Source: Dehalococcoidia bacterium (GTDB lineage: Bacteria > Chloroflexota > Dehalococcoidia > Bin125). Taken from it: DNA of 64,000 nt. The stretch is taken from the NCBI GenBank assembly GCA_022822375.1, contig JAJEBU010000101.1, forward strand, positions 5,234 through 69,233. Direction: 5' to 3'. Within the stretch, counting starts at the first letter, position 1. Each line of letters starts with the position of its first letter. The notes beneath the pieces are model-generated. The model did no database searches, was not told the DNA's origin, and worked only from the letters and a program-made list of their open reading frames with translations. This document shows, piece after piece, positions 1 to 64,000 of the stretch. A program made the position numbers and the translations under genes.

Positions 1-1
1 G

Positions 2-886
2 GAGGCGATCAGTCAGGATTCGGCCGCGATCCAGCGTGCGGCGGCGGGCGCGGCCGCGGTGGAGATCGTGCACAACTTCTCGCTCGTCCACGACGATGTG
101 CAGGACGGTGATGCGGAACGGCGCGGGCGTCCAACGGTCTGGCGTCTGTGGGGAGTGGCGCAGGCGATCAACACGGGTGACCTGATGCGGGAACTGGCCG
201 ACGCGGCGCTGCGCCGTGCGCTGTTGCACGGCGCCGACGCGTCCACCGTGATTGAGGCCGGGCGGCGTCTGAACCGGGCCACCATGCTGATGATTGAGGG
301 ACAGTACCTGGACTTGACCTTCGAGCGGCGTATGGACGTTTCGGTCAGTGAGTACCTCGCGATGGTGGAGCGCAAGACGGGCGCGATGATGGGCGTCTCG
401 CTGGCGATCGGAGCGGTGCTGGCCGGCGCGTCGGAGGCTCAGGCAGACGCGCTCGACCGAGCTGGCACGCGGCTGGGGCGCTGCTTCCAGATGCGCGACG
501 ACTGGCTCGGCATCTGGGCAGATCCGGACGCGCTGGGCAAACCGACCGACGCGGACATTCGCCGCCGCAAGAAGTCCTTTCCAATCCTCTTTGCACTGGA
601 GAACGCGCCCGCTGAGGCTCGTCGGCAGCTGGTTGAGACGTATGAGTCGGTGGCGGACGTTGGCGATGGCGAGAACAATGGCGAGAACGCCGGAAGTCTG
701 CCCGACGCGCAGGTGGACTGGGTCCACCAGTTGCTCGGCGAGGTGGGCGCTGATGACGCGACAGACGCTGCCGCGCGCTTTGAGTACGACGCCTTCCGGC
801 GCGAGCTGTCCGAAGCAGCGCCCCACGAGGCGGCCGTTGCCGACCTGGAAGAACTCGCCCTGTTCACCTTGGAACGCGACCGGTAG
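2..886 (+). CDS. Polyprenyl diphosphate synthase (trans-isoprenyl diphosphate synthase family), 5' truncated by window edge
   Basis: The reading frame is open from window position 2. The first Asp-rich motif 'FSLVHDDVQDGDAERRG' and the second 'FQMRDDWLGIW' are both present. It lies directly upstream of shc, as in hopanoid loci. Confidence 0.85.
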   Translation, partial: EAISQDSAAIQRAAAGAAAVEIVHNFSLVHDDVQDGDAERRGRPTVWRLWGVAQAINTGDLMRELADAALRRALLHGADASTVIEAGRRLNRATMLMIEGQYLDLTFERRMDVSVSEYLAMVERKTGAMMGVSLAIGAVLAGASEAQADALDRAGTRLGRCFQMRDDWLGIWADPDALGKPTDADIRRRKKSFPILFALENAPAEARRQLVETYESVADVGDGENNGENAGSLPDAQVDWVHQLLGEVGADDATDAAARFEYDAFRRELSEAAPHEAAVADLEELALFTLERDR

Positions 887-895
887 CGGCCATCG

Positions 896-2824
896 ATGTC
901 GGACTCTGCAAGCATTCCCGATGCTGACATCGCCCGTGCGCTGCAACGCGCCACGGATTGGTTGATCGATCAGCAGGATCCAGCCGGATTCTGGTGGGGC
1001 GAGCTGGAGTCGAACACCTCGATCACCGCTGAGTACCTGTTGTTGACGCACCACCTCGGGATCGCCGACCGGCGCCAATGGGATGGCATCGCGCGCTACT
1101 TGCGCGGTCGGCAGCGTCCCGAGGGCGACTGGGCGCAGTACTCGGATGGTCCAGGCGACGTGTCGACGTCGGTCGAGAGTTACTTTGCGCTCAAGCTGGC
1201 CGGCGACGACCCGGACTCGCCACACATGACGCGGGCGCGAGAGTGGATTTTGGCGCAAGGCGGCATCGTCGAGGCGCGGGTGTTCACGAAGATTTGGCTG
1301 GCGTTGTTCGGCGAGTTCGACTGGGATCGCCTGCCGGCGATGCCACCGTGGATCAATCTGCTGCCGAACTGGCTGCCGATCAATCTGTATGAGTTCGCGA
1401 GTTGGGCGCGGGCGACCATTGTCGGCATCACGGTGATCATGACCTTGCGTCCGACGGCAGCGCTGCCAGCCGGTGCGGGTGTCGGCGAGCTCTGGGTGAA
1501 ACCATCAGATCGACGACGCTTCGCCGTACCGACTCCGAAGAATCTGTTCTCGTCGGCAGGAGCGTTTCTGATCGTCGACAAGCTGCTGCGGTTGCTCGAC
1601 CGCAACCACATTCGGCCATTCGAGAATCGGGCGCTGGCCTTCTCGGAGCGCTGGCTGCTCGACCGACAGGAGGCGGACGGTTGCTGGGGCGGCATTCAAC
1701 CGCCCTGGGTCTACGCGATCCTGGCGCTGCGGGCGATGGGCTACTCGCTGGACCATCCCGTCATCCGACGCGCGCTGGGCGGGTTCGACCGCTTTACCTG
1801 GAAGCGCGACGAGGCGGACGGCGAGCACGTCTGGACGGAGAGTTGCCAATCGCCCGTCTGGGATACGTGCCTGGCGTCTGTCGGGTTGCTGGATGCCGGC
1901 CTCGATCCGCAGCATCCCGCGTTGCAGTCAGCGGCCCGCTGGATGTTGAACGAGCAGGTGCTCGCTGGCGGCGACTGGCAGGTCAAGAATCCGCAGACGC
2001 CGCCGGGCGGCTGGGCGTTCGAGTTTGACAACGATGTCTACCCGGACGTCGACGACACAGCCGTGGTCTTGATGGCGCTCGAACGCATTCCGATGGACGG
2101 CCTGGAGTCGGAGCGGCAGCTGGCATTGGAGCGGGGGCTGCACTGGATGCTCTCGATGCAGTCGTCGAACGGCGGCTGGGGCGCGTTCGACATCGACAAC
2201 GACAAGACGTTTCTGGCGGACATTCCCTTCGCAGACTTCGGAGAGCTGCTCGATCCACCGACGGCCGACGTGACCGCGCACGCTCTGGAGTACATCGGTC
2301 AGCTGGGCTACCGCGGCGAGTATCCGCCGGCCAGCCGCGGGTTGCGCTTCCTCTATGCGCTGCAGGAGCCTGATGGTTCCTGGTGGGGCCGCTGGGGGGT
2401 GAACTATCTCTATGGGTTGGGCGCGGCGCTGCCGGCAATCGAGGCGTTGGGCGAGCCGATGTCGGCCCCGCCGGTCCGGCGAGCAGTCGAGTGGTTGTTC
2501 CGGCACCAGCTCCCCGACGGCGGCTGGGGCGAGTCCTGCAACACCTATCACGATCCGTCGCTGCGCGGTCTGGGGCCGAGTACGCCGTCCCAGACGGCCT
2601 GGGCGCTGATGGCGCTGATCGCCGCCGGGGAAGCGGCGCACGAGTCGGTCGGACGCGGCATTCGCTACCTGATCGATCGGCAGCGCGAGGATGGCACGTG
2701 GGACGAGACGGAGTTCACGGGAACGGGCTTCCCGCGCGACTTCATGATCAACTATCACCTGTATCGGCACTACTTTCCGCTGATGGCGTTGGGACGCTAC
2801 GCGAAGGCGCTGGCGCCGCGCTGA
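896..2824 (+). CDS. shc: Squalene-hopene cyclase
   Basis: 642 aa. The catalytic 'DVDDTAVV' (DxDDTA) motif is present, with multiple QW repeats ('QxxxGxW'-like) and class II terpene cyclase length. It is adjacent to hpnCDE. Confidence 0.95.
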   Translation: MSDSASIPDADIARALQRATDWLIDQQDPAGFWWGELESNTSITAEYLLLTHHLGIADRRQWDGIARYLRGRQRPEGDWAQYSDGPGDVSTSVESYFALKLAGDDPDSPHMTRAREWILAQGGIVEARVFTKIWLALFGEFDWDRLPAMPPWINLLPNWLPINLYEFASWARATIVGITVIMTLRPTAALPAGAGVGELWVKPSDRRRFAVPTPKNLFSSAGAFLIVDKLLRLLDRNHIRPFENRALAFSERWLLDRQEADGCWGGIQPPWVYAILALRAMGYSLDHPVIRRALGGFDRFTWKRDEADGEHVWTESCQSPVWDTCLASVGLLDAGLDPQHPALQSAARWMLNEQVLAGGDWQVKNPQTPPGGWAFEFDNDVYPDVDDTAVVLMALERIPMDGLESERQLALERGLHWMLSMQSSNGGWGAFDIDNDKTFLADIPFADFGELLDPPTADVTAHALEYIGQLGYRGEYPPASRGLRFLYALQEPDGSWWGRWGVNYLYGLGAALPAIEALGEPMSAPPVRRAVEWLFRHQLPDGGWGESCNTYHDPSLRGLGPSTPSQTAWALMALIAAGEAAHESVGRGIRYLIDRQREDGTWDETEFTGTGFPRDFMINYHLYRHYFPLMALGRYAKALAPR

Positions 2825-2915
2825 CCGCTCTGTCGGCGCGATCCGGCGATCCTCGATTCACAACGGCTACCATGTCAGATCAGTCCTACGAACCGACCAG
2901 AGGAGAGGGGGAGTC

Positions 2916-3596
2916 GTGGTGACGACGCCGCAACAGACCGACATTGAGATGCAGCAGCTCCCGCTCACACTCAACCGCGACGGACGTTCGATCGAATTGC
3001 GCCGCCTGGATGAGTCAGATGGCAACAAGCTGATCGAGTTCGGCAGCCGCCAGCCGAGCGAAGATTTGCTCTACGAGGAGCGAGATATCACCAGCGTCGC
3101 CGATGTCGGCGATTGGCTGCACGACACGGAGGCCGGGCGAATCCGCACGGTGATCGCGGAGGAGAACGGCAAGATCATCGGTTACTCGTCGATCGAGCGC
3201 GGGCGTCTGCGCTGGACGCGGCATGTGGCCGAGATTCGCGTCATGGTTGACAAGGATGTGCGACGGCTGGGATTGGGGCACGTGCTCCTGGGCCTGGCGT
3301 TCGAAGCGGCGCTGTCCGACGATGTGGCCAAGATCATTGCGCAAATGACGCCCAACCAGCTCGGCGCGCGCAAGATCTTCGAGCAGTTGGGCTTTGTTGA
3401 GGACGCGGTGCTGACCCGCCACGTCGCATCGGCCGACGGCGAGCTGCATGATCTGATTGTGATGCGCTTCGACACGGCGCAGCGCCTGATCTGCGCGGAG
3501 TGCGGACAGTATGTCCTGACTCTGATCCCGATGCAGGGCAAGCAGCTGTGCTGGTCGTGCTACGAGATGATGGACCTCGAACTGGGCGCGGGTTAG
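2916..3596 (+). CDS. GNAT family N-acetyltransferase with C-terminal CxxC...CxxC zinc-ribbon-like tail
   Basis: GNAT core ('RRLGLGHVLLGLAF') followed by 'ICAECGQ...CWSCYEMM'. A GAGGAGAGGGGGAG ribosome-binding site precedes the GTG start. Confidence 0.6.
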   Translation: MVTTPQQTDIEMQQLPLTLNRDGRSIELRRLDESDGNKLIEFGSRQPSEDLLYEERDITSVADVGDWLHDTEAGRIRTVIAEENGKIIGYSSIERGRLRWTRHVAEIRVMVDKDVRRLGLGHVLLGLAFEAALSDDVAKIIAQMTPNQLGARKIFEQLGFVEDAVLTRHVASADGELHDLIVMRFDTAQRLICAECGQYVLTLIPMQGKQLCWSCYEMMDLELGAG

Positions 3597-3665
3597 CGTC
3601 GCGCGGCTCGTGAACCGTGGACGCTGAGCCACGCCACCGATAAACAGCGATGTGAGGAGAGCGAT

Positions 3666-3905
3666 ATGTCAGAACACCGCGACCACACCTACAAGATCGT
3701 CGAGCTGGTCGGTTCCTCGCCGGACGGGGTGGATCAGGCGATCCGCAACGCGGTCTCGCGCGCGTCGGAGACGCTGAAGAACCTCGATTGGTTCGAAGTG
3801 CGCGAGATTCGCGGGCCGATCCAGGATGGCGAGATCGGCTGGTTCCAGGTCAAGCTGGGCGTGGGATTCCGGATCCTCGACCCATCTGATCTGGCGGACG
3901 ACTAG
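3666..3905 (+). CDS. Dodecin-family flavin-binding protein
   Basis: 79 aa. 'YKIVELVGSS...WFEV.EIRG...DG.I..FQVKL.VGF' matches the dodecin fold consensus. A GAGGAGAG ribosome-binding site is present. Confidence 0.65.
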   Translation: MSEHRDHTYKIVELVGSSPDGVDQAIRNAVSRASETLKNLDWFEVREIRGPIQDGEIGWFQVKLGVGFRILDPSDLADD

Positions 3906-3937
3906 TCAGATCCGCGCGAGCGAAGAACAGCGCGCTG

Positions 3938-4876
3938 ATGATCCGCGGCCCGGACGCCGGCACAGAGTCGAGCGATGCTGCCTTCGATGGCGGGCCAGAC
4001 GAGGCGCTGAGCTGGTGCGAGCGCTACTCGCGCAAGCACGGCGAGAACTTCACGGTCGTCAGCTGGTTCCTGCCGCGCGAGCTGCGGGCACCGATGTTCG
4101 CGGTCTACGCCTTCTGCCGATTCACTGACAACATCGGCGACGATGCGGGCGCGGACCCAGCCGAGCGCTTGGCGCGGCTCGACGCGTGGCAGGCCGATCT
4201 CGAGTGCGCCTTCGACGAGACACCTCCGCAGCACCCGATCAACGTCGCGTTACAGCACGTCGCACGGTCCAAACCGTTGCATGTCGACCCCTTTCGGCGG
4301 CTGATTGAGGCGAACCGGCTGGACCAACGGCAATCGCGCTATGACACGTTCCAGGACGTGTTGGCCTATTGCGATCTGTCGGCCAATCCAGTCGGCGAAA
4401 TGGTGCTGGCGCTGTGGGACGTCGACACGAGCACTGACGAGGGGCGCTATCGGATCGATCTGTCCAACGCGACCTGCACGGCGTTGCAGCTGTCGAATCA
4501 TTGGCAGGATGTGCGCCGCGATTGGCTGGACGCCGGGCGGCTCTATCTGCCGCTGGAGGATCTGCGCGATTTTGACCTCAGCGAGGACGACATCGGTCAA
4601 GGCATCGAGGATCGTCGTTGCCCCGCCGCCTTCCGCGAGATGATGCGCTTCCAGGTTGACCGCGCTGAGGCCTACTTCCGCAAGGGAGAGCGACTGCTGG
4701 ACGAGGTGCCGGATGAGTTAGCAATCGATCTGCGGCTGTTCACGGACGGCGGGCGCGCGGTGCTGCGGGCGATCGAGCAGCAGGACTACGACACGCTGAC
4801 GCGGCGGCCGCGGGTCAGCAAGCAGACGCGCGCCTGGCTGGCGTTGCGCGCCTTCGTGCAACTCAAACTACTCTGA
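3938..4876 (+). CDS. hpnC: Squalene synthase-like protein HpnC (hydroxysqualene synthase)
   Basis: 'YAFCRFTDNIGDD' Asp-rich motif of the squalene/phytoene synthase family. First of two tandem SQS-like genes before hpnE. Confidence 0.85.
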   Translation: MIRGPDAGTESSDAAFDGGPDEALSWCERYSRKHGENFTVVSWFLPRELRAPMFAVYAFCRFTDNIGDDAGADPAERLARLDAWQADLECAFDETPPQHPINVALQHVARSKPLHVDPFRRLIEANRLDQRQSRYDTFQDVLAYCDLSANPVGEMVLALWDVDTSTDEGRYRIDLSNATCTALQLSNHWQDVRRDWLDAGRLYLPLEDLRDFDLSEDDIGQGIEDRRCPAAFREMMRFQVDRAEAYFRKGERLLDEVPDELAIDLRLFTDGGRAVLRAIEQQDYDTLTRRPRVSKQTRAWLALRAFVQLKLL

Positions 4877-4881
4877 TCGCC

Positions 4882-5802
4882 ATGTCGTTCCTGCGCAGCA
4901 CCATGGACCCTGAGATCGCCGAGGCGTATCGCCGCTGCCAGGCGTTCACGCGCGAGCGGGCGACGAACTTCTATGTGGCGTTTTCAGCGCTGCCGCAGCG
5001 CAAGCGGCTCGCGATCTACGCCGCGTACGCCTTTGCGGGAACGGTCGACGACGCCGTTGACGACGCCGGAACGCAGGACGAACGGTCGGCAGCGCTGAGC
5101 ACTGCTCATGGTCTGCTGCGCGCGTCTTACGAGTCGGGCGGCGAGGGGGCAGAGCCCGTCTGGCTCGCCCGCGGCTTGGCCGATGCCGTTCGCAGCTTCG
5201 ACATTCCGCGTGAACACTTCGAGGAGCTCGTGCGCGGGATGGAACAGGACCTGACCACAACGCGCTATCAGACCTGGGACGATCTGGAGCAATACTGCTA
5301 CCGTGCGGCATCCGTGATTGGCCTGGTCTGCATCTGCATCTTCGGCTACGACCGCACGCGCTCAGCAGCCGCCACTCGGACGGCTGTGGCGATGGGCAAG
5401 GCGCTGCAGATCACGAACATCATGCGCGATGTGAAGGAAGACGCGGAGCGTGGGCGGATCTACATCGCCCAGGATGATCTGGCGCGGCACGGTGTGTCGG
5501 AGGGGAACATCCTCGGCGGCGTGTACGATGCTCCGTTTCGGGCGTTGATGGCCGACTACGCGCAGCGGGCGTACGCGCTGTACCGGGAGGGCAGCGATCT
5601 GATTCCGCTGCTCGACGGACCGCGCAGCCGGGCCTGTTGCAATGGGCTGCAAGGCGTGTATCGGATGATTCTGGACGAGATCGTCGCACGCGACTACGAC
5701 GTGCTGAGCCAGCGCGTGTCGCCGTCGCGCTCGGGTCGCGTGCTGCGCCTGCTGGAGCTGTGGCTGCTCGGCGCGCTGCCGAATCTCACGCGAGTCGGCT
5801 GA
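4882..5802 (+). CDS. hpnD: Squalene synthase-like protein HpnD (presqualene diphosphate synthase)
   Basis: 'YAFAGTVDDAVDD' and 'IMRDVKEDAERGRIY' motifs of the SQS/PSY family. Position between hpnC and hpnE. Confidence 0.85.
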   Translation: MSFLRSTMDPEIAEAYRRCQAFTRERATNFYVAFSALPQRKRLAIYAAYAFAGTVDDAVDDAGTQDERSAALSTAHGLLRASYESGGEGAEPVWLARGLADAVRSFDIPREHFEELVRGMEQDLTTTRYQTWDDLEQYCYRAASVIGLVCICIFGYDRTRSAAATRTAVAMGKALQITNIMRDVKEDAERGRIYIAQDDLARHGVSEGNILGGVYDAPFRALMADYAQRAYALYREGSDLIPLLDGPRSRACCNGLQGVYRMILDEIVARDYDVLSQRVSPSRSGRVLRLLELWLLGALPNLTRVG

Positions 5803-5808
5803 CCAGCG

Positions 5809-7206
5809 GTGACGAGCGGCGCGGCCCCGATCGCAGTCATCGGAGGCGGCTTGGCCGGGCTCACGGCCGCGCTTGACCTCGCCGAAGCGGGCAGCCGCGT
5901 GGCCCTCATCGAGCGCCGACCCTTCGTCGGCGGCAAGGCCTACTCCTTCGACGATCCCAACCATCACATTCAGCTGGACAATGGCCAGCACATCACGATG
6001 CGTTGCTGCACGGCGTTCCAGGCATTGCTGGAACGACTCGGCTGCGCCGACATCGTGCGCTACCAGGACGCCCTGTCAGTCGCAGTGATCGATCCAGAAT
6101 CGGCGGGTCGGCAGGTGAGCGTGCTCGCGCGCGCGGAAGTGGGTTGGTTGGGCCGCCTTGGCCCGCGTCTGTTGCCGGCGCCGCTGCATCTGGCGCCGTC
6201 GCTGACGATGTACGACCACCTGAGCACAGTGGAGAAGGCGAGGCTCGCACTGGCGCTGGAGCCGATTCGCCGCATGAGCGAGTCGGACCGCCGCGCGCTC
6301 GACCGGCAATCGTTCGCCGACTTTCTGCTCGCGCACCAGCAGACGCCGCGGGTCATCGAGCGGTTCTGGGACCTGATCGTCCTGCCCACCTGCAACGACC
6401 GCTCGGCCGACGTGTCGGCGGCGCAGGCGATTCAGGTCTTTCAGGAGGGGTTCAGCCGAGAATCGGCGGCGGCGGACATTGGCAACTTCGTTCGCGGCCT
6501 GGGCGAGGTCGCGGAGACCGCGCTGGCGCGTCTGCGCGAACGCGGCGGCGAGGTTCACCTCAACGCCGCTGCGTCGGCGCTCACGGTTGAGGGCAAGTCG
6601 GTGACCGCGCTCCGTTTCGGGCGCGATCAGGAGCTTGAGGTCAGCGGCGTGGTCGTGGCGCTGCCGCCGAAGCAGGCGATGACATTGATTCCCGCGGGCT
6701 GGCGTCGACGCGAGCCGTTCTGGCGGCTGGGGCAGTTTGAGGTGAGTCCGATCGTCAATGTGCACATGCGCTGGGATCGACCCGTGATGCAGCGGGACTT
6801 CGTGGCCGTGCTGGACGACGATGCTCAGTTCATCTTCAACCGATCAAAACTGCACGGCTGGAGCGACGAGCACTGGATCTCCGTCTCGCTGAGCGGCGCC
6901 CACGAGCTGGCGGCTCTGCCGCAGCCGGAGATCGCAGCGCGGGTTGAGCGCGCCGTCCGACGCGCGCTTCGCCGAACGCAGGACGCCGCGCTGCTGGCCT
7001 CGCGGGTGATCAAGGAGTCTGAAGCCACCTTCCGCCCCAAGCCGGGCATGGCGTCGCACCGACTGCGGGCTCGCACGTCGATTGCCAACCTGTTCCTGGC
7101 GGGGGCCTGGACAGCGACCGGTTGGCCGGCCACGATGGAGTCGGCGGTGCGCAGCGGACACGCAGCGGCCGCGGCGGTCCTGGAGCAGGAGCATTCCCAT
7201 GCCTGA
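5809..7206 (+). CDS. hpnE: FAD-dependent amine-oxidase-like hydroxysqualene dehydroxylase HpnE
   Basis: N-terminal 'IAVIGGGLAGLTAALDLAEAG' dinucleotide-binding motif. 465 aa, directly after hpnD. Confidence 0.85.
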   Translation: MTSGAAPIAVIGGGLAGLTAALDLAEAGSRVALIERRPFVGGKAYSFDDPNHHIQLDNGQHITMRCCTAFQALLERLGCADIVRYQDALSVAVIDPESAGRQVSVLARAEVGWLGRLGPRLLPAPLHLAPSLTMYDHLSTVEKARLALALEPIRRMSESDRRALDRQSFADFLLAHQQTPRVIERFWDLIVLPTCNDRSADVSAAQAIQVFQEGFSRESAAADIGNFVRGLGEVAETALARLRERGGEVHLNAAASALTVEGKSVTALRFGRDQELEVSGVVVALPPKQAMTLIPAGWRRREPFWRLGQFEVSPIVNVHMRWDRPVMQRDFVAVLDDDAQFIFNRSKLHGWSDEHWISVSLSGAHELAALPQPEIAARVERAVRRALRRTQDAALLASRVIKESEATFRPKPGMASHRLRARTSIANLFLAGAWTATGWPATMESAVRSGHAAAAAVLEQEHSHA

Positions 7207-7594
7207 GCGTCAGCGCATCCACTCCAACCCCGAGTTCGAGCGTCGATTCGCGTATTGCCGCGCCATGCGGGTCGGTGATGTGATTCACGTCAGCGGCACG
7301 GCGGCGTCGGAGCCGGACGGCAGCGTCACGCCGGGCGGGATGGGCCCGCAGACGGAGCGATGCCTGAGCATCATCGAGCGCGCGCTCGACGATCTGGGCG
7401 GCGGCATGGCAGATGTCGTTCGCATCCGCATCTACGTCACCGATATCCACCAGTTCGACAGCGTCGCCGAACCGCTGCAGCGCGCGTTTGGGGACTCGCC
7501 GCCGACCTCGACGCTGGTGGAAGTGTCGGCGCTGGTCGATCCGGAGATGCTGGTGGAGATCGAGGCGGAAGCGATCATTGACGCAGCGGACTGA
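7199..7594 (+). CDS. RidA/YjgF (Rid) family protein
   Basis: 131 aa matching the YjgF/chorismate-mutase-like fold ('[12 protein letters not shown]...RIRIYVTD...VEVSALV'). The ATG overlaps the hpnE stop (ATGCCTGA, 8-nt overlap). Confidence 0.7.
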
Positions 7595-8093
7595 GCCCGC
7601 GTCGTTCCCGAATCTCATTGGCCGCCGCCCAGAGCTGGGACTCCGAGGCCAGCAGCTTGACCAGTTGATTGCCCGAACAGCCGATCCGCGCGGCGGTGTC
7701 GGCGCTGGAGCCGCCCGACGCGGCGAAGAGGTCCAGGAGCAGCGCAGCGCCGTTCCAGAAGTCGCGGTGTCGGGGGCCGATGCGCTGCTTGGCGGGGACG
7801 TCCGCGCGGATCGAGCGGGGCAAGATTCGTTGCAGGGCCGGCGGCGGGTGATACGCCTCGAGCGAGACAGGCGCCCGCTGTTCCAGGGCCAGGCTGCGAC
7901 GCAGACGCTGTAGGGCCTTGAGTCTGTTCTGGTGCTGCGATCGCCGCTCCGCTGCGTAGCCGACGACGCCTGACGGTTGATGTGTGAGACGCACGGCGGA
8001 GTCGGTCTTGTTGCGATGCTGTCCGCCGGGACCGGAGACGCGGAAGCGCTCGACACGGCACTGAGCCAGCAGGGCGTCGTCGGAGAGGGCCAA
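7575..8093 (-). CDS. GGQ-motif peptidyl-tRNA hydrolase domain protein (ArfB/RF-1 domain family) with C-terminal extension
   Basis: '[24 protein letters not shown]...[16 protein letters not shown]' matches the class-I release-factor catalytic domain. The preferred TTG start at 8093 is preceded by GAGGA and places GGQ about 23 residues from the N-terminus. An upstream ATG at 8159 would overlap the preceding gene by 59 nt. Confidence 0.6.
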
Positions 8094-8100
8094 CCAGTCC

Positions 8101-9861
8101 TCAGAGCCCCTGGACGAGTCGGACGTCGCTCGGTTGTCGGGTGATGACGAAGGAGACATATTGCCAGCCGGAAATGGAGGTGTGACTCACGCTTGACGCT
8201 AGCCGGGTCAGGAGGACGAGGCCGAGGTCCTGCAACTCTTCATCGTCGGCCTGCAAGAGGTCGGGCGGCAGGATCGACTCTTCAACATCGCGTACGTCTG
8301 ATCGGTCGGTGACGACGATCTCGATCTCGTCTTCGTTGGCGGTGGCTTCGATCCGAACGGTGCGATCCGCATCGCCGTTCTCGACGATGTGGGTGAACAG
8401 TTCTTCGAGGCATAACACCAAGCGGTTGGACGGGCCGGGCTCCAGGTTGAAGCCGTTGGAGACATCGCCGCCGAAGGCGAGCACCTGCTCCAGCGATGCC
8501 ATCGACGCCTCGCCGCGCCAGCGGTAGCGTCGGCGCGGCAGCATGGCGAAGATCGCGGACACCAGGACGGCGATGACCGAGCCGAGCGCGATGGCGTTGC
8601 CGGTGATCGGCGTGAGCGCGTCGGGGATGTGCTCGAGGAACGGCAGGGCCAACTCGTCGGCGAACTCACCGCTGAATCCGCCCCAGAATCCGAGCGAGAC
8701 GATCAGCGCCGCTCTGGTGTTGAGTCCTGCGTCGACGACGGTCTGCATGCCGACGACGAAGAGCAGCAGCATGGCGACGAACGAGACGCCGCCAACCGCA
8801 GGTCCAGGTAGATCGAGCACGAAGGCGCTGAGGATCGGGAAGAAGGCCATCACGACCATGAGACCGGCGCCCCAGAGTCCGACCCAACGCGATCCGACGC
8901 CGACAACGGGCACCATGCCGATCGGGGAGGAGTAGGTCGTGTTGGGCGTGCTGCAGAACAAGCCGGCGAGCGCGTTACCGACGCCATCGGCGTTCAACGC
9001 GCCACGCACGGCGTCGTAATCGATCCGCCGGAAGTCGCGCAGGGAGACCTTCTGGATGGCGATCGCGTCGCCGACGGTCTCGAACGTGCCGGCCAGGGTG
9101 GCGATCACGAACGCGCCGAGCACGGCGAACGCCTCGCCTGAGACGGGGAATGTGGGCGCCTCCCATTCGCTGATCGGGAAGCCGACGATGGCCGCGTCCC
9201 CGGATTGGCTGAAGGACCAGTCGCCGCTGATCGCGGCGACGATGCAACCGGCGGCCAAGCCCGCGATCGGCGACCAGAGTCGGTAGCGGGCGGGCGCGAC
9301 GACCATCATCGTGACCATGACAAGAACGGAGACGCCGCCGATCAGGAGGTACGCCAGCGATCCAGCCCGCTCGGTTCCAGCGCCGTTCCACTGCTGAATC
9401 GTGAGCGGGACGATCGTGACCGCCACGCACATGACCACGACACCGCCGACCGTGGGTGTGAAGACGTTGCGAAAGAAGCGAAAGAAGCGGGCGATCAGCA
9501 TCTCTGTCGGCGCAGCTATCAGGGCCAGCGCGGCGACGAATCCGATACCCGCGAGTTCGATCGCGTCGAAGGTGGCCGCGAAGAATGCGCCCGATGTGCC
9601 CATGAACAGCATGAAGCCGGAGCCGACAGCGCCGATGCGGATCGCCTGCACGGCGGTCGACAGTCCGGCCGTGAGCAATGAGGCTGAGATCAGGAACGCC
9701 GCCTCGCCGGCGGTGATCACGTCGGCCGCCCGCAACAGAATCGGCAGCAAGATCGCGCCGGAGATGACGAACAGGGCGTTCTGCAGTCCGAGCCCAGCGC
9801 CGATCAGCAGGGGAGGGCGCTCGTTGACGTCGTAGCGCAGCGCGTGCCCCTGTTGGCTCAT
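8101..9861 (-). CDS. NCS2-family nucleobase (xanthine/uracil-type) permease fused to a C-terminal GHKL/RsbW-like ATPase domain
   Basis: 586 aa, hydrophobic N-terminal 440 aa with the NCS2 signature '[33 protein letters not shown]'. The C-terminal 140 aa '[14 protein letters not shown]...[12 protein letters not shown]...[16 protein letters not shown]' resembles anti-sigma-factor GHKL domains. Confidence 0.6.
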
Positions 9862-9915
9862 GGCGCGCTTAGTCTATCGGTAGCGTCAGCGAGCGAGGAG
9901 GAGTTGGACCACAGC

Positions 9916-10749
9916 ATGAGCACTCAACACCGAGCCGAGGTCAATGGACTCAGCCTGCACTACCTGGACCATGGCGGCGACGCGGCGGTCAGCGCCGTCG
10001 CACTGCACGGCTTCGCGCTCAACTGTCACTCGTTCGACGAGGTGGCGCCCGCGCTCTCGGATCGGCTGCGCTGGTACGCGCTCGACCAGCGTGGGCATGG
10101 CCATTCGGATCGTGCCGCCGAGCTCGCGGACTACTCGCGCGATCACATGGCCGACGATGTTCGTGGCTTCATCGAGTCTGCCGGTCTCGAGCGTCCGGTC
10201 GTGTTGGGTCACTCGATGGGCGGCATGAACGCGATGACCTTTGCGGCGGCGCACCCCGAGATGCTGCGCGCGCTGGTGTTGATCGACGTCGGGCCGGGCG
10301 TCAGCGTCGACGGCGTGCAGCAGGTGCGCCAGTTCGTTCAGGGTCCGTACGAGATGGACTCGCTCGAGGCCTGGGTGGACATGACGCACCAGTACTATCC
10401 CTTCCGCTCCAAGGAGAACATCCGCAAGCGCCTTGAGGTGTCCCTGCGCGAGACGGCGGAGGGCAAGATGGCCAAGATGTTTGACGAGCGCTTCCGCGAC
10501 GCTGACTTCCGAGGTGTCGGCGACGCGCGCAGCGGCATTTGGGAGACGGCGCGGGCGCTGACGGTCCCGACGCTGCTGCTGCACGGCGCGAAGAGTCCCG
10601 TGCTGCAGTTGGAGCAGGCGCAGGAGTTCGCCGCCCAGGTCGATGTGGTGCGCCTCATCACGATTCCTGAAGCGGGCCACTCGGTCGCCGGCGACCAACC
10701 GCAGGCGGTCGCGGCAGCGCTGCGCGAGTTTCTCGACGATGTCCTCTAG
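9916..10749 (+). CDS. Alpha/beta-fold hydrolase
   Basis: Nucleophile elbow 'GHSMGG' and 'HGF' motif. A GAGGAGGAG ribosome-binding site precedes the ATG at 9916. An upstream in-frame start at 9844 would overlap the divergent permease. Confidence 0.7.
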   Translation: MSTQHRAEVNGLSLHYLDHGGDAAVSAVALHGFALNCHSFDEVAPALSDRLRWYALDQRGHGHSDRAAELADYSRDHMADDVRGFIESAGLERPVVLGHSMGGMNAMTFAAAHPEMLRALVLIDVGPGVSVDGVQQVRQFVQGPYEMDSLEAWVDMTHQYYPFRSKENIRKRLEVSLRETAEGKMAKMFDERFRDADFRGVGDARSGIWETARALTVPTLLLHGAKSPVLQLEQAQEFAAQVDVVRLITIPEAGHSVAGDQPQAVAAALREFLDDVL

Positions 10750-11314
10750 CGGCGGGCGATCTGGATCGACGCAGCGGCAGCGGGGATCGCTGCTGTTTCC
10801 GATCATCGGCGGCGTGATTGGGTTCATCGCGGCGCTGTTTCTGCTGCGCGAACTCGACATCTTCGAGGGCGATCCGCCTCCGCCGCCACCATCGTTGAGC
10901 GATGCCTGCACCTACCCCGTCGGCAGCTACTACGACCAGCTCTGCAACCTCGTCGCGCGCGCGACCGAGGACATCCAGTCGACGCTCGACGCGGAAACTG
11001 CGGAGCGCTGCGTGGCCGAGGCGCTCGACTGTCGCGTGCACCGCGAGAACCTGCGTCTCGTCCTGTTGGAGTCAGAACGTCTGCGCGACGGCCTGTTTGT
11101 GCTCGACCCGCCAGAGCAAGCCGAAGATTGGCACGGACGATACCTGACGGCGGTCGCCCAGCTGCACAGCGGCTTCAACGCTCAGTTTTCCGCATTGCGG
11201 GAGAACGACCGCGATGCGTTTCTAGCAGCTCACGAGCGAACGCTGGACGCCTCGCAGGAGAGTGAAGCGCTGTTCGACGACTTCCAGATCGCTTTCACCG
11301 ATCTGCGTCAGTAG
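10739..11314 (+). CDS. Hypothetical membrane-anchored protein (N-terminal TM helix, poly-Pro linker)
   Basis: The ATG overlaps the hydrolase stop. 'LLFPIIGGVIGFIAALFLL' TM segment then 'PPPPPPS' linker, with no recognisable catalytic motifs. Confidence 0.4.
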   Translation: MSSSGGRSGSTQRQRGSLLFPIIGGVIGFIAALFLLRELDIFEGDPPPPPPSLSDACTYPVGSYYDQLCNLVARATEDIQSTLDAETAERCVAEALDCRVHRENLRLVLLESERLRDGLFVLDPPEQAEDWHGRYLTAVAQLHSGFNAQFSALRENDRDAFLAAHERTLDASQESEALFDDFQIAFTDLRQ

Positions 11315-11330
11315 GGCGCAGACGACCTGC

Positions 11331-11789
11331 TCAGTCCGACTCCAGGATCGTCTTGAGCTGGCCCAGCTCTTTGCGCAGCTGGCGACGGAACATCATCTTC
11401 GATAGCGGGCGGAGCAGGGTGAACATGACGGTGGTCAAGATGTGGTCGCTGCCGGCGGTCATGGCATTGGTCACGGTCGTCGTTGATCCTGAGCGCTGCA
11501 GCGTCAACAAGCCAGTCATCGCGAACGGCCCATCGGATGACTCGATGCCCAACCGTCGACCGTCGTGGAACTCTGTGATGCTGAACGTGATCGGCGACGA
11601 TCGGCCCTCGAACTCGTAGGTTCCGCGAATCACGGTCCCGCGGCCGATCGGACCGTCTCCGACGACTTCGGAGCCTGACATGCCGTCGACCCAGTGGTCC
11701 TGGTTGCGCACGTCCGAGACGTAGGCCCAGACGTCGGCGACGTCGCGATCAATGGTGATCTCGGCGGAGGTGCTGAGACTGACCATCAC
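11331..11789 (-). CDS. SRPBCC (START/Bet v1-like, polyketide cyclase/dehydrase-like) protein, paralog 2
   Basis: 152 aa. Shares 'V..V.NQDHWV.GMS.SEVVG.G.I' with the upstream paralog. 4-nt ATGA overlap with it. Confidence 0.55.
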   Translation of the reverse strand: MMVSLSTSAEITIDRDVADVWAYVSDVRNQDHWVDGMSGSEVVGDGPIGRGTVIRGTYEFEGRSSPITFSITEFHDGRRLGIESSDGPFAMTGLLTLQRSGSTTTVTNAMTAGSDHILTTVMFTLLRPLSKMMFRRQLRKELGQLKTILESD

Positions 11790-12244
11790 AGCGCGTCCTT
11801 CAGCGCCGCTCGGAGATGCGCGATCTCCTGCCGCAGCATCCGATTCGCCACCAGGCTACCGATCGGGCGCAGCGGACCCATCATCAGCTTCATCAGACGA
11901 GCGGTCGGAAAGAGCGTGACCTCGTAGCTCATTTGAGAGCTGGTTTCATCGCCAGCGCAATCGATCACTGTCACAAACGGCGTGTGGCCATCCGTGTTCT
12001 CCCACGACACTCTCGACCGTGGCGCAAACTCCTTGACGATCATCGTCACGCGCAGTGATTGTCCACGTTCCGTGGAGGTGCCCACGATCTCTGAGCCAAC
12101 CACAATCTCTCCGCCGCCGACCACCTCCGACTCGGACATGCCAAACACCCAATGGTCCTGGTTCGGCACGTAGGACACAAAGTCCCACAACCGTTGGAGC
12201 GAGCAGTCGAACTCGGCCTCAATCTGAAACGTGGCTCCGGCCAC
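11786..12244 (-). CDS. SRPBCC (START/Bet v1-like) protein, paralog 1
   Basis: 152 aa, same length and shared motifs as 11331..11789. Tandem duplication. Confidence 0.55.
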   Translation of the reverse strand: MAGATFQIEAEFDCSLQRLWDFVSYVPNQDHWVFGMSESEVVGGGEIVVGSEIVGTSTERGQSLRVTMIVKEFAPRSRVSWENTDGHTPFVTVIDCAGDETSSQMSYEVTLFPTARLMKLMMGPLRPIGSLVANRMLRQEIAHLRAALKDAL

Positions 12245-12253
12245 ATCGGCCTC

Positions 12254-13015
12254 CTAGCGGAACAGGTCCATCTCGGCCGGACGCACCAATGCTGAATGGT
12301 CGTGTTCCTCGACGGGAATGTTGAGTCCCCGCACGACGGCGACCGGCACTGCGTCGAGCTTGTTCATCACTGGCTCGGCGGCTGAGGCGAGCTCATCGAC
12401 GATCGCCATCTCGGTCACGCGCAGGTCGTAGCCTTCGGCGTCCACCTCGCCCACGTAGGAGCGAATCGGGTTCATCCCGCTCACGCCGATCGCCACATTC
12501 ATCAGACCGTTGCGCCAGGGACGCCCGAAGGTGTCGCTCACGATCACCGGCACATCGACTTGGCCGCGCGCCACCAGACCTTCGCGAATCCGCCGCGCCG
12601 ACGCAGATGAGTCGACCGGCAACAACGTGACCGCGTCGCCGCCGCCCACGTTGGACTGATCGACGCCCGCGTTGGCGCAGACCCAGCCCTCGCGGGTCTC
12701 CGAGAGGATCAGCCCGCGCGTCATCCGCACGATCCGTTTCGACTCTTGCAGCACCAGCTCGACCGCGCGCGGATCCCGCTCCCACTCATCTGCCCACACC
12801 GTCGCAAACTGGCCAGCGGTCACATCGTCGAGCGTGATCACCCGACCTTCCGCCTTGGAGATGATCTTCTGCGTGACGACCAGTACGTCGCCTGGCTCGA
12901 GCGGCGTCTCTTGCGCGCGCAGCGCGACATCGATCAGCTCCGCCAGGTCATCGCCATCCGCCACCTCGGGGATGCCGCCGACGGCGAAGACTCGGTACTC
13001 GGAGGGAGCGGCCAT
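12254..13015 (-). CDS. cofE: Coenzyme F420-0:L-glutamate ligase
   Basis: 'VLVVTQKIISKAEGR', 'GWVCANAGVDQSN' and 'PVIVSDTFGRPWRNG' are CofE/FbiB N-domain hallmarks. 253 aa. Confidence 0.85.
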   Translation of the reverse strand: MAAPSEYRVFAVGGIPEVADGDDLAELIDVALRAQETPLEPGDVLVVTQKIISKAEGRVITLDDVTAGQFATVWADEWERDPRAVELVLQESKRIVRMTRGLILSETREGWVCANAGVDQSNVGGGDAVTLLPVDSSASARRIREGLVARGQVDVPVIVSDTFGRPWRNGLMNVAIGVSGMNPIRSYVGEVDAEGYDLRVTEMAIVDELASAAEPVMNKLDAVPVAVVRGLNIPVEEHDHSALVRPAEMDLFR

Positions 13016-13680
13016 CAGTCGACTCCCACCATTCGAACGGCGGCCTGCGTCTTGTAGCGCATGTTCATGCCGATGATCAGGGCGGTCAGGTCTTCGACGA
13101 ACTTGGACATCGAGAGCGGTCCGGCGTCGATCGGCCGTAGGTCGGGCATCTTGCCGACGAGATCGACCACGGCGTGCTTGGCCTCGTCGTCATCGGCGGT
13201 GATCAGCACATCGCCTTCCATCGGATCGGAGAGCTTCTGCAGCTTGCGCGCTGAGAGATTGTGGAACGCGCCGACGACCTTGGCGTCGGGCAGCAGCGCC
13301 TGTGCCTGCTCGGTTGCCGATCCTTCGGGCACGTCGGCGATGCCGGGCACGCGGTGTTCCATGGTCAGCGGCACAGCCGCGTCGATGACCAGCTTGGAGC
13401 CGATCGCGTCGCGCAGATCGTTGAGTGTCGCTTCGTGGCCCTCGAACGGGACGACGATGATGACGACGTCGGATTGCTCGACGACGTCGCGGTTGACGCC
13501 GCCGCCGGCGTCGGCGCTGGCGCCGGCTTGTTCGACGGCATCGCGGACGGTTTGGGCGGCTTCTTCAGCGCGCTCGATCCGCCGCGATCCGATCAGGATT
13601 CGTTCGCCCGCGAATGCGAGCCGCATGGCCAACCCAAGTCCTTCTGGTCCGGTTCCGCCGATGAAGCCAATCGTCGCCAT
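13015..13680 (-). CDS. fno: NADPH-dependent F420 reductase (F420H2:NADP+ oxidoreductase)
   Basis: 'MATIGFIGGTGPEGLGLAMRLA' Rossmann N-terminus typical of Fno/NpdG. 221 aa. Its stop overlaps the cofE start (TGATG). A longer upstream start is less likely. Confidence 0.75.
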   Translation of the reverse strand: MATIGFIGGTGPEGLGLAMRLAFAGERILIGSRRIERAEEAAQTVRDAVEQAGASADAGGGVNRDVVEQSDVVIIVVPFEGHEATLNDLRDAIGSKLVIDAAVPLTMEHRVPGIADVPEGSATEQAQALLPDAKVVGAFHNLSARKLQKLSDPMEGDVLITADDDEAKHAVVDLVGKMPDLRPIDAGPLSMSKFVEDLTALIIGMNMRYKTQAAVRMVGVD

Positions 13681-13769
13681 GCCCACTCCCATTCTGCGCG
13701 TACACTGAATCGTGCGAGACCCGCACATCATCAGGCTAGCGCCACCGAGCGAAATTTCCGATCCGCGAC

Positions 13770-14636
13770 ATGACGAGCTTGGCCGCCAGCACACCGCCCG
13801 TGATCAGGCATCCGATTGAGCCTGAGGCGGCGCCGGCCGTCCAGCTCGAGGGCGCGGGCCTGACCTATGAGTCGAAGGACGGCATTCTGGAAGCGGTCGC
13901 GCCGACCACGTTGAAGATTCGGGCTGGCGAGTTTGTGGCGCTGGTCGGACCGTCCGGCTGCGGCAAGACGACCTTGATGCGGATGATCGCAGGGCTGATC
14001 GCGCCATCGATCGGCACGGCGCAGGTGTTTGGCGACTCGCCGCGCGTCGCACAGCAGCGCAAGCGTCTGGGGCTCGTCTTTCAGGAGCCGGCGTTGCTGG
14101 CCTGGCGCAGCGTCGAGGACAACATCCGTCTGGGCCTGGAGCTGAACCCGCGCGAGACCGATACGGGCATGAATATCGAGGAGCTGATCGAGGTCGTGGG
14201 CCTCACGGGCTTCGGGCGCTATCGGCCGGCGGAGCTGTCGGGCGGGATGCAGCAGCGGGTGGCGCTCGCGCGGGCGCTGGCGATCGATCCGCCGTTGCTG
14301 TTGCTGGACGAGCCGTTTGCGGCATTGGACGAGATCACGCGGGAGCAGATGCGTTACGAGCTGCTTCGCCTGTGGGGGGTCTCGCATAACGCGCAGGAAC
14401 CGCCGCGCTCGGCGATCTTCGTCACGCACTCGGTTGCAGAGGCGGTGGCCATCTCCGATCGAGTGCTGGTCATGTCGCCGCGTCCTGGTCGGATCATCGC
14501 CGATGTGCCGATCACGACGCCGCAGCCGCGCCGTCCCGAGCACGAACATTCAGACCGCTTTATCAACAATTGCGCGATTGTGCGCGCGGCGCTGCGGGCG
14601 CCGACCACACCGGCCGTTCCCCTGGACGCGGCCTGA
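13770..14636 (+). CDS. ABC transporter ATP-binding protein (NitT/TauT nitrate/sulfonate/bicarbonate family)
   Basis: Walker A 'GPSGCGKTT', signature 'LSGGMQQRVALARAL', Walker B 'LLLDEPFAALD'. Confidence 0.85.
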   Translation: MTSLAASTPPVIRHPIEPEAAPAVQLEGAGLTYESKDGILEAVAPTTLKIRAGEFVALVGPSGCGKTTLMRMIAGLIAPSIGTAQVFGDSPRVAQQRKRLGLVFQEPALLAWRSVEDNIRLGLELNPRETDTGMNIEELIEVVGLTGFGRYRPAELSGGMQQRVALARALAIDPPLLLLDEPFAALDEITREQMRYELLRLWGVSHNAQEPPRSAIFVTHSVAEAVAISDRVLVMSPRPGRIIADVPITTPQPRRPEHEHSDRFINNCAIVRAALRAPTTPAVPLDAA

Positions 14637-14650
14637 TGTCGAGCTGAGGC

Positions 14651-15523
14651 ATGTTCTCGAACCCTGTCCGCCGGTTGGACTCTGTGGATGCGCCGTTCTC
14701 GCGGACCGGGGAGCGTCAGCGCGAACGGCTGGCGCCGCTGCCGCTGCCGAGTTGGCGTCCGCTGGCTGGCTGGGTGGCGCCGCCGCTCGTGGCGCTGATC
14801 ATCCTCGCCGTCGCGGTCGAGATCTGGGTCCGCGCCGGCGGCGTATCGGTCTGGGTGATGCCGAGACCGTCGTCGGTGCTGGATGTCTTTGTCAGCGACT
14901 TTGGGCTGTACTTCTCGGAGGGTCTGTTGACGATGGCAGTCTCGCTCGCGGGGCTAGCCGTGGGGACCGCCGCGGCGACACTGCTCGCGGCCGGCGTCGC
15001 GCACTCGCAGCTGTTGGAGCGCGCGGTGCTGCCGATTGCGATCATGATCAAGGTCACACCGGTCGTGGCGCTGATTCCGCTGTTCATCATCTGGCTGGGA
15101 CACAGCATCGAGCCGAAGATCGCGATTGCGGCGCTGATCACCTACTTCCCGGTGCTGATCAACGCCATCGCCGGCTTCCGCGACGTGGACGCACGAATGC
15201 ACGACTTCTTCCGATCGGTCAATGCGTCGACGTGGGAGATCTTTCGCCATCTGCGTCTGCCCGCGGCGGTGCCGTACCTGTTTGCCTCGCTGAAGATCTC
15301 GGTCACGCTGTCGCTGATTGGCGCGGTGGTGGCCGAGTTCTTTCTCTCGGGACAGGGCGGTCTGGGCGCGTTGATCTGGATCGAGCAGAACAATCTGCGG
15401 CTCGACCGCGTGTTTGCGGCGGTGCTGATGCTGACGTTGATCGGGGTCACGCTGTCGACCGCGGTGGTAGCGGCCGAGCGGGTGTTTTCGTGGCGTCTCG
15501 ACCAACCGAGCGCCGGCGCATAA
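14651..15523 (+). CDS. ABC transporter permease (NitT/TauT family)
   Basis: Multi-TM protein with a binding-protein-dependent transport inner-membrane-like profile. Follows the ATPase. Confidence 0.8.
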   Translation: MFSNPVRRLDSVDAPFSRTGERQRERLAPLPLPSWRPLAGWVAPPLVALIILAVAVEIWVRAGGVSVWVMPRPSSVLDVFVSDFGLYFSEGLLTMAVSLAGLAVGTAAATLLAAGVAHSQLLERAVLPIAIMIKVTPVVALIPLFIIWLGHSIEPKIAIAALITYFPVLINAIAGFRDVDARMHDFFRSVNASTWEIFRHLRLPAAVPYLFASLKISVTLSLIGAVVAEFFLSGQGGLGALIWIEQNNLRLDRVFAAVLMLTLIGVTLSTAVVAAERVFSWRLDQPSAGA

Positions 15524-15549
15524 GTTAGAGAGCAGACACAGGAGCAACC

Positions 15550-15846
15550 ATGACCACGCCCGCCTCTGATTCCGGCTCCGACGCTTCCGATCAGCAGCGC
15601 GGCAGCGAACACGATCACCGCCTGCCGCAGCAGCAGCCTCCGCCCGAAATCGATTCAGTCGTGATCAAGTTCTCCAACGATGGACTGGTGCTCGAGCTCG
15701 AGGGCGATGACGTGGACCTGGGCACTGACCTGAAGGTGCGCTGCGAGCATCGCCTGATCGCGGAGTTTCGGCGCGATGCGGTCGACGGCTGGTGGTACAA
15801 ATCGGCGGTGCTGTCTGAGCCGCGTCCGCTCGACTCGGACGCGTAG
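15550..15846 (+). CDS. Hypothetical small acidic protein
   Basis: 98-aa ORF in the 477-nt gap between the permease and the substrate-binding protein. An AGGAGCAACC ribosome-binding site precedes the ATG. No recognisable domain. Confidence 0.35.
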   Translation: MTTPASDSGSDASDQQRGSEHDHRLPQQQPPPEIDSVVIKFSNDGLVLELEGDDVDLGTDLKVRCEHRLIAEFRRDAVDGWWYKSAVLSEPRPLDSDA

Positions 15847-16000
15847 CACTGCAACCGTTGGCGCCAGTTGCCCGTTTGTGGCGGCGTGCATACGCTAGTG
15901 GCGGTCGCTATCGCCTCGGCAACCCCGTGGAAGCGGCTCCGGCTTGCCGGCCCGGCCATAGAGTGTTCCGGCCCCGTCCAGCCCAAGGAGCCAGATTCCC

Positions 16001-17038
16001 ATGTTCGCTGTGTCCCGATTGACCCGTCCGCTCGTCCTGTTTGCGATCTTGATTGCGGCGACCGCCGCGCTGTTGGCCGCAGCCTGCGGCGGCGATGACG
16101 CCGACGACGTCCTGACGATGCGCTACAGCGCGGGATTCGTCCCGCAGGCCAACCTGCCCTTCGTCGCGGTGTACGTCGCAGAAGATCGCGGCTTCTTCGC
16201 CGACGAGGGCCTGGAGGTCGACATTCAGCACGCCGGCTTCACCGGCAGCCACAAGAGCCTGATTCTGGCCGGCGAGATTGACATCACCACGCTGCCAGCC
16301 TCCGAAATGCTGCAGACGCGGGCCAACTCAGGTGCGCCGTACGTAGCCGTCATGCTCTTTGGCCAGCGCGGAGACTTCGGCTACGCCGTGCTCGACGAGT
16401 CGGGCATTTCGTCGCCTGCCGACTTTGCCGGGCGCAACGTGGGCTTCAAGGGCATTGTGCAGTCTGAGTTCCACGCGATGCTCGCCGCGCACAACCTGAC
16501 CACCGACGACATGAACATGATCGACGTCGGCTTCAATCCCGTCGTCCTCGTCGAGCAGCAGGTCGATGTCTACCCCGTCTTCCTCTCCAACGAGCCGGAC
16601 ACGTTGTCGCGCAACCTGAACCAGGACATCACCGTGTTCGAGGCGGCCGATTACGGCGTGCCAACGCTGGGCGTGGTGTATCTGGTCACTGAGGAGTTCC
16701 TGGAGGACGAGACGAACCGCGAGAAGCTGGAGCGTTTCCTGCGAGCCACCGCGCGGGCGTTTGAGTTTGCGATGGACGATCCTGCCGCGGCGATTGAGTC
16801 GACCGTGAAGTTCCTGCCGGAAGATCCGGCCCCGGACCTGGTGCATGAGCGCTTCATCCTCGATACGGAGCTGAGCAACGCGGTCAGCGACCTGACGCGG
16901 GCGAACGGTGTCGGCTGGTTCACGATGCAGCAGTTCCGCGCGTTGACGGATGTGTTGCTGGAGTACGGCGCGCTCGAACAGGACATCGACCTCGAGGCGG
17001 CGCTGGATCGCTCAGCGCTCGAGGCGGCTCATCGCTAA
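16001..17038 (+). CDS. ABC transporter substrate-binding lipoprotein (NMT1/THI5-like, NitT/TauT family)
   Basis: Signal peptide plus lipobox 'LLAAACGG'. An AAGGAGCC ribosome-binding site. Periplasmic-binding-protein-like fold partnering the upstream ATPase/permease. Confidence 0.8.
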   Translation: MFAVSRLTRPLVLFAILIAATAALLAAACGGDDADDVLTMRYSAGFVPQANLPFVAVYVAEDRGFFADEGLEVDIQHAGFTGSHKSLILAGEIDITTLPASEMLQTRANSGAPYVAVMLFGQRGDFGYAVLDESGISSPADFAGRNVGFKGIVQSEFHAMLAAHNLTTDDMNMIDVGFNPVVLVEQQVDVYPVFLSNEPDTLSRNLNQDITVFEAADYGVPTLGVVYLVTEEFLEDETNREKLERFLRATARAFEFAMDDPAAAIESTVKFLPEDPAPDLVHERFILDTELSNAVSDLTRANGVGWFTMQQFRALTDVLLEYGALEQDIDLEAALDRSALEAAHR

Positions 17039-17096
17039 CTGGGCGTCATGGTGCGTCAATGACCAGCGGGGCCGAGGCGGTCCCGCTGGAGACCAG

Positions 17097-17597
17097 CTAC
17101 CGATTGCGGACGAACTTTTCCTGCCCTGGGGTGGGCTTGTCGCCCGGGTAGTGGAGCTTCTTGAGCATGTCTCGGTGCGGGAAAATGTGGACGGCGTCCC
17201 AGCCGCAGCTCTGCTCGCAGAGTCGGCAGCCGGTGCAGTTCTTTTCGATCACGACCGCCTGGCCGAAGAAGTCGCTGGCGGAGTCGGTGTAGTCGAGCTC
17301 CAGCGCCTCGAAGGGGCAGACGTTGATGCAGAGCTCGCAGCCGGAGCCGATGCACTTGTCGGGGTCGACCTCTGCCTTGGGCCATTCCTTCTTCGCGAAC
17401 TTGCGGCAGATGTCGCCGTCGTCGTCGAGAATGCACTCGACCGGGCACACCGCGCCACAGGCGCCACAGTCGATGCAGAGCGCCGGATCGATGTAGTGGA
17501 TGGTGTTGCGCTCGCCCCAGATGGCGTTGGTCGGGCAGCGGTTGGTGCAGGCGGTGCAGCCGATACAGGTTTCAACGATCTCGTAGGCCACGGTCAA
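17097..17597 (-). CDS. Polyferredoxin-like 4Fe-4S cluster protein
   Basis: Four CxxCxxCxxxCP-type motifs ('CIGCTACTNRCP','CIDCGACGAVCP','CIGSGCELCINVCP','CTGCRLCEQSCG'). 166 aa. Confidence 0.8.
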   Translation of the reverse strand: MTVAYEIVETCIGCTACTNRCPTNAIWGERNTIHYIDPALCIDCGACGAVCPVECILDDDGDICRKFAKKEWPKAEVDPDKCIGSGCELCINVCPFEALELDYTDSASDFFGQAVVIEKNCTGCRLCEQSCGWDAVHIFPHRDMLKKLHYPGDKPTPGQEKFVRNR

Positions 17598-17728
17598 CTC
17601 CTCTGCGCTGATCGCAGTCGCCTACCAGTATATGCACGCCTCCAATCGCCGTTCAATCGGTATCGAGGGCCGCAGGTTCGCCAGAGCCTCGTATAGTGGC
17701 TTCAAGACGGCAGGGTGCAGGACGAATC

Positions 17729-19075
17729 ATGTTGCCATTCATCCATCGCGGTTCGCGAGCGGCGCTCAAGCTCGGCGCGGGGGTTCTGCTGTCGGCCGCG
17801 CTGCTCGGCGCGGCCTGCTCGGACGACGGCGCGGAGCAGGCCGAAACGAGCGAGCAGGCTCAGGACGCGGCCCAGCAAGCGCAAACTCAGGCGATCGATG
17901 CGTCGCAAGAGGCGCAACAGTCGGCCGCTGAGTCGCAGACTTCGCAAGAGGGCGACACGGAGGAGCCCGCTGCGCCGCAAGAGGCCGCCGAGCAGCAAGA
18001 AGCGCCGGCTGAAGCGCAGGACGAGCCCGCTGACGATCCTGCTGACGATCCCGACCGTGACACGCTGATCGAGGGCGAGCGGTTCGCCTCCTCGATCAGC
18101 TCTGGGCAATCTGAGCAGCAGTTCCGCTTCGAGGCCACGGCTGGTTCCTGGCTGCGGATCGAGGTCGACGGCAAAGGCGGCATGGACCCCATCACCACCC
18201 TCTTGGGACCAGACGGCGTCGAGATCGCTGTCAACGATGATCAGTCCAACACCAATCGCGATTCGCTCATCATCGCCCAAGTCGCCGCCGACGGTCTCCA
18301 GTACATCCGCGTACAGCCATATGCCGAGGCGAACATCGGCGACTTTGTCATCCAGGTGCAGGTCTGGAACGTCGGACCGGACAACGACGACGCAGTGATC
18401 AGAGTGGGCGACAGCGTCGACGGCCGCCTCAATCTGCCTGATGATGTCGATGTCTTCGACTTCGAGGTCGAGGCGGGAGAGCAGGTCTTTGTGCTGATCG
18501 ACGGCGACACCGGCGTCGACGTGTACGGGCAGGTCTTCCAGCCAGACGGCAATCTGCTCCAGATCGACGACGACGGTGGGCATGGGCTCGACTCGGAGAT
18601 CTACTTCACCGCCGGCAGCACGGGCACGTGGCGCGTCGAGGTGTGGCCGGCAGCGAACAAGGACGGTGTGCGTCAGCTGATCGGTTCATACCGCCTCTAC
18701 GTGCGTGCTGGTCTGCCGACCAGCGCAGTCACCGAGGCAGTGGCCAGCGATCTCGCCGGCGCGGCCTTGACCTTCCTGCAGGCGTTGCGCGACGAGGACA
18801 CCGCGACGGTGCTGGCGTTGGCTGGTCCGGAGGCGCTGACCACCTGGGGCTGGGACGACACCAGCGACATCGACCGCGACCTGGCCAAGCTGACCACGAT
18901 CGATCTGGGCGGTGAGATTCTGCAGTCGGTCGCGTTCGGCGATGTGATCAACTCTGCCCGCGGGCGGGTCTACTTCCAGTTCGACGAGACAGACTGGATG
19001 CGCTTTGAGCTGATCCAACTGGCCGGCCACTGGCTGGTCGACGACTGGGCTCACAGCGTCGGCCCGCCCAGCTGA
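17729..19075 (+). CDS. Lipoprotein with acidic low-complexity linker and two PPC-like (pre-peptidase C-terminal-like) repeats
   Basis: Signal/lipobox 'LLGAACSDDG', then an E/Q/A/D-rich linker, then repeated 'GDSVDGRL...DVDVFDFEV' modules. Start placed at the M preceding the signal peptide. An upstream in-frame M at 17696 is possible. Confidence 0.55.
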   Translation: MLPFIHRGSRAALKLGAGVLLSAALLGAACSDDGAEQAETSEQAQDAAQQAQTQAIDASQEAQQSAAESQTSQEGDTEEPAAPQEAAEQQEAPAEAQDEPADDPADDPDRDTLIEGERFASSISSGQSEQQFRFEATAGSWLRIEVDGKGGMDPITTLLGPDGVEIAVNDDQSNTNRDSLIIAQVAADGLQYIRVQPYAEANIGDFVIQVQVWNVGPDNDDAVIRVGDSVDGRLNLPDDVDVFDFEVEAGEQVFVLIDGDTGVDVYGQVFQPDGNLLQIDDDGGHGLDSEIYFTAGSTGTWRVEVWPAANKDGVRQLIGSYRLYVRAGLPTSAVTEAVASDLAGAALTFLQALRDEDTATVLALAGPEALTTWGWDDTSDIDRDLAKLTTIDLGGEILQSVAFGDVINSARGRVYFQFDETDWMRFELIQLAGHWLVDDWAHSVGPPS

Positions 19076-19128
19076 TATCGTCAGTCAGCACAGGACACCG
19101 GGCGTAGTGTGAACTCGGGGAGCGACGC

Positions 19129-19566
19129 ATGACGGATGCTGCGGACGGACCGCTGGACGGGGTGATCGTGATGACCAACGGCCAGGAGGCCGAGTGGTCG
19201 AATCATCGCTCGGGGATGGATATCCAGTTTGGCGTCTCGGGCGATCTCTCAGGCTCGAGCGAGGTGTTCATGACGCGGCAGAAGATCCCGCCCGGCATGT
19301 ACTCGACGCCGCACTGGCATGTGAACTGTGAAACCGCCATCTACATCTTGCAGGGCCCCGTCGTGATGGCCTACGGCGAGCAGCTTGAGCATGTCCACGA
19401 GTGCGAATCGGGCGATTTCCTGTACGTGCCGCCGCGCGCGATTCACCAGATTTCCAACCCGCGCGAGGATCGCGACGCGGAAGTGGTCCTGTGCCGCAAC
19501 GCGGCCGAGGAGATCGTGGCGGAAGTGGACATTCCCGGCGCGCCCGGCTGCTCAGCGGCGGAGTAG
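19129..19566 (+). CDS. Cupin domain protein
   Basis: 'HWHVNCETAIYILQG...GDFLYVPPRAIHQISN' two-motif cupin signature. 145 aa. Confidence 0.7.
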   Translation: MTDAADGPLDGVIVMTNGQEAEWSNHRSGMDIQFGVSGDLSGSSEVFMTRQKIPPGMYSTPHWHVNCETAIYILQGPVVMAYGEQLEHVHECESGDFLYVPPRAIHQISNPREDRDAEVVLCRNAAEEIVAEVDIPGAPGCSAAE

Positions 19567-19610
19567 GCGAGGGACTCGCAGGGCGTTGGCGAGGGACTCG
19601 CAGGGCGCTG
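19567..19610. repeat. Tandem 2 x 22-bp direct repeat, each unit containing a 5-bp-stem palindrome (GCGAG-GGA-CTCGC). Possible bidirectional terminator or protein-binding site.
   Basis: 'gcgagggactcgcagggcgttg' / 'gcgagggactcgcagggcgctg' (21/22 identical). It exactly fills the gap between two convergent stop codons (TAG at 19564..19566 and TAG complement at 19611..19613). Confidence 0.6.
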
Positions 19611-21182
19611 CTAGCTCGCGGCGAGCGGCATGTCGCGCTCGGCGGCCAGTTCTGCCAGGTAGCGCAGCATCGCGGGCATGGCATCGTGTGCGCCGCGCAA
19701 GGCGGTGACGACCAAGTCCGCGCCGCGTACATTGTCGCCACCGGCGAAGGTGCCCGGCCGTGACGTGCGACCGTCGTCGTCGACCAACACCTCGCCCCAG
19801 TCGTTGACGTCGATGCCGGAGCCGGCGTAGAGGTCACTCGCCACGTCGTAGCCGACGGCGACGACGAAGGCGTCACAATCGATGATGAACTCGGAACCGT
19901 GGACCGGCTCGGGACGGCGGCGGCCGCTGTCGTCGGGCTCAGTCAGGCTCATCCGCACGCATTCAACACCGACGACGGCACCATTGCGCTCGACGAGGCC
20001 GACTGGCGTGGTGAGATACTCGAAGTTGACGCCTTCCTCGCGCGCGTGCCGGCGTTCCTCTTCGCGGCCCTGCATTTCGTTCTCGGTGCGCCGGTAGAGC
20101 AAGGTCACGTCGTCGGCCCCCAGGCGGATTGCCGACCGGACGCAGTCCATCGAGGTGTCGCCGCCGCCGACGACCACGACCTTGCGGCCAATGTCGGGCG
20201 TGGAGCGGAGCGCGGCGGGCAGCGCGCCGTCGGGCAGGTTGGCGCGGACGAGGAACTCGGTCGCGCTGTACACGCGGGCGAGCCGCTCGCCGTCGAGCCC
20301 CAGCCGCTTGCCCAGGCTGGCCCCGTGGGCGAGGAAGACGGCGTCGTAGCGGGCCAGGTCGTCCCAGCTCACGTCGAGCGGAATGCGGCAATCGGTGCGA
20401 AACTCGACGCCGCTGGCTTCAAGCGCGGCAATCTTTTCGTCGACGATGTCTTTGGCAGACTTGAAGTTGGGAATGCCGTAGCGAAGGACGCCGCCGGCTT
20501 GCGGCCAGGCCTCGAAAACGGTCACCTGGTGTCCGGCGCCGCGCATCTGCTCGGCGGCGGAGAGTCCAGCGGGCCCCGAGCCAATCACCGCGACGCGTTG
20601 ACCGGTCTCGAAGGCTGGTTGCGGGATCGGGAATCCGCCGCGCTGCTCGCGATCCCAGTCGCCGAGGAAGGCCTCGAGCTTGCCAATGGCGACAGGCTTG
20701 GCATTCTTGCCAACGACGCAGACACCCTCGCAGAGCGATTCCTGCGGGCAGAGGCGACCGCACAGTTCTGGCATTTCCGAAGTCTGCCGGAACACGGCGG
20801 CGGCCTCGGGCAAGCGTCCCAGTTCGAGGAATGCGAGGGCGCCCGGGATGTCGTTGTCGATGGGGCAGGCCGCGGTGCACGGCGCGGCCGGGCACTGGAT
20901 GCAGCGCTGCGCTTCGAACATGGCCGGCCCGGCGGTGTAGCCGAAGTACACCTCGTCCCAGTTGTGGACACGGTCGTAGGGGGTCTGCTTGGTGACGTGG
21001 TGGGGCGGAATGCGCAGCCGCTGTCGTCGGTCGATGGGCACACCGGCGCGGGTCAGCTGCTGTTTCTTGGCCGATTTCTTAGCTGGGCTCTTGCCCGTGT
21101 TCTTGGCCTGTGGTTTGGCCGAGCGAGTCGGGCCGCCCCGAGGCTCAAGATCGCTGCCGGAGTCAGGCTCGTCGTCCGTCAT
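19611..21182 (-). CDS. Glutamate synthase small-subunit (GltD)-like FAD/NAD(P)-dependent oxidoreductase, orphan (no gltB adjacent)
   Basis: [4Fe-4S] Cys motifs 'CIQCPAAPCTAACP' and 'CGRLCPQESLCEGVC'. Two dinucleotide-binding motifs 'VAVIGSGPAGLSAA' and 'VVVVGGGDTSMD'. Start set at 'MTDDEPDSG'. The longer 831-aa ORF upstream overlaps the divergent gene. Confidence 0.8.
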   Translation of the reverse strand: MTDDEPDSGSDLEPRGGPTRSAKPQAKNTGKSPAKKSAKKQQLTRAGVPIDRRQRLRIPPHHVTKQTPYDRVHNWDEVYFGYTAGPAMFEAQRCIQCPAAPCTAACPIDNDIPGALAFLELGRLPEAAAVFRQTSEMPELCGRLCPQESLCEGVCVVGKNAKPVAIGKLEAFLGDWDREQRGGFPIPQPAFETGQRVAVIGSGPAGLSAAEQMRGAGHQVTVFEAWPQAGGVLRYGIPNFKSAKDIVDEKIAALEASGVEFRTDCRIPLDVSWDDLARYDAVFLAHGASLGKRLGLDGERLARVYSATEFLVRANLPDGALPAALRSTPDIGRKVVVVGGGDTSMDCVRSAIRLGADDVTLLYRRTENEMQGREEERRHAREEGVNFEYLTTPVGLVERNGAVVGVECVRMSLTEPDDSGRRRPEPVHGSEFIIDCDAFVVAVGYDVASDLYAGSGIDVNDWGEVLVDDDGRTSRPGTFAGGDNVRGADLVVTALRGAHDAMPAMLRYLAELAAERDMPLAAS

Positions 21183-21269
21183 CTCGCCAACACGTTCCCC
21201 GCACTCAACCGTGCGATCCGAGATCACTATATCCCCGTTGGCGCGCCGCCTGCCTGTTAGCCTCGCGTC

Positions 21270-22184
21270 ATGGAACCGAATGATCCGAAACGTTACGTAG
21301 AGCACACCGACGCGGCTGACCGTCGCGATGCGAGTGATGTCGCTGATGCGTTGGATTGGGCACGACAGTTTGGCATGCTGGCACGCGGCAGCGAGCAGGC
21401 GGTCCGCCTCGATCTCTGCTGCCTGCAGATCGGCCGGATCGTCGAGCCGCGGCTCGACCAGATAGAGGCGCTGGCCAAGCTCGATGAGCTCGCGGGCGAC
21501 GTCGGAGACGTCGGTGATGTCCGCGGTGATCCTGCGGCGCTCGCCGCCCGGATCAACACCGTCCTGTTCGAGCAACACCAGTTTCGGGGCGATACGGAGA
21601 CATACTACGAACCGAGCAACTGCTGCCTGCACTCGGCGCTGGAATCCGGCCGCGGGATGCCGATCACGCTCGCGGTTGTGATGATTGAAGTGGCGCGTCG
21701 GGTCGGGTTGGAGTTGCACGGCGTCGGCACGCCGTTTCATTTTCTGGTCAAGTACCACGATGCGAGATCGGGGGAGGATCGGTTCCTCGATCCGTTCCAC
21801 GGCGGACGCGAGATTGATCGGACCGCGTTGACCGAGCGGCTGCGCGCGACGAATCGGGGACTTGGGCCCAATCCCGACTCCTTTCTCGCCTCGGTCACGA
21901 AGCGCCAGATGCTGCAGCGGATTCTGACGAATCTCAAGGGCATCAGCGTGCGGCAGCGCGACTATCACACGGCGATCCGAACGACCGACTATCTGTTGGC
22001 GCTCTCCCCGTGGTCGTTGGAGGAGCGGCGCGATCGGGGCATGTTGTGCTACCAGACGGGGCAGTACATTGAGGCGTTGGACGATTTGCAGCAGTATCAC
22101 GAGCACGCTGGGAAGACGCCGGACTTGGCGCGGGTGGCGGACTTCATCGAGCGGATTCGGACGAGGATCGCTGAGCCAGGCTGA
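21270..22184 (+). CDS. Transglutaminase-like/TPR-like superfamily protein (SirB1-N domain-like, UPF0162)
   Basis: 304 aa. 'ETYYEPSNCCLHSALESGRGMPITLAVVMIEVARRVG' resembles the transglutaminase-like core of SirB1-family proteins. Confidence 0.5.
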   Translation: MEPNDPKRYVEHTDAADRRDASDVADALDWARQFGMLARGSEQAVRLDLCCLQIGRIVEPRLDQIEALAKLDELAGDVGDVGDVRGDPAALAARINTVLFEQHQFRGDTETYYEPSNCCLHSALESGRGMPITLAVVMIEVARRVGLELHGVGTPFHFLVKYHDARSGEDRFLDPFHGGREIDRTALTERLRATNRGLGPNPDSFLASVTKRQMLQRILTNLKGISVRQRDYHTAIRTTDYLLALSPWSLEERRDRGMLCYQTGQYIEALDDLQQYHEHAGKTPDLARVADFIERIRTRIAEPG

Positions 22185-22343
22185 GACCCGAGGCAGCCGA
22201 CGGTCACGGCGCCGCTGATCTTGTCAACAGCGTGTGACATCTCCGCTATATTGAAACAGGCTGTTGGCGGGAATGCTGCAACCGTCGTAGCCGTTCTCAT
22301 TCTTCTCATTCAATCATCTCGCAGCCTGAGAAACGCAAGGGGA

Positions 22344-22862
22344 ATGGCCAACGCAACTACGCTCCGCACGGTTAGCGTGCCTGTGTCGAACAACGGCGCT
22401 TCCGCCCATGCCTACTGCCACGTGCACGACGAGCTCCGCTACCGGACGGTGGATGGGCCGTGGTTCCGCGACATTACGGACGACGTCCGTGGGGTCGTGC
22501 AACGCTCGGGCGTGGTGTCGGGCCAGGTGTCGGTGTTCTCGCAGCACACGACGGCGGCGATCATCCTGCAGGAGCACGAGCCGCTGCTGCTTGACGACCT
22601 GCGAGATCGGCTCAAGTCGTTCGCGCCGGCCGGCAAGTACTACCGCCACAACGACTTCGACATCCGCACGGTCAACATGCACGAGAACGAGCCCGAGAAC
22701 GGCCACTCGCACGTCCAGCACATGCTGCTGGGCACCTCCGAGACCGTTCCCGTGCTCAGCGGGCAGATGCACATCGGCGAGTTTCAGTCCGTTTTCCTCG
22801 TGGAGCTGGACGAAGCGCGCGACCGTTGCGTCAGTGTCACCGTGCAAGGCATCACCGGCTGA
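22344..22862 (+). CDS. YjbQ/UPF0047 family protein (secondary thiamine-phosphate synthase-like)
   Basis: 'VSVFSQHTTAAIILQEHE...HVQHMLLGTSETVPVLSGQMHIGEFQSVFLVELD' matches the YjbQ fold. The ATG at 22344 is preceded by AAGGGGA. A 5' extension to 22221 is unlikely. Confidence 0.7.
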   Translation: MANATTLRTVSVPVSNNGASAHAYCHVHDELRYRTVDGPWFRDITDDVRGVVQRSGVVSGQVSVFSQHTTAAIILQEHEPLLLDDLRDRLKSFAPAGKYYRHNDFDIRTVNMHENEPENGHSHVQHMLLGTSETVPVLSGQMHIGEFQSVFLVELDEARDRCVSVTVQGITG

Positions 22863-22934
22863 CCGACCGAACCAGCGGCGTACGATCCACGACGGCCGCC
22901 TCCTGCGGGAGGTGGCCGTTCGTATACTCGCGGC

Positions 22935-24098
22935 ATGACACAGCGCGGCTCCGCCCCGTTCGACCCGCTTGCGGCGGTCACCCTGCCCGCGCTGGACACT
23001 CCGCTGGCGATGATCATGGCCGAGCGGATCGCTCAGAGCGGTCCGATCACGTTCGCCGAGTGGATGGACGCGTGTCTCTACGATCCCGAGCATGGCTATT
23101 ACCGTCGAGGGAGGCCGACGGTCGGCAGGGACGGCGATTTCCTGACCAGTCCTGAGGTCCATCCGCTGTTTGGCGCGTCGGTGGCGCACGTGATCTCGGA
23201 GCTCTGGAGCGGCGAGCCGCTGACGGTCGTGGAAGTTGGACCAGGCAGCGGGGCAATGGCGGAGTCGATCCTGCGTCACATCCACGCGACAGCGGCCGAC
23301 CTGGCGGCAGAGCTCTCCTACGCGCTCGTGGAACCTGATCCGTCCGCTGCCGAACAGACGCGGGCGCGGCTCTCGCACGCGCACGACGCGAGACTGTTGC
23401 AGTTCTATTCGGACATCACGGAGATACCGTCCGCCGACCTGGTCGTCGCGAACGAACTGCTCGATGCCTTGCCCGTGCACCGACTGGTCGCCCGCGCTGG
23501 AGCTTGGCGGGAAATCTATGTGGATTACTCCCGCGCTCTAGGCTTCCGCGACTGCGAGTTGCACGTCAGTGATGCATCGCTGCTCGATCCGCTGATGGGC
23601 GTCGAAGCGAGCGAGCGTCAGATCGCTGAGGTGTCTCCGGTGCGGGCAGAGATCGTTGAGGCGCTGGCGCGCGCGGTGTGCGATGGAGGTCTGCTGCTGT
23701 TGTTCGACTACGGATACGAACGCGCGCGGCTGTACGCCTCCTGGCGCCGCGACGGGACGCTGATGACCTTTCGCAAACACGTGCCGGGCGATGATCCGTA
23801 TGTATCGCCGGGCGAGACGGACATCACCTGCCACGTGGACATCAACCAGGTTCGCGAGGCGGCAGATGCGGCCGGTCTGACGGCGCTGCCGACGCGGTCG
23901 CAGGCGGAATGGCTGCATGACCTGGGCGCGGCGGTGCTGCCGGCGGTGGCGGATGCGGGAGCGGACAAGTCGCGCTATCTCGCCGCTCGTCGAGCCGCCG
24001 AAACGTTGGCAGACCCTGCCGGTCTCGGCCGAGTGGCGGTGATGGCGTTCGTGCGCGGCGACACACCGCCGTTGTCGGGCTGGCGCGGCCATGCCTGA
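22935..24098 (+). CDS. Class I SAM-dependent methyltransferase, MidA/NDUFAF7 (DUF185) family
   Basis: 'FLTSPEVHPLFGASVAHVI...VVEVGPGSGAMAE' and 'LLLFDYGY' are DUF185 hallmarks. Confidence 0.75.
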   Translation: MTQRGSAPFDPLAAVTLPALDTPLAMIMAERIAQSGPITFAEWMDACLYDPEHGYYRRGRPTVGRDGDFLTSPEVHPLFGASVAHVISELWSGEPLTVVEVGPGSGAMAESILRHIHATAADLAAELSYALVEPDPSAAEQTRARLSHAHDARLLQFYSDITEIPSADLVVANELLDALPVHRLVARAGAWREIYVDYSRALGFRDCELHVSDASLLDPLMGVEASERQIAEVSPVRAEIVEALARAVCDGGLLLLFDYGYERARLYASWRRDGTLMTFRKHVPGDDPYVSPGETDITCHVDINQVREAADAAGLTALPTRSQAEWLHDLGAAVLPAVADAGADKSRYLAARRAAETLADPAGLGRVAVMAFVRGDTPPLSGWRGHA

Positions 24099-24534
24099 GC
24101 CTCGGCTTGAGATCGGCGCTCTGCTGCCGGATACGAATCTGCATTTGCGCCTGCGGCTGGGGGACGGGCCGCTGCTGGTGCTGTTCTTCAGCGAGGCCAA
24201 CACGCCGCTCTGCACGACCCAGCTGTGCGCCTTTCGCGACGATTTCGAGATGCTCGCCCAGCTCGGCGCCAATGTCGTAGCCGTCTCGACGGACTCCGAA
24301 GCTGAGCTCGCGCGCTTCCGTGAGGAGCATCTGCTGCCCTTTCCCCTGCTCTCGGACGCCGACCTGAGCGCGGCTGAAGCGTTTGGCGTCGCCGATCGGG
24401 TGAGCAAGCGAGCACAGCGCGCGGCCTTCGTCGCCGATCGCGACGGCGTCGTCCAGCTCGCCATTCCCTTCTACCAACCAACCAACTTCGAGCACTACCA
24501 GCAGATCTTCGAGGCCCTGGGACTGGACGTGTGA
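24091..24534 (+). CDS. Peroxiredoxin/AhpC-TSA family thiol peroxidase (Bcp-like)
   Basis: Thioredoxin-fold 'LLVLFFSEANTPLCTTQLCAFRD' with resolving-Cys pattern. The ATG overlaps the upstream stop. Confidence 0.7.
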   Translation: MPEPRLEIGALLPDTNLHLRLRLGDGPLLVLFFSEANTPLCTTQLCAFRDDFEMLAQLGANVVAVSTDSEAELARFREEHLLPFPLLSDADLSAAEAFGVADRVSKRAQRAAFVADRDGVVQLAIPFYQPTNFEHYQQIFEALGLDV

Positions 24535-25715
24535 TGTTCGACCGCTTTGAGGCCGAGGCCGATGCGATTCTGGCGGAGCAGATTCGCCTGTGCGAGATCG
24601 CTGCGCCGACTGGACAGGAGTCGAAGCGGGCCGATGCGGTGGCGTCGGCGCTTGAGTCGCTGGGACTGGATGTCCAGCGCGATGCGGTGGGCAACGTGAT
24701 CGCTCACGGCGAGCGTCAGCCGCGACGGCCGCTGATCCTGAGCGCGCATCTGGACACGGTCTTCGGGCCTGACCAATCCTGCCGCGTGGCGCGGCCGGGG
24801 GAGGCCAATCCGTATCGCCGCGACGCAATCGTGCCCACCAACGAGTATCACGCGCCGGGCATCTCGGACGCCGCGGCTGGGCTGGCGGCCATGCTGGCGG
24901 TCGCGCGGGCGCTGTCGGGAACGCCGGCCGCGGAGCAGATCGTCTACGCCGCCACGGTGGGCGAGGAAGGGCTCGGCGACTTGCGAGGGGCGCGGCATCT
25001 CTTCGCCTCTGAGATGGGACGCAGGGCCCGCGCCTTCATCACGATTGACCACTCCGACGCGGCGGCGATCGTCAACGCCGGCATCGGCTCTCGACGCTTC
25101 CGCGTGCAGTTTCAAGGACGCGGGGGACACAGCTGGGGTCACTTCGGGCGCTACAACCCGGCGTTCGCGCTGGCGGCCGCAGCGGATCGTCTGGCCGAGA
25201 CTGAGGTCGTGAGCGAGCCGCGCACGACGTTCAACATCGGTGTCGTCCGTGGGGGCGAGACGGTCAACGCCATCCCGGAGCGTGCGGAAGCGGAGGTGGA
25301 CCTGCGCAGCGAATCCGCGTCTGCGCTCGACGAGCTGGAGCGAGTCCTGCGCGACGCGGTCGAGGCTGGGCATCAGCGAGAGCTCGCGCGCCGCAGCGAA
25401 GCGGCGCTGGCGCCGTCGCTGGCGCCAATCGGAGATCGACCGGCGGGCGTCACGCCAGCCGACAACGAACTGGTGCAGGCGGCGCGGCGGGCGATCGAGT
25501 CGGAATCGCTGACGCCGCGGCTGATTGCAGCATCGACCGACGCCAATGCCGCAATTGCGGCTGGCGTGCCAGCGATTGCGATGAGCTGGGGCGGGCGCTC
25601 GGACAACCAGCACAGCGTACGGGAGTGGTTCGACCCGACCGATCGCGCACGATCGCTGCGTGTGCTGTCGCGCATCCTGGTTGAGCTGTCGCAACCAGAC
25701 GCTGAACGCGGCTGA
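24531..25715 (+). CDS. M20 family metallopeptidase/deacylase (ArgE/DapE-like)
   Basis: 'LILSAHLDTVF', 'GATVGEEGLGDLRGARHL' and the dimerisation-domain pattern. 394 aa. Confidence 0.75.
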   Translation: MMFDRFEAEADAILAEQIRLCEIAAPTGQESKRADAVASALESLGLDVQRDAVGNVIAHGERQPRRPLILSAHLDTVFGPDQSCRVARPGEANPYRRDAIVPTNEYHAPGISDAAAGLAAMLAVARALSGTPAAEQIVYAATVGEEGLGDLRGARHLFASEMGRRARAFITIDHSDAAAIVNAGIGSRRFRVQFQGRGGHSWGHFGRYNPAFALAAAADRLAETEVVSEPRTTFNIGVVRGGETVNAIPERAEAEVDLRSESASALDELERVLRDAVEAGHQRELARRSEAALAPSLAPIGDRPAGVTPADNELVQAARRAIESESLTPRLIAASTDANAAIAAGVPAIAMSWGGRSDNQHSVREWFDPTDRARSLRVLSRILVELSQPDAERG

Positions 25716-25728
25716 TTAGACTGAAGTT

Positions 25729-26136
25729 ATGCCGGACGACGACCTGCGGGCGTACAGCGAGATCGTGATCGATCACTTTCAGCATCCGCGCAACGCGGGG
25801 GTGCTGGAAGACGCGAACGCCGTCGGCGAGGATCGCAATCCGGTCTGCGGCGACCACATGAAGCTGATGCTGCGGATCGAGGGCGACGAGATTCGCGAGG
25901 CGCGGTTCCAGACGCGGGGCTGCCCGGCCTCGATTGCGACGAGCAGCATGGCGACCGTCGTGCTGACCGACATGCGCGTCGCGGACGCGGCGCAGTTGAC
26001 GCGGCAAGACTTCGTCGATGCGGTGGGCGGACTGCCGAAGGCCAAGATTCACTGCTCGGTACTGGCCGCGGCGGCGCTGAAGCGCGCGCTGGCCGACTTC
26101 CGAGAGCGATCCACGATGTCAGGCGCGAGCGCGTGA
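25729..26136 (+). CDS. NifU-like Fe-S cluster assembly scaffold (SufU/IscU family)
   Basis: 'HPRNAGVLEDANAVGEDRNPVCGDHMKLML...ARFQTRGCPASIATSS...KIHCSVLAAAALKRA' aligns with IscU/SufU, including the three Cys ligands. Confidence 0.8.
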   Translation: MPDDDLRAYSEIVIDHFQHPRNAGVLEDANAVGEDRNPVCGDHMKLMLRIEGDEIREARFQTRGCPASIATSSMATVVLTDMRVADAAQLTRQDFVDAVGGLPKAKIHCSVLAAAALKRALADFRERSTMSGASA

Positions 26137-26795
26137 ACGAGCGCCGCCTGCCGCTGCACCACTCGGTGCTCGACCTGCAATCGGAGGGCGACAGCGCACT
26201 CAACGATTGGTTCCGGATCGGCGGTTCGGTCTCCACGATCCGCATTTGCCTGGCCGACGCCGAGCACGGCTCACTCGCAGCCGCGCTGATCGTCCTGGAC
26301 GCTGCGCTCGCCCTCTCAGACGGCACGACAGAGCGGCTCGACGCGCGGCTCCTCGCCGAGGGTGGGGTGGACCTCGACGGTCGGGAGGGCGCATCGTCGG
26401 CGCAGGAGCTGGTCATCCCCAGACTCCCGCGCGGTGCACAGACTGCGTTGGCGACCGCCAAGATATCGAATGAGGTCTGCGCGGCCGCGCGGCTCTCGCG
26501 CAATGGCGACGCGGCGGTGATGCTCGTCGGCGTTGCTCCGCATCCGATTCGCGCGAGGCAGATTGAGTCGGTGGTACGCGGACGGACGTTGGACGACCGG
26601 ATCATCGACCTGGCGGCGCAGACGGCCCGATCGGAGGCGCAACCATACGGCGTCGGCGAGCTGACCGATGCATCCGCCGTGGACCAAGTCGAGGACGCGG
26701 CGCGCCGTCTCTTTCGCCGGCTGCGGGACCGTTTCGATGCTGAAGAGTTGCAGACACCGCCGCATGATCGCCGCCGTCCTGCTCGCCGCCGGTGA
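26133..26795 (+). CDS. Hypothetical protein, translationally coupled between SufU-like and MocA-like genes
   Basis: The GTG overlaps the upstream stop (GTGA). 220 aa, no confident domain assignment by eye. Confidence 0.4.
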   Translation: MNERRLPLHHSVLDLQSEGDSALNDWFRIGGSVSTIRICLADAEHGSLAAALIVLDAALALSDGTTERLDARLLAEGGVDLDGREGASSAQELVIPRLPRGAQTALATAKISNEVCAAARLSRNGDAAVMLVGVAPHPIRARQIESVVRGRTLDDRIIDLAAQTARSEAQPYGVGELTDASAVDQVEDAARRLFRRLRDRFDAEELQTPPHDRRRPARRR

Positions 26796-27354
26796 GTCGT
26801 CCCGGATGGGCGAACCGAAGCAGCTGCTTGATTGGCAGGGCCAGAGCTTGGTGACCGCGCAGAGCGAGGCGTTGTTGGCGGCCGGCTGCCGACCGCTCGT
26901 CGTCGTGCTGGGAGCCCACGCCGCGCGGGTGCGTCCACACGTCCCCGATCACCCCAACTTGCAGATCGTGACGAACCACGCGTGGCGGTCGGGTCGTGCA
27001 TCATCGATTCGAGCCGGGTCGCGAGCGATGCCGTCGGAGATCAACGCGGTGGCGGTCGTCTCGGTCGATCAGCCGACGACGGCGGCGGTGGTCGAGCGGC
27101 TGGCCGAGTCGCTGTCTGGGGCTCCGGACGCAGAGATCGTCGTCCCGCGCTACGGCGGTCGCAACGGACACCCACCGATGTTCTCAGCTCGGCTGCTGCC
27201 ACAGCTGCGTCAGGTGTCGGAGCGCGGCGAGGGACTGCGCGAGATTCGGCGAAGCCACGCGGATGCCACTATCTTCCTGGATATGGATGATCCAATCGTC
27301 AGGCTCAACCTGAACACGCCCGAGGCGTATCATCACGCGCTCGAGCTGCTGTAA
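26764..27354 (+). CDS. MobA/MocA-like nucleotidyltransferase (molybdenum cofactor cytidylyl/guanylyltransferase family)
   Basis: N-terminal 'MIAAVLLAAGESSRMGEPKQLL' NTP-transferase motif. Start set at this Met rather than the longer ORF start at 26668. Confidence 0.7.
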   Translation: MIAAVLLAAGESSRMGEPKQLLDWQGQSLVTAQSEALLAAGCRPLVVVLGAHAARVRPHVPDHPNLQIVTNHAWRSGRASSIRAGSRAMPSEINAVAVVSVDQPTTAAVVERLAESLSGAPDAEIVVPRYGGRNGHPPMFSARLLPQLRQVSERGEGLREIRRSHADATIFLDMDDPIVRLNLNTPEAYHHALELL

Positions 27355-27461
27355 CGTGCATGTAGTGCAAGAAACCAGCGCCGAATAGGCCGCAGGACGG
27401 ATCGACTCTGCCAGCGGCCCTCGCGCTCGCCAGAACGGGCGCGACAGAGAGTGGACGACTG

Positions 27462-28469
27462 ATGGCTACCCCGCTCCGTCAAACGCTTCAAGTCGGCAAG
27501 TACGTGGTCGGTCAACGACTGCGCCGCACGAAGCGCTATCCGCTGGTGCTGATGCTCGAGCCGTTGCTGCAGTGCAACCTGGAGTGTGCGGGCTGCGGCA
27601 AGATTCAGCATCCCACGGATATCCTGCGCCGACGTCTGACGCCGCAGCAGTGCTGGGACGCGGTCGAGGAGTGCGGCGCGCCGGTCGTTGCGATCGCCGG
27701 CGGCGAGCCGTTGATCCATCAGGACATCGTGGAGATCGCGAACGGCTTCACGGATCGCAAGAAGTTCGTCTATCTCTGCACCAACGCGATCCTGCTGGAG
27801 CGCAAACTGGCGGACTTCGAGCCCAACCCGTACCTCACGTTCTCCGTGCATGTCGACGGCTTCGAGCAGGATCACGACGACTCGGTCTGCCGCGACGGTG
27901 TCTGGGAAGTGGCGATCCGCGCGATTGAAGCAGCGAAGGCGCGCGGCTTCCGCGTGACCACGAACAGCACGTTCTTCCTCGGCGCGCAGCCCGAGCGGAT
28001 TCGGATGATGTTCGACAAGCTGATGGAGATCGGCGTCGATGGGCTGATGATCTCACCGGGCTATCCCTACGAGAAGGCGCCCGACCAGGAGCACTTCCTG
28101 GCCCGCAATCAGACGAAAGAACTGTTCCGCGACATCCTGAATGATCCGCCGAAGCACTGGAGCTTCAACCACTCTGAGCTGTTCCTCGATTTCCTGAAGG
28201 GCGAGATCGAATACGACTGCACACCGTGGGGCAATCCGACGTATACGGTCTTCGGCTGGCAGCGTCCGTGCTACCTCATGGACGAGGGCTACGCGGAGAG
28301 CTTCCAGGAGCTGATCGACGAGACCGAATGGGAGAACTACGGCGTGGCTTCGGGGAATCCCAAGTGCGTGGACTGCATGGTCCACTCGGGCTACGAGGCG
28401 TCGGCGGTGATCGACGCGACGACCAACCTCAAGGCGGGCCTGCGCAGCTTCGCTGGTTCGCTTCGCTAG
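27462..28469 (+). CDS. hpnH: Adenosylhopane synthase, hopanoid-associated radical SAM protein HpnH
   Basis: 'RYPLVLMLEPLLQCNLECAGCGKIQHP' is the HpnH N-terminal radical SAM CxxxCxxC motif in its characteristic context. 335 aa. Confidence 0.9.
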   Translation: MATPLRQTLQVGKYVVGQRLRRTKRYPLVLMLEPLLQCNLECAGCGKIQHPTDILRRRLTPQQCWDAVEECGAPVVAIAGGEPLIHQDIVEIANGFTDRKKFVYLCTNAILLERKLADFEPNPYLTFSVHVDGFEQDHDDSVCRDGVWEVAIRAIEAAKARGFRVTTNSTFFLGAQPERIRMMFDKLMEIGVDGLMISPGYPYEKAPDQEHFLARNQTKELFRDILNDPPKHWSFNHSELFLDFLKGEIEYDCTPWGNPTYTVFGWQRPCYLMDEGYAESFQELIDETEWENYGVASGNPKCVDCMVHSGYEASAVIDATTNLKAGLRSFAGSLR

Positions 28470-28486
28470 TCGTCGCCGACGGGCGT

Positions 28487-29257
28487 TTAGACCAGTCGGA
28501 AGCGCACGCCACCGAGCATGATCGTCGACTGATCCTCCAACACCCGCAGCTCATGGTGGCGGGCGGCTGCGATCACGTGATCGCGGTCGACCACCGATAC
28601 ATCCAGTCCGCCCAGTCCGTCGCCGCGGCCGTCGGCGTCTTCGACGAAGCGCAGCACTGCGTCGTCGAGCTCGATCGTGGGGACACCGCCGTCCGACGAC
28701 ACAGGCCGCTGGACCACCTCTGACCAGCGGGCGGCCATCGCGGCCGGGTCGCTGCTCTGCAGCTCGGCTGCGGTCAACGCTCGGGCGACGTGATCGCGGC
28801 GGGACTCGGTGACATGCTCGTGCGGTCCGGCGGGGTTCCAGGGGCCGTCGGGCGCGTCGCCGCCGCGGTTCCAGCGCAGCTCGGCGATCGCGCCGGGGAC
28901 ATCCTTGGGATGCAGCTGAATGCCGTTGGTCTCGTCGCTCGCGGAGTCGAGCACCACGCGGATGCCGAGCGCCGCGACGTGATTGCGGCGTTCGACGATG
29001 TTGTCGCACTGCATGATGACCATGTAGCCGCCGTCTCCGCCGCGGCGCTGGATGTAGCGTCCGCCGGCGGTGCCGGGCTGGAATGGCGAGACGACTTCGA
29101 GGAATCCGTTGCCGATCGGCATCAGAAAGTTGTGGAGTCCGAAGCGGGCGAGGCCGGGATCACGGTGGCAGACCTCGAGGCCAAAGACACCGCGGAGATG
29201 CGACTCAACGTGGTCGAGGTCCTGCGCGACGAGGCAGATTTGGCGCATCCGCAGCAT
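28487..29257 (-). CDS. VOC (glyoxalase/bleomycin-resistance/dioxygenase) family protein
   Basis: Tandem beta-alpha-beta-beta-beta modules with 'FLMPIGNGFLEVVSP' typical of the glyoxalase-like domain. Confidence 0.55.
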   Translation of the reverse strand: MLRMRQICLVAQDLDHVESHLRGVFGLEVCHRDPGLARFGLHNFLMPIGNGFLEVVSPFQPGTAGGRYIQRRGGDGGYMVIMQCDNIVERRNHVAALGIRVVLDSASDETNGIQLHPKDVPGAIAELRWNRGGDAPDGPWNPAGPHEHVTESRRDHVARALTAAELQSSDPAAMAARWSEVVQRPVSSDGGVPTIELDDAVLRFVEDADGRGDGLGGLDVSVVDRDHVIAAARHHELRVLEDQSTIMLGGVRFRLV

Positions 29258-29272
29258 GTCGGACTCCTTCCG

Positions 29273-30058
29273 CTAGCGGCCGGTGAAGACCGGGCGGCGC
29301 TTCTCGACGAAGGCACGGCGCGCCTCGATCGAGTCTTCCGTCTCACCGACGCGGCGCATACGGTCCGCCTCGCGTCGGACGGCTTCCGAGAGCGGGATGG
29401 TGAAGGCATCGTTGAGGTTGCGCTTGATGCCGGCGATGGCGCCCGGATGCGAGTCTCGCAGCTGGGCGGCAATCTGCAGCACGTTGGGCATCAGTTCTTC
29501 TGGGTCGAAGACGCCGTTGGCCAGACCCAGCTCGCGAGCCTGTTCGGCCTGGACGCGGTCGGGCAGCAGGTACATTTCGCGCGCCTTGCCCATCCCAACG
29601 AGGCGGGGGAGGGTCCATGTGCCGCCGAAATCGCCCGAGAATCCGACCTTGAGGAACGCGGTGTAGAGGTATGCGGTCGTCGACATATAGCGCAGGTCGC
29701 AGGCCAGCGTCAGCGAGCAACCGGCACCGGCGGCACCGCCGTTGATCGCGGCGATCGTCGGTTTGGGCATCTCGTGCAGCAGCACCGAGGCGCGTTCCTG
29801 GTTGGTCAGCGAATAGATGCTCTGCTCCAGGTTGCGGATGTCACCGCGACCGGTGTCTTTGAGGTCTCCACCGGCGCAGAACAGCCGGCCGGCGCCGGTC
29901 AGGATCACGACCCGCACCTCGTCATCGGCGGCGGCCGCCTCAATGGCCAGCGGCAGCTCGTTGAGCAATGTGCCGTTGAGGGCGTTGAGCGACTCAGGCC
30001 GGTTGAGCGTGATCGTGCAGATGCCGTCGTCGATGTCGTAGAGCAGCGTTTCGTACAT
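29273..30058 (-). CDS. Enoyl-CoA hydratase/isomerase (crotonase family)
   Basis: 'VVILTGAGRLFCAGGDLKD' oxyanion-hole motif. Start at 30058 (GAGGAcgcacATG). An upstream start at 30112 is also possible. Confidence 0.8.
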   Translation of the reverse strand: MYETLLYDIDDGICTITLNRPESLNALNGTLLNELPLAIEAAAADDEVRVVILTGAGRLFCAGGDLKDTGRGDIRNLEQSIYSLTNQERASVLLHEMPKPTIAAINGGAAGAGCSLTLACDLRYMSTTAYLYTAFLKVGFSGDFGGTWTLPRLVGMGKAREMYLLPDRVQAEQARELGLANGVFDPEELMPNVLQIAAQLRDSHPGAIAGIKRNLNDAFTIPLSEAVRREADRMRRVGETEDSIEARRAFVEKRRPVFTGR

Positions 30059-30184
30059 GTGCGTCCTCATCGGGCTGGCGATCAGTCTGGTCAGTTCCAG
30101 TGTAGCCAGCATGCCGCTTCGGCATTCGCGCCATAAGCGAACCGCGACGCCGCGTACGACGATCCGCTGGCGTAGACTGAGCCC

Positions 30185-30898
30185 ATGCTCACGATCACAG
30201 CGGCGTTGTCATGGGAGTCGCGCGCGGCGCGGGCCGGCCAAGCGATCGCTGGACGCGGACGCGTGCGATTGATGACCTCAGGCGTCGGCCCGCAGCGAGC
30301 GCGCGATGCGGCAGAAGAGCTGATCGACCGGGGCGAGGCCACGGGGGTGATCAGCATCGGCGTCGCGGGCGGATTGACCAACGATCTGCGCCGACCCTCG
30401 ATCACCGTGCCCGATCAGATCATCCGCCAGTCCGATGGAGCGGTGTTCGAGCCCGACATCGAGCTGCGCAAGCAGACATTTCGCCTGCTGAACCGTTCAG
30501 ACATCCCCTGGCACTCGGTGATCAGTATCACGACGCCGAAGATTCTGTTCACCAAGCGGGAGAAGCGGGACGCAGCAGCGTCAGGCGCGCAGATCGTGCA
30601 GATGGAAGATGCCGAATGGGCCGATGTGTGCTCGGCGGCGGGCGTGCCATTCGCCTCGGTGCGGGTGGTGATGGACGCGCTCGACGACGACATTCCGACG
30701 GAAGTGGTGGGCTGGGGCGGCAATCCGTCGGCGCTGGACATCGCGATGAGCGCGTTTCGGCGTCCGCGTCTGCTGCCGGAGCTCGTCTCGCTCGGTCTGC
30801 AGCGACAGTCGGCGTTGAGCGTGCTGGAACGGGCCATGACGCTGATCATTCCGTCGCTCGCGCCCGCGCGAGCCGACCAAACGGCCGCGGCCGACTAG
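30185..30898 (+). CDS. hpnG: Hopanoid-associated phosphorylase/nucleosidase HpnG (PNP/UDP/MTA phosphorylase family)
   Basis: 'VISIGVAGGL' PNP_UDP_1 motif. About 237 aa, immediately upstream of hpnA and near hpnH. Confidence 0.7.
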   Translation: MLTITAALSWESRAARAGQAIAGRGRVRLMTSGVGPQRARDAAEELIDRGEATGVISIGVAGGLTNDLRRPSITVPDQIIRQSDGAVFEPDIELRKQTFRLLNRSDIPWHSVISITTPKILFTKREKRDAAASGAQIVQMEDAEWADVCSAAGVPFASVRVVMDALDDDIPTEVVGWGGNPSALDIAMSAFRRPRLLPELVSLGLQRQSALSVLERAMTLIIPSLAPARADQTAAAD

Positions 30899-30929
30899 GC
30901 GCGACCGGCCCGACGCCTCCACCAGTCAC

Positions 30930-31931
30930 ATGCGCCGGGTCATGGTCAGCGGAGCGAGCGGATTCATCGGCGCGCACGTCGTCCGATCCGCGTTGGATGC
31001 GGGCGCGGAGGTGCGCGCGCTCGTCCGGCCGCGCAGTGATCTGAGCAACCTGGACGGTCTGCCCATCGAGCTGGTGCACGGCGATCTCACTGACGCGGCG
31101 TCGCTGCGCGACGCGCTCGACGGGATGGACACGCTCTTTCACGTCGCGGCGCGCTATGACCTGAGCCGCCGCGCCCGTCGCGACGCCTTTGCAGCCAACG
31201 TGGATGGCACGCGGGAGCTGATGCTGGCCGCCCTGAGGTCGCAGGTTGACCGAGTCGTGCACACGTCGTCGGTGGCTGCGGTTGGTCCGCCGCTCGATCC
31301 ACAGCGTCCAGCGGATGAATCGCAATGGGCGAGCGCTGACGATGCGCCGGGCCCGTACGAGGCGACGAAGATCATGAGCGAGCGCCTGGTGTTCGGCCTC
31401 GTGCGGTCAGAGGGATTGCCAGCCGTCACGGTCTTGCCGACCGCGCCGATCGGCCCGCTCGATGTCAAGCCCACGCCCACGGGGCGGTTGATTCGTGATG
31501 CGGCACAGGGCGCGATGCCGGCGTACATCGCCTCCGCAGGGCTCAACGTGGTGCACGTCCGCGACGTCGCGGCTGGCCACGTCGCCGCGGCGACGCAGGG
31601 TCGCGTGGGCAAGCGTTACATTCTGGGCCACCGCGAGGGCAATCTGACGCTGCGTCAGATCATCGAGCGCGCCGCTGCCGCCGGCGGCGTGCGGCCGCCT
31701 CGCCTCGCCATGCCTGCGTCCGTCGCGTACCTCGCGGCGGTCGTCGACGAGTACCTGCTCAGCGCCCTCACGCGTCAGCAACCGCGAGCCACCGTCGCCG
31801 GCGTCCGACTGGCCAGGCATCGACATTGGTTCGATCCGAGCAAGGCGATTGCCGAGTTGGCGTTGCCGCAGACGCCTCTGGCTGACGCCTTCGCTGACGC
31901 CGTCAATTGGTTCGATACGCTGGATCGATGA
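30930..31931 (+). CDS. hpnA: Hopanoid-associated NAD-dependent sugar epimerase/dehydratase HpnA
   Basis: 'MVSGASGFIGAHVV', 'YEATKIMSE' (YxxxK) and 'LPTAPIGPLDVKPTPTGRLI' match the HpnA subfamily. Confidence 0.85.
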   Translation: MRRVMVSGASGFIGAHVVRSALDAGAEVRALVRPRSDLSNLDGLPIELVHGDLTDAASLRDALDGMDTLFHVAARYDLSRRARRDAFAANVDGTRELMLAALRSQVDRVVHTSSVAAVGPPLDPQRPADESQWASADDAPGPYEATKIMSERLVFGLVRSEGLPAVTVLPTAPIGPLDVKPTPTGRLIRDAAQGAMPAYIASAGLNVVHVRDVAAGHVAAATQGRVGKRYILGHREGNLTLRQIIERAAAAGGVRPPRLAMPASVAYLAAVVDEYLLSALTRQQPRATVAGVRLARHRHWFDPSKAIAELALPQTPLADAFADAVNWFDTLDR

Positions 31932-32806
31932 CGACTCCAGCAACACGCACCGTCCTCATCACCGGCGCGAACAGCGGCATTGGTCAGGCGGCAGCCACCG
32001 AGTTGGCGCGGCGCGGCTGGCGCGTCTTCGCGACAGCTCGCTCTCCTGAACGGGGCGACATCGCGGTGTCGCAGATTCGGGAGGCTAGCGGATCAAGCGC
32101 GGTCGAACTGCTCGAACTTGACCTCGCATCCTTCGCCTCGGTCAGACGCGCCGCCGACGAGTTCCTGGAGCGCAGCGAACGGCTCGACGCGCTGGTCAAC
32201 AACGCCGGAGTGATCCTCTCCGAACGGACGCTGACGGAAGACGGCCTCGAGTCGACCATGCAGGTCAACCACTTCGGGCACTTCCTGCTGACATCTCTGC
32301 TGTTGCCGACGGTGCTGCAGAGCGCTGAACCTTGCGTGGTCAATGTCAGCAGCATCGTCCACCAACGCGCAGAGCGGATGCCGCTCGATGATCTCTCACT
32401 CGAGCGTCGTTGGGGCGCGATGTATCCCTACGCGGTGAGCAAGCTGGCCAACGTGCTCTTCACCCGCGAGCTGCACAGACGTTATGCGAGCCAGAATCTC
32501 GCCACGTTTGCGGTACATCCGGGCGGTGTCCGCACCGGCTTCGGCCGCGACGGAGACGTTCGCGGGCTGCTTGGCAGATTGATGCCTCTGGCGGGTCCGC
32601 TGATGATGTCGCCAGCGCGCGGCGCGGCGCCGATCGTCGAGCTCGCCGTAGACGCTCGGCATCGCGCTCATTCGGGCTCGTACTTCAGCCGTCACAAGCG
32701 ACAAGATCCCAGCCGTGCCGCACAACGCGATGATGACGCCCGCAGTCTCTGGGAGCGTTCGCTCGAGCTCACGGACGCGTCCTGGCCGGCGGAGTCACCC
32801 GCCTAA
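31928..32806 (+). CDS. Classical short-chain dehydrogenase/reductase (SDR), paralog 1
   Basis: 'VLITGANSGIGQAAA' (TGxxxGxG), 'NNAG' and 'YAVSKLANVLF' (YxxxK). Its ATG overlaps the hpnA stop (ATGA). Confidence 0.85.
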   Translation: MTTPATRTVLITGANSGIGQAAATELARRGWRVFATARSPERGDIAVSQIREASGSSAVELLELDLASFASVRRAADEFLERSERLDALVNNAGVILSERTLTEDGLESTMQVNHFGHFLLTSLLLPTVLQSAEPCVVNVSSIVHQRAERMPLDDLSLERRWGAMYPYAVSKLANVLFTRELHRRYASQNLATFAVHPGGVRTGFGRDGDVRGLLGRLMPLAGPLMMSPARGAAPIVELAVDARHRAHSGSYFSRHKRQDPSRAAQRDDDARSLWERSLELTDASWPAESPA

Positions 32807-32844
32807 TCGCACGACGCGGCCAGCGCGTTCCGTACACTGTCGGC

Positions 32845-33708
32845 ATGACTACATCATCACCACGTACCGTCCTCATCACTGGCGCCACGAGCGGCATCGG
32901 ACAGGCGGCGGCAGCCTCGCTCGCCGAGTCCGGTTGGCGCGTGCTGATCGCCGCCCGCAACCCGCGACGAGCACAGGCAACACTCTCCCAGATTCGCCGC
33001 GAGACCCGCTCGGAGCTGGTCGAATCTGTGTCAATGGACCTCGCCTCCTTCGACTCCGTCCGCGAGGGCGCGGCAGCGGTGCTGGAGCAAGCGCCGAGTC
33101 TGGATGTCTTGATCAACAACGCCGGACTCACCAACAGCGAGCGGCAACTGACGGTTGACGGCCACGAGATGATGATGCAGACGAATCACTTCTCGCACGC
33201 CCTGCTGACTTCGCTGTTGCTGCCGCGGCTGTTGGAGTCGGACGATGCGCGCGTGGTCAACGTGAGCTCGCGGACGTATGAGCAGGCCGGCGACTTTCCG
33301 ATTGACGATCTCAGGTTCGAGCGGCGCTGGGGCGCGTTTTGGCCCTACACGGTGACCAAGCTGGCCAACATCCTGTTCACGAACGAGCTCCACCGCCGCA
33401 CGCACGAGCACGGCTTGGCGGCCTTCTCGGTGCATCCGGGGGTTGTGAACACCAACTTCCAGCAGAACATGCCGATTGGTCTGCGGGTGGCGCTGAAGAT
33501 CGCGCGGCCGCTGCTGAAGACGCCCAAACGCGGCGCGGAACCAGTCGTCGAGCTCGCGGCCAGCGCGGCGCGACGCTCCGACGCCGGCGCGTACTTCGAT
33601 CTGCACAAGCGCGTCGTGCCGCAAGCGCACGCCACTGATCGCGCGGTCGCCGAGCGTCTATGGGAGGCGACCAACGAGATCACCGGCGCCGAATGGCCGT
33701 CGTCATGA
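32845..33708 (+). CDS. Classical short-chain dehydrogenase/reductase (SDR), paralog 2
   Basis: 'VLITGATSGIGQAAA', 'NNAG' and 'YTVTKLANILF'. Colinear and roughly half identical to paralog 1. Confidence 0.85.
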   Translation: MTTSSPRTVLITGATSGIGQAAAASLAESGWRVLIAARNPRRAQATLSQIRRETRSELVESVSMDLASFDSVREGAAAVLEQAPSLDVLINNAGLTNSERQLTVDGHEMMMQTNHFSHALLTSLLLPRLLESDDARVVNVSSRTYEQAGDFPIDDLRFERRWGAFWPYTVTKLANILFTNELHRRTHEHGLAAFSVHPGVVNTNFQQNMPIGLRVALKIARPLLKTPKRGAEPVVELAASAARRSDAGAYFDLHKRVVPQAHATDRAVAERLWEATNEITGAEWPSS

Positions 33709-34202
33709 CGATTGACAGCCGCGACGAGCTGATCACTGCGTTGGAGTCGGACGCCGAGAGCCTTGAGTCGGCCGTGTCGGCATTGCCGGAGGAGGCCTTC
33801 GAGCGGGGCGTGTACGAGCACGGCTGGAACGCTCGGCAGCTGCTCGCGCACATCGCGGCGATCGAGTGGACGTATCCACGCCTGATCGAACGCGCAGAAC
33901 AGCGAACGGCAGGAGACGATGTTCCCCAGGGCGGCGGAGCCGGCTTCGACATGGACGCCTACAACGCCAAGCAGGTCGCGCGACGCGACGATCTGCCTGT
34001 GGAGCAACTGATGACCGAGTTTCGCCGCAACCGCGCGGCCACGATCGATGCGGTGCGGGGCGCGGACGAGGCGTTGCTGGCGCAGGCCACACGTTCAGCG
34101 GGCGGCGTCGAGGGCACGTTGCTGGATGTGTTGATCAGCGTCACCGTCGGGCATGTCCGCGATCATGCAGACGATCTGCTGCGAGGGGCCGGCTCCGACT
34201 GA
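33705..34202 (+). CDS. DinB/YfiT-like (DinB_2) metal-dependent four-helix-bundle protein
   Basis: 'WNARQLLAHIAAIEWTYPRLIE' DinB-like motif. Its ATG overlaps the SDR2 stop (ATGA). Confidence 0.55.
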   Translation: MTIDSRDELITALESDAESLESAVSALPEEAFERGVYEHGWNARQLLAHIAAIEWTYPRLIERAEQRTAGDDVPQGGGAGFDMDAYNAKQVARRDDLPVEQLMTEFRRNRAATIDAVRGADEALLAQATRSAGGVEGTLLDVLISVTVGHVRDHADDLLRGAGSD

Positions 34203-34218
34203 GGGTGCGCGCCGCGTC

Positions 34219-35400
34219 CTACTGACGCGGCAGCTGCAAGCCTCGAGTGGCGATGATGTTGCGCTGAATCTCGCTCGTGCCGGCGGCGATGGTGCTGGGC
34301 ACGCTCGACATGTAGGCGCGGCCGATACGGGCGGCGATCGGGGCGCCGGGGTCATCGGGATCGATCCGCTGGCTGTGCAGACCCATCATGTTGACGCCGA
34401 AGCGCGCCACACGCTGGCCGAGCTCGGATCCGAACATCTTCGACATCGAGGCCTCGTGGTTGGGCACCAGCTCCTGCGACTGCATCCAGACGACGCGGTA
34501 GGAGATGAGTCGCGAGATTTCCGACTCGATCATCAGGTTGGCGAGGCCGTTGCGGACGCCGGGGTCGTCGATCATCTTTGCCCCGCCATGGATGCCAGGG
34601 CGTTCGGAGGCGTACTCGGTCATCAGCTCGACGCTCTTGCGGGAGGTGGCGGACCAGGCGACTCCGGAGCGCTCGAAGTCGAGCAGCGTCGCGGCGACGT
34701 ACCAGCCGCGGTTGTACTCGCCCATCATGTTGGCGGCGGGCACGCGCACGTCGGTGAAGTAGACCTCGTTGAAGCCATGCTCGCCGAGCATGTTGATCAG
34801 CGGCCGCACCTCGATGCCCGGCGTGTTCATGTCGAGCAGGAAGTACGAGATGCCGCGATGCTTGGGCGCCTCAGGATCGGTGCGCGTGAGCACGTGAATC
34901 CAGTCGGCGTGATGGGCGCCAGATGTCCAGATCTTCTGACCGTTGATCACGAAGTCGTCACCATCGCGCACGGCGCGAGTCTGCAATCCGGCGAGGTCGG
35001 AGCCGTTGCCCGGCTCCGAGAATCCCTGCGCCCAGTATGACTCGGCGTTGGCGATGCGGGGGAGGTGCTCTTTGCGCTGCTCTTCGGTGCCGTGAAGCAT
35101 CAGACACGGCCCGACCATCGAGATGCCCTGCCCGCCGGAACCGGGAGCGCCGCGATAGGCAGCTTCCTCGCGGTAGATCATTTGTTGGATGTGGCTCGCG
35201 CCGCGTCCGCCGTACTCCTCGGGCCAGGCCATGGTCAGCCAGCCCTTGGAGGCGGCGCGCTTCTCGAAGGCGCGCTCGGCCTCGAACTGGGAGTCGTCGC
35301 CCGGCTCGTTCGAGCCGGCGGCCGGGACCCAGTTGTTGTCGATGAAGTCCACGACCTCACCGCGGAAGGAATCGTCGGCTTCGGTGAATTTGTAGTCCAA
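34219..35400 (-). CDS. Acyl-CoA dehydrogenase
   Basis: 'DYKFTEADDSFRGEVVDF' N-terminus, 'WTSGAHHADW', 'EVYFTDVRVPAANMMGE' and C-terminal 'IAAGTSEIQRNIIA'. TTG start with GGAG ribosome-binding site at 35400. The longer 713-aa ORF is an unlikely extension. Confidence 0.85.
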   Translation of the reverse strand: MDYKFTEADDSFRGEVVDFIDNNWVPAAGSNEPGDDSQFEAERAFEKRAASKGWLTMAWPEEYGGRGASHIQQMIYREEAAYRGAPGSGGQGISMVGPCLMLHGTEEQRKEHLPRIANAESYWAQGFSEPGNGSDLAGLQTRAVRDGDDFVINGQKIWTSGAHHADWIHVLTRTDPEAPKHRGISYFLLDMNTPGIEVRPLINMLGEHGFNEVYFTDVRVPAANMMGEYNRGWYVAATLLDFERSGVAWSATSRKSVELMTEYASERPGIHGGAKMIDDPGVRNGLANLMIESEISRLISYRVVWMQSQELVPNHEASMSKMFGSELGQRVARFGVNMMGLHSQRIDPDDPGAPIAARIGRAYMSSVPSTIAAGTSEIQRNIIATRGLQLPRQ

Positions 35401-35502
35401 GATCAGCTCCAACCCAATAGCGTGCAAGCGTTGCCAGTATAGCCGCAGCGAGACGGCGTCCCGGTCGGTTGTCGGCACACGGGTCGCCACTACGATGGAT
35501 CG

Positions 35503-36690
35503 ATGGACGCGTGGGACGCGGTCGTGATCGGAGCGGGGCCAGCGGGCGCGAACGCAGCGCGGCGACTGGCGGACGGCGGCGCATCGACGCTGCTGCTGGA
35601 GCAGCAGAGACTCCCGCGCTACAAGGCGTGCGGCGGCGGCGTACCGGCGCGCACGCTGCAACTGCTCGGCGACCTCGACATCTCTGCGGTCAGCGAGGGA
35701 CACGTCGACACGATCGACGTGTCCCGCTTTGGACAGCACCAGTTCCGCAAGACATCCGACCGTCTGCTGGCGTGGATGGTGATGCGCGACCGCTTCGATC
35801 AGTTCCTGACCGAGCGAGCGGCGGCTTCTGGTGCGCAGGTGCGGGACGCAACAGCGGTGCAATCGATCGCGCCGGCCGAGTCGTGCTACGAGATCGAGAC
35901 GCCGACGGGCATCGTCCGCGCCCGCCACGTGGTCGCCGCCGACGGCGCGACCGGACCGACGGCGCGCTGGCTCCAGATTCCGTCTGCCAAAACCCGAAGC
36001 GCCGCCTACGAGGTGGAGGTGGCCGCACCACCCCGCGCGCTGGATCACTGGCGCCGCACGGCCAATGTCGATATCGGTTACCGACCATGGGGCTACGGCT
36101 GGGTGTTCCCGAAGGCCGGCGCGTTGTCGATCGGCGTTGTGACCAGTCCCAGGCATGGCCGCGGCATCCGCAAGCACACCGATCGCTACCTGTCGCGCCT
36201 CGGACTCGCCGAGGCGAGCGTGTTGAACGTGCGGGGGCATCCGATTCGTTATCGGCGTTCGACCAACGAGCCGGTCGCCGCCGAGCGGGCGCTGCTGCTC
36301 GGTGACGCCGCGGGGCTGGCCGACGAGTTCACGGCCGAGGGCATTGCGTATGCCGTGCACTCAGCCAACCTCGCCGCCGCGGCGGTGTTGGCTGACGACC
36401 GTCCCGCCGAGAGCTACACGGCGATGGTCGATGGGGAGATTCAGCCGGAACTGAACGCCGCGCGGACGGTGTCGCGGCTCTACTACTGGTGCGTGACGAA
36501 GTGGCCGTGGCTGGCGTTGAGGACATCGAAGCACGTCAACTACCTGTGGCGGGCGTTTTTTCGTGTGATGCGCGGTGAAAGTACGTATCTTGCGGAGTTA
36601 ACACGGTGGATCGGGCCGCGCTTCGCCGGGCGGCTCGGAGCGACGGTCGATGAGCTGGGGAACGAGCGAGATCGACGATGGACGTTCTGA
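35503..36690 (+). CDS. Geranylgeranyl reductase family FAD-dependent oxidoreductase
   Basis: 'WDAVVIGAGPAGANAARRLADGGASTLLLEQ...YKACGGGVP' GGR-family N-terminus. 395 aa. Confidence 0.75.
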   Translation: MDAWDAVVIGAGPAGANAARRLADGGASTLLLEQQRLPRYKACGGGVPARTLQLLGDLDISAVSEGHVDTIDVSRFGQHQFRKTSDRLLAWMVMRDRFDQFLTERAAASGAQVRDATAVQSIAPAESCYEIETPTGIVRARHVVAADGATGPTARWLQIPSAKTRSAAYEVEVAAPPRALDHWRRTANVDIGYRPWGYGWVFPKAGALSIGVVTSPRHGRGIRKHTDRYLSRLGLAEASVLNVRGHPIRYRRSTNEPVAAERALLLGDAAGLADEFTAEGIAYAVHSANLAAAAVLADDRPAESYTAMVDGEIQPELNAARTVSRLYYWCVTKWPWLALRTSKHVNYLWRAFFRVMRGESTYLAELTRWIGPRFAGRLGATVDELGNERDRRWTF

Positions 36691-37337
36691 TCACGATTCT
36701 GGTGATTTGGTTTGGTTTGGGCGGGCTCGCGGCGTTGATCACGCTGGGGATGACCCTTTCCGATCCCAATGATGCGAACATCCTCGACGTCTTGGGAATC
36801 GTGCTCCTTCTCTGCCCGTTTATCGTCGCCTTCGGGCCGTTTGGACTGCTAGTCGTATTGTTCTTCGATAGCGCCACCGAGGAAGGTAAGCGACGCGACG
36901 AGCAAGAGCGTCGCAGGAAGCAAGCCGCCCAACAGAACCTGGACATGCAAGACGCCAGGAGTCGGCGGTCCGCTGAAGAGCAGTACATCCTCTCTCGCCA
37001 GTGGAACGACGCCGACCAACAAGATCGCGCACTGCTGGAAGCTGAGTATCAGCGCCTCAAGCGGGCACGAGAGGAGGAGAATCGGCGGCCAGAGCGGGCG
37101 ATCGTCGAGCGGCTGCGCGCAGAGCAGGAAGCGCGGAGAGCAGCGGAGCAGAATGCCGAACGCATCCGTAGTGCGTACGAAGCGCGGTCGAAGGAGCGTG
37201 AGCTCTCTGCGAAGATACGGCGAATGCGGCAATCAGGATCGACGCCGCCTCAAGCGAGTGAGAACGTCGAACGACCGGAAGGCACGCCCGCTCCAAGAAA
37301 CTGGCGGGAAGAGCGCCCGCCGTTCTGGAGGGATTGA
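36678..37337 (+). CDS. Membrane protein with two N-terminal TM helices and a long charged coiled-coil C-terminus
   Basis: 'ILVIWFGLGGLAALITLG' TM region followed by E/R/Q-rich heptad-like tail. Paralogous N-terminus with the next gene. Confidence 0.5.
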   Translation: MDVLITILVIWFGLGGLAALITLGMTLSDPNDANILDVLGIVLLLCPFIVAFGPFGLLVVLFFDSATEEGKRRDEQERRRKQAAQQNLDMQDARSRRSAEEQYILSRQWNDADQQDRALLEAEYQRLKRAREEENRRPERAIVERLRAEQEARRAAEQNAERIRSAYEARSKERELSAKIRRMRQSGSTPPQASENVERPEGTPAPRNWREERPPFWRD

Positions 37338-37345
37338 CTTCGAGC

Positions 37346-37573
37346 ATGGAGATCATTGTCGTCCTCATCATCTGGCTGGCCTTTGGTGCCGTTGGTGCGA
37401 TGATCATGAGCGGCAAAGGGCGGACCGGCTGCGGCGGCTTCGCATTGGGCGTGGCACTCGGACCGATCGGCCTGATCATTGCCATGCTGTTCCGACCGAG
37501 TGTGGAGAATGAAGCTGAACGCCAGCTGCGCATCGAAGAGCTGAAGCGCCGTCGGCGCGACTTCGATGACTGA
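37346..37573 (+). CDS. Small membrane protein, paralogous to the N-terminal region of the upstream gene
   Basis: 'VLIIWLAFGAVGAMIMSG' then 'ELKRRRRDFDD'. ATG at 37346 with GGAGGG ribosome-binding site. An alternative TTG at 37334 overlaps the upstream stop. Confidence 0.5.
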   Translation: MEIIVVLIIWLAFGAVGAMIMSGKGRTGCGGFALGVALGPIGLIIAMLFRPSVENEAERQLRIEELKRRRRDFDD

Positions 37574-37590
37574 AGAGCCTCGAATCGCCG

Positions 37591-38280
37591 ATGCCGCGTC
37601 GACGCCGTAGGCCGCAACCGCTTCGCCCCACCGCGATCATCAAGCGGCTCGTCCGCGAGGCGCCGTTGACGCCGTGGCGTCCCAGCCACGATCCGGTGAC
37701 CGAGCTCGTGCTCACGCTGCTCTCGCAGAACACATCGGACACCAACTCAGGCCGCGCCTTCCAACAACTGTTGAAGCGATATCCAGACTGGGACGCCGTC
37801 CTCGACGCGCCGGTCGACGAGCTGGAGGACGCGATTCGCCCCGGCGGACTCGCGCCCACCAAAGCCCGACGAATGCAGGCGCTGCTGGCGCAGCTGCGTG
37901 AACGACTCGGCCCTGACTGGGACGCCTCGCGGCTCGCGGAGATGCCGATCGCGGAGGCGAAATCGTGGCTCACAGAACTACCCGGCGTCGGCCCCAAGAC
38001 GGCGGCGTGCGTCTTGCTCTTCTCGCTCGGACGCCCAGCGCTGCCGGTCGACACGCACGTGCATCGCGTGGCGCAGCGGCTCGGCCTGATCGGCCCGAAG
38101 GTCGCCGCCGTCCCGGCTCACGACATGCTGGAGGGACAACTCCCCGCCGAGCGCTACTACGACTTCCACGTCGCGCTGATCCGACACGGCCGCCGCGTCT
38201 GTCACAAGCAACGACCGAGCTGCGCCGAATGCGTGCTGCTGGACCGTTGTCCAGGTGCGGATGCGTTCGTGACCGAGTGA
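37591..38280 (+). CDS. nth: Endonuclease III (HhH-GPD DNA glycosylase with [4Fe-4S] cluster)
   Basis: HhH 'LPGVGPKTAACVL', catalytic Lys/Asp region, and C-terminal 'CHKQRPSCAECVLLDRC' cluster loop. Confidence 0.85.
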   Translation: MPRRRRRPQPLRPTAIIKRLVREAPLTPWRPSHDPVTELVLTLLSQNTSDTNSGRAFQQLLKRYPDWDAVLDAPVDELEDAIRPGGLAPTKARRMQALLAQLRERLGPDWDASRLAEMPIAEAKSWLTELPGVGPKTAACVLLFSLGRPALPVDTHVHRVAQRLGLIGPKVAAVPAHDMLEGQLPAERYYDFHVALIRHGRRVCHKQRPSCAECVLLDRCPGADAFVTE

Positions 38281-38353
38281 CGGCTTGGTCGGCGGCCGTG
38301 CGCCCAGGAGCGGTAGCCTGCTGGTAGCGAGGAACAAGATTCAGGAAACAGAC

Positions 38354-39304
38354 ATGCCGCTCACTCCAATCCGCAAGGACCAACTCAGCAAAGTCGGCGT
38401 CGGCGTCCAACGACCGGAGGACGTCGTTGTCTCTCGGGACGGCCGAGTGTGGATGTCCGACCAAGCGTCTGCCGCGGCCGAAGCGCTGCCTGACGGCACG
38501 CTCAACCGGGTCGGCAACGCCGGCGGCGCGCCGAACGGCAACAACATGGACGCCCAAGGGCGGATCATCATCGCCAACGTCGGCGGACTCGAGGGCGACG
38601 GCGGCACCGGCCCGGTCCAGCGCCTCGACGTTGACACGGGCGAGATCGAGGTGCTTGCAGACCAGATCGACGGCATTCCGTTGGTCGCGTCCAACTATCC
38701 GCACGTCGATTCTCAGGGCCGCATCTGGGTGACGCATTCCACGTCGCGATCGGGCGGCGGCGCGTTCTCGGGCGATCCAGACGGATTCCTGTTTCGCATT
38801 GAGTCGGATGGATCGCTGACGATGCTCGCCACCGAGATCCTGTTCGCGAACGGGGTCACGCTCGACCCGCAGGAGCAGAACGCCTACGTCTGCTCGACGA
38901 CGGGCTGTCACGTGCTGCGCTATCCGATCAACGCTGACGGTTCGGTCGGCGAACCATCGGTCTACGGTCCGCAGTTGGGCAAGACGATGGCCGACTTGGG
39001 AGCGGCGCGCCCGCTCAGCGCCGAGCAGCGGGGCGAGCTCGGACTGACGGACGGCTGCGGCTTCGACCAGGAGGGCAATCTCTGGGTCACGCTGCCGATG
39101 TCCAACAAAGTCGTCGCGATCACGCCTCAGTTCGAGGTCGTGACCATGATCGAGGACCTCGAGGGAGAGATCATGCAGGCCCCGACCAACGTCAGCTGGG
39201 GCGGCGACGACATGTGTGACCTGTACATCGGCTCGATCCGCAGCGATTACGTCGTCCATGCGCGCTCGCCGATTCCCGGCGAGCCGCTCGTCCACCAGCG
39301 GTAG
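38354..39304 (+). CDS. SMP-30/gluconolactonase/LRE-like beta-propeller protein
   Basis: Repeated 'DxxGxxW/Y' beta-propeller blades ('DSQGRIWVT', 'DQEGNLWVT'). Start at 38354 with AGGAAACAGAC ribosome-binding site. Confidence 0.6.
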   Translation: MPLTPIRKDQLSKVGVGVQRPEDVVVSRDGRVWMSDQASAAAEALPDGTLNRVGNAGGAPNGNNMDAQGRIIIANVGGLEGDGGTGPVQRLDVDTGEIEVLADQIDGIPLVASNYPHVDSQGRIWVTHSTSRSGGGAFSGDPDGFLFRIESDGSLTMLATEILFANGVTLDPQEQNAYVCSTTGCHVLRYPINADGSVGEPSVYGPQLGKTMADLGAARPLSAEQRGELGLTDGCGFDQEGNLWVTLPMSNKVVAITPQFEVVTMIEDLEGEIMQAPTNVSWGGDDMCDLYIGSIRSDYVVHARSPIPGEPLVHQR

Positions 39305-39308
39305 TGCG

Positions 39309-39659
39309 ATGACCAGGCTCCGCCGGCGGCTCTGGCCGCGCGACCGGCTCGCGATCGCGTTGCTGCTCTACGCCATCTGGATTCCGTTCGTCGTCGTGCT
39401 CATCAGCTACGTTGGCGACAACCAGGACGAGCCAACGAGCAGCGAGGTTCAGAGCGCAGACGAGCCTGACGACTTCGCGGACACGGTCGGCTGGACGTGG
39501 GGCGTGCTCTGGATCGGCTATGCGGCGCTGGCTGGTTGGCTGGCGCGAATCAAGGGACGCGACGCCATCCGCTGGGGACTCGCGAGCCTGTTGACGTTCA
39601 TCGCGCTGTTTCCGTTCCTCGCGGTTGCTCCAGAGCTGGAACGCGAGGACCGACCGTAA
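39309..39659 (+). CDS. Hypothetical small membrane protein
   Basis: Three predicted TM segments ('LAIALLLYAIWIPFVVVLI', 'WGVLWIGYAALAGWL', 'LASLLTFIALFPFLAV'). Confidence 0.45.
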   Translation: MTRLRRRLWPRDRLAIALLLYAIWIPFVVVLISYVGDNQDEPTSSEVQSADEPDDFADTVGWTWGVLWIGYAALAGWLARIKGRDAIRWGLASLLTFIALFPFLAVAPELEREDRP

Positions 39660-39731
39660 CGACCTTGGCCGTCGCCAATCTGCGATACTGCGCGCAATCT
39701 GAACGCTCATACCCGCTCGAAAGCAGGCAAC

Positions 39732-41441
39732 ATGCACGATCTCGTGATTCGCAACGGACTTCTCGTGGACGGGACCGGCGCGCCAGCGCGCGAGGCTGAC
39801 TTGGCCATTGACGGTGGCGTAGTCACGGCGGTTGGAGAGGTCAACGACCTCGGCCGCGAAGAGATTGACGCCGCTGGCATGCTCGTGACGCCCGGCTTCG
39901 TCGACATCCACACGCACTTCGACGGGCAGATCACCTGGGACCCGCTGTTGACGCCGTCCTTCTGGCACGGCGTCACCACCGTCGTGATGGGCAACTGCGG
40001 GGTTGGCTTCGCGCCAGCCGCACCCAACCGTCGCGACTGGCTGATTGGGCTGATGGAAGGCGTCGAGGACATCCCCGGCTCCGCATTGGCCGAGGGCATG
40101 GAGTGGGGCTGGGAGTCGTTCCCCGAGTACCTCGACTTCCTCGATCAGCTGCCCAAGGCGATTGACATCGGCACGCAGGTCCCGCACGGCGCCGTCCGCG
40201 CCTACGTGATGGGCGACCGCGGCGCGCGCAACGAGGACGCCAACCCCGAGGACATCCAGGAGATGGCAGCGATCGTCAAGGAAGGCATCGAGGCTGGCGC
40301 GCTCGGGTTCTCCACGTCGCGCACGCTCGCCCACCGCGCGATCGACGGCGAGCCGGTGCCCGGCACCTTTGCCGCCGAGGACGAGCTGTTCGGCATCGGC
40401 GGAGCGCTCAAGGAGGTTGGCACAGGCGTCTATGAGGTCGCGCCGGCCGGCGTCACCGGCGACGACGCCAATGCGCCCGAGCTCGAGATCGCCTGGATGC
40501 GCAAGCTCTCGGCTGAGATCGAGCGGCCCGTGAGCTTCGCGATGGTGCAGTTCGACAACGACCCCGAAGCCTGGCGCGACGCACTGGATCGGTCGCTCGA
40601 GGCGCTGGAGGACGGCGCTGAGCTGTACCCGCAGGTCGCGGCTCGCGGTATCTCGCTTCTGCTCACCCTGCGCGGACGCCACCCCTTCATCCACTCGGCC
40701 AGCTACCGCGAACTCGACGAGCTCGACTGGACCGAGCGCGCCGCCACGATGCGCGATCCACAGCGCCGCGAACAGATCCTCAGCGAGGTTGAAGCGCCCG
40801 ACACGGCGCTCGGCTTCATCATGTGGGACAAGCTCTACCCGATGACCGATCCGCCCAACTACGAGCCCGAAGCTGAGGATTCGGTCGAGGCCCGCGCTGC
40901 GGCCGCCGATCAGACGGCGCTCGAGTTCGCATACGACTTCCTCGCGCAGGGAGACGGCCAGAACGTGCTGTTCGCACCGCTCTTCAACTACGCCAACGGC
41001 AACCTCGACGCGACGCGGGAGATGATGCTGCACCCGAGAGTGGCGATGGGACTCTCCGACGGCGGCGCGCACTGCGGCGTGATCTGCGACGCGTCGATGC
41101 CCACCTTCATGCTCACCCACTGGGCGCGCGACCGATCGCGCGGCGACACGCTGCCGCTGGAGTGGGTCGTGAAGCGGATGACGCATGACACCGCCGAGCT
41201 CTACGGCCTGGGCGACCGCGGCACGCTCGAGGTGGGCAAGAAGGGCGACGTCAACGTGATCGACTACGACGCGCTTCAGCTCGAACCTCCGCAAGCCGTC
41301 CACGATCTGCCGACCGAGGCGATGCGCCTCATCCAGAAGTCGCGCGGCTACGTCGCCACGATCGTCAGCGGCGAGGTGATCAGCCGCGACGGCGAGGAGA
41401 CGGGCGCGCGTCCGGGTCAGCTCATCCGCGGCGCTCGGTGA
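39732..41441 (+). CDS. N-acyl-D-amino-acid deacylase (D-aminoacylase), amidohydrolase superfamily
   Basis: '[13 protein letters not shown]', '[13 protein letters not shown]' and '[11 protein letters not shown]' are D-aminoacylase hallmarks. 569 aa. Confidence 0.85.
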
Positions 41442-41448
41442 GCGACTG

Positions 41449-42057
41449 GTGAGCATCGAGCGGATCGTCACCAGGCGACTGGTCCACCGTTTGGTCAGCG
41501 AACGCCTGGTAGAACGGGTCTACGACCGGGCGCTGATCGGCAATGTCGAGCGCGGCGGGTACGTCGAGTGCATGATCGAACTCGCGTTGAGCGAAGTCTT
41601 ACCGCCTTGGACACTGACGGCAACGTGGGACGCATGGGATCTGGAGCAGCGCGAAACTGGGGCGCGGATTGAGGTCAAGCAGTCCGCCGCGCTGCAGACA
41701 TGGACCGGCCCACAACGCTCCTCGGCCACGCCGAGTTTCGACATCGCTGCGAGGAGCGGCTACTACCCGAATGGAGGTTCGGACTGGCTTGCGTTGGAGC
41801 AGCCACAGCGGTTCGCGGATGTCTACATCATGGCTTGGCACGGTGCGACTGACGCCGACCTTGTTGATCACCGTCTGCCGGACCAATGGGAGTTCTATGT
41901 CGTCTGCTCAGACGACCTTCCAGCAGGTCAGAAGACGATCAGCCTGAATCCGCTGCGGGAGCTCGCAACGGAGCCTTGCTCCTTCGATGAGCTTGCGGAA
42001 CGCGTCCAAGCGGTGCTCTCTGGGATCGAGCGGTTGAAGGTGGACAACTTGCCTTAG
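41449..42057 (+). CDS. Hypothetical protein with putative PD-(D/E)xK nuclease-fold motifs
   Basis: E ('YVECMIELAL') ... D ('TATWDAWD') ... ExK ('ARIEVKQS') spacing typical of restriction-endonuclease-like fold. Local GC is visibly lower (about 55-60%) than the flanks. Confidence 0.45.
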   Translation: MSIERIVTRRLVHRLVSERLVERVYDRALIGNVERGGYVECMIELALSEVLPPWTLTATWDAWDLEQRETGARIEVKQSAALQTWTGPQRSSATPSFDIAARSGYYPNGGSDWLALEQPQRFADVYIMAWHGATDADLVDHRLPDQWEFYVVCSDDLPAGQKTISLNPLRELATEPCSFDELAERVQAVLSGIERLKVDNLP

Positions 42058-42059
42058 AC

Positions 42060-42089
42060 GAACATGTGTCTTACTATGAACGCATGTTG
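42060..42089 (+). promoter_or_regulatory. Two Cheo/LexA-box-like GAAC-N4-GTTC half-matches overlapping the radical SAM start
   Basis: 'GAACATGTGTCT' (42060..42071) and 'GAACGCATGTTG' (42078..42089). The second is 11/12 to GAAC-N4-GTTC. Sits in an AT-richer patch. Confidence 0.25.
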
Positions 42090-42923
42090 CAGATGTCGCT
42101 CTTCGACCCCAACCCCTCCACCGCCCGCCCCGAGTCTCTGGGCGGCGCTGACGTCATCTATGCCGACTCGGCCTCCATCCTGTCGCGTCCGACCGGGCGG
42201 TTGGCGGATCTGGACTTTGTGATCAATCCGTACCAGGGCTGCACGTTCGCCTGCACCTATTGCTATGCCGCCTTCTTCGTGGCCGAGGAGGCGCAGCGCG
42301 AGCGTTGGGGTCAGTGGGTGCGCGTGAAGACGAATGCGATCGCCAAGCTGCGCGGCTCGCGGCAGGATCTGCGGGGCGCGCGCGTGTTGATGAGCAGCGC
42401 GACGGACCCGTACCAGCCGATTGAACAGCGACTGGAGCTGACGCGTTCGCTGCTGCCGATCATGCAGCAGCGCGGTGTGCATCTCTCCGTGCTCACGCGC
42501 AGCCCGCTCGTCACGCGCGACATCGACCTGTTCAGCGAGTTCGAGCGCATTTCGGTGACCGTCACCATCACCACAGACGACGATGCAGTTCGCCGCAAGT
42601 TCGAGCCGCAGTGCGCGAGCATCGAGCGACGCTTTGCGGCGCTGCGCCAGCTGTCGGACGCGGGATTGCGGACGCGCGTGAACGTCGCGCCGCTGCTGCC
42701 GATGCGTCATCCGCGATCGTTTGCGGAACAGATTCTGGAGGCTGGCGCGTCGCGGGTGCATATCGGCACGTTCCACGAGACGTCGGGTCCGTTTGCAGCG
42801 GGCACTCGGCAGCCAGCGTTGAAGCTGGCGAGCGAGTTCTGTTGGACGGAACAGCGCCGCACGCAGGCGGCGGAGATGCTGCGCAGCTATCTGAATCAGG
42901 ACGGTCGTCGGCTGGCGGCCTAA
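42066..42923 (+). CDS. Radical SAM protein, SPL-like (spore-photoproduct-lyase/'DNA repair photolyase' COG1533 family)
   Basis: 'NPYQGCTFACTYCYA' Cx3Cx2C motif and overall similarity to the SplB-like family. GTG start at 42066. Alternative ATGs at 42084 and 42093. Confidence 0.7.
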   Translation: MSYYERMLQMSLFDPNPSTARPESLGGADVIYADSASILSRPTGRLADLDFVINPYQGCTFACTYCYAAFFVAEEAQRERWGQWVRVKTNAIAKLRGSRQDLRGARVLMSSATDPYQPIEQRLELTRSLLPIMQQRGVHLSVLTRSPLVTRDIDLFSEFERISVTVTITTDDDAVRRKFEPQCASIERRFAALRQLSDAGLRTRVNVAPLLPMRHPRSFAEQILEAGASRVHIGTFHETSGPFAAGTRQPALKLASEFCWTEQRRTQAAEMLRSYLNQDGRRLAA

Positions 42924-42932
42924 CCGCTGCGC

Positions 42933-44078
42933 CTAGAGGCTCGCGTAGACGGCGTCGATCATTGGTTTCCAGCGCGGGTCCGCGCCAAGACCGGCTGACA
43001 TCTGATTCATCACGTAGCCGAAACCGATCTGCGCGTCGGGATCGGCGAAGGCGAGCGATCCGCCGGCGCCAGAATGCCCGAACGTGCGTGGATTCGGGCC
43101 CCATTCGTATCGTCCGCCCGGCGTCGAGAGGATGAAGCCGAGCGAGCGTCGCACGAGGAAGCCAAGCACCAGGTCCTCGCGGACGGCGTGCTCGGTCGTT
43201 CCGCAATGCTCAATCGCGTCGGCCGAGAGCAACCGTCCGCCGCCCTGGGAGAGCTGTCCGTAGATGGCGGCGAGGGCGCGGGCGTTGCCGTGTCCGTTGG
43301 CGGCGGGCAGCTCGGCGGCGCGCCATCCGCGCGAGTTGACATCGCCTGCGAGTCGCGGCGACGCCAGGCTGAGCGCGCGAGCGGCCAGATTGTCCGGTGG
43401 GGCGACGCCGATCGGCCCAGCGCCAGGCGCCTGCAGGAGGTCGGCGGTGCGCGGGTCCTCAGATTCTGGCAGGCCGATGAAGAAGTCGATGCCCAGCGGC
43501 TCGGCGATTTCGTCGCGAACAAACTCGCCGCAGCTTCGGCCGTCGATGCGCCGAATCACCTCGCCCACGAGCCACCCGTAGGTGATGGCGTGGTAGCCCA
43601 TTCCCTCACCCGGCGACCAGTTTGGCTTCTGACGTTCCAGCGCCGCAATCATGCGGTCCCAATCGAGCACGGCGCCGTCGGGCAAGTGCTCGTCAATGGC
43701 GGCGAGACCTGCCTCATGCGTGAGCAGATGCCGAATCAAGATGCTGGACTTGCCGGACTGGCCAAACTGCGGCCAGATGTCGACGACGGACCGCTCGACA
43801 TCGAGCACACCGCGGTCGACCAGCATCGCTGCCGCCACCGCCGCGATCCCTTTGGTTGTGGAGTAGACGTTGGCGATCGTGTCGCGGTCCCAGGCGCGAG
43901 CGCGATTGGCGTCGGCGTGGCCGCCCCACAGGTCGACGACGGTCTCGCCGCCGACCGACACGCAGAGCGATGCACCCACTTCGTCGTGGTCGGACCAGTT
44001 GGCTGCGAAGGCCTCGCGGACCGCCTCGAACTGCGGCGCGCACTCTCCATGCAGCTGCACGTCGGGTCTGGCGGGCAT
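42933..44078 (-). CDS. Serine hydrolase, beta-lactamase/esterase (class C-like) family
   Basis: 'VYSTTKGIAAVAAAML' SxxK active-site motif. 381 aa. Confidence 0.8.
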   Translation of the reverse strand: MPARPDVQLHGECAPQFEAVREAFAANWSDHDEVGASLCVSVGGETVVDLWGGHADANRARAWDRDTIANVYSTTKGIAAVAAAMLVDRGVLDVERSVVDIWPQFGQSGKSSILIRHLLTHEAGLAAIDEHLPDGAVLDWDRMIAALERQKPNWSPGEGMGYHAITYGWLVGEVIRRIDGRSCGEFVRDEIAEPLGIDFFIGLPESEDPRTADLLQAPGAGPIGVAPPDNLAARALSLASPRLAGDVNSRGWRAAELPAANGHGNARALAAIYGQLSQGGGRLLSADAIEHCGTTEHAVREDLVLGFLVRRSLGFILSTPGGRYEWGPNPRTFGHSGAGGSLAFADPDAQIGFGYVMNQMSAGLGADPRWKPMIDAVYASL

Positions 44079-44082
44079 GGCG

Positions 44083-45246
44083 CTAGTCAGCCGGTACGGC
44101 GGCGGGACGGCCCGAGAGCTCCTGCGGCAGATCAGCCTCGAGCTGGTGGATGGCCGGTAGCACTTCGGAGGCGAACAGCCGCATGCTTCGCTCCGCGGTG
44201 TCGGCGGGCATACCGCCGGAGACGCGGAAGTTGCAGATCAGCTCTTCGGCAGCAGTCATTTGCTGGATGTGCTTGAGCTTCTCGATGACTTGGTCGGGCG
44301 TGCCCCACGCTTGCGGCGTGGCAGCGAAGCGTGCGCGCTGCTCCGGCGACGTCCGTTCGTTCGTCTTGCCGAACTCGGCGTAGTACTTGTAGCCCTTGGT
44401 CGCCGCAAAGCGAGCGGAGTCGGAGAAGTTGTAGTGCCGCTCGACGCTCTCCTGGAACTCGCCGGTGTGCTGCAGGATGACGTCCCAGGCTTCTGCCTCC
44501 GTGTCGAAGCAGGCGACGTTCGCGACGACGGTCGGCTGGCGCGGCTGCCAGCCGTTGTTGACGCGGATCTCGTTGAAGCGCTGAACGTCGACCTGGTACT
44601 CCTCCCACTTCTTGGAGTTGGTGAAGAGCATGCCTAGCCCGGCGTTCGCCGCGATCTCCAGTGTCTCGGGGGAGATCCAGGCGACGCGCATCGAGTCGAG
44701 CAGCTGTTGGGGATTTCGCGGACGCGGGCGGATGGTCGTCTCGGGGATCGTGTAGAAGTCGCCCTCGTGCGAGAAGAACTCCTGGGTCAGGCCCTTGCGC
44801 ACGACTTCCAGCGACTCCAAGAATCGGTCGCGGGATTCGCCCATCGGGGAGCGGAAGGCGTCGAACTCGCGCTTGGCGGCGCCACGGCCGAGACCGAGCG
44901 TGAGCTTGCGGCCCTGCAGCATGTTGTCGAGCACCGTGATTTGCTCGGTGATCGCGACCGGGTCGTACCAGGGCAGCACGACGACCATGGTGCCAAAGTC
45001 GATCCGCTCCGTCTTGCCGGCGAAGTAGGTCAGATTCTGGAGCGCCCCGGAGGTCATGATGTAGGGCGAGAAGTGGTGGTCGATACACCAGTACGAGTCA
45101 AAGCCGAGCGGCTCGACCAATCCGCCGAGATGGATGTCTTCCTCGTAGACCTGCTGGTCCGTGATCGGCATCTCATCGCGGGTCTGGGCCTCAAAGCGGT
45201 CCCAGTCCGTGTAGTTCTGGAAGTTGAAGTGAACGCCGACTTTCAT
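44083..45246 (-). CDS. LLM-class (luciferase-like) flavin-dependent oxidoreductase
   Basis: TIM-barrel LLM profile ('MKVGVHFNFQNY...LGFDSYWCIDHHF'). 387 aa. Confidence 0.7.
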   Translation of the reverse strand: MKVGVHFNFQNYTDWDRFEAQTRDEMPITDQQVYEEDIHLGGLVEPLGFDSYWCIDHHFSPYIMTSGALQNLTYFAGKTERIDFGTMVVVLPWYDPVAITEQITVLDNMLQGRKLTLGLGRGAAKREFDAFRSPMGESRDRFLESLEVVRKGLTQEFFSHEGDFYTIPETTIRPRPRNPQQLLDSMRVAWISPETLEIAANAGLGMLFTNSKKWEEYQVDVQRFNEIRVNNGWQPRQPTVVANVACFDTEAEAWDVILQHTGEFQESVERHYNFSDSARFAATKGYKYYAEFGKTNERTSPEQRARFAATPQAWGTPDQVIEKLKHIQQMTAAEELICNFRVSGGMPADTAERSMRLFASEVLPAIHQLEADLPQELSGRPAAVPAD

Positions 45247-45363
45247 ACGGGAATCCTCATTTCAGTACGTGACCTGGGCAGGATACGCCGAAGCACTCCC
45301 ACTGTGCAGGGGAGCGATGGCGGGAGAACGCCCCAGGCGCAGGCGATGGACTACGCGATGTAC

Positions 45364-45690
45364 TTACGCGAGGACTTCGTCGAGGCGCTTGGCGAGGTCG
45401 CTCTTGGGGCGGAAGCCGACGATCTGACCGGCAACCTCGCCGTCCTTGAAGACGAGCAAGGTCGGGATGCTGCGGATCCCGTACTCGGTGGCGATCCCGG
45501 GGTTCTCGTCGGTGTTGAGCTTGTAGAAGGCGACCTTGCCGTCGTACTCCTCGGAGAGCTCGTCCACGATCGGGGCGACCATGCGGCACGGGCCGCACCA
45601 GGGTGCCCAGAAGTCGACCAGCACGGGCAGGTCGCTGTCCTTCACGTCTGCCTGAAAGCTCGCGTCCGTCACTTCCTGCGGCTTCGCCAT
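45364..45690 (-). CDS. trxA: Thioredoxin
   Basis: 'FWAPWCGPCRM' active site. 108 aa from 'MAKPQEV' with GGAGG ribosome-binding site. The longer ORF start at 45765 is unlikely. Confidence 0.9.
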   Translation of the reverse strand: MAKPQEVTDASFQADVKDSDLPVLVDFWAPWCGPCRMVAPIVDELSEEYDGKVAFYKLNTDENPGIATEYGIRSIPTLLVFKDGEVAGQIVGFRPKSDLAKRLDEVLA

Positions 45691-45788
45691 CTCAGTCCTC
45701 CATTGTGCGGTCAGGGCGACCGTCGTACACCGTTCTGTGTGGTCAAATGTACCGCATTGGAGCACGGTGCTTCGAGCCGGCGCGCAAC

Positions 45789-46889
45789 TCAGCGGCGTTC
45801 ATAGCGCCAAGTGTCACTCACCTCACCCTGACGCTGCTGGTTGGAGGTCGGCTCATCGTCGTCGACAGGCGCGGTGCCGGCGACTGCGTCGCGGATCGCG
45901 TCGACGACCCCGGCTTCGACCACGCTGCGAGCTGATCGGATGCCGCTGGTGACGGCCTCATCGTTGGCCCGGCCGTGTCCGACGAGGACTGCACCCTCGA
46001 TGCCGAAGAGCGGAGCCGAACCGACTTTGGCGTAGTCCCAATGCGCGCGGAGCCTGTGGAATGCGCCGCGCATCAGCCACGCGCCGACGCTGTGCAGCCA
46101 GTTGGCCTGAATGCTCCGCTTCAGCTCGCCGAAGAGCTGCTCGACGATGCCTTCGGTGAGTTTGACCGCGACGTTGCCGGTGAATCCATCGGACACGATC
46201 ACATCGGCGGCGCCGGCGACCATCTGGTTGCCTTCGATGTTGCCGACGAAGTTGGGTTCTTGGCGCTCGAGCAGGCCGTAGGTCTCCTGATGCAGGCTGG
46301 TGCCTTTGGCTTCTTCCTCGCCGACGTTGAGCAGGCCGACGCTGGGGTTGCGGTGTCGCAGGACGCGCTCGACGTAGGCCCGGCCCATCGTGGCGAACTG
46401 GGCGAGGTGCTGTGGCCGCGCCTCGACGTTGGCGCCGACATCGAGGAGCAGCGAAGTGCTGCCGCGTCCGTTGCGGAAGAGCGCGCCGAGCGCCGGACGC
46501 GCGACGCCGGGGATGCGGCCGAGGGTGAACAAGGAACCGGCCATCACGGCGCCGGTGTTGCCGAAGGAGAGGAAGGCGTCCGCCTCGCCATCGGCGAGCA
46601 GGCGGAGTCCGACCATGATCGACGAGTCGGGCATGCGCCGTACAGCGGTCGGCGGGGCATCCATGCTGATCGCTTCGGAGGCCTCCTGAATGCGCAGGTT
46701 GCGCTGGGCGGCCGGCAGCAGACTGCGAATCTCGCGGGCGCGGCCGACAAGCACGATGTCCACGTCCAACTCGCGCACCGCGGCGAGCGCGCCGGAGACC
46801 ACGACCGCGGGCGCGTTGTCGCCGCCCATGGCGTCGAGCGCGACCGTGATCGGTCGGCTGGTGGTTCGGGAATCCGTTCGGGAGGCCAT
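45789..46889 (-). CDS. plsX: Phosphate acyltransferase PlsX
   Basis: 'ITVALDAMGGDNAP' N-terminal signature and PlsX-like body. C-terminal about 30-aa extension. Confidence 0.85.
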   Translation of the reverse strand: MASRTDSRTTSRPITVALDAMGGDNAPAVVVSGALAAVRELDVDIVLVGRAREIRSLLPAAQRNLRIQEASEAISMDAPPTAVRRMPDSSIMVGLRLLADGEADAFLSFGNTGAVMAGSLFTLGRIPGVARPALGALFRNGRGSTSLLLDVGANVEARPQHLAQFATMGRAYVERVLRHRNPSVGLLNVGEEEAKGTSLHQETYGLLERQEPNFVGNIEGNQMVAGAADVIVSDGFTGNVAVKLTEGIVEQLFGELKRSIQANWLHSVGAWLMRGAFHRLRAHWDYAKVGSAPLFGIEGAVLVGHGRANDEAVTSGIRSARSVVEAGVVDAIRDAVAGTAPVDDDEPTSNQQRQGEVSDTWRYERR

Positions 46890-46918
46890 CGAGATGCAAC
46901 CCTCGCTTCGGAGCGGGA

Positions 46919-48175
46919 CTAGTCAGCGCTGCAGCGGAAACTCTCCAGCAACGGTAGCGCGACGGCGAGCGGGTCATCGCGGTCGAGCACGTGCAGCGCG
47001 AACTCGCGACCGCTGTCCGGGCAGTACCAGGCGAACGATTGAATCTGCATGAGATCCTCGCCGAACTGGGTTTCAGCCTCGCCAGTGCGCGCGGCCTGGC
47101 CGTCGACCTCACCATAGTCGCCGCTGAGGTTGATGCTCTCAATGCCCAGCGAGTCGCTGAGCGACTGCTGGATGGCCGCGTCTCCGTCGTAGAAGGCCGC
47201 GCCCAACGTCTGCCAGGTCAGGACCGCCTTGAGCGCCGACGCCGATTGCAGGACGAAGATGCCCGACTCGTCCGCCGGTGGATTGTTGGTTGGTTGGCCG
47301 AACTCCTGGGCGACATCGTCTGGGTCGTACTCGATCAGGTAGTCGAAGCGGTCGTAGCGTCCGGGCTGCGCACCCAGTTCGATCGGCAGAATGAAGGAGC
47401 CGAGCGCGCGTTCGAGCGCTGGCGCGATCGCCTCGTAGTCCTCGATCACGGCTCCGGCGCGCAGGATCACGACGAGCTCATCGACGCGCACGACGAGCGC
47501 GTGCCAACGAACCTGGAAGCCACCAGTCGCGCGGCGGTCCTCGTCCCAGTCGAAGCGTTCGGCGGGCTCGCCGGTGACCGTCGCGGCGGTGCTGCGAGCG
47601 GTGAACTCCACGTTGTCGGGCAATGCGAAGTTCGCCCGCAGCTGGTCACCCAGGTCTGACTCGTCGTCGATCACGACATCGACGCCAATCAGCGCGCGTC
47701 CCGTCTCGGAAAGGAACGACACGCGGTCGATGCCATTGGAGTTGGGATCGCAGAAGGGCGAGCAGACCAGATCGAAGGAGTAGCCGTAGGACGGATTGTT
47801 GTAGCGGCGGACGACGTCGGAAGAGGTCTCCAGCGGTGCGTCGGGCTCGTCGTCCTGATCAGCCTCGTCGGCCTGATCAGGCTGGCCGGATTGGTCCGAT
47901 TGGTCCGATTGGTCGGACTGCTGCTGTGCCTGTGCCGCTTGCGGCTGATCGGCCTGCTGGTCTGATTCTGCCGTCGCATCGGCTTCAGTCTGCTCCTGCT
48001 GATCGTCTTGTTGAGCCTGCTGGCTGTCTTGCGCGGCGGACTGGTCTGCGGACGCCTGAGTATCTGACGGTTGACGGAAGAATTCGTTCGATTGCACGTG
48101 TTCGTTGGGGTTTGAGCCGCAGCCGATCAGGAAGATCGACAGGGCCAAGATGATCAGAGTGCTTGCGATCCTCAT
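46919..48175 (-). CDS. Lipoprotein with Q/D-rich low-complexity linker and C-terminal globular domain
   Basis: Start at 'MRIASTLIILALSIFLIGCGS' (lipobox) with ribosome-binding site. 'QADQPQAAQAQQQSDQSDQSDQSGQPDQADEADQDDEPD' linker. Confidence 0.55.
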   Translation of the reverse strand: MRIASTLIILALSIFLIGCGSNPNEHVQSNEFFRQPSDTQASADQSAAQDSQQAQQDDQQEQTEADATAESDQQADQPQAAQAQQQSDQSDQSDQSGQPDQADEADQDDEPDAPLETSSDVVRRYNNPSYGYSFDLVCSPFCDPNSNGIDRVSFLSETGRALIGVDVVIDDESDLGDQLRANFALPDNVEFTARSTAATVTGEPAERFDWDEDRRATGGFQVRWHALVVRVDELVVILRAGAVIEDYEAIAPALERALGSFILPIELGAQPGRYDRFDYLIEYDPDDVAQEFGQPTNNPPADESGIFVLQSASALKAVLTWQTLGAAFYDGDAAIQQSLSDSLGIESINLSGDYGEVDGQAARTGEAETQFGEDLMQIQSFAWYCPDSGREFALHVLDRDDPLAVALPLLESFRCSAD

Positions 48176-48996
48176 GATGCCGCCTCGGCGATCACAATCA
48201 GGCGGTCGCCATCGCCGGCTGGAGCGAAGAACCAGGAGCCGAACCAATCGATCGGATGCAGACCGGCTTCAGCGAGCAGGCCTGCCATTTCGCCGGCGTT
48301 GAGGTTAACCCGCAGCGGAAATCGGGCGAGTGAGCGTTGGACGGCACCCTCGCGGCCGATGGCATCGTACTGGTACGTGATCCAGGCAATGGGGAGCGCC
48401 TGATCGAGCGCGTCGCCGCACTCTCGATCTAGCGCGAGCTCCTGCGCCGCGGACTTCGTGACCAGCGCACCGGAGTCGGCCTGTCGGGTCCACTCGAGGC
48501 GCAGTTGCGGCGGCGTCGGATCCAGATCGTCGGGACGAGGCGCGGTCCAATCGATGATGAGTTGTCCGCCCGCCGCTAGATGCTGCCGAGCGTTGCGCAA
48601 GGCGGCGAGCTGATCGCTGCGGCAGAGGAGGTGCTGGAAGCTGGAGAGTCCGCAGACGACGCGGTCGAACTCGCCGATCGGGGTCATGCAACGCATGTCT
48701 GCGCGGCGCACATCGACGCCGGTGCCGCGCATGCGCGGCTCGCCGATGGCGAGCATCGCGGGGGAGGAATCAACAGCGGTGACCTGGCGCCCAGCTGCGG
48801 CGAGGTCGACGGCGATGCGGCCGCTGCCGGCACCGAGTTCGAGCACGCGCTGCGCGGGCGCGGTGAGTTGCAGCAGCATCTCGATATCCGCCGAGAGCGG
48901 GCCAAAATCGAGGTCGTACCAGGGCGCAATGGTTCGCAGCGCTTGTTCCTGATCGTCCGCCGACCACGCGAGAGGATCGTCCACCGCGGCCTCCAC
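48172..48996 (-). CDS. Class I SAM-dependent methyltransferase
   Basis: 'VLELGAGSGRIAVDLA' motif I and 'LAAGGQLIIDW'. Its stop overlaps the lipoprotein start (ATGA). Confidence 0.75.
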   Translation of the reverse strand: MEAAVDDPLAWSADDQEQALRTIAPWYDLDFGPLSADIEMLLQLTAPAQRVLELGAGSGRIAVDLAAAGRQVTAVDSSPAMLAIGEPRMRGTGVDVRRADMRCMTPIGEFDRVVCGLSSFQHLLCRSDQLAALRNARQHLAAGGQLIIDWTAPRPDDLDPTPPQLRLEWTRQADSGALVTKSAAQELALDRECGDALDQALPIAWITYQYDAIGREGAVQRSLARFPLRVNLNAGEMAGLLAEAGLHPIDWFGSWFFAPAGDGDRLIVIAEAAS

Positions 48997-49067
48997 TCAC
49001 CCGCTGCGCTGCTCAATGCCAGAGTATCAGTGATGTGCAGGATCAGCGGCGGCGATAGGCTGCACGC

Positions 49068-49598
49068 ATGACGGACACGCCAACCACACGTGACTTGGTG
49101 GCCCAGTACATCCGCGCTGTGCCCGACTTTCCGATTGACGGCATTCTGTTTCGCGACATCACGCCGCTGCTTGGTCAGCCGTCGGCGTTGGACGCGGCGA
49201 TTACGTGGCTGGCCGAGCAGTGCGCGGGCGCGGATGCGATTGTGGGCATCGAGTCGCGCGGGTTCATCCTGGGTGCGCCGGTCGCGCAGCGGCTCCAGCT
49301 GCCGTTCGTGCCGATTCGGAAGGCGGGCAAGCTGCCGGCGAAGACGTACGCTCGCTCCTACGACCTGGAGTATGGGTCGGCGACGATTGAGATGCACGCG
49401 GACGGTCTGCGCTCAGGCGCCCGTGCGGCGCTCGTTGACGATCTGCTTGCCACCGGCGGCACCGCAGAGGCGGCGGCTCAGCTGATCATGCAGTCGGGCG
49501 CTGAAGTCTCGACCGCTGTGTTCCTGATCGAACTGGCAGAGTTGAATGGCCGCGAACGGCTGCAGCCGCTGGAGGCCGTTTGTCTGCTGGACTACTAG
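49068..49598 (+). CDS. apt: Adenine phosphoribosyltransferase
   Basis: 'FRDITPLL', 'IVGIESRGFILG' and 'LVDDLLATGGT' PRPP-binding motif. 176 aa. Confidence 0.9.
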   Translation: MTDTPTTRDLVAQYIRAVPDFPIDGILFRDITPLLGQPSALDAAITWLAEQCAGADAIVGIESRGFILGAPVAQRLQLPFVPIRKAGKLPAKTYARSYDLEYGSATIEMHADGLRSGARAALVDDLLATGGTAEAAAQLIMQSGAEVSTAVFLIELAELNGRERLQPLEAVCLLDY

Positions 49599-49619
49599 CC
49601 GCTGCGCCGACAGAAGGGA

Positions 49620-50507
49620 TTGTCCGCCGTGTCAGACGCTCAACCGACCGCCCAGCTCGCTGTGATTGGCGGCTCGGGCTTCTACCGGATGCCGGGCTTG
49701 AGCGATGTCGAGCGGTGGCGCCCGACGACGCCGTTTGGGGATCCGTCCGACGAGATCGTGATCGGCACGGTGCACGACCGACGGATCGCGTTCCTGCCGC
49801 GCCACGGGGTCGGCCACCGCCTGATGCCGCACGAGATTCCCGTACGCGCCAACATCTGGGCTCTGAAGATGCTGGGCGTGCAGGGCATTCTGGCCGTCTC
49901 GGCGGTCGGATCGCTGCGCCGCGAGATCGTGCCGGGCGACATGGTTGTGCCCGATCAGATCATCGACCGCACTCGGGGCGGGCGGCCGGTCACGATGTTC
50001 GGCGACGGCATCGTCGTGCACGTTGGCTTCGCAGATCCGTTCTGCGCAGATCTGAGCGCGCGTTTGGTCGAGAGCGCCGGCAGGATCGGTCGGGCGGTTC
50101 ACCGCGGTGGGTCTTATGTCGCGATGGAGGGTCCGCTGTTCAGCACCCGCGCCGAATCGCATCTCTACCGATCGTGGGGCGCGTCGATCATCGGCATGAC
50201 GGCGGTGCCCGAGGCCAAGCTCGCGCGGGAAGCGGAGATCGCCTACGCGATGCTCGCCACTGCGACGGACTACGACGTCTGGCACGAGTCTGAAGAAGAC
50301 GTCACTGCTGACCGCGTCGCTCAGATCGTGGCGCAGAATGTGCAGTCCGCGCAAGCGATCATCTCTGATCTGGCGGAACACCTGCCGTCGGACTGGCGGT
50401 CGACCGCTGAGGGCGCGCTGCGCGGCGCGATCATGACCGATCCACGCACGATTCCCGCGGAGACGCTCGAGCGCTACGCGCTGCTGATCGAGGACCGCTT
50501 GCCGTGA
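49620..50507 (+). CDS. mtnP: S-methyl-5'-thioadenosine phosphorylase (PNP family 2)
   Basis: 'AVIGGSGFY', 'FLPRHG', 'GMTAVPEAKLAREAEIAYAMLATATDYD' MTAP signature. Start TTG 49620 or GTG 49629. Confidence 0.85.
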   Translation: MSAVSDAQPTAQLAVIGGSGFYRMPGLSDVERWRPTTPFGDPSDEIVIGTVHDRRIAFLPRHGVGHRLMPHEIPVRANIWALKMLGVQGILAVSAVGSLRREIVPGDMVVPDQIIDRTRGGRPVTMFGDGIVVHVGFADPFCADLSARLVESAGRIGRAVHRGGSYVAMEGPLFSTRAESHLYRSWGASIIGMTAVPEAKLAREAEIAYAMLATATDYDVWHESEEDVTADRVAQIVAQNVQSAQAIISDLAEHLPSDWRSTAEGALRGAIMTDPRTIPAETLERYALLIEDRLP

Positions 50508-51520
50508 GCGTTGGCGTGCGCGGGACCGTGAGTGAGCCCATGGATGAGGCCACGTCTGAGGCCACGTTTGAGGCCGGGCCGCTGGATATCGCGGTCGTTG
50601 GCGCGATTGCGTTGGACGAGATTCACAGCGCGGCGGGAGACATCGATCAGCTCCTGGGCGGATCGGCGGTCTACGCGAGCCTGTCGGCATCGTTGCTGGC
50701 CAGCGTGGCGCCAGTGTCGGTGATCGGCGACGACGTTGATCCGGCGCGGCTCGCGGTGTTGAGCGATCGCGGTGTCCAGTTGGACGGGATTGAGCAGGCC
50801 GCGGGACCCAACTTCCGCTGGGGCTGCAGGTATTCCGCTGACGGCGATGTGCGCGAGACGCTGTACACCCACGCGGGCGTCTACGACACGCATCCGATCG
50901 TGGTGACGGAACGGATCCGATCGGCGCGGATGGTGCTGTTGACCGCCGGCAATCCGCAGCAGAATCAGCGCGCGATGAGCCAGATGTCCGGTCCCGAGCT
51001 GGTCGCGCTGGACACGATCGAGCGGGAAGTTGCTGAGCACACCGAGGCGTTCCGCGCCGAGCTGGGACTGGCGGACATCGTCTCGATCAACACGCTCGAG
51101 GCTTCGCACCTGATCGGCTGGCAGGGCGATCCTGATGATCCAGCGCTCGCCCGGTCGGCCTGGCAGCAGATTCGCGCGCTGGGCCCGTCCGTGTTTATCT
51201 GCAAGCGCGGCTCGCGGGGCGTGGAGATCTTTCGGGGGGACGACCGCATCGTGGTCAGCGCCGCTGCGGACGTTGCCGTGATCGATCCGACGGGTGCGGG
51301 CGACACATTCATCGCGGCGCTGCTCAGCGGGATCGCGCGGGGCTGGACACTCGTGCAGGCGACGGTCTGGGGCTGCGCGGCGGCGTCGACGACGATCGAG
51401 CGATTTGGCACGGACGGCATCGCGGCAGCGAGCGTGGAGACAGTCGCGGCGCGCGCTCGGAGCATCAGCGTGGACGGTGAAGCGGCGCCGCCGATCCCGT
51501 TCGGCGGCCTCAGCCGTTAG
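50504..51520 (+). CDS. PfkB-family carbohydrate/nucleoside kinase (candidate adenosine kinase)
   Basis: 'DPTGAGDTFIAALL' PfkB C-terminal motif. GTG overlaps the mtnP stop (GTGA). Confidence 0.7.
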   Translation: MSVGVRGTVSEPMDEATSEATFEAGPLDIAVVGAIALDEIHSAAGDIDQLLGGSAVYASLSASLLASVAPVSVIGDDVDPARLAVLSDRGVQLDGIEQAAGPNFRWGCRYSADGDVRETLYTHAGVYDTHPIVVTERIRSARMVLLTAGNPQQNQRAMSQMSGPELVALDTIEREVAEHTEAFRAELGLADIVSINTLEASHLIGWQGDPDDPALARSAWQQIRALGPSVFICKRGSRGVEIFRGDDRIVVSAAADVAVIDPTGAGDTFIAALLSGIARGWTLVQATVWGCAAASTTIERFGTDGIAAASVETVAARARSISVDGEAAPPIPFGGLSR

Positions 51521-54858
<3,338 letters not shown>

Positions 54859-54899
54859 CGGCGATGCCGAATGAGGCAGCGGCGGTGAGCGCCTCGCCG

Positions 54900-55298
54900 T
54901 TACCGCTTGGTGTACTGGGGTGCCTTGCGAGCTCGCTTGAGTCCGGGCTTCTTGCGTTCCTTGGCTCGCGGATCGCGGGTCAGCATGCCTGCCTGTCGGA
55001 GCGGACGTCGCAGGGTCTCGTCGCTGGCCAGCAATGCTCTGGCAATCCCCAGTCGGATGGCGCCGGCCCAACCGTTGACGCCGCCGCCGCTGCAGCGCAC
55101 CTGCGCCGAGAAGCTGCTCTGCAGACCGGTGTGGCGCAGCGGTTCCTCGATCAGTCGGCGCTGCTCGGGTCGGCGGAAGAGGTCGGAGGCGTCTTTGCCG
55201 TTGACGGTGATGGCACCGTTGCCGGGGTAGAGCCGCACCCGCGCGATGGCGGTCTTGCGGCGTCCGAGTCCGTAGAAGTATCGTCCTGCGGTCGTCAT
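54900..55298 (-). CDS. rpsI: 30S ribosomal protein S9
   Basis: 'GRRKTAIARVRLYPGNG' and C-terminal 'RKAPQYTKR'. Confidence 0.95.
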   Translation of the reverse strand: MTTAGRYFYGLGRRKTAIARVRLYPGNGAITVNGKDASDLFRRPEQRRLIEEPLRHTGLQSSFSAQVRCSGGGVNGWAGAIRLGIARALLASDETLRRPLRQAGMLTRDPRAKERKKPGLKRARKAPQYTKR

Positions 55299-55300
55299 GG

Positions 55301-55735
55301 TTATTCGGCTCCCTCGGCCGCGGCGGCCAGCTGTCCAGCATGTGGATGGTCGGCGCCGCGATAGACGCGCAGGTGGCGGTACTGCGTGCGGCCGAGTCGG
55401 TTCTTTGGCAGCATCCCGCGAACCGCCTGTTCAATCACGCGTTCGGGGCGCTTGTCCAGCATGTCCTTCAGCGTGGTTTGCTTCAGGTTGCCGAGTCGGC
55501 CCGAGTGCCGATAGTACATTTTCTGTTCGAGCTTGCGGCCCGAGACCGCCACTTTGCCGGCGTTGACGACGACGACGTAGTCGCCGATGTCTTGCGACGG
55601 GTGGAAGGCGGGCTTGTGTTTGCCGCGCAGCAGTGTGGCGATTTCAGTCGCCACGCGGCCTAACGGGCGGTCTGTGGCGTCGACCAGGTGCCACTCGCGG
55701 GTCACCTGGTGCGGTCCCAGTACGGTCGTCGACAT
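55301..55735 (-). CDS. rplM: 50S ribosomal protein L13
   Basis: '[28 protein letters not shown]...GDYVVVVNA' L13 signature. Confidence 0.95.
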
Positions 55736-55737
55736 CG

Positions 55738-56538
55738 TCAGTCTCCCTCACGCTCCATCTGGCAGTCGTGTGCGTTGTGGTTGAAGATCGGCCGGGCGTA
55801 TCTCACGTCGACGAGGCAGAGTCCGCCGGCCGGCGCCGTCGGACCCATCGATCCAGGCAGCGCGGCTTGCAGCGCGGCGGTGAAGTCCGCCGCGGTCATG
55901 CGTCCGCGGGCGACCTCGACGATCGCGCCGACCATCCGCCGCACCTGGTGCTGCAGAAAGGCGTCGGCGCGAAAGCGCATGGTGACGGCTGACCCGTCCC
56001 TGGACAGTGACGCCTCCATCAGCCGTCGTTGGGTCGAACGTTCGGTGGTTGGCGGCGTGAGCGCGGCGAAATCGCGCGTTAGCAGCAGTTCGCTCATGGC
56101 GGACTGGGCCGCCTCGGTGTTGAATTGGGGAGGCACAATCCAGGCGTGCCGCTGCCAGAGCGGCTGACGTTGATTCGACAGCCGCAGTTGATATTCGTAG
56201 GTGCGAGCCAACGCGTCGCGGCGAGGGTCCCAGTCCATTGGCACTGCCGCGGCGTCCTGGACGGCGATGCTGTCGGGCAGGAAGTGGTTGAGTCCGCGCA
56301 CCCAGCGATGCGCACTGAGCGAGGCTCGTGAGCCATCGCAGCGGAAGGATGCGACCTGTCCCGCGGCGTGGACGCCGGCGTCGGTCCGGCCCGCGAAGGA
56401 GGTGGTGATCGTCTCGCCCGTGAGAGACGTGAGCGCGGCTTGCAGCGATCCCTGCACCGTGGCTTGATTGGGCTGCCACTGGGATCCGGCGAAGTCCGTG
56501 CCGTCGTATTGGAGCAAGAGCGCCCATCGCTGACTCAC
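55738..56538 (-). CDS. truA: tRNA pseudouridine(38-40) synthase TruA
   Basis: '[18 protein letters not shown]...[14 protein letters not shown]' catalytic Asp motif. Confidence 0.9.
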
Positions 56539-56569
56539 CGTGATCGCTCATGCCCATGACACTGCTGCG

Positions 56570-57001
56570 CTATTCGCTCGAGGCGTCTTCGGTCTCGTCG
56601 GCCTCGTTGGCGGCGTCGGAGTCGTCGGTCGAGGGTTCGGGCGAGGCGCGCTCGACGAGTTCGATGTGCGCCATCAACGCACCGTCGCCGCGGCGCGGGC
56701 CGAGCTTGATGATTCTCGTGTAGCCGCCGGGCCGCTCGGCGAAGCGCGGGGCGATCTCATCGAACAGAACGCGCAGGATCTTCTTGTCCGTCAGCACCGC
56801 GCCGGCCTGGCGTCGGGCGTGGAGGTCGCCGCGCTTGCCCAGGGTGATCATTTTTTCGGCGACGGGGCGGATCGACTTGGCCTTGGCCTCCGTGGTCACA
56901 ATCGCCTCGTGGCGCAGCAGGTCGGTGACCTGGTTGCGCACCAGTGCCGATCGGTGCGACCGACTGCGGCTCAGCGCTCGCCCGCTCTTTCGATGCCTCA
57001 T
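56570..57001 (-). CDS. rplQ: 50S ribosomal protein L17 with acidic C-terminal tail
   Basis: '[23 protein letters not shown]...[15 protein letters not shown]' L17 core plus '[20 protein letters not shown]' tail. Confidence 0.95.
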
Positions 57002-57045
57002 GGCGCGTTCCTCACCTGCAGACCGTTCGTCGTGTCGTGGATCGG

Positions 57046-58233
57046 TTAGTCGTCGTCGGCGCCGCCCTGGCGCATCGCTTCGAGCAGCGCGGCGCCGAGG
57101 GATCCGACGACTTCTTCGCTCTCTTCGCCGCCACCGACGGGTTCGTCGCTGGCCTCGGTCTGGACATCGGCCAGCGACGGCAGCTGTTCGCTGTCGTCGA
57201 TGCTGCCCAGGGTGGTGATCGGCTCCTCGGTCGTCGGGGCGAAGACGCCGTCGCGGGCGCGGCGCACGCGGGCATCGTCTTCGTCGATCAAGTCCAACTC
57301 GCGCAGTCTGTCGATCAGTTCGATGTAGGACTTTTCGCCAAAGTTGCGGAGGGTGAGCAGTTCATCGTCGGATCGTTCGAGCACCTGACCGACGAGCATC
57401 AGCCCGCTGCGCTTGAGGCAGTTGTGTGCGCGGACCGAGAGCTGGAGGTCGTCGATCGGCATGTCGTACTGCTCGGGGGTGAGTCCGACGCGTGCGTGGG
57501 CGGGCAGGGCGCGCGGGGCGGTCGGCTGACCGAGGGTTTCGAAGATTTCGAGCTCGGCGCGCAGGCTGCGCGCGGCCGCCTGGACGGCGTCGATGCCGCT
57601 GATCGTGTTGTCGGTCCAGAGTTCGAGCAGCAGATGCTCGTACTGCTCGCCGCTGCCGCCGGAGGCGTCGCCCACGTCGTATTTGACGCGCCGCACCGGG
57701 GTGAAGACGGCGTCGAGCGGGATCGAGCCGATCGCTTCGTCGCCGTTGTTGGATCGGGCGGACGGCTGGAAGCCGTACCCGGTTTCGATGCCCATGGTGA
57801 CGTCGAGTCGTCCATCTTCGCCGTCGAGCGTGGCGAGGTAGAGGTCAGGATTGACGATCTTGTAGTCGCCCGGCACCTGGATGGCGGCGGCAGTGATGGG
57901 ACCGGCGCCGCGCACGTTGAGGTGCATCTCGGCGGTGCGGTCGGCGAGGGCGTGAATGCGAATCTCGCGCAGGTTGAGCAGGAATTGTGTGGTGTCTTCC
58001 TTCATCTGCGGGATCATCGAGAACTCGTGCTGGACCTGGTCGATCTTGACGGAGGTGATGGCGGCGCCGCGAATGCCGCTGAGCAGGACGCGACGGAGCG
58101 CGTTGCCGGCGGTGTGGGCCATGCCGCGGGTGAGCGGCTTCACGAGGATGCGGGCGTAGTCATCCTGCTCTGCCTCGATGATGAGTTCGGGTGATTCGAT
58201 CGCGAGGATCACGGTGCTTGGTCCCTCCAACAC
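57046..58233 (-). CDS. rpoA: DNA-directed RNA polymerase subunit alpha
   Basis: '[16 protein letters not shown]' and the alpha-CTD '[36 protein letters not shown]'. Start is GTG 58233 or a downstream GTG. Acidic C-terminal extension. Confidence 0.9.
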
Positions 58234-58257
58234 GTGTGAGATGGATCCGACGGACCG

Positions 58258-58884
58258 CTAGCGCGAGTAATACTCGACGATGGCGTTCTCGTCGACGCGC
58301 ATATCGAGGTCTTCGCGAGCAGGTACGGCGGTCAGCTCGCCTTCGAGCTGAATGGGGTCGATCCGCAGCCAACCGGGCACTTCGCGGGAGCCCTGCCAGG
58401 TGCGCGCCATTTCGTAGAACTTGGACTTGCGACCGCGATCAGTCCAACCAACGGTGTCGCCGATGCGGGTTTCGATCGAGGGGATGTCGGCCTTCTTGCC
58501 GTTGAGCGTGATGTGTCCGTGCTTGACGAGCTGTCGCGCCTGCGCGCGGGACTCGGCGATGCCGAGTCGGTAGACGACGTTGTCGAAGCGCAGCTCGAGC
58601 ATCTGCAGGAGATTTTCGCCAGTCGCGCCGGGCCGGCGGTTGGCCTCGGCGTACATGCGTCGGAACTGCCGTTCGAGGACGCCGTAGGTCTTGCGAACCT
58701 TCTGCTTTTCCTTGACCTGTTCTCCGTAGTCGGAGATCTTGCGGCGGCGAGTGGAGCGTTGGCCGGGCGGTTGGTTGCGGCGCTCGATGGCGCACTTGGG
58801 TCCAACGCAGCGCTCGCCTTTGAGCATCAACTTCTCGCCAGCGCGCCGGCAGATTCTGCAGACTGGTCCGGTGTATCGAGCCAT
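58258..58884 (-). CDS. rpsD: 30S ribosomal protein S4
   Basis: 'MARYTGPVCRICRRAGEKLMLKGERC' zinc-ribbon-like N-terminus and S4 domain. Confidence 0.95.
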   Translation of the reverse strand: MARYTGPVCRICRRAGEKLMLKGERCVGPKCAIERRNQPPGQRSTRRRKISDYGEQVKEKQKVRKTYGVLERQFRRMYAEANRRPGATGENLLQMLELRFDNVVYRLGIAESRAQARQLVKHGHITLNGKKADIPSIETRIGDTVGWTDRGRKSKFYEMARTWQGSREVPGWLRIDPIQLEGELTAVPAREDLDMRVDENAIVEYYSR

Positions 58885-58917
58885 GGACGGATCTCTCTGT
58901 CGGTGGGGGTTCGTGGA

Positions 58918-59316
58918 CTAGACGCGCCGCCGCTTGCGCGGCCGGCAGCCGTTGTGCGGGATGGGGGTGACGTCGCGGATGGAGAGCAGGACGAGTCCCT
59001 GCGCTTGCAGGGCGCGGACGGCGGACTCGCGGCCCTGTCCGGGTCCCTTGACATAGACGTCGACCTGGCGCATGCCGTGGGTCATGGCCTTTTGCGCGGC
59101 ATCTTCGGCGGCGAGCTGGGCGGCGAACGGCGTGCCTTTGCGGGAACCGCGGGTCGAGGCGGTGCTGCCGGCGGAGGCCCAGGCGACGGTGTTGCCGGCC
59201 AGGTCGGTCATGGTGATGATGGTGTTGTTGTAGGTCGACTGGATGTAGGCGCGGCCGTGCGGCACATTCTTGCGCTCGCGGCGGCGACGGGTTCGCTCGC
59301 GTCGTTGAGTGCTCAT
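58918..59316 (-). CDS. rpsK: 30S ribosomal protein S11
   Basis: '[22 protein letters not shown]...[11 protein letters not shown]' S11 signature. Confidence 0.95.
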
Positions 59317-59352
59317 CCGATACCCCTGTCTGCCCGATTACGTGTTCAGGTG

Positions 59353-59733
59353 TTAGCGCTTGACGGCGCGGCGTCGACCGGCGACGGTCTTCTTGGAGCC
59401 GCGGCGGGTGCGCGCGTTGGTTCGGGTGCGCTGGCCGTGCATGGGCAGGTTGCGTCGGTGACGCTGCCCGCGGTAGCAGTTGATGTCGATTAGGCGCTGA
59501 ACGTTGCCGCGAACGACGCGGCGCAGGTCGCCTTCGACGATGTAGTCGTGGTCCACGATTTCGCGGATGCGGGCCAACTCGGCGTCCGACAGTTCCTGGA
59601 TGCGACGGTCGGGGTCGATGTTGGCCTTTTCGACGATTTCGCGGGCGCGCGTCGCACCGATGCCGAAGATGTAGCGCAGCGCGAACGGCGTTTTCTTGTT
59701 GTCCGGGACGTCCACGCCCGAGATTCTCGCCAT
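59353..59733 (-). CDS. rpsM: 30S ribosomal protein S13
   Basis: '[26 protein letters not shown]' from the ATG at 59733. The longer ORF to 60231 is a false 5' extension. Confidence 0.95.
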
Positions 59734-59777
59734 GCCCTCGTTCCCTTCTCCGTCAGCCGATCGATCGCGGCGGAAGT

Positions 59778-60062
59778 TCAGTTCTTGAAGCGGTAGACGA
59801 CCCGCCCGCGGGTGAGGTCGTATTCCGATAGTTCGACGAGCACTCGGTCGCCACGCAGGACTCGGATGTGGTGCTGCCTCATCTTGCCGGCGAGGTGCGC
59901 GAGCACCTCGTGACCATTGGGCAGTTCGACCCGAAACGTCGCGTTGGGCAAGAGCTCCTTGACGACGCCCTCGACCTCGATCTTGTCCTGTTTGGGCGGC
60001 GGAGCCGGGGCGGCCGCTCGTCGCGGCCGCTTGCCACCGCCAGACTTTCTGTTTCTCGCCAC
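59778..60062 (-). CDS. infA: Translation initiation factor IF-1 with basic/Pro-rich N-terminal extension
   Basis: '[67 protein letters not shown]' IF-1 core. The only in-frame start after the map stop is GTG (or the adjacent TTG), giving '[27 protein letters not shown]' before the core. Confidence 0.8.
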
Positions 60063-60097
60063 CAACCCCCCGATGCTTGTGTCGTGCTGTGGTTCGG

Positions 60098-60871
60098 TCA
60101 GCCCTGTGTAAGGATTTCGGCCGGCGCGTCCTGGCGGAGCGCGACGGTGTGTTCGAAGTGCGCCGACAGGCTGCCGTCGGCGGTGACGACGGTCCAGCCA
60201 TCGTCGAGCACGGCGGTGGCTGGATCGCCAATGGTCGCCATAGGCTCCAGGGCGAGAACCATGCCGCGCCTCATCGTCATGCCGGTGCCGCGTCGACCGT
60301 GATTGGGCATAGTGGGCGGCTCGTGCATGGCGCGGCCGATTCCATGCCCGACATAGCCTCGGACGACGCCGTATCCCGCAGATTCTATCACTTCCTGGAT
60401 GGCTGCGCCGATATCGCCCTTGCGAACACCGATGCGGGCGACCGAGATTCCCGCCATAAGTGACTCGCGGGTGACATCCAGCAGGCGTTGCGCCTCGCTG
60501 GTGATGGTTCCGACGGCGAAGGTGCGGGCGGAATCGCCGACCCAGCCGTTGATCGTGGCACCGAGGTCGATGGAGATGATGTCGCCATCCTCGAGCCGCC
60601 GTTCGGTGGCGAAGCCGTGCACGATCTCCTCGTTGACCGATGCGCAGATCGTGTGCGGGAAGCCCTGGTACCCGAGGAAGGTGGGGGTGATATCGAGCCG
60701 CGCGTACTTGTCGATGACGTATTGGTCCAGATCCGACAGCTTGACGCCCGGCTTGAGCATCTCGCCGAGCTCGCTGAGCGTCTCGCCGACCATCCGGCCC
60801 GCGGGCCGCATCATGTCGATCTCGGCGTCGCTCTTCAGAATCACTTGCCGCGCTCGTTGCTCTGTCGTCAT
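60098..60871 (-). CDS. map: Type I methionine aminopeptidase
   Basis: '[11 protein letters not shown]' and 'EPMATIG' metal-ligand regions. 257 aa. Confidence 0.9.
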
Positions 60872-60885
60872 GGTCCGTTCTGACT

Positions 60886-61536
60886 CTAGCCGCTGACGGC
60901 CTCGAGGGCTGCCAGCAGTTCAGCGCCGACGGCGGCGGGAGGCTGCTCGCCGTTGACGGTCGAGAGTTTGCCTGCGTCGCGGTAGTAGGCAACCAGCGGC
61001 TCGGTCTGATCAGCGTAGACCTGCAGGCGGTTGGCGATCGCTTCGGGCTTGTCGTCGTCGCGCTGGATCATGTTGACAGTGTCGCAGCAGGGGCTGGACT
61101 CGTCAGGCGGGTTGAAGATGTTGTGGAAGACCGATCCGCAGGCGGCGCAGCTGACGCGTCCGCCCAGTCGGCGGGTGATCTCTTCGTTCGAGACATCGAT
61201 CAGGACGGTGACGGCAATTTCGTCGTTCTGGGCCGACAGCGCCTCGTCGAGCGCGCGCGCCTGCTCGACGGTGCGGGGAAAGCCGTCGAAGAGGCAGCCG
61301 GCCTGTGCGTCTGTGCGGCCGATGCGTTCCAGCAGCATGCGGATGGTGACGTCGTCGGGGACGAGTTCGCCACGGTCCATGTAGGTCTTGGCCAGGTTGC
61401 CGAGATCGGTGCCGTTGCGCAGGTGTTCGCGGAACATGTCACCGGTCGAGAGGTGCAGCAAGCCGGTGGCAGCAGCGGTCTGCACGGCCTGGGTGCCCTT
61501 GCCCGCGCCAGGCGGGCCGAGCAGGATGACATACAT
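60886..61536 (-). CDS. adk: Adenylate kinase (with zinc-ribbon lid)
   Basis: '[17 protein letters not shown]' P-loop and lid 'CAACGSVFH...PCCDTV'. ATG at 61536. The longer 357-aa ORF is a false extension. Confidence 0.9.
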
Positions 61537-61559
61537 CGTGGCGTCTCTCTGGATCATGG

Positions 61560-63308
61560 TCAGCGGATGAACCCTTCGTAGTTGCGCATCAACAGCTGCG
61601 CTTCGATCTGGCGCATGGTGTCCAGCGCGACACCGACGACGATGAGCAGACCAGTTGATGAGATCGTGAGCGCGGTGGAGTCTGGGATGAACTCCGTCGC
61701 GAGGAACGGCACGACGGCGACGAAGCCGAGGAATAACGCGCCGGCCCAGGTGATTCTGGCCAGCACGCGGTTGATGTAGTCCTGCGTTGGCCGTCCCGGT
61801 CGGATGCCGGGGATGAAGCCACCTTGCTTCTGCAGGTTCTCGGCCAGGTTCTGCTGCTGGAAGGTGACGAAGGTGTAGAAGAAGGTGAATCCCACGACCA
61901 GCACAAACGACAGCGCCCAGTAGGCCGGACGGCCTGGCGACAGGTTCAACTGCACCCAATCGGCCGCGCGGATCACCCAGCCGGGCCGCTCGCCGAGCGT
62001 TTGGCCCTCTGCGATGTCGGGCGTGAGCGGGTTATCGACCGGGTCTTCGTGCGTCTTGATCTCTGAGATGGCGATGAAGTTGCCGTCGCGGTCTGCAAGA
62101 CGGATCGGGTCCTCGGATATCTCGTTGGCGTCGATCCGCCAAGCATAGATGGTGTCACCGGAGATCGGGTCGGAGGTGGTTTCGACCTGGGTCAGTACGT
62201 TGGAGTCGGAGTTGGAGTTGATTCGGTCGAGCAACGTCTGGAACGTGTCTTCCTCACGGTCCCACTCGATGACGCCTTCGTTGACGACGAACTCGCCCGT
62301 TGCGGAGAGATCGGGCAGGAGGACGGAGAGCGGCTCGTCCACATCGTCGCGCGTGAAGGGCAGTTCAACGGCGACCTGGGTCTGCGCTTCCTCGCCAGCG
62401 GCGCCGGTCACCCAGCCAGCCAGGACGGAGGGGAAGATGATGATCGAGAAGGCGAAGATCAAGGGGATCATGCCGGCCGAGTTCACGCGCAAGGGCACGT
62501 AGGACTGTCCGCTCTGGCGGTACATCCTCCCTCCGCGAAACACCGATCTTGCATATTGGACGGGAATGCGGCGCTGGGCCTCCTGGAAGAAGACGATCAT
62601 GGCGACGAGGGCGATGGCAATCGCGATCACGACCGCGATGCCCGACCAGCCGATGTCGGAGAGTCGGACGGAGTTGAACAGGGTCGGGAAGCTGGCGACG
62701 ATGCCGGCGAAGATGATCAGCGAGATACCGTTGCCGACGCCCTTTTCGGTGATCAGCTCGCCGAGCCAGATGAGGAACATGGTGCCGGCGGTCATGGTGA
62801 GCAGCGCGGAGATCGTGGGCAGCCACTCTTCGGCGCCGAAGCCGATGCCGGTGATGGCGCGGGCGTTCTCGAGCAGCAGCAACTGTCCGTAGCCCTGCAC
62901 CAGCGCCATCGGCACGGCCAGCCAGTATGTGTAGAGCTGGATGCGATTTCGGCCCGATTCACCCTCCTGCGCGAGCGCCTGCAGGCGCGGGATCATGGGC
63001 TGCATCAGGTTCATCACGATCGACGCGGTGATGTACGGATAGACGCCGAGGGCAACGATCGAGAGGTTGTCGAGTCCGCCGCCGGAAAACAGGTTGAGGA
63101 ACCCGAGCACGGGGTTGTTGTCCAGCGCGTTCTCGAGCTGGGTGCGGTTGATATCGGGGATCGGGACGTGAGCGACCAGGCGGAAGACGACCAGCATGGC
63201 CAGCGTGAAGGCGACCTTCTGGCGAACGTCTGGCTGTCGCCAGGCGTCGACCAACGCCTGCAGCAGCTTAGGCCTCGTCGGCGCGGCTGCTGTCTGCGTT
63301 CTCTGCAT
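61560..63308 (-). CDS. secY: Preprotein translocase subunit SecY carrying a ~150-aa insertion in the periplasmic loop between TM7 and TM8
   Basis: Conserved 'VAFTLAMLVVFRLVAHVPIPDIN' (TM1), 'FFYTFVTFQQQNLAENLQKQGGFIPGIRPGRPTQDYI' (TM8-C5). About 150 hydrophilic residues ('TGAAGEEAQTQ...NLSPGRPAYW') lie between TM7 and TM8. Start at 'MQRTQTAAAP' with GAGGTG ribosome-binding site. Confidence 0.85.
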   Translation of the reverse strand: MQRTQTAAAPTRPKLLQALVDAWRQPDVRQKVAFTLAMLVVFRLVAHVPIPDINRTQLENALDNNPVLGFLNLFSGGGLDNLSIVALGVYPYITASIVMNLMQPMIPRLQALAQEGESGRNRIQLYTYWLAVPMALVQGYGQLLLLENARAITGIGFGAEEWLPTISALLTMTAGTMFLIWLGELITEKGVGNGISLIIFAGIVASFPTLFNSVRLSDIGWSGIAVVIAIAIALVAMIVFFQEAQRRIPVQYARSVFRGGRMYRQSGQSYVPLRVNSAGMIPLIFAFSIIIFPSVLAGWVTGAAGEEAQTQVAVELPFTRDDVDEPLSVLLPDLSATGEFVVNEGVIEWDREEDTFQTLLDRINSNSDSNVLTQVETTSDPISGDTIYAWRIDANEISEDPIRLADRDGNFIAISEIKTHEDPVDNPLTPDIAEGQTLGERPGWVIRAADWVQLNLSPGRPAYWALSFVLVVGFTFFYTFVTFQQQNLAENLQKQGGFIPGIRPGRPTQDYINRVLARITWAGALFLGFVAVVPFLATEFIPDSTALTISSTGLLIVVGVALDTMRQIEAQLLMRNYEGFIR

Positions 63309-63759
63309 TGAGCACCTCGACGCTGCCGCCGGCGGCAACGATCTTCGCTTGTGCGGCTGGAGAGATTCGTTCGACGCGGACGGTCAGTGACGTGGAGATG
63401 TCGCCGCCCGCCAGGAGCTTGAACCGCTTGGACGCGCGTCGCAGCAGTCCGACGGCGACGAGCGCATCGGCATCGACGGTATCACCGTCGTTGAAGCGGC
63501 GGTCAAGGTCGACGACGTTGACGGCCTGCGTGTCGACGCGGAACGGCGCCGTGAAGCCCTTGCGTCGAGGCAGGGTGCGCATCATCGACATCGCGCCGCC
63601 CTCGAAGACGGAGTTGTAGTCGCGGCCGGAGCGGGAACGCTGGCCTTTGAGCCCGCGCCCTGAGTAGGTGCCCTTGCCCGACGCGTTGCCACGTCCGACG
63701 CGCTTGCGCTTCTTGCGCGAGCCGGCCGGCGGGCTGAGATCGTTCAATCGCAGAACCAT
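63268..63759 (-). CDS. rplO: 50S ribosomal protein L15
   Basis: 'GSRKKRKRVGRGNASGKGTYSGRGLKGQ' L15 signature. C-terminal about 13-aa extension overlaps the secY start. Confidence 0.95.
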   Translation of the reverse strand: MVLRLNDLSPPAGSRKKRKRVGRGNASGKGTYSGRGLKGQRSRSGRDYNSVFEGGAMSMMRTLPRRKGFTAPFRVDTQAVNVVDLDRRFNDGDTVDADALVAVGLLRRASKRFKLLAGGDISTSLTVRVERISPAAQAKIVAAGGSVEVLNAENADSSRADEA

Positions 63760-63956
63760 CAGTCGTCCTCGCCTTCCGCGGCGTCAGTCACCGTGACGAG
63801 GTGTTGGACCTTGTGCAACATCCCGCGCACGTCGGGCGTGTCTTCCTTGATCGTGCTCTGGCCCAGCTTACGCAGGCCCAGCGAACGAATGGTGTGTCCC
63901 TGATCTGAGCGATAGCCGATCGCGGACTTGACGTAGGTGATCTTGAGCGATGCCAT
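63759..63956 (-). CDS. rpmD: 50S ribosomal protein L30
   Basis: 'LKITYVKSAIGYRSDQGHTIRSLGLRKLGQS' L30 signature. 65 aa. Confidence 0.9.
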   Translation of the reverse strand: MASLKITYVKSAIGYRSDQGHTIRSLGLRKLGQSTIKEDTPDVRGMLHKVQHLVTVTDAAEGEDD

Positions 63957-63962
63957 GGCGCG

Positions 63963-64000
63963 CTACTCGCTCGTCCCGGCAGGAGCCGCGGCCTCTGCCT
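63963..64000 (-). CDS. rpsE: 30S ribosomal protein S5, 3' end only (truncated by window edge)
   Basis: Minus-strand frame ending '...AEAAAPAGTSE*' with TAG at 63963..63965, immediately upstream of rpmD as in the conserved spc operon order. Confidence 0.45.
   Translation of the reverse strand, partial: AEAAAPAGTSE

Follow-up and report, generated by a model that had tools for sequence, protein, structure and literature searches.

We studied a complete ORF of 586 aa (8101..9861, minus strand) whose product is a predicted secondary-active NCS2/NAT (SLC23) transporter carrying a domain of ~130 aa, homologous to the RsbW/SpoIIAB anti-sigma-factor kinases, directly behind its last TM helix. Since the Mg-ATP-binding residues are lost across the family, this tail is a predicted pseudokinase, in which it resembles UsfX/RsbW1 of mycobacteria. 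Far from being unique, the fusion characterises a large family that Pfam domain tables already flag, and no partner gene was conserved around the family loci that we surveyed. All coordinates refer to the window, i.e., the whole 64-kb stretch of DNA analysed, and all features lie on the minus strand.

The gene model was verified by translation, with an ATG start, an uninterrupted reading frame and a stop. The identical 586-aa gene was called on four independent metagenome contigs, and the four peptides quoted in the earlier note, which had left the strand unstated, were all found in the translation. The transmembrane body comprised residues 24-440 (8542..9792). Pfam Xan_ur_permease (PF00860) matched residues 24-390 with 149.8 bits against a gathering cutoff of 27 (E=1.1e-43), and the family profile aligned with UapA (E=5.5e-44), SVCT1 and UraA coming next. 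A full-length AF2 model of the fusion (pLDDT 88.7, pTM 0.87) was used for Foldseek searches, which returned UapA (5i6c), UraA (5xls; TM-score 0.83, target-normalised) and SVCT1, with SLC26 and SLC4 proteins after those. Both the model and the searches supported 14 TM helices in a 7+7 inverted repeat of core and gate, the elevator fold. These results bear out the NCS2 permease identity that the earlier note had proposed. The high pTM suggests, at the level of the model, that the two domains are packed in a defined arrangement.

UapA, XanQ, UraA and SVCT1 were the best matches for residues 13-440, sharing PF00860, the 14-TM 7+7 fold and the E-x-x-G-D motif of TM8; the characterised members differ in having no folded C-terminal domain and in their TM10 motif. 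The TM8 motif E261-T-V-G-D265 (9067..9081; translation verified) aligned with 'ECIGD' of UapA, in which E356 and D360 are the equivalent residues, and E261, G264 and D265 were invariant across 55 family members. The counterpart in XanQ is E272/D276. The TM10 region (8887..8946; translation verified) aligned with the UapA stretch 'TPMTTFAENNGVIALTR', so that the 'NCS2 signature' of the earlier note was correctly placed, but its sequence is not the canonical one: UapA Q408-N409-N410-G411 corresponded to S312-P313-I314-G315, i.e., the Gln-Asn substrate-binding pair (Gln/Glu-Asn among the characterised members) is replaced by Ser312-Pro313. The NAT signature [Q/E/P]-N-x-G-x4-T-[R/K/G] with its Gln/Glu-Asn pair was thus absent from TM10, and the family consensus at these positions was variable or Ser. 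The residues P306, N307, T308, T309 and Y310 flanking the pair (PNTTY) were invariant, and a downstream G-V-x-S-R was also conserved. All substrate-specific NCBIfam models scored below their cutoffs (for pbuX 210 with a cutoff of 414, for the uracil permease 49 with a cutoff of 477, and for RutG 26 with a cutoff of 759), as did the ncs2 model, and the only model passed was the generic NCS2_1 (NF037981; 43.5 against 40). Because the TM10 substrate motif is non-canonical, the permease may transport a substrate other than a classical nucleobase, and the divergent motif is a warning against the xanthine or uracil permease labels that current databases give such genes.

The AF2 model placed the end of TM14 at residue 440 and the first strand of the tail, beta1, at residues 445-451, four residues past the helix. 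An Arg-rich juxtamembrane linker of 4-6 residues, within the segment LPRRRY (8524..8541), joins the two, and from this linker and the known NCS2 topology the tail is predicted to be cytoplasmic. The tail domain itself (residues 445-575; 8137..8529) is an alpha/beta sandwich of the HATPase_c_2 type. PF13581 covered residues 452-560 with 39.3 bits in a scan of the whole protein (gathering cutoff 27.4) and gave 43.5 bits (E=3.9e-11) when the tail was scanned alone; among 54 diverse family tails, 40 matched this model and none matched STAS or any other competing Pfam family. The family profile aligned with RsbW (6m36) at E=2e-9, over positions 3-123 of its 135. The AF2 model of the tail (pLDDT 86.3, pTM 0.80) had the topology beta-alpha-alpha-beta-beta-lid-alpha-beta-beta, and the best 19 PDB matches found by Foldseek were all UsfX, RsbW or SpoIIAB (E from 1e-7 to 4e-4, TMt up to 0.86), headed by the UsfX structures 8ih8 and 8jzt; 3ke6, of the Rv1364c type, was also matched. 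A single-sequence search of PDB sequences had suggested a YbaB-like identity (E=0.08), which was spurious; the RsbW link needed the family profile. The NCBIfam equivalog models for RsbW and SpoIIAB matched the tail weakly (E=0.01-0.1), with 12-16 bits against cutoffs of 135-155. The profile searches thus agree with the earlier note that the tail has the partner fold of STAS and not the STAS fold.

Homology with RsbW/SpoIIAB extended over nearly the full domain, with the same topology, and the residue aligned with the catalytic Glu of these kinases is kept; the proteins differ in that RsbW and SpoIIAB are active kinases. We counted the columns of the ATP-site motifs in an alignment of 213 family sequences. 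The N-box remnant (8377..8406, located by HMMER alignment to RsbW) contains the pair E486-E487, of which E487 corresponds to the catalytic residue and was Glu in 213/213 sequences. The Mg-coordinating Asn of this box is His491 here, and only three of the 213 sequences had Asn. The G1 box D-x-G-x-G was not recovered: its remnant T-D-R-S-D (8296..8310; translation verified) reads D519-R-S-D-V in the query, and Gly occurred in 10/213 and 31/213 sequences at the two Gly positions; the Asp was present in 61/213 (29%), throughout the query clade. Nor was the G2 box G-x-G, whose remnant D-L-G-L (8218..8229) has D545-L-G547 in its place; the first Gly was found in a single sequence, with Asp or Glu instead in 184/213, and at the second position Gly occurred in 86/213 and Ser in 119/213. 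The earlier note had called the tail a GHKL kinase and had itself named the failure to recover the Bergerat N-, G1- and G2-boxes as counting against that; the homology and fold hold, but the kinase reading does not, as the ATP site is degenerate. His560 (8182..8184), which has no counterpart among the GHKL motifs, was His in 211/213 sequences, so that E486, E487 and H560 were ~100% conserved. Apart from these, L457 and F463 in helix alpha1 were two of the few residues conserved in at least 80% of the sequences. RsbW homologues devoid of these three motifs (N, G1 and G2) are inactive as kinases and still act by binding partners (PMC7693655). The invariance of the Glu-Glu pair, one member of which was once the catalytic base, and of the His suggests that these residues serve a specific function, in chemistry or in binding.

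Clustered at 50% identity, the family comprised no fewer than 459 representatives, and we counted at least 557 genome loci from many phyla, almost all of them in uncultured bacteria, so the fusion is no one-off. More than 200 homologues, some as little as 30% identical, shared its architecture of ~580 aa. An N-terminal segment, LRYxVDExPP, is conserved as well. The NCS2 body was present in 34/34 full-length cluster representatives with the module, and the module was C-terminal every time. We also considered 105 short representatives as possible stand-alone tail proteins; most of these start inside TM13/14, and the two short forms examined were a frameshifted full-length gene (L091) and a chimeric scaffold of 1.1 kb that carries fragments of three genes (L090). 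A literature search for a fusion of an NCS2 permease with an anti-sigma or RsbW-like domain found no relevant publication, and a paper on NAT/NCS2 classification did not mention the extra domain.

The earlier note had seen in the fusion a new coupling of a transporter to partner switching, and this found no support in the genomic neighbourhood. Neither a STAS gene, a PP2C gene nor a second RsbW-like gene was found in the 64-kb window, and no cognate partner, including a sigma gene, lay within 10 kb. In a STAS HMM scan that took in 89 family loci, just nine genomes had a STAS gene within 10 kb, and four had one within 1.5 kb; this corresponds to 4/83 loci (~5%), and in none was the STAS gene co-oriented with the permease. 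In one of the four the STAS gene is convergent with the permease and overlaps it by 4 bp (L007); in two it is divergent, at 131 bp (L050) and at 595 bp (L005), the latter adjoining an RR-PP2C gene and a stand-alone RsbW; and in the fourth it lies 1.4 kb away (L046). The fraction of matches at such short distance (4/9) was a marginal enrichment over the flanks (binomial p ~0.03). STAS/PP2C adjacency as a family trait, for which there were two promising early examples, was ruled out by these counts, and the weak enrichment of close STAS genes leaves room for an external STAS partner in some lineages. Any other conserved neighbour gene was likewise ruled out: apart from paralogues in tandem and synteny among members of the query clade, all-against-all clustering of the ORFs within 5 kb revealed nothing shared, and in a Pfam census covering the flanks of 60 loci (107 proteins) no family recurred, the most frequent occurring at most four times.

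Because the module is always C-terminal on an NCS2 body and the short copies examined are artefacts, we infer that it acts in cis. With moderate confidence, we propose that the predicted cytoplasmic, kinase-dead RsbW-like domain, hung from TM14 by the Arg-rich linker, would be a protein-protein interaction module that homodimerises in the manner of RsbW, via beta1 and alpha1, beneath the gate-domain dimer interface; the tail dimer would then stabilise the transporter dimer and/or gate the elevator movement. RsbW forms its dimer through beta1 and alpha1 (PMC7340262), and NCS2 transporters function as gate-domain homodimers (PMC6308229). The dimerisation and gating role is drawn from analogy. 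The invariant Glu-Glu pair and His, which a purely architectural role leaves unexplained, count against a reading of dimerisation only.

The role proposed for the tail would be parallel to that of STAS in the sister SLC26/SulP family, which has the 7+7 fold in common and a regulatory STAS domain added (PMC6497670). Both families belong to the 7+7 elevator superfamily, and both have a cytoplasmic alpha/beta domain of ~130 aa straight after TM14; the appended folds are both drawn from the bacterial partner-switching toolkit. They differ in that the SLC26/SulP domain is STAS, an anti-anti-sigma fold found in 0/54 of our tails, whereas here it is the anti-sigma fold of RsbW, so that the likeness is one of design and does not amount to membership. 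UsfX/RsbW1 is closest to the tail itself, being the top Foldseek match and detected by profile at E=5e-5; the N-box Asn is missing in both, and UsfX acts, as the tail would act, other than by phosphotransfer. UsfX is, however, a soluble protein of ~140 aa, co-transcribed with sigF and with dedicated STAS antagonists, whereas the tail is tethered to a transporter with no sigma or STAS gene nearby. The Rv1364c-type proteins (RsbU-RsbW-STAS) are a precedent for an RsbW-like domain within a larger polypeptide (3ke6; PMC7693655), but there partner-switching components are fused together and the kinase is active, while the domain described here is joined to a membrane transporter and has lost the kinase motifs.

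Alternatively, the protein could be a transceptor or partner-switching receptor whose membrane-tethered dead tail binds a soluble STAS antagonist or sigma factor encoded elsewhere; this partner would be retained or let go depending on the transport state, so that substrate availability is coupled to transcription. In structure, the tail is closest to genuine anti-sigma factors, which lack kinase activity but do bind sigma F and STAS proteins; the family has kept, without exception, the ex-catalytic Glu that in RsbW-type kinases lies opposite the STAS serine; and the four close STAS genes described above would fit. We nevertheless consider this reading unlikely, if still credible: STAS, PP2C and sigma genes were missing near the permease in the query clade as they were in the window, the rarity and orientation of the STAS genes and the Pfam census speak against a recurrent partner, and the L005 cluster already has an RsbW-like kinase of its own, so that its adjacency is possibly coincidental. 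It is decidedly unlikely, in our judgement, that the dead tail serves as a membrane-anchored anti-sigma factor or anti-anti-sigma sink that captures and releases its partner with the conformational cycle. Were this true, the 7+7 superfamily would have recruited both halves of partner switching independently, STAS in SulP/SLC26 and RsbW here, and solute flux would be wired straight to transcription.

The pattern of residue loss in the ATP site bears on two further readings. The remnant Bergerat pocket might bind a cytoplasmic small molecule (purine, nucleotide or metal) without hydrolysis and provide feedback as trans-inhibition, to which we assign a low probability; the pocket would be lined by E486, E487 and H560 and, in the query clade, by the adenine-contacting Asp519 and His491 as well. 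In favour of this, the N-box helix retains invariant polar residues although those that bound phosphate and Mg are gone, the G1 Asp is kept in all the query clade (61 sequences), and regulation of this kind would make sense for an importer of the nucleobase type. But 71% of the family lack the G1 Asp, acidic residues or Ser stand where the lid and G2 glycines would be, and the proposal is without precedent among HATPase_c_2 domains. That the tail is catalytically active, as an RsbW/SpoIIAB-type ATPase or Ser/Thr protein kinase with the transporter or a STAS protein as its substrate, is very improbable: the above-threshold HATPase_c_2 match, the conserved catalytic Glu and the weak equivalog matches are in its favour, yet those matches fall far under their cutoffs, the Mg Asn, the G1 glycines and the first G2 Gly are essentially absent from the family, and RsbW homologues in this state are experimentally kinase-negative (PMC7693655). 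The chance that an assembly or frameshift error joined a permease gene and a small RsbW-like gene is negligible; the short 'stand-alone' representatives in the protein database offer nothing specific for it, and it is refuted by the uninterrupted ORF, identical on four contigs and conserved across genomes, and by the short forms examined, which proved to be artefacts themselves.

The NCS2/SLC23 proteins are the textbook 'bare' elevator transporters, and control by a folded cytoplasmic domain is characteristic of the related SLC26 (STAS) and SLC4 proteins. The family described here is a large multi-phylum NCS2 clade with a conserved anti-sigma-fold domain, a predicted pseudokinase, on TM14. For signalling biology it is a new setting for kinase-dead RsbW-like domains. 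The invariant Glu-Glu pair and His are ready targets for mutagenesis. For transporter biology, if the tail does dimerise and act in cis as we propose, the family would be a natural system for the control of the elevator mechanism by a cytoplasmic dimeric module.

The fusion permease ORF, in the minus strand at 8101..9861, was uninterrupted and coded for 586 aa from an ATG start; its translation contained every peptide quoted in the earlier note. The identical 586-aa product was called on four independent metagenome contigs, and a fused ORF created by faulty assembly is extremely improbable. Pfam searches located Xan_ur_permease at residues 24-390 (E=1.1e-43) and HATPase_c_2 (PF13581) at residues 452-560, the latter with 39.3 bits in the full protein and 43.5 bits (E=3.9e-11) in the tail alone, i.e., the C-terminal domain that follows TM14 (gathering cutoff, 27.4 bits). 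Finding both domains confirmed the observation of an NCS2-type permease fused to an RsbW-type tail. Weak matches (E=0.004-0.15), far under the respective cutoffs, were all that the generic HATPase_c model and the RsbW, SpoIIAB and RsbA models of NCBIfam gave.

Over its positions 13-437, a profile built from 55 family members matched the characterised transporters UapA (E=5.5e-44), SVCT1 and UraA. The full-length AF2 model was confident (pLDDT 88.7, pTM 0.87) and presented 14 TM helices; Foldseek ranked UapA, UraA (TM-score 0.83, target-normalised) and SVCT1 first and SLC26 and SLC4 transporters next, as expected for a 7+7 elevator-fold protein. Relative to canonical NAT proteins, the acidic TM8 motif was kept (E261-x-x-G264-D265, invariant in the family and aligned with UapA E356/D360), whereas the Q-N pair of the TM10 'NAT signature' (UapA Q408-N409) was replaced by S312-P313, flanked by P-N-T-T-Y, invariant in the family. 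By fold and Pfam the body belongs to NCS2, its TM10 signature failing. Since the query passed only the generic NCBIfam model NCS2_1 (43.5 against a cutoff of 40) and fell under the cutoff of every substrate-specific NCBIfam model, it was classified as an NCS2-family member without substrate assignment. The TM10 of the query and its Dehalococcoidia/Chloroflexota relatives (the query clade), T-T-Y-S-S-P-I-G (window 8887-8946, minus strand; residues 306-325), we take to be nearer the 'SSSPN' of ascorbate-transporting SVCTs than the Q/E-N of bacterial nucleobase transporters, a likeness that may hint at a non-nucleobase substrate. Source annotations of homologues read 'xanthine permease XanP', 'purine/pyrimidine permease' or 'solute carrier family 23 protein'; as far as we found, the family is misannotated as ordinary xanthine or uracil permease.

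An alignment of 54 non-redundant tails (A1) served for the tail profile and the AF2 model of the tail. The A1 profile matched Bacillus subtilis RsbW (6m36; E=2e-9, positions 3-123 of 135) and the Mycobacterium tuberculosis anti-sigma-F factor RsbW/UsfX (8jzt, 8ih8; E=5e-5), with only noise beyond them. The model (pLDDT 86.3, pTM 0.80) had the topology beta-alpha-alpha-beta-beta-(low-confidence loop)-alpha-alpha-beta-beta, and its best 19 Foldseek matches in the PDB were all UsfX, RsbW or SpoIIAB chains (E 1e-7 to 4e-4; target-normalised TM-score up to 0.86), histidine-kinase catalytic domains coming next. PF13581 was matched individually by 40 of the 54 tails, and a STAS or other credible family by none, so the better-scoring alternative fold that the earlier note had named as refuting was not seen and its alignment of the tail with the RsbW/SpoIIAB type was right in homology and fold. 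The tail is a HATPase_c_2 superfamily member by profile and fold.

The ATP site is another matter. In motif columns obtained from the HMMER alignment to RsbW and from an hmmalign alignment of SpoIIAB and 213 distinct family tails, the N-box catalytic Glu (E487) and the Glu preceding it (E486) were present in 213/213 tails. The Mg-binding Asn of the N-box (H491 in the query) was Asn in 3/213, being mostly Thr, His, Ser or aromatic. The G1 Asp (D519) was kept in 61/213, which are essentially those of the query clade and of relatives down to about 35-45% identity; the G1 glycines (S521, V523) in 10/213 and 31/213; and the first G2 Gly (D545) in 1/213, the position being acidic in 184/213. At the second (G547), Gly occurred in 86/213 and Ser in 119/213. 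A His foreign to the GHKL motifs (H560) was found in 211/213, and the loop in place of the ATP lid was acidic (11 Asp/Glu among 28 residues), with low confidence in AF2 models. The N-, G1- and G2-boxes, whose absence the earlier note had named as refuting, were thus not recovered intact. In M. smegmatis, a STAS partner is phosphorylated only by the RsbW homologue with N, G1 and G2 motifs, and the RsbW1/UsfX-type and RsbW3 homologues have no kinase activity and work by binding (PMC7693655). Given this precedent and the degenerate columns, the tail is best described, from sequence, as a putative kinase-dead RsbW-like domain (pseudokinase), UsfX/RsbW1 being its nearest functional analogues. An active kinase is very unlikely with so few tails holding the N-box Asn, the first G2 Gly or the G1 glycines.

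A word-indexed search yielded 510 homologues; the 120 that were listed were all C-terminally extended or fragments, the ~580-aa architecture was kept down to 31% identity, and many had precomputed PF00860 and PF13581 matches. Searched exhaustively against 1.84 billion cluster representatives, the A1 profile matched 459 of them at E<=1e-10 and 4780 at E<=1e-3. In every representative among the matches listed the module was C-terminal; the NCS2 body was present in 34/34 full-length representatives, and short ones started mostly within the last TM helices. Two apparent stand-alone tails were discarded: one (L090) lay on a 1.1-kb scaffold made of three gene fragments, and the other (L091, 2693-4435) was a full-length gene that three frameshifts divide into four segments (frames 2, 3, 1, 2), either a pseudogene or indel errors of long-read assembly, and because of this split it appears in protein databases as a 144-aa 'stand-alone' protein. 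A one-genome-per-species scan gave at least 557 fusion loci. The 80 loci fetched, all from MAGs, included the query clade (60-84% identity), Acidobacteriota, Gemmatimonadota, Alpha- and Gammaproteobacteria, Latescibacterota, Nitrospirota, Acidimicrobiia, Myxococcota, Binatia and others. Host names at eleven loci (L020, L026, L029, L030, L049, L053, L063, L066, L076, L083, L085), such as SB066x_bin, COS4_bin, RHO1/RHO3_bin, APA_bin and 'Candidatus Spongiisociaceae', resemble what we take to be published sponge-symbiont bins; going by the names, sponge microbiomes may be enriched in the family. Two or three paralogues, in tandem or a few kb apart, occurred at 11 loci, including L024, L030, L032, L071 (three copies), L078 and L079, which suggests lineage-specific expansion; heterodimers between paralogues may be possible. 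A literature search found no description of an NCS2-RsbW-like fusion, which is uncharacterised as far as we found, though Pfam-based domain tables detect the architecture.

Neighbours in the window and query clade were a divergent alpha/beta-hydrolase, RidA, squalene/hopanoid genes and an RF-1-domain (ArfB-like peptidyl-tRNA hydrolase) gene (window 7575-8093, minus strand), which starts 8 bp past the permease stop or, if the upstream ATG is used (8159), overlaps the permease by 59 bp; this pairing was kept in ~9 query-clade loci and not elsewhere in the family. The squalene/hopanoid cluster beside the permease of this Dehalococcoidia-type MAG (window about 4882-7206, plus strand, and further upstream; 12656-20061 in locus L001) comprised two SQS_PSY (HpnC/HpnD-like) genes, an HpnE-like amine oxidase, squalene-hopene cyclase and polyprenyl synthase, accompanied by dodecin and GNAT genes, and was syntenic in relatives at 60% identity. 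Just past the hydrolase gene, two tandem SRPBCC (Polyketide_cyc2) paralogues lay with F420_oxidored/NPD-like and F420_ligase/CofE-like genes (window 11331-13015, minus strand; L001 6182-8531). AT skew was markedly negative (-0.19 to -0.22) at 56001-60000 relative to the rest of the window, with GC content unchanged.

No STAS, PP2C or sigma gene was found within 10 kb of the permease in the window and query clade, nor a STAS-like ORF or second RsbW-like ORF in the 64-kb window. Two distant homologues were suggestive. In P0061 a convergent 112-aa STAS gene overlaps the permease 3' end, and P0042 lies 595 bp from a divergent, unusual partner-switching cluster (L005/L006, 2681-7406) encoding a 414-aa protein in which an N-terminal STAS domain precedes a long uncharacterised C-terminal region, an ABC-transporter permease and ATPase, a response-regulator-SpoIIE (PP2C) phosphatase and a stand-alone 139-aa RsbW-like kinase. 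A systematic scan did not bear out STAS adjacency as a family trait: 9 genomes had a STAS gene within 10 kb and 4 had one within 1.5 kb, in no case in the orientation of the permease, a marginal positional enrichment (~5% of loci; binomial p ~0.03). Unbiased clustering of flanking ORFs yielded only query-clade synteny and the tandem paralogues, and among 107 flanking proteins counted by Pfam family at 60 loci no family exceeded four, Xan_ur_permease itself being the top one. The proposed new coupling of transporter to partner switching, as a conserved genomically linked system, was not supported, nor was a coupling of the transporter to sigma factors. The tail differs from functional RsbW/SpoIIAB kinases in genomic context as well as in its N-, G1- and G2-boxes.

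Family-wide, the tail occurs only in cis with the transporter, without ATP machinery and with a small set of invariant residues. In the UapA and UraA structures the dimer interface is located in the gate domain. In the AF2 model a short Arg-rich linker (LPRRRY) joins TM14, whose last residue is 440, to beta1 (445-451); L457 and F463, which are among the few residues conserved at >=80%, lie on alpha1. NCS2 transporters, which probably function as homodimers, are built from a core and a gate domain, the latter made up of TMs 5-7 and 12-14 (PMC6308229), and in the homodimers of RsbW and of SpoIIAB the subunits meet through beta1 and alpha1, with a cross beta-sheet made of the two beta1 strands (PMC7340262). 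Dimerisation of both kinds would deliver the beta1/alpha1 elements of two tails side by side beneath the transporter dimer axis, where they would pair as RsbW subunits do, the pair stabilising or gating the transporter dimer, a role that in SLC26 proteins, which are related in structure, belongs to the STAS domain (PMC6497670). We give this explanation, drawn by analogy, about even chances.

A tail dimer leaves the invariant E486, E487 and H560 unexplained, and two rivals therefore stay alive. One is an external protein partner, which may be encoded elsewhere in the genome, in a transceptor or partner switching; it is rather unlikely given that the scans found no conserved genomically linked STAS, PP2C or sigma gene. 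The other is a remnant pocket sensing a small molecule, to which we assign a slightly lower probability. The protein parallels SLC26-STAS in overall design, with the opposite partner-switching fold appended. That SLC23-type transporters include a large clade with a putative anti-sigma-fold pseudokinase would be unexpected to specialists and can be tested directly.

Follow-up and report, generated by a model that had tools for sequence, protein, structure and literature searches.

Classical SDR and DinB-like genes beside hpnG and hpnA point to a possible lineage-specific extension of hopanoid side-chain synthesis in an uncultured Chloroflexota clade

Among membrane lipids, bacteriohopanepolyols are a major group, and from them derive the hopanes that geochemists use as biomarkers. 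The enzyme converting ribosylhopane to bacteriohopanetetrol (BHT) has been lacking ever since that intermediate was recognised (PMC12583986, PMC5462960), and the statement of an earlier sequence-only reading of the present locus that it has not been identified agrees with the literature, in which it is still to be assigned (PMC5462960, 2017; PMC12583986, 2025; PMC13459092, 2026). Canonical hpn clusters, such as hpnA-H of Zymomonas and those of Burkholderia, Mycetohabitans and Streptomyces, have shc, hpnC/D/E, hpnH, an hpnG-type gene and hpnA in common with the window, i.e., the whole 64,000-nucleotide stretch of Dehalococcoidia DNA analysed here, and in many of them, as in the window, hpnA adjoins hpnG or hpnH. 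The window differs from them in that its hopanoid genes form two blocks 20 kb apart and in that, in its lineage, hpnA is extended by further genes, namely one classical SDR or a pair of them and then a DinB-like gene; this addition is absent from the 37 other hopanoid loci examined (37/37). The genes are laid out as follows.

59-7206: first hopanoid block, including a polyprenyl synthase gene, 20 kb upstream of the second block
896-2824, + strand: shc
2916-3596, + strand: acetyltransferase gene of the first block
3938-4876, + strand: hpnC
4882-5802, + strand: hpnD (best match TIGR03465, 240 bits, under the 278.6 cutoff)
5809-7206, + strand: hpnE
27462-28469, + strand: hpnH, radical-SAM adenosylhopane synthase (TIGR03470; Radical_SAM and DUF3463)
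28487-29257, - strand: glyoxalase-like/methylmalonyl-CoA-epimerase-like gene (Glyoxalase_3, 29.2 bits; TIGR03081, 48 bits, under cutoff)
29273-30112, - strand: enoyl-CoA hydratase/isomerase family gene, between hpnH and hpnG (ECH_1, 202 bits)
30185-30898, + strand: hpnG-like nucleoside phosphorylase/nucleosidase gene (PNP_UDP_1, 72 bits; best NCBIfam TIGR03468)
30930-31931 (alternative start 30942), + strand: hpnA, extended-SDR 'hopanoid-associated sugar epimerase' (TIGR03466)
31928-32806, + strand: SDR1, classical SDR of NADP(H) type (adh_short, 121 bits)
32845-33708, + strand: SDR2, SDR1 paralogue (adh_short, 122.7 bits)
33705-34202, + strand: DinB/YfiT-like four-helix-bundle gene, predicted metalloprotein (DinB_2, 35.1 bits; MDMPI_N, 34.8 bits)

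The layout described from sequence alone was borne out throughout. The block around hpnH is indeed a second one, since shc, hpnC, hpnD and hpnE form the first; hpnH is parted from hpnG and hpnA by two divergent genes; the hpnA stop overlaps the SDR1 start in an ATGA at 31928-31931; SDR2, 53% identical to SDR1, follows it after a gap of 38 nt; and a second ATGA, at 33705-33708, couples the SDR2 stop to the DinB start. These three junctions were read directly off the sequence. In the first block, profiles TIGR01507, TIGR03464 and TIGR03467 score 775, 289 and 374 bits, all over their cutoffs. HpnH reaches 516.4 bits with TIGR03470 (cutoff 225) and contains both Pfam domains. With shc, hpnCDE, hpnH and the hpnG-like gene, the upstream pathway is complete in the window, which holds none of hpnB, hpnI-K, hpnN or hpnO. 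As for the two divergent genes, the glyoxalase-like one keeps its position between hpnH and hpnG in all related loci and is probably outside the hopanoid side-chain module, and the enoyl-CoA hydratase likely has its true start at a site giving 261 aa (29273-30058), the length also called in two related loci (L001 and L002).

Our favoured, still tentative reading is that one uncultured Chloroflexota clade has extended its hopanoid side-chain pathway in a way of its own, through a co-transcribed hpnG-hpnA-SDR(-SDR)-dinB unit. HpnH would add a 5'-deoxyadenosyl unit to diploptene, the HpnG-like enzyme would take adenine off to give (phospho)ribosylhopane, and the NADPH-type classical SDR or SDRs would then work on the C35 side chain, with HpnA and the DinB-like metalloprotein contributing an associated redox or tailoring step. 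Gene families, operon architecture, conservation, and intact catalytic and cofactor motifs are direct observations; the co-transcription, substrate and reaction direction of the SDR operon we infer. We see about even odds that the SDRs have any hopanoid side-chain activity.

The arrangement hpnG-hpnA-SDR-DinB, with one SDR or two, recurs in 7 of the 7 other Chloroflexota genome groups examined, whose RpoA proteins are 59-80% identical to that of the window; it is thereby more than a single-genome chance, though the seven groups are not independent samples. The SDR/DinB overlap is seen in every related locus, and the spacing between hpnA and the SDR is at most 18 nt in all of them except L085. 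Across these loci HpnH is 82-94% identical, and the HpnG-like protein is fast-evolving (40-74% identity among relatives). Lineage-specific insertions (DUF3800, SDH_protease, Questin_oxidase and a 419-aa ORF) lie at the operon borders, and none inside it. All hpn-linked SDRs (13/13) form one neighbour-joining clade, outside of which stands their closest paralogue, P0120, in a non-hpn context. The related loci also share about 20 kb of flanking synteny that includes plainly unrelated genes, the common flank running from M28 peptidase and NifU to ACAD, HhH-GPD and SGL in every one of them. Since this wider synteny is common to all related genomes, the conservation amounts to roughly one evolutionary, lineage-level observation.

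Such synteny is also what would be expected if the SDRs and the DinB-like gene were unrelated to hopanoids, i.e., ordinary oxidoreductase or detoxification genes beside hpnA that are held there by inherited gene order. The nearby genes for enoyl-CoA hydratase, a glyoxalase-like protein and acyl-CoA dehydrogenase likewise keep their order, the whole neighbourhood being syntenic; few kinds of bacterial gene are as common as classical SDRs, whose 30-48% identical relatives are spread over many unrelated taxa and genomic settings; in compact high-GC genomes ATGA overlaps are frequent; and the linkage is absent from the loci examined outside the lineage. We nevertheless regard this explanation as somewhat unlikely, given the shared strand and start/stop coupling with hpnA, the confinement of insertions to the borders, the monophyly of the hpn-linked SDRs with a sister paralogue located elsewhere, the placement of a narrow DinB subfamily directly after the hpn-linked SDR in every locus examined, and the parallel dehydrogenase pair of Acidobacteria-type clusters.

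The sequence-only reading had called for a check of whether the SDRs co-occur with hpn genes across hopanoid producers and had staked its proposal on the outcome; at the level of gene clusters the outcome went against it. Relatives of SDR1/2 or of the DinB-like protein were found (E<=1e-5) near hpn genes in 0 of 32 metagenomic loci that contain hpnA together with other hpn genes and in 0 of 5 proteobacterial or Streptomyces reference clusters (PLSDB). Conversely, among 80 loci with more distant SDR relatives, none showed hpn linkage. Bacteria with and without hopanoid production alike contain family members at most 48% identical, which, in the loci examined, never adjoin hpn genes. The SDR and DinB genes thus fall outside the core hopanoid gene set, as they do not recur in the examined clusters of unrelated taxa (0/32 and 0/5). 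This missing linkage rules out SDR1/SDR2 as a universal ribosylhopane reductase and leaves them at most a lineage-specific solution.

Both proteins are classical SDRs. In a set of 14 sequences including SDR1 and SDR2, the cofactor motif, the NNAG motif and the catalytic tetrad are all present, with T12-G13...G17-I18-G19, N91-N92-A93-G94, N114, S142, Y168 and K172 conserved and nearly all invariant. A basic residue right after beta-strand 2 marks NADP(H)-preferring classical SDRs. In the SDR set, R38 is invariant, and in 3rd5 and NADPH-dependent LPOR the aligned residue is likewise Arg; together with top structural neighbours that are NADP(H) enzymes, this predicts an NADP(H) preference for SDR1/SDR2. 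The AF2 model of SDR1 (pLDDT 86.6) is nearest to LPOR, 3rd5 and CBR1, and its nearest structures all belong to NADP(H) enzymes that reduce carbonyl or C=C bonds of bulky hydrophobic substrates. The best family and structure matches are retinol-dehydrogenase/WWOX/LPOR-like SDRs, with which SDR1/SDR2 have in common the NADPH-type site, the N-S-Y-K tetrad and, presumably, large hydrophobic substrates. Both proteins nonetheless score below the family cutoffs, SDR1 and SDR2 reaching 208.7 and 207.1 bits with PRK06197 (cutoff 268) and 101 and 94 bits with LPOR (TIGR01289, cutoff 331); the match to LPOR is good over the N-terminal 130 residues only, and 3rd5, the closest solved relative, is itself uncharacterised. 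L086 and L087 have a single SDR each, and these fall together with SDR2, as does the second-position SDR of L095. SDR1 and SDR2 belong to old sub-clades, one or other of which was lost in other genomes, and this contradicts a recent tandem duplication as their origin.

The intact tetrad, the NADPH-type Arg and the likeness to LPOR and carbonyl reductases fit aldehyde reduction, and the motifs would be compatible with a candidate ribosylhopane reductase. The step from ribosylhopane to BHT is reportedly NADPH-dependent in cell-free extracts (work attributed to Bodlenner, 2015). The single most likely SDR reaction would start from the open-chain form of ribosylhopane and reduce its C-35 aldehyde to a primary alcohol, yielding bacteriohopanetetrol; that this specifically is what the SDRs catalyse strikes us as quite unlikely. 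Up to three NAD(P) enzymes and a metalloprotein exceed the need of one aldehyde reduction, which suggests tailoring instead of, or besides, BHT formation.

HpnA offers another route to BHT. It clears the cutoff of its family (TIGR03466, 367.65 bits) by a narrow margin, at 369.3 bits, and its GxxGxxG motif, S113, Y143 and K147 do not vary among the Chloroflexota and proteobacterial HpnA sequences. Among solved structures it comes nearest to 3wj7 (244 bits), reportedly Gox2253, an NADPH-dependent medium-chain aldehyde reductase (work attributed to Yin, 2014). HpnA and 3wj7 are extended SDRs and, like SDR1 and SDR2, NAD(P)-dependent Rossmann reductases, with HpnA in the same operon; HpnA differs in being of the extended type and widespread in hpn clusters, whereas SDR1/SDR2 are of the classical type and confined to one lineage. 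Ribosylhopane might accordingly be reduced by HpnA or by unspecific cellular reductases, with the SDR or SDRs and the DinB-like protein making a different lineage-specific side-chain modification. Possibilities include hydroxyl oxidation/epimerisation to a BHT stereoisomer, oxidative lactol-to-lactone conversion to ribonylhopane, and preparation of a site for DinB-type conjugation. Many unrelated loci have hpnA beside hpnG, hpnH or shc, and the wider linkage of HpnA to hpnG/hpnH and its own reductase type count against the SDRs as the BHT enzyme; the surplus of redox enzymes and the typical roles of DinB-fold enzymes as thiol transferases, isomerases or hydrolases point the same way. Published authors have suspected HpnA of ribosylhopane reduction (PMC5462960), yet hpnA has been reported dispensable for BHT in B. 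cenocepacia and absent from R. palustris, and is missing in 6 of 48 hpnH-positive alphaproteobacteria. These Chloroflexota, moreover, have no specific unusual hopanoid known that would call for an explanation. On balance we hold a division of labour of this kind to be unlikely.

Two further proteins bear on the favoured reading of a side-chain extension. The HpnG-like protein contains PNP_UDP_1 but scores 111.6 bits with TIGR03468, its top-scoring family, against a cutoff of 187.1, so that its HpnG assignment is by genomic position only; this low score counts against the pathway reading. The DinB-like protein belongs to the DinB/YfiT superfamily (DinB_2, 35.1 bits against 24.8), with fold matches to 2nsf, 1rxq, 7mtl and 8f5v and an AF2 model (pLDDT 91.5) nearest to MDMPI, YfiT, ClbS and MST. 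It shares the four-helix-bundle fold and conserved His triad of that superfamily (MDMPI N-domain, bacillithiol/mycothiol S-transferases, ClbS), its predicted metal-binding H49, H150 and H154 being invariant in 23 homologues; no sequence-level match to any solved DinB/YfiT member was found. The subfamily is narrow, with 345 database matches, and its gene lies directly 3' of an hpn-linked SDR in every locus examined. We know of no DinB-family enzyme that acts on hopanoids.

Of the proposal that the SDRs are plausible candidates for the BHT step, a lineage-specific form therefore survives: a conserved, coupled operon, a clade of their own and intact NADP(H)-type motifs speak for it, and the restriction of hpn linkage to one lineage and the rival claim of HpnA speak against anything broader. 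A bolder view, to which we give little credence, is that there is no single 'BHT synthase' and that the post-HpnG step is taken by non-orthologous, lineage-specific NAD(P)H oxidoreductases in hpn operons: in this Chloroflexota clade by the SDR pair and a DinB-like partner, in Acidobacteria-type clusters by two Zn-ADHs in tandem, and elsewhere by HpnA or housekeeping reductases. SDR1, SDR2, DinB and HpnA, together with the analogous dehydrogenase pair of culturable Acidobacteria, form a concrete gene set that makes the BHT gap directly testable. Should the SDRs instead produce a side-chain variant peculiar to the lineage, it could come to serve as a biomarker of this abundant uncultured group of Chloroflexota.

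An unexpected parallel to the locus is provided by the Acidobacteria-type hopanoid clusters with 'ug1/ug2' (PMC5462960). In seven metagenomic loci (L107, L109, L118, L121, L124, L136 and L172), whose taxonomic origin we infer only from that published arrangement, two tandem Zn-dependent alcohol dehydrogenase genes directly follow hpnA-hpnG; the two overlap stop to start and share about 30% identity. Such clusters and the window thus both place a pair of NAD(P)-dependent dehydrogenase genes right after hpnA and hpnG, which may serve as an independent analogy for a side-chain role of the SDRs. The Acidobacteria-type pair is medium-chain and Zn-dependent (ADH_N and ADH_zinc_N) and follows the order hpnA-hpnG without DinB, whereas the pair in the window is short-chain and follows hpnG-hpnA with DinB.

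An ORF listing together with Pfam and NCBIfam scans of the window (66% G+C) resolved the second hopanoid block into the following genes:

27462-28469 (+), hpnH (TIGR03470, 516 bits; cutoff 225)
28487-29257 (-), Glyoxalase_3/methylmalonyl-CoA-epimerase-like gene, between hpnH and hpnG
29273-30112 (-), enoyl-CoA hydratase (ECH), between hpnH and hpnG
30185-30898 (+), HpnG-like protein, PNP_UDP_1 (TIGR03468 is the best family, at 111.6 bits, under its 187.1 cutoff)
30930-31931 (+), hpnA (TIGR03466, 369.3 bits; cutoff 367.65)
31928-32806 (+), SDR1 (adh_short), a short-chain dehydrogenase/reductase
32845-33708 (+), SDR2 (adh_short), a second SDR
33705-34202 (+), DinB-like gene (DinB_2/MDMPI_N)
34219-35400 (-), acyl-CoA dehydrogenase (ACAD), convergent with the operon after DinB

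These scans bear out the order proposed by the sequence-only reading, i.e., hpnH, two divergent genes, and hpnG-hpnA-SDR-SDR-DinB, and direct reading of the sequence recovered every junction it described: ATGA overlaps at hpnA/SDR1 and SDR2/DinB and a gap of 38 nt between SDR1 and SDR2. Its designation as a second block is likewise justified by a first block of polyprenyl synthase, shc (775 bits), hpnC, hpnD, and hpnE at 59-7206. We did not accept a 448-aa ORF (28790-30136, +) as a gene: no family matches it, and it is a shadow of the well-supported glyoxalase-like and ECH genes, to which it runs antisense. Promoter and terminator signals stay at chance level between 27 and 36 kb. Neither the 20 kb between the blocks nor the 28 kb downstream holds further hopanoid genes, and hpnN, hpnI-K, hpnO, and hpnP/R are absent from the remainder of the window.

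A GNAT-type acetyltransferase with a weak ArsN1-like match (2916-3596, +) sits between shc and hpnC, and the interval that separates the hopanoid blocks includes the coenzyme F420 genes cofE (F420-0:glutamate ligase) and npdG (NADPH-dependent F420 reductase) (12254-13794, -). Just past the convergent ACAD, a geranylgeranyl-reductase-family flavoprotein (35503-36690, +; TIGR02032, 206 bits) could be an isoprenoid reductase; its gene is retained in most related loci and is degraded or absent in two (L085 and L086). Methylthioadenosine phosphorylase (49620-50507, +) and SAM synthetase (53677-54858, +) are encoded within 25 kb of hpnH; both are SAM-cycle housekeeping genes, and this closeness may be coincidental.

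The nearest named relatives of SDR1, DinB, and RpoA are Chloroflexota MAGs, with remoter RpoA matches (~48-50% identity) labeled Dehalococcoidia; these relatives place the source at phylum level. SHC and HpnCDE are already on record in Chloroflexi from phylogenomic surveys (PMC7306690), so hopanoid genes in the phylum are not new in themselves. SDR1 has no exact database match, and relatives were traced via a 99%-identical protein used in its place. A survey of contigs encoding SDR or DinB homologues (51% to 100% identity) yielded seven genome groups besides that of the window, which comprises L001, L178, and L179 (L002/L003, L084, L085, L086, L087, L093/L094, and L095). All seven carry hpnH, the opposite-strand glyoxalase-like and ECH genes, hpnG, hpnA, one or two SDR genes, DinB, and the convergent ACAD. 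Two SDRs occur in the window's group, L093/L094, and L095, and a single one in the remaining five. The SDR/DinB overlap is present at all related loci, and hpnA-SDR spacing is at most 18 nt at all of them except L085. Insertions are seen at the borders of the operon, namely, DUF3800 after hpnH (L087 and L095), an SDH_protease gene after DinB (L084-L086), Questin_oxidase (L095), and a 419-aa ORF (L087), and never inside hpnG-hpnA-SDR-DinB. Since RpoA of the related genomes is only 59-80% identical to that of the window, the lineage is deep. The most likely reading of hpnG-hpnA-SDR(-SDR)-DinB, at about even odds, is a lineage-specific operon for side-chain maturation. A doubtful alternative is that the SDR and DinB genes are unrelated passengers that inherited synteny has kept where they are. 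All related loci have some 20 kb of surrounding gene order in common (M28 peptidase, NifU, CO_deh_flav_C, NTP_transf_3 ... ACAD, HhH-GPD, SGL), so conservation of the operon comes close to one evolutionary observation and does not count as seven.

The operon is bracketed in every related genome by the glyoxalase-like, ECH, and ACAD genes; this set for CoA-ester metabolism is interleaved with the genes for hopanoids. The HpnG-like protein evolves far faster than HpnH or the neighboring ACAD, its identity among relatives being 40-74% versus 82-94% and 89-94%, respectively (the window's copy was compared with those of L085 and L087). At L093:5240-6038, hpnG appears split into short ORFs, but the near-identical L094 has an intact gene of 264 aa; the break is probably a long-read assembly indel and not a real pseudogene.

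SDR1 and SDR2 share 53% identity, and among the best 120 database matches some are nearer SDR1 and others nearer SDR2. The neighbor-joining (NJ) trees carry no bootstrap support, so their groupings are taken as indicative only: SDR1 falls with the only SDR of L002 and that of L084, SDR2 with the only SDRs of L086 and L087 plus the DinB-proximal one of L095, and the two SDRs of L093/L094 cluster together. This pattern indicates that the pair would stem from one or possibly several old duplications, after which copies were lost differentially. A recent tandem duplication was rejected on the 53% identity and the old subclades with differential loss. With outgroups included, the hpn-linked SDRs (13 of 13) group as a single clade. 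The nearest neighbor of this clade, the SDR paralogue P0120 (54% identity to SDR1), lies outside it and presumably comes from the same phylum. The P0120 gene is part of a three-SDR cluster (L176:6987-9855) with a cyclase and MFS transporters, so the family has nonhopanoid members.

The idea that these SDRs accompany hopanoid genes across producers fails at the level of gene clusters. A metagenome contig scan, run with an HpnA alignment that covered both Chloroflexota and Proteobacteria, gave a broad cross-section of 80 HpnA-like loci (606 kb), 32 of which have at least one other hpn gene (21 of these with at least 1 kb downstream of hpnA); relatives of SDR1/2 or DinB at an E value of ≤1e-5 occur in none of the 32. 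Both are also absent from all five PLSDB hopanoid clusters (Mycetohabitans, Azospirillum, Streptomyces, B. cenocepacia, and Cupriavidus), taken with flanks of 15-20 kb except that the Streptomyces locus ends at the record end. The SDR family reaches at most 45% identity in PLSDB and is found in hopanoid producers and nonproducers alike (e.g., Deinococcus and haloarchaea). Generic SDR motifs (NNAG, NHF) saturated a GTDB genome scan that started from the SDR alignment; the scan missed all close relatives and serves as a negative control only. Among the matches listed, none of 80 SDR loci (≤48% identity, many phyla) has shc, hpnH, hpnG, hpnA, or DinB nearby. With no link found outside the lineage, SDR1/2 are not a general component of hopanoid clusters.

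Both SDRs retain TGxxxGIG, NNAG, and the Asn-Ser-Tyr-Lys tetrad. A basic residue (Arg) after β-strand 2 predicts NADP(H) use in SDRs, and the invariant Arg38 at this position, aligned with the Arg of the NADPH-dependent reductase LPOR and of the mycobacterial structure 3rd5, thus predicts such use by SDR1/2. The closest structures to the SDR1 AF2 model (pLDDT 86.6), i.e., LPOR, the uncharacterized 3rd5, and human and porcine carbonyl reductases, are all NADP(H) enzymes. Identity of SDR1/2 as LPOR itself was rejected, the score being far under cutoff and the match confined to the N-terminal part; the nearest NCBIfam family of both is PRK06197, also under cutoff. No PDB entry matches the DinB-like protein at the sequence level. 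The AF2 model of this protein (pLDDT 91.5) adopts the MDMPI-N/YfiT/ClbS/MST four-helix bundle, His49, His150, and His154 do not vary among 23 homologues, and the family is small (345 database matches).

Our best single guess at the SDR reaction, NADPH-dependent reduction of the ribosylhopane aldehyde to bacteriohopanetetrol (BHT), is offered at low confidence. A rival reading, likewise of low confidence, is that HpnA or housekeeping reductases perform this step while SDR and DinB tailor the side chain otherwise. HpnA retains extended-SDR motifs, and its best solved relative, 3wj7 (244 bits), corresponds to the Gluconobacter oxydans protein Gox2253, which reportedly reduces aldehydes with NADPH. 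Sinninghe Damsté et al. suspected HpnA of this step and also cited evidence of its dispensability in B. cenocepacia and its absence from R. palustris (PMC5462960). A 2025 survey, in which hpnA is missing from 6 of 48 hpnH-positive genomes, considers the ribosylhopane-to-BHT enzyme not established and reports no obvious new candidates in the flanks of alphaproteobacterial hpn clusters (PMC12583986), and a 2026 review still draws the step as unassigned, even "nonenzymatic" (PMC13459092). The count of redox enzymes, HpnA plus one or two SDRs, speaks for more than a single simple reduction. The operon offers testable candidates for an acknowledged pathway gap and is neither a demonstrated nor a general solution.

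A parallel exists in Acidobacteria-type clusters. In seven metagenomic hopanoid loci (L107, L109, L118, L121, L124, L136, and L172), hpnA-hpnG is followed directly by a tandem of two genes for Zn-dependent medium-chain alcohol dehydrogenases, which precede hpnC-D-E (L172:9813-11977). Their products are ~30% identical to each other, and the genes overlap by 4 nt in L172. The pair corresponds to "ug1/ug2" of Acidobacteria clusters; ug2 has been described as a Zn-binding alcohol dehydrogenase (PMC5462960). The pair occupies the same operon position as the Chloroflexota SDR pair but belongs to a different oxidoreductase superfamily. The recurrence of paired enzymes at this position raises, by analogy, the plausibility of a dedicated redox step following HpnG, one that may be filled nonorthologously. 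The SDR/DinB-extended operon is a variant of the known hopanoid gene cluster, and it is the variant that is new.

Follow-up and report, generated by a model that had tools for sequence, protein, structure and literature searches.

The two genes that follow hpnA in the analysed stretch of DNA (64,000 nt, in the following the window) encode classical short-chain dehydrogenases/reductases (SDRs), which are true paralogues and, judged by their motifs, both catalytically intact. According to their phylogeny, the two copies are anciently diverged and are not the product of a recent duplication in place. We tentatively explain them as intact, co-transcribed isoforms acting on the C35 side chain of hopanoids, with the conversion of ribosylhopane to bacteriohopanetetrol (BHT) as the best guess for the reaction, and we consider this explanation somewhat short of probable.

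The first gene, SDR1 (type 1, clade A), extends from the ATG at position 31928 to the stop at 32806 of the plus strand and encodes 292 aa; the second, SDR2 (type 2, clade D), is located at positions 32845..33708 of the same strand and encodes 287 aa. In line with the sequence-only reading, which had described two colinear SDRs of near-equal length, BLASTP aligned them colinearly with 152/288 identities (53%, E = 2e-89) and a single 2-residue gap. This similarity is far above chance, and at the DNA level the identity is 67%. The gap corresponds to a deletion in the substrate loop, which is 2 residues shorter in SDR2. Divergence is greatest in this loop and in the C-terminal part: identity falls to 44% at residues 181-292, compared to 60-64% at residues 1-45 and 91-180. 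A further copy of this type was not seen elsewhere in the window.

Both proteins match the adh_short family PF00106 far above its gathering cut-off of 26.6 bits (SDR1, E = 3.8e-35, 121.6 bits; SDR2, E = 1.7e-35, 122.7 bits). The motifs TGxxxGxG (residues 12-19) and NNAG (91-94) and the catalytic tetrad N114, S142 and Y168-xxx-K172 are found at identical positions in the two proteins, and the cofactor motifs and the tetrad are invariant in an alignment of 20 homologues. Thus, the motifs named in the sequence-only reading, including YxxxK, are indeed present in both copies, and the closer alignment revealed no inactivating substitution in the tetrad of either. High GC3 values (0.74 and 0.81) provide a coding signal for both ORFs, and on the basis of this signal and the intact motifs the idea that one copy is a pseudogene was rejected. 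Residues 34-38 read FATAR in SDR1 and LIAAR in SDR2, and Arg38 is invariant in the 20 aligned homologues. In classical SDRs a basic residue after beta-2, combined with a beta-2 end devoid of acidic residues, is the signature of NADP(H) enzymes. Since in SDR1 and SDR2 beta-2 ends without an acidic residue and the basic Arg38 comes just after it, their cofactor preference is predicted to be of the NADP(H) type. The AF2 model of SDR1 (pLDDT 91.5) has a Rossmann fold with alternating strands and helices, its top PDB matches in Foldseek are all SDRs, and the nearest structures, light-dependent protochlorophyllide reductase (LPOR) and 3rd5, are NADP(H) enzymes. In the sequence look-up the exact SDR1 sequence was not on record, and a 99% relative (P0001) stood in for it. 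As enzymes, SDR1 and SDR2 are ordinary classical SDRs.

They probably come from the branch of classical SDRs that also contains LPOR and the PRK06197-like oxidoreductases. The best sequence matches, over nearly the full length, are the NCBIfam subfamilies PRK06197, PRK06196 and PRK05854. PRK06197-type relatives share the length, the motifs and the C-terminal extension of SDR1 and SDR2; however, with 208.2 and 207.1 bits, respectively, the two proteins do not reach the cut-off of 268 for PRK06197, their best match, and are not members of this group by NCBI's rule. The same holds for every other NCBIfam model, all of which they match below the cut-off. To our knowledge, PRK06197-type relatives have neither a known substrate nor a known link to hopanoids. 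The Mycobacterium paratuberculosis protein 3rd5, which is uncharacterised, matches at E = 8e-37 and 4e-34. The closest solved fold of known function is that of LPOR (Foldseek E ~1e-22, TM 0.8-0.85), an NADPH-dependent classical SDR with a large, hydrophobic, membrane-associated substrate. The sequence match to LPOR is mostly confined to the N-terminal 130-150 residues, and LPOR catalyses the light-dependent reduction of a C=C bond, to which nothing in SDR1 and SDR2 points. An LPOR function was rejected, because the scores against TIGR01289 (101.4 and 94.1 bits) are below the cut-off of 331 and a chlorophyll context is absent. Since SDR1 and SDR2 have no characterised close homologue, no substrate can be transferred to them by homology.

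The sequence-only reading had placed the SDR pair in an operon downstream of hpnA, and this assignment stands: the ORF at positions 30930..31931 (plus strand; PF01370, PF01073) encodes a hopanoid-associated extended SDR ('sugar epimerase') which matches the HpnA model TIGR03466, barely, with 369.3 bits at a cut-off of 367.65. HpnA belongs to the same superfamily as SDR1 and SDR2, so that three SDR-superfamily genes follow each other in a row. However, HpnA is an extended SDR of the epimerase/3-beta-HSD type (~333 aa), while SDR1 and SDR2 are classical, and the two kinds cannot be aligned as orthologues. Upstream, at positions 30185..30898 of the plus strand, lies a gene for an hpnG-like nucleoside phosphorylase, which matches the HpnG model TIGR03468 (E = 3.7e-32) with 111.6 bits, below the cut-off of 187.1; the corresponding genes of the relatives match PNP_UDP_1. 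The same-strand run is closed by a gene for a DinB-like / MDMPI_N metal-binding protein of 165 aa with conserved His residues (33705..34202, plus strand; PF12867 DinB_2, PF11716 MDMPI_N). The junctions hpnA/SDR1 and SDR2/DinB are 4-nt ATGA overlaps, the gaps between the hpnG-like gene and hpnA and between SDR1 and SDR2 are 31 nt and 38 nt, respectively, and no terminator-like site was found on the plus strand from hpnG to the DinB-like gene. The scan for promoters, which is uninformative for this phylum, found no sigma-70-like sites, and an Rfam scan of the window gave no matches. Based on this layout, the five genes look like one operon.

The window also contains genes for earlier parts of hopanoid synthesis. 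The gene shc (887..2824, plus strand) encodes a squalene-hopene cyclase with DVDDTA and QW motifs (TIGR01507, 775.6 bits, cut-off 431) and is followed by hpnC, hpnD and hpnE (3890-7206), which were recognised by matches to the HpnC, HpnD and HpnE models. The gene for adenosylhopane synthase, hpnH, is located at positions 27462..28469 of the plus strand (TIGR03470 HpnH, 516 bits, cut-off 225). Among the window ORFs scanned, hpnO, hpnI, hpnJ and hpnK were not found.

A hopanoid side-chain substrate, as assumed in the sequence-only reading, is a reasonable guess, because SDR1 and SDR2 are joined to hpnG-hpnA in the apparent operon. We propose that they would be co-transcribed with the hpnG-like gene, hpnA and the DinB-like gene in a genome which also possesses shc, hpnCDE and hpnH, and that their most likely job would be to reduce a carbonyl group or to oxidise an alcohol in the polar C35 side chain of hopanoids. 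As the best single guess, they may convert ribosylhopane, in its open-chain aldehyde form, to BHT by reduction, acting as overlapping isoforms whose main differences lie in the substrate loop and the C-terminal part. What we infer is that the substrate is a hopanoid and which reaction takes place, and SDR1 and SDR2 are candidates for this step by their context only. In PMC12583986 the enzyme for this conversion is described as not established, and a work cited there (Bodlenner et al. 2015) states in its title that the activity was shown in a cell-free system. HpnA itself was proposed for the reduction (PMC5462960), and a figure in a recent review depicts the step as non-enzymatic (PMC13459092). 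In the literature searched, nothing was found that ties a classical SDR to hopanoids.

A parallel is provided by Acidobacteria, in which, according to the main text and Table S1 of PMC5462960, on which our comparison relies, the hpnA-hpnG cluster is followed by 'ug1', a gene for a Zn-dependent alcohol dehydrogenase. Its product is an NAD(P)-dependent alcohol/aldehyde oxidoreductase, and with respect to hpnA/hpnG the gene stands where the SDR genes stand in the window, though in a different phylum. As a medium-chain Zn-ADH of ~370 aa, the enzyme has a fold unrelated to that of SDR1 and SDR2 (PMC5462960). By analogy, this suggests that 'ug1' and SDR1/SDR2 occupy the same functional slot in different phyla. 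It is tempting to go further and to speculate that the hpnA-linked SDR clade is the NADPH-dependent ribosylhopane (formylhopane) reductase of this Chloroflexota lineage, a non-homologous counterpart of the acidobacterial Zn-ADH, and that types 1 and 2 act on different side-chain substrates or give products of different stereochemistry; in this specific form we regard the idea as doubtful.

The hopanoid link rests on gene context in one lineage. We found 11 related loci with the block hpnG-hpnA-SDR-DinB, in which the order is kept down to 57-58% identity for SDR1 and 65-66% for HpnA. The clade-D matches include four labelled Chloroflexi or Chloroflexota bacterium. Approximately 20 kb around the block are collinear in the relatives, including unrelated housekeeping genes (NifU, M20 peptidase, HhH-GPD glycosylase), and therefore conserved adjacency is by itself weak evidence. 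This leaves room for the explanation that the SDRs and the DinB-like protein are general carbonyl-reducing or detoxifying enzymes, which stand after hpnA only by inherited gene order, a possibility that we take seriously but hold to be unlikely. It would fit that the tightest junction, with its 4-nt overlap, is the one between SDR and DinB, which also survives in the two loci with insertions between hpnA and the SDR gene (a 120-aa ORF in L090 and a toxin-antitoxin pair in L091). It would also fit that the wider SDR family has no hopanoid link: 80 distant relatives from many phyla (at most 49% identity), found among the matches listed in a scan with generic back-translated motifs (NNAG, NHF), included none adjoining hpn genes, and P0120, which is 54% identical to SDR1, sits among unrelated genes. 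Finally, the SDR is absent from the hopanoid clusters of other phyla that were inspected; in Proteobacteria and Streptomyces none of five hopanoid loci had an SDR1/SDR2 homologue within 15-20 kb of hpnH, and in the two of these loci that carry an annotation, the gene after hpnA encodes a glycosyltransferase instead. Thus, in these five hopanoid loci, the 80 listed SDR loci and P0120, a recurrence of the SDR-hpn association outside the one lineage was not found.

Against mere inherited neighbourhood speaks that most relatives share with the window the 4-nt overlap between hpnA and the SDR gene, and that hpnG-hpnA lies upstream of this SDR clade in all 11 loci, the insertions in L090 and L091 notwithstanding. 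Further, the block stays constant although both flanks change; in L091 it persists although hpnH is not adjacent. In all related loci the SDR gene is succeeded by the DinB-like gene. A metagenome scan with the DinB alignment revealed, apart from one close locus (L099), 24 loci with distant DinB relatives lacking SDR or hpn neighbours, which argues against SDR-DinB as a widespread stand-alone module.

A chemical variant of the hopanoid role was also considered, in which the SDRs act on side-chain hydroxyls, for example in a C-34 epimerisation by oxidation and re-reduction that leads to BHT stereoisomers, or in forming a keto intermediate for HpnA or the DinB-like protein. Secondary-alcohol/ketone chemistry is common among classical SDRs, and the succession of three SDR-superfamily genes would fit this variant. 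In addition, 34R and 34S isomers of BHT exist, and in the accessible part of PMC12583986 no gene is named for them. Nevertheless, this variant depends on the same lineage-restricted context as our main explanation, and the sequence does not tell aldehyde from ketone substrates; we see only a slim chance for it.

In the phylogenetic tree SDR1 clusters with two single-copy genes, those of L081 and L083 (clade A, 90% bootstrap), and SDR2 with L084, L088, the upstream gene of L086, P0116 and P0038 (clade D, 96% bootstrap). Each clade has single-copy members located after hpnA in related genomes, and the identity to single-copy genes of other genomes is 68-77% compared to 53% between SDR1 and SDR2. 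Since each copy is nearer to single-copy genes of other genomes than to its neighbour, the split must be old. Thus, of the duplication assumed in the sequence-only reading, the paralogy was corroborated, while a recent event in place was not. That the genes are adjacent, on the same strand and of near-equal length could suggest that a local tandem duplication took place recently and left one copy redundant and decaying, but phylogeny and motif checks contradict this (merely 53% protein and 67% DNA identity, closer relatives of each copy elsewhere, intact catalytic residues and high GC3 in both, and 14 synonymous versus 4 non-synonymous differences between SDR1 and its counterpart in the sister contig L085), and its probability is close to nil. 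For SDR2 the corresponding differences, 4 synonymous and 3 non-synonymous, are too few for dN/dS.

Copy number varies strongly among the relatives. A single SDR gene of either type lies between hpnA and the DinB-like gene in 8 of the 11 related loci, and the remaining three have pairs in three different combinations of type and order, L099 being the third kind. Moreover, several genes are chimeric, with a type-1 N-terminus (residues 1-90, 76-91% identical to type 1) and a type-2 remainder (residue 91 to the end, 84-100% identical to L088), and the trees of their segments conflict with 89-100% bootstrap. These data are consistent with a split of types 1 and 2 long ago within this lineage and with a birth-and-death tandem array, in which SDR copies would have been lost, reordered and recombined; most relatives apparently manage with one copy of type 1, type 2 or chimeric type.

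This bears on the proposal, made in the sequence-only reading, that the pair is retained for two consecutive reductions, here taken together with the variant of strictly different, necessary side-chain steps. Both copies are intact, they differ most at residues 181-292, and both are kept, 99% identical at the protein level, in L085 (99% identical contig). However, a pathway dependent on both enzymes would not tolerate alternate loss, and the eight single-SDR loci, the pairs mixing types in different orders and the chimeric single genes make two obligatory consecutive reductions unlikely; as a whole, we judge this proposal improbable, and a need for two steps does not account for the pair. The pattern argues for interchangeable isoforms, possibly differing in the preference of their substrate loops, as the better fit.

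If the link to hpnA turns out to reflect inherited gene order only, SDR1 and SDR2 are ordinary SDR paralogues, whose history of loss and recombination is instructive. Among geochemical biomarkers, BHT and the compounds derived from it are major ones. A reductase dedicated to this step in the hpnG-hpnA operon would, if true, be a concrete and cheaply testable candidate for the conversion of ribosylhopane to BHT. Together with the acidobacterial Zn-ADH it would then mean that different phyla recruited different reductases to the same slot, and it would help to predict which uncultured Chloroflexota make extended hopanoids.

The two adjoining genes downstream of hpnA are a real pair of ordinary classical SDRs and were correctly described by the sequence-only reading: SDR1 (31928-32806, 292 aa) and SDR2 (32845-33708, 287 aa) are ORFs on the plus strand with the coordinates it gave, and the TGxxxGxG, NNAG and YxxxK motifs it named are found in both. 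Both proteins match PF00106, and they align end-to-end with 152 of 288 residues identical (53%, E = 2e-89) and a single 2-residue gap. TGxxxGxG corresponds to residues 12-19 and NNAG to residues 91-94 in each. An inactivated catalytic tetrad was looked for, and N114, S142, Y168 and K172 are intact in both copies; these residues and the motifs do not vary in the alignment with 18 homologues. There is no third gene of this type in the window.

No curated NCBIfam cut-off is reached by either protein. The closest model, PRK06197, scores 208 (SDR1) and 207 bits (SDR2) against a cut-off of 268, and the light-dependent protochlorophyllide oxidoreductase (LPOR) model 101 and 94 bits against 331. The nearest solved structures are 3rd5, an uncharacterised SDR of M. 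paratuberculosis, and LPORs. Superposition of the predicted SDR1 model (pLDDT 91.5) gave LPOR and 3rd5 as best matches and carbonyl reductases next; almost all of these structures were determined with NADP(H). By the usual rule for SDRs, an Arg after beta-2 without an acidic residue means NADP(H). Since this Arg is invariant in SDR1, SDR2 and their homologues and no acidic residue is present there, the sequences indicate NADP(H) as the predicted cofactor. Segment comparison showed that the two copies differ most in residues 46-90 and 181-292 (44-47% identity). The latter stretch includes the low-confidence lid of the SDR1 model (residues ~200-225), in the loop of which SDR2 has a 2-residue deletion relative to SDR1. 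Because of this divergence and the deletion, some difference in substrate handling is plausible.

The window is chromosomal DNA of ~66% G+C with rpoA, secY and metK, and it encodes the full hopanoid core. The core cluster (1-7206) consists of a polyprenyl synthase gene truncated by the window boundary, shc (887-2824), genes for a GNAT acetyltransferase and a dodecin, and then hpnC, hpnD and hpnE. A distance of ~20 kb separates it from the sub-cluster with hpnH, hpnG and hpnA. There, hpnH (27462-28469) and an hpnG-like gene (30185-30898, below the HpnG cut-off) flank conserved Glyoxalase_3-like and enoyl-CoA hydratase genes on the minus strand (28487-30112). The hpnG-like gene opens a same-strand run continued by hpnA (30930-31931), which only just reaches the HpnA model (369.3 vs 367.65 bits), SDR1, SDR2 and, as the last gene, one for a DinB/MDMPI_N-like protein of 165 aa (33705-34202). 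The hpnA/SDR1 and SDR2/DinB junctions are 4-nt ATGA overlaps, the remaining gaps are 31 and 38 nt, and no terminator-like site was found on the plus strand within the run. This is the layout of one predicted operon. Of the window's ORFs that were scanned, none was identified as hpnI, J, K, O, N, P or R.

Several further features of this region were recorded. Between hpnA and its counterpart in the 99%-identical sister contig L085 (9015-10004) there are 15 non-synonymous and 12 synonymous codon changes, compared with 0 and 5 in hpnH, a contrast suggesting that hpnA evolves fast locally or has recombined. Beyond the DinB-like gene, a 713-aa ORF (34219-36360, minus strand) is an over-extended frame; the real gene encodes a 393-aa acyl-CoA dehydrogenase (about 34219-35400) and is divergent from a gene for a geranylgeranyl-reductase-family flavoprotein (35503-36690, plus strand). 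Both are kept beside the operon in most relatives. Genes resembling those for F420-0:gamma-glutamyl ligase and F420-dependent NADP oxidoreductase are located at 12254-13803 (minus strand).

The best database matches of the SDRs have no function attached, and the few with a source name are labelled Chloroflexi or Chloroflexota bacterium. In all 11 distinct related loci compared, the order hpnG-hpnA, SDR(s), DinB-like is kept. The two most distant are L090 (HpnA 66%, SDR1 57% identical), with a 120-aa ORF inserted between hpnA and the SDR gene, and L091 (65% and 58%), where hpnH is no longer adjacent. In L091, hpnA and the SDR gene are separated by an inserted Gp49/HI1420 toxin-antitoxin pair (7317-7995), and an 8042-aa ORF takes the place of hpnH (1-3956). 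In each related locus compared, the Glyoxalase_3-like and enoyl-CoA hydratase genes are found upstream of hpnG, on the strand opposite to it, and in all except L091 they stand between hpnH and hpnG. The DinB-like protein has conserved His residues (alignment A2), and in all relatives translational coupling links its gene to the last SDR gene; more distant metagenome relatives of the protein (29-45% identity) have no SDR or hpn neighbours. A single SDR gene is present in eight of the 11 loci (L081, L083, L084, L088-L092) and a pair in three. The pair is type 1 followed by type 2 in the window and its twin L085, a chimera followed by type 1 in L086, and a B-like gene of type 2 followed by a chimera in L099.

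In neighbour-joining trees with bootstrap, SDR1 clusters with the single genes of L081 and L083 (90%; type 1), and SDR2 falls into a clade that includes the single genes of L084 and L088, among others (96%; type 2). Segment analysis revealed mosaic genes with a breakpoint near residue 90 in L084 (10001-10867), L086 (upstream gene, 7050-7916) and L099 (downstream gene, 6150-7016) and in the homologous protein P0038. In these proteins, the segment of residues 1-90 belongs to type 1, with 76-91% identity to SDR1 or L089 vs 38-57% to L088, a pure type-2 sequence. The remainder is type 2, with 84-100% identity to L088 for L084 and the L086 gene; the trees of the two segments conflict with 89-100% support. 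In the flanking-gene tree, L086 and L088 are sisters (100%) despite their different SDR copy numbers (two and one), and the window adjoins L092 with its single SDR (96%). The simplest reading is that a tandem array formed once the L090/L091 lineages had branched off, and that its copies would since have been repeatedly lost, reordered and recombined with one another. Alternatively, transfer between related lineages may account for the pattern, the trees being neighbour-joining alone. The SDR1/SDR2 split itself is old, because the copies fall into separate clades and each is 68-77% identical to genes of other genomes vs 53% to its neighbour; these values rule out a recent local duplication. This history of copy number and recombination is tidy but unsurprising.

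What might the pair do? According to PMC12583986, the enzyme converting ribosylhopane to bacteriohopanetetrol is not established, nor is a function of hpnA, hpnB or hpnL; one review figure draws the conversion as non-enzymatic (PMC13459092). Acidobacteria have hpnA and hpnG in a cluster, and after it comes 'ug1', which encodes a ~370-aa Zn-dependent alcohol dehydrogenase (PMC5462960, text and Table S1). That a second phylum has an alcohol/aldehyde oxidoreductase using NAD(P) at this position, though with another fold, fits by analogy the idea that the slot after hpnA/hpnG may house a side-chain reductase. A similar order is seen on a Roseomonas marmotae plasmid (L095, 22945-29255), where the strand of hpnA also carries, ~4 kb past it and after two intervening copies of IS701, a gene for a zinc-dependent alcohol dehydrogenase.

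On the other hand, the link between SDR and hpn genes is confined to one lineage, where some 20 kb are collinear anyway. No SDR1/SDR2-like gene was found within 15-20 kb at five hopanoid loci (Burkholderiales, Acetobacteraceae, Azospirillum, Methylobacterium, Streptomyces), and none of 80 distant SDR relatives among the matches listed has hpn genes nearby. Moreover, P0120, as similar to SDR1 (54%) as SDR2 is, is set among unrelated genes. In view of these four points, we consider some role in the hopanoid side chain possible, at slightly below even chances, and ribosylhopane reduction specifically rather unlikely. At the P0120 locus (L124, 5987-8855), two further classical SDR genes lie beside it on the opposite strand, forming a non-hopanoid SDR cluster. 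In a Solirubrobacteraceae contig (L021, 9709-11185), an SDR match pieced together over ~1.2 kb overlaps one that is HpnA-like (37%); a frameshift, a gene fusion or faulty assembly may be the cause.

The sequence-only reading had suggested that the pair is sub-functionalised, for example for two consecutive reductions or different side-chain substrates. We keep the side-chain role as a hypothesis. Two consecutive reductions, however, are not implied by the retained duplication: in most relatives a lone gene, whether of type 1, of type 2 or a hybrid, takes this place, and the pair is better read as overlapping isoforms. What is new is an undescribed hpnA-linked SDR clade in Chloroflexota, and SDR1 and SDR2 are candidates, of moderate interest, for an open step in hopanoid biosynthesis.

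Follow-up and report, generated by a model that had tools for sequence, protein, structure and literature searches.

A predicted solitary PD-(D/E)xK nuclease gene and a COG1533 radical SAM gene are probably neighbours through lineage-specific synteny in Dehalococcoidia

The locus lies on contig JAJEBU010000101.1 of a Dehalococcoidia bacterium (GCA_022822375.1), in a 64,000-nucleotide stretch that was analysed as a whole and is called the window below. Three genes are packed tightly on its plus strand. An amidohydrolase gene (Amidohydro_3, Pfam 5e-49; 39732..41441) is followed after 7 nt by an open reading frame encoding a 202-aa protein, here named X (41449..42057), and X is followed after 26 nt by the gene of a 279-aa radical SAM protein, here named R (42084..42923). 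This arrangement, a 202-aa reading frame ahead of a radical SAM gene that ends at 42923, is as given in a preliminary description of the stretch. The amidohydrolase is 83-95% identical across the syntenic Dehalococcoidia loci, with or without X; it forms the upstream anchor of the X slot and stands outside any module. The syntenic loci share the order amidohydrolase, R, beta-lactamase-family protein, luciferase-like protein, thioredoxin and PlsX, into which X is placed as a hypervariable cassette that is either present or absent. Given the tight, co-oriented packing, read-through co-transcription of X and R is possible in the window.

The restriction-endonuclease fold proposed for X in the preliminary description was confirmed by structure prediction and fold search. 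The AlphaFold2 (AF2) model has a pLDDT of 94, and its core has the alpha-beta-beta-beta-alpha-beta topology of the restriction-endonuclease fold. The three sequence motifs noted before, ECMIE, WDAWD and IEVKQS, are all present and contain the conserved residues E40, D64, E75 and K77. Conservation, predicted secondary structure and the codons themselves place this catalytic core at 41566..41679 on the plus strand (E40, 41566-41568; D64, 41638-41640; E75, 41671-41673; K77, 41677-41679). In the AF2 model, E40 is located on the helix 32-46, D64 just ahead of the strand 65-67, and E75-V-K77 on the strand 72-80. Among 55 X homologues, K77 is invariant and E40, D64 and E75 are each at least 90% conserved; the complete E-D-E-K set is intact in 82 of 91 X copies, and the motif is also retained in remote plasmid and phage homologues. 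X is thus shown, at the level of a predicted structure, to be a PD-(D/E)xK-fold protein with a conserved E40/D64/E75-x-K77 metal-binding and catalytic site.

No existing family model accounts for X. Neither X nor its remote plasmid homologues gave a match at E values up to 1 in Pfam, NCBIfam, PADLOC or PHROGs, or a relative at E values up to 10 among PDB sequences, where X was searched both by sequence and by profile. An ABC-transporter match in the PDB (E 0.15) was dismissed as chance, and the fold search of BFVD returned only distant small phage PD-(D/E)xK proteins. Homologues of X amount to about 2,577 representatives of 50%-identity clusters. The family to which X, an intact member, belongs is large and unnamed, and it consists of small PD-(D/E)xK proteins that stand alone and have predicted nuclease activity. 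Some members have several domains, and their N- and C-terminal extensions carry no Pfam domain except an MqsA-like HTH in P0287. The gene in the window also differs in composition from its surroundings. A GC content about 10% below the flanks had been proposed; the dip is real, and its size was overstated, amounting to 4-6 points absolute (61.7% in X vs 65.8% and 66.1% in the 5-kb flanks and 68.0% in the upstream gene). It corresponds to about 2 SD, among the lowest 3.3% of windows of the same size, and GC3 is 0.75 in X vs 0.80-0.88 in most genes.

R carries the motif CTFACTYC (42240..42263, plus strand), read previously as a radical SAM signature and here identified as the CxxxCxxC motif for the [4Fe-4S]/SAM cluster, with C53, C57 and C60 numbered from the ATG; the Pfam Radical_SAM profile matches at 3e-14. 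The top three NCBIfam matches include the PA0069 (5.5e-38) and Rv2578c (4.5e-30) models together with radical SAM mobile pair protein B (8e-35), all under their cut-offs. The bit scores against the PA0069 and Rv2578c equivalog models are 131 vs 360 and 105 vs 430, respectively, which places R with them at the superfamily level only, and R is shorter, with 279 aa vs profile lengths of 317-348. The earlier comparison to spore photoproduct lyase (SPL) holds at this same level (COG1533) and fails for SPL itself: R scores 16 bits vs a cut-off of 400 with TIGR04070 (NCBIfam) and 8.9 vs 27 with PF20903 (Pfam). R and SplB proper share the superfamily and the cluster motif, and R is not an SPL orthologue. 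Assignment to the radical SAM mobile pair (TIGR04470/TIGR04471) was likewise rejected, with 121 bits vs 410 and no adjacent second radical SAM gene. The 1583 homologues of R bear the source names 'radical SAM protein' or 'DNA repair photolyase', and a search of PADLOC-DB v2 with R gave only a weak viperin-type match (E 0.013). By its profile matches, R is a COG1533 SplB-like radical SAM enzyme of the PA0069/Rv2578c type, encoded by an ordinary gene.

The start of R had been put 9 nt after X, at a GTG at 42066. This codon falls within a conserved promoter and candidate operator, and gene callers, in the window and in those orthologues whose calls were read, choose the ATG equivalent to 42084, 26 nt after the X stop codon, which gives 279 aa in most orthologues and 278 in L090. 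Alignment across the Dehalococcoidia R orthologues shows a conserved predicted promoter belonging to R itself, 3' of the X stop codon (42049..42077, plus strand). Its -35 hexamer TTGCCT (42049-42054) coincides with the final two codons of X and is more variable among the orthologues than the palindrome that follows; a 17-nt spacer separates it from the -10 hexamer TACTAT (42072-42077, plus strand). The spacer holds GAACATGTGTCT at 42060-42071, the window copy of a conserved TAGAAC-N4-GTACTA palindrome that is recognisable upstream of 15 of 15 Dehalococcoidia R orthologues, from which 13 distinct sites were compiled. A scan of 39500-43200 for consensus promoters and terminators found nothing. 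The window copy of the R promoter fits 8 of 12 consensus positions where the scan threshold is 9, so the promoter call rests on conservation among the orthologues. Since the ATG lies 6 nt past the -10 hexamer, R is probably translated from a leaderless mRNA.

The palindrome, with its GAAC-N4-GTAC core, is possibly a LexA box, and we treat it as a putative operator. It resembles the LexA boxes of SOS-regulated COG1533 genes (PMC4951493; PMC3381160), and R shares the radical SAM core and CxxxCxxC motif with their products (Rv2578c, the PA0069 family and Verrucomicrobia splB); LexA binding at R itself is putative. LexA regulation of COG1533 splB has been described in Actinobacteria, Proteobacteria and Verrucomicrobia (PMC4951493), and in M. 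tuberculosis ChIP-seq of LexA gave a peak at Rv2578c/Rv2579 (PMC3381160). For Chloroflexi, motifs of the GAAC-N4-GTTC type are reported in work cited in PMC4951493. In the R orthologues the second half-site reads GTAC, GTAT or GTCT in place of GTTC and shares positions with the -10 hexamer, so conservation of the palindrome may reflect the promoter alone. The site in the R promoter is the sole match to the position weight matrix in the 64-kb window; the exact motif GAACNNNNGTWC is no more frequent in the window than expected by chance, with a single instance inside a gene. Neither lexA nor recA was found in the window or in 93 loci by tblastn with approximate E. coli LexA and RecA sequences as queries. 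If the LexA-type operator functions as such, R would be a damage-inducible repair gene like its relatives in other phyla, where the role of the LexA-linked COG1533 group is given only as presumed photolyase-like (PMC4951493; PMC3381160). X, being upstream of the candidate operator, would be outside LexA control.

X and R had been suggested to form a combined nuclease and radical SAM module for lesion repair or defence. Their adjacency is not confined to the window: the two genes are adjacent and co-oriented there and in 11 other distinct Dehalococcoidia loci, and both products plausibly act on DNA. Moreover, an R homologue of 47% identity is found in an island with McrBC, TIR, radical SAM and UvrD genes, which indicates that COG1533-type enzymes can occur in defence contexts. 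A dedicated two-gene module, with damaged or foreign DNA as both the substrate of the radical SAM enzyme and the target of cleavage by the nuclease, is nevertheless highly improbable. By tblastn and genome scan, R adjoins X in 11 of 80 X loci, a count that excludes L004 and L005 as duplicates of the contig of L017, and all of these belong to one syntenic Dehalococcoidia group. Conservation of the pair therefore stands within this single lineage and is seen nowhere else among the 80 loci. The remaining 69 loci have X without R; one of them is the syntenic L014, with its three X copies. Among the families listed for the 128 immediate X neighbours scanned, none is of the radical SAM kind. Conversely, L088, L090 and L091 have the same synteny and R without an intact X; the spacer of L090 still holds an X relic, GRGQYVECMV*LALSQIRPP. 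Because X and R dissociate in both directions, the module is largely refuted.

Divergence within the pair is discordant as well. Between L050 and the window, the flanking proteins are 90-99% identical and R is 95% identical, and X is only 56% identical; at the nucleotide level, identity is about 87-90% on either side and decreases to 40-70% only within the stretch from the start to the stop codon of X. The promoter of R downstream of the X stop codon further argues against a joint module. As a whole, the observations are best explained, in our judgement with somewhat better than even confidence, by X and R being functionally independent genes that are adjacent solely through lineage-specific synteny.

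X itself behaves as an accessory single-gene cassette that is hyperdivergent relative to its flanks. The amidohydrolase/R slot of Dehalococcoidia contains X, no X, a relic, or two or three copies, and X occurs without R as one to three tandem copies. Its loci span many phyla, and a neighbour-joining tree of X mixes these phyla. X usually sits between unrelated housekeeping genes, with no integrase or transposase adjoining. Homologues were also found on 9 plasmids and in 3 phage records; one of the plasmids, from Priestia, carries in succession genes for Vsr, an X-like protein, HNH, a C5 methyltransferase and the MspI endonuclease. The putative sponge association of these lineages is taken from record names (e.g. 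Candidatus Spongiisociaceae) and from conventions for bin names. All-against-all clustering of 3,853 neighbouring ORFs revealed no recurrent X partner outside the synteny group. The seemingly large minus-strand clusters that emerged probably consist of ORFs antisense to X, in DNA of high GC content.

The surroundings of X are mostly metabolic. Pfam families on the 128 immediate neighbours were mostly of this kind; no methyltransferase family is among those listed for them, and none was found in the window. A crude regular-expression test for a methyltransferase motif, covering about 6 kb, was positive in 1 of 79 X loci. Location in a defence island, which the preliminary description had put forward as a check, is not borne out: the gene neighbourhood in the window is metabolic and contains no defence island, and elsewhere the neighbours of X rarely match defence models, with at most 1-2 members per family matched by PADLOC. 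X itself has no match in PADLOC-DB v2. A defence reading of X is weakened, since X is mostly outside defence islands and has no PADLOC match.

We consider X to be probably a stand-alone nuclease of restriction type or a selfish one. Modification-dependent (Type IV) enzymes are expected to have no methyltransferase partner. Most likely, X would be an endonuclease of restriction type that acts independently of a methyltransferase and cleaves foreign DNA, possibly modified, in a Type IV manner like NhoI; its specificity would come from the variable middle segment (about residues 85-138). NhoI and the N-terminal domain of Eco15I (PDB 8Q5N, 8RPX, 8Q5M) are small, 5-methylcytosine-dependent Type IV proteins with a PD-(D/E)xK core, as X is small with such a core, and X lacks a recurrent methyltransferase partner, as would befit a modification-dependent enzyme. 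At 14-16% identity, however, a sequence relationship is undetectable, and X is the longer protein by about 50 residues, with two helices at its N-terminus and a helical part at its C-terminus. The Type II enzymes PvuII and EcoRV, in contrast to X, adjoin their cognate methyltransferase. X as the restriction subunit of a Type II restriction-modification system was rejected in the absence of an adjacent cognate methyltransferase.

A selfish, homing-like lifestyle ranks as a close second to the restriction-type reading. X would then be a free-standing homing-type endonuclease that cuts X-less alleles and is copied into them by repair, passing through a cycle of invasion, decay and loss. This agrees with its insertion as a single gene between housekeeping genes, usually with no integrase or transposase beside it and usually outside defence islands, with the occupied, empty and relic alleles of one amidohydrolase/R slot, and with the mixing of phyla in the tree. 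I-Ssp6803I, a PD-(D/E)xK homing endonuclease, is encoded inside a group I intron. X resembles this enzyme (PDB 2OST) in being a single small nuclease gene, and the presence and absence of X are homing-like; the identity is 13%, and X is free-standing in intergenic slots, with neither an intron nor an intein around it. X holds the slot across deeply diverged loci (flanks 82-92% identical), and its paralogues are ancient, a pattern that resembles long vertical retention. Tandem X arrays include catalytically dead paralogues, which is atypical of homing genes, and, with the catalytic site preserved in 82 of 91 copies, the decay that a homing cycle should bring is scarcely seen. The very many insertion contexts would, moreover, demand very many specificities. 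We therefore regard homing, taken by itself, as unlikely.

Some X copies are associated with regulatory domains, as would be expected if X were the toxic effector in a module of the toxin-antitoxin or abortive-infection kind, with an HTH protein or a protease of the ImmA/IrrE type in control and with solo copies as orphaned or domesticated toxins. HTH/MqsA-like domains are fused to X or encoded in frame upstream of it in L062, L080 and P0287, an HTH together with Peptidase_M78 lies upstream in L057, and ParE and Fic/VbhA modules are close to X in some loci. In the lysogeny module of phage FP_Brigit, the X-like gene comes after an HTH repressor gene and before a serine integrase gene. Against this, HTH_3, the commonest HTH family upstream of X, accounts for just 5 of the 64 upstream neighbours examined, and a candidate antitoxin is lacking at most loci, the window among them. 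A general nuclease toxin with nothing to restrain it is not expected to persist intact and solo in hundreds of genomes, and a toxin role for X is very unlikely. Even less probable is a housekeeping nuclease of repair or recombination, such as a junction resolvase resembling Hjc or RecU, or a nicking enzyme specific for lesions. Such a role would fit with the HhH-GPD glycosylase gene near X and R in the window and with the SplB-like R itself; however, the Holliday-junction resolvases Hjc and RecU belong to the conserved core of genes, in contrast to the accessory and hypervariable X. Its patchy distribution with mixed phyla, its presence or absence in close relatives, its 56% identity between flanks that are 90-99% identical (L050), the multi-copy arrays with dead paralogues and the atypical GC3 all speak against housekeeping.

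A functional pair of nuclease and radical SAM enzyme would have meant a new kind of module for DNA damage or defence; the evidence points to an accident of synteny, and this lead can be closed. If the LexA operator is confirmed, the known LexA-COG1533 link would extend to putatively sponge-associated Dehalococcoidia. The PD-(D/E)xK family that X represents is sizeable and wholly unannotated, and its predicted active site is clean. X has the behaviour of an accessory gene: alleles are replaced at one fixed slot, and the family has spread across phyla. As a one-gene nuclease, whether of restriction type or selfish, X is a reasonable candidate. We tentatively propose, with less than even confidence, that the family is a new, large group of solitary restriction-type nucleases exchanged across phyla, apparently often among sponge-associated bacteria, and carried as a hypervariable cassette, sometimes as arrays of live and dead paralogues. 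Discovery based on defence islands would miss X because it is mostly located between housekeeping genes. If the solitary-nuclease reading is true, X would be an unrecognised one-gene defence or selfish element outside the classical defence islands.

The 202-aa PD-(D/E)xK-like ORF (hereafter X; 41449–42057, forward strand, GTG start) and the co-oriented COG1533 SplB-like radical SAM ORF (hereafter R; ATG at 42084, end at 42923) were both present at the place initially described. X matched nothing in Pfam, NCBIfam, PADLOC, PHROGs or the PDB sequences and could be assigned to no named sequence family. A word-indexed search retrieved 209 homologues, and a 55-member profile matched 2,577 cluster representatives (50% identity) at E up to 1e-3, of which 1,528 passed the stricter limit of 1e-10; most representatives are 170–230 aa long. 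The alignment revealed conserved N32, R35, Y38-V39-E40, W60, W63-D64, R73 and E75-x-K77-Q78-S79, so that the motifs originally read from the sequence include conserved family residues (E40, D64, E75-x-K77). The E-D-E-K set is kept in 82 of 91 X copies extracted from genomes, and E40, D64 and K77 are retained in plasmid and phage homologues of ~30% identity. In a confident AlphaFold model (pLDDT 94, pTM 0.88), E40 sits on a helix, and D64 and then E75-x-K77 on successive strands. NhoI was the top Foldseek match (E 2.5e-4); I-Ssp6803I and the nuclease domain of SPARDA came next. Residue conservation, the model and the structural matches together confirm the proposed PD-(D/E)xK fold: X folds as a nuclease, keeps its predicted active site intact, and represents a new, unnamed family inside a very well known superfamily.

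X is flanked upstream by an Amidohydro_3 gene (39732–41441), and R is followed by a beta-lactamase-family gene on the opposite strand. In public assemblies the contig that holds the window has the order FAD monooxygenase, HhH-GPD glycosylase, SGL, amidohydrolase, X, R, beta-lactamase-family, luciferase-like, thioredoxin and PlsX; close relatives are labelled Dehalococcoidia MAGs. This neighbourhood is metabolic and is not a defence island. The GC content of X is 61.7%, compared with 65.8% and 66.1% in the 5-kb flanks and 68.0% in the amidohydrolase, which places X among the lowest 3.3% of windows of equal size; its GC3 is 0.75 against 0.80–0.88 in most genes. The reported GC dip is therefore genuine, but about half as large as first estimated. 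Three further ORFs in the window (36678–37334, 48687–49397 and 59356–60231) have GC3 of 0.68–0.71, below even that of X.

The preliminary description had proposed X and R as a candidate lesion-repair or defence module. A scan of species-representative genomes yielded 167 X relatives, and 80 of the 167 loci were fetched, spanning Dehalococcoidia, Acidimicrobiia, Acidobacteriota, Alpha- and Gammaproteobacteria, Gemmatimonadota, Rhodothermales, Spirochaetia, Thermodesulfobacteriota and others. By tblastn, R adjoins X in only 11 of the 80, all of them Dehalococcoidia with the window's synteny; R was not found beside X in the rest. All-against-all clustering of neighbouring ORFs gave no recurrent X partner outside this synteny block. 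Metabolic families predominate among 128 immediate X neighbours analysed with Pfam, accompanied by a few HTH or MqsA-like proteins, IS110 and DDE transposases, TrwC relaxase, ParE, Vsr and ankyrin; neither methyltransferase nor radical SAM is among the families listed for these neighbours. A crude motif search placed a methyltransferase motif near X in 1 of 79 loci, and each PADLOC model matched 1–2 X neighbours at most.

R is also found without X. Orthologues in the window's synteny lacking X occur at loci L088, L090 and L091 (76%, 74% and 65% identity, respectively). The amidohydrolase–R spacer measures 114 nt in L088 and 197 nt in L090 (4804–5000). The corresponding slot in L091 holds an unrelated 488-aa ORF (3264–4730) with an N-terminal hydrophobic segment, a HEYAH motif and no match in Pfam, indicating that the slot takes different cargo. 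The L090 spacer contains both an N-terminal X relic with in-frame stops (…GRGQYVECMV*LALSQIRPP*…) and the C-terminal end of X (…KADLPI*), the latter bearing the −35 element of the promoter that follows, so this genome lost X by internal deletion. In the X-less genomes L088 (4887–4960) and L090 (4804–4870), the amidohydrolase stop codon is followed at once by a GC-rich inverted repeat, CCCCTCTCCCC…GGGGAGAGGG, possibly a terminator or REP-like element; the window, where X begins 7 nt past that stop, lacks it. L014 carries three X copies and no R; elsewhere R is preceded by X in two or three tandem copies. Between L050 and the window, flanking proteins are 90–99% and R is 95% identical, compared with 56% for X; nucleotide identity of ~87–90% drops to 40–70% where X begins and is regained at its stop. 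X and R thus dissociate in both directions, and X is an accessory, hypervariable cassette with no fixed partner. The adjacency of the two genes is synteny; the module reading is unsupported, and it is very probable that they form no dedicated module.

Alignment of the regions upstream of 15 Dehalococcoidia R orthologues revealed a separate, conserved promoter for R. The −35 hexamer is TTGCCT, TTGACT or TTGCGC in most and more variable in a few, and is followed by a ~17-nt spacer, a −10 element (TACTAT or TACTCT) and, 6–8 nt further, the ATG. A TAGAAC-N4-GTAC(TA) motif covers the spacer and the −10 element, which its second half-site overlaps. The predicted −35 in the window (42049–42054) coincides with the last two codons of X, immediately before the stop; the palindrome copy GAACATGTGTCT occupies 42060–42071 and the predicted −10 occupies 42072–42077. 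The nine-nucleotide X–R gap originally reported depends on a GTG at 42066, inside this promoter/palindrome element; gene callers start R at the ATG in the window and in the orthologues whose calls were read (279 aa mostly, 278 in L090). Because the promoter, its −35 hexamer apart, lies downstream of the X stop, R is equipped for expression independent of X, whether or not LexA takes part. With so short a stretch between −10 and ATG, and no Shine-Dalgarno sequence, the R mRNA is probably leaderless. The motif is similar to the LexA box of Firmicutes and Actinobacteria (GAAC-N4-GTTC), and variants of that box have been reported for Chloroflexi (PMC4951493). LexA regulates COG1533 splB genes in several phyla, and a place among the core SOS components has been proposed for them (PMC4951493); LexA binds in vivo at Rv2578c/Rv2579 in M. 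tuberculosis (PMC3381160), and gene neighbourhood ties SplB-like radical SAM genes to SOS components (PMC3765255). By this likeness the palindrome is a candidate operator through which LexA may control R. A perfect GAACGTCAGTTC palindrome (GAAC-N4-GTTC) in two Dehalococcoidia genomes (L004 3743–3754; L016 3730–3741), within an unannotated ~900-nt gap between SGL and the amidohydrolase, could be a further LexA-type site.

R matched Pfam Radical_SAM at 3e-14. Its best NCBIfam matches were PA0069 (5.5e-38), mobile pair B (8e-35) and Rv2578c (4.5e-30), all scoring far under the curated cut-offs; the SPL models gave 16 bits against a cut-off of 400 and 8.9 bits against 27. The assignment of R as SPL-like thus holds at the level of a COG1533 SplB-like radical SAM protein, but not for a spore photoproduct lyase. 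At E up to 1e-10 R has 1,583 homologues, which carry the names 'radical SAM protein' or 'DNA repair photolyase'; R itself is an unremarkable member of an SOS-linked group that is known but biochemically unsolved. R (42084–42923) diverges faster than its neighbours: in syntenic loci that keep the amidohydrolase, SGL, luciferase-like protein and thioredoxin at ~90–97% identity, R itself is at 71–78%. A 47%-identical homologue (L092 5001–5855; L093 3411–4265) lies in the order N6/N4 methyltransferase, McrB, McrC, TIR-domain protein, radical SAM, UvrD-like helicase, and hence within an apparent defence island; no GAAC-N4-GTAC motif was found upstream of it.

The NJ tree of X follows taxonomy only in part. 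One tight clade joins MAGs labelled Gammaproteobacteria (L054), Terriglobia (L059), Chloroflexota (L061) and Gemmatimonadota (L063), and a second mixes Longimicrobiales with Bryobacterales (L070, L080). In the former four, X is joined to a 340-aa N-terminal domain that has no Pfam match and carries its own D…EAK motif (RLDVLQ…FVIEAKFD), making ORFs of ~525–563 aa (L054 4052–5638; L059 4933–6510; L061 1291–2865; L063 4870–6558). Those of L054, L059 and L061 are highly similar and that of L063 is more divergent, which suggests recent cross-phylum transfer. An MqsA-like HTH is fused to or in frame with X in L062 (5482–6498), L080 (5491–6495) and the X-family protein P0287, and an HTH_3 plus Peptidase_M78 (ImmA/IrrE-like) region lies upstream in frame, with no stop between, in L057 (4867–6561); each of the joins in the three loci may be a genuine fusion or may consist of distinct genes that start within the open frame. 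Dehalococcoidia tandem copies fall in three or four paralogue lineages of old standing. In some of these arrays the copy farthest upstream lacks catalytic residues, E-A-D-K or E-T-A-R replacing E-D-E-K (L010 4538–5131; L014 4212–4805; L011 4598–5143; L013 4490–5035), and the R-proximal copy is intact; such arrays pair live with dead paralogues. Remote homologues, all annotated 'hypothetical protein', occur on 9 plasmids and in 3 phage records. On a Priestia plasmid the X-like gene is flanked by Vsr and HNH endonuclease genes, and the genes for a C5 methyltransferase and for an MspI-type enzyme are close by; in Faecalibacterium phage FP_Brigit it lies between HTH repressor and serine integrase genes; the remaining plasmid contexts are varied. 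Many record names hint at MAGs that may be sponge-associated.

X may act as a stand-alone, restriction-type endonuclease against non-self DNA, possibly a modification-dependent one like NhoI. We hold this role for X specifically as tentative, at somewhat below an even chance; the combined statement, that X and R are no module and X is of restriction type, is moderately probable. The main rival is a selfish, homing-like lifestyle, with which the location of X mostly outside defence islands, its insertion as a single gene and the existence of occupied, empty and relic alleles all agree. A minority of loci would suit an HTH-controlled, toxin-like X, and a housekeeping repair nuclease fits poorly. 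What stands is one gene that makes a clean candidate for either a restriction-type or a selfish nuclease, and a nuclease of this type would escape defence searches built on islands.
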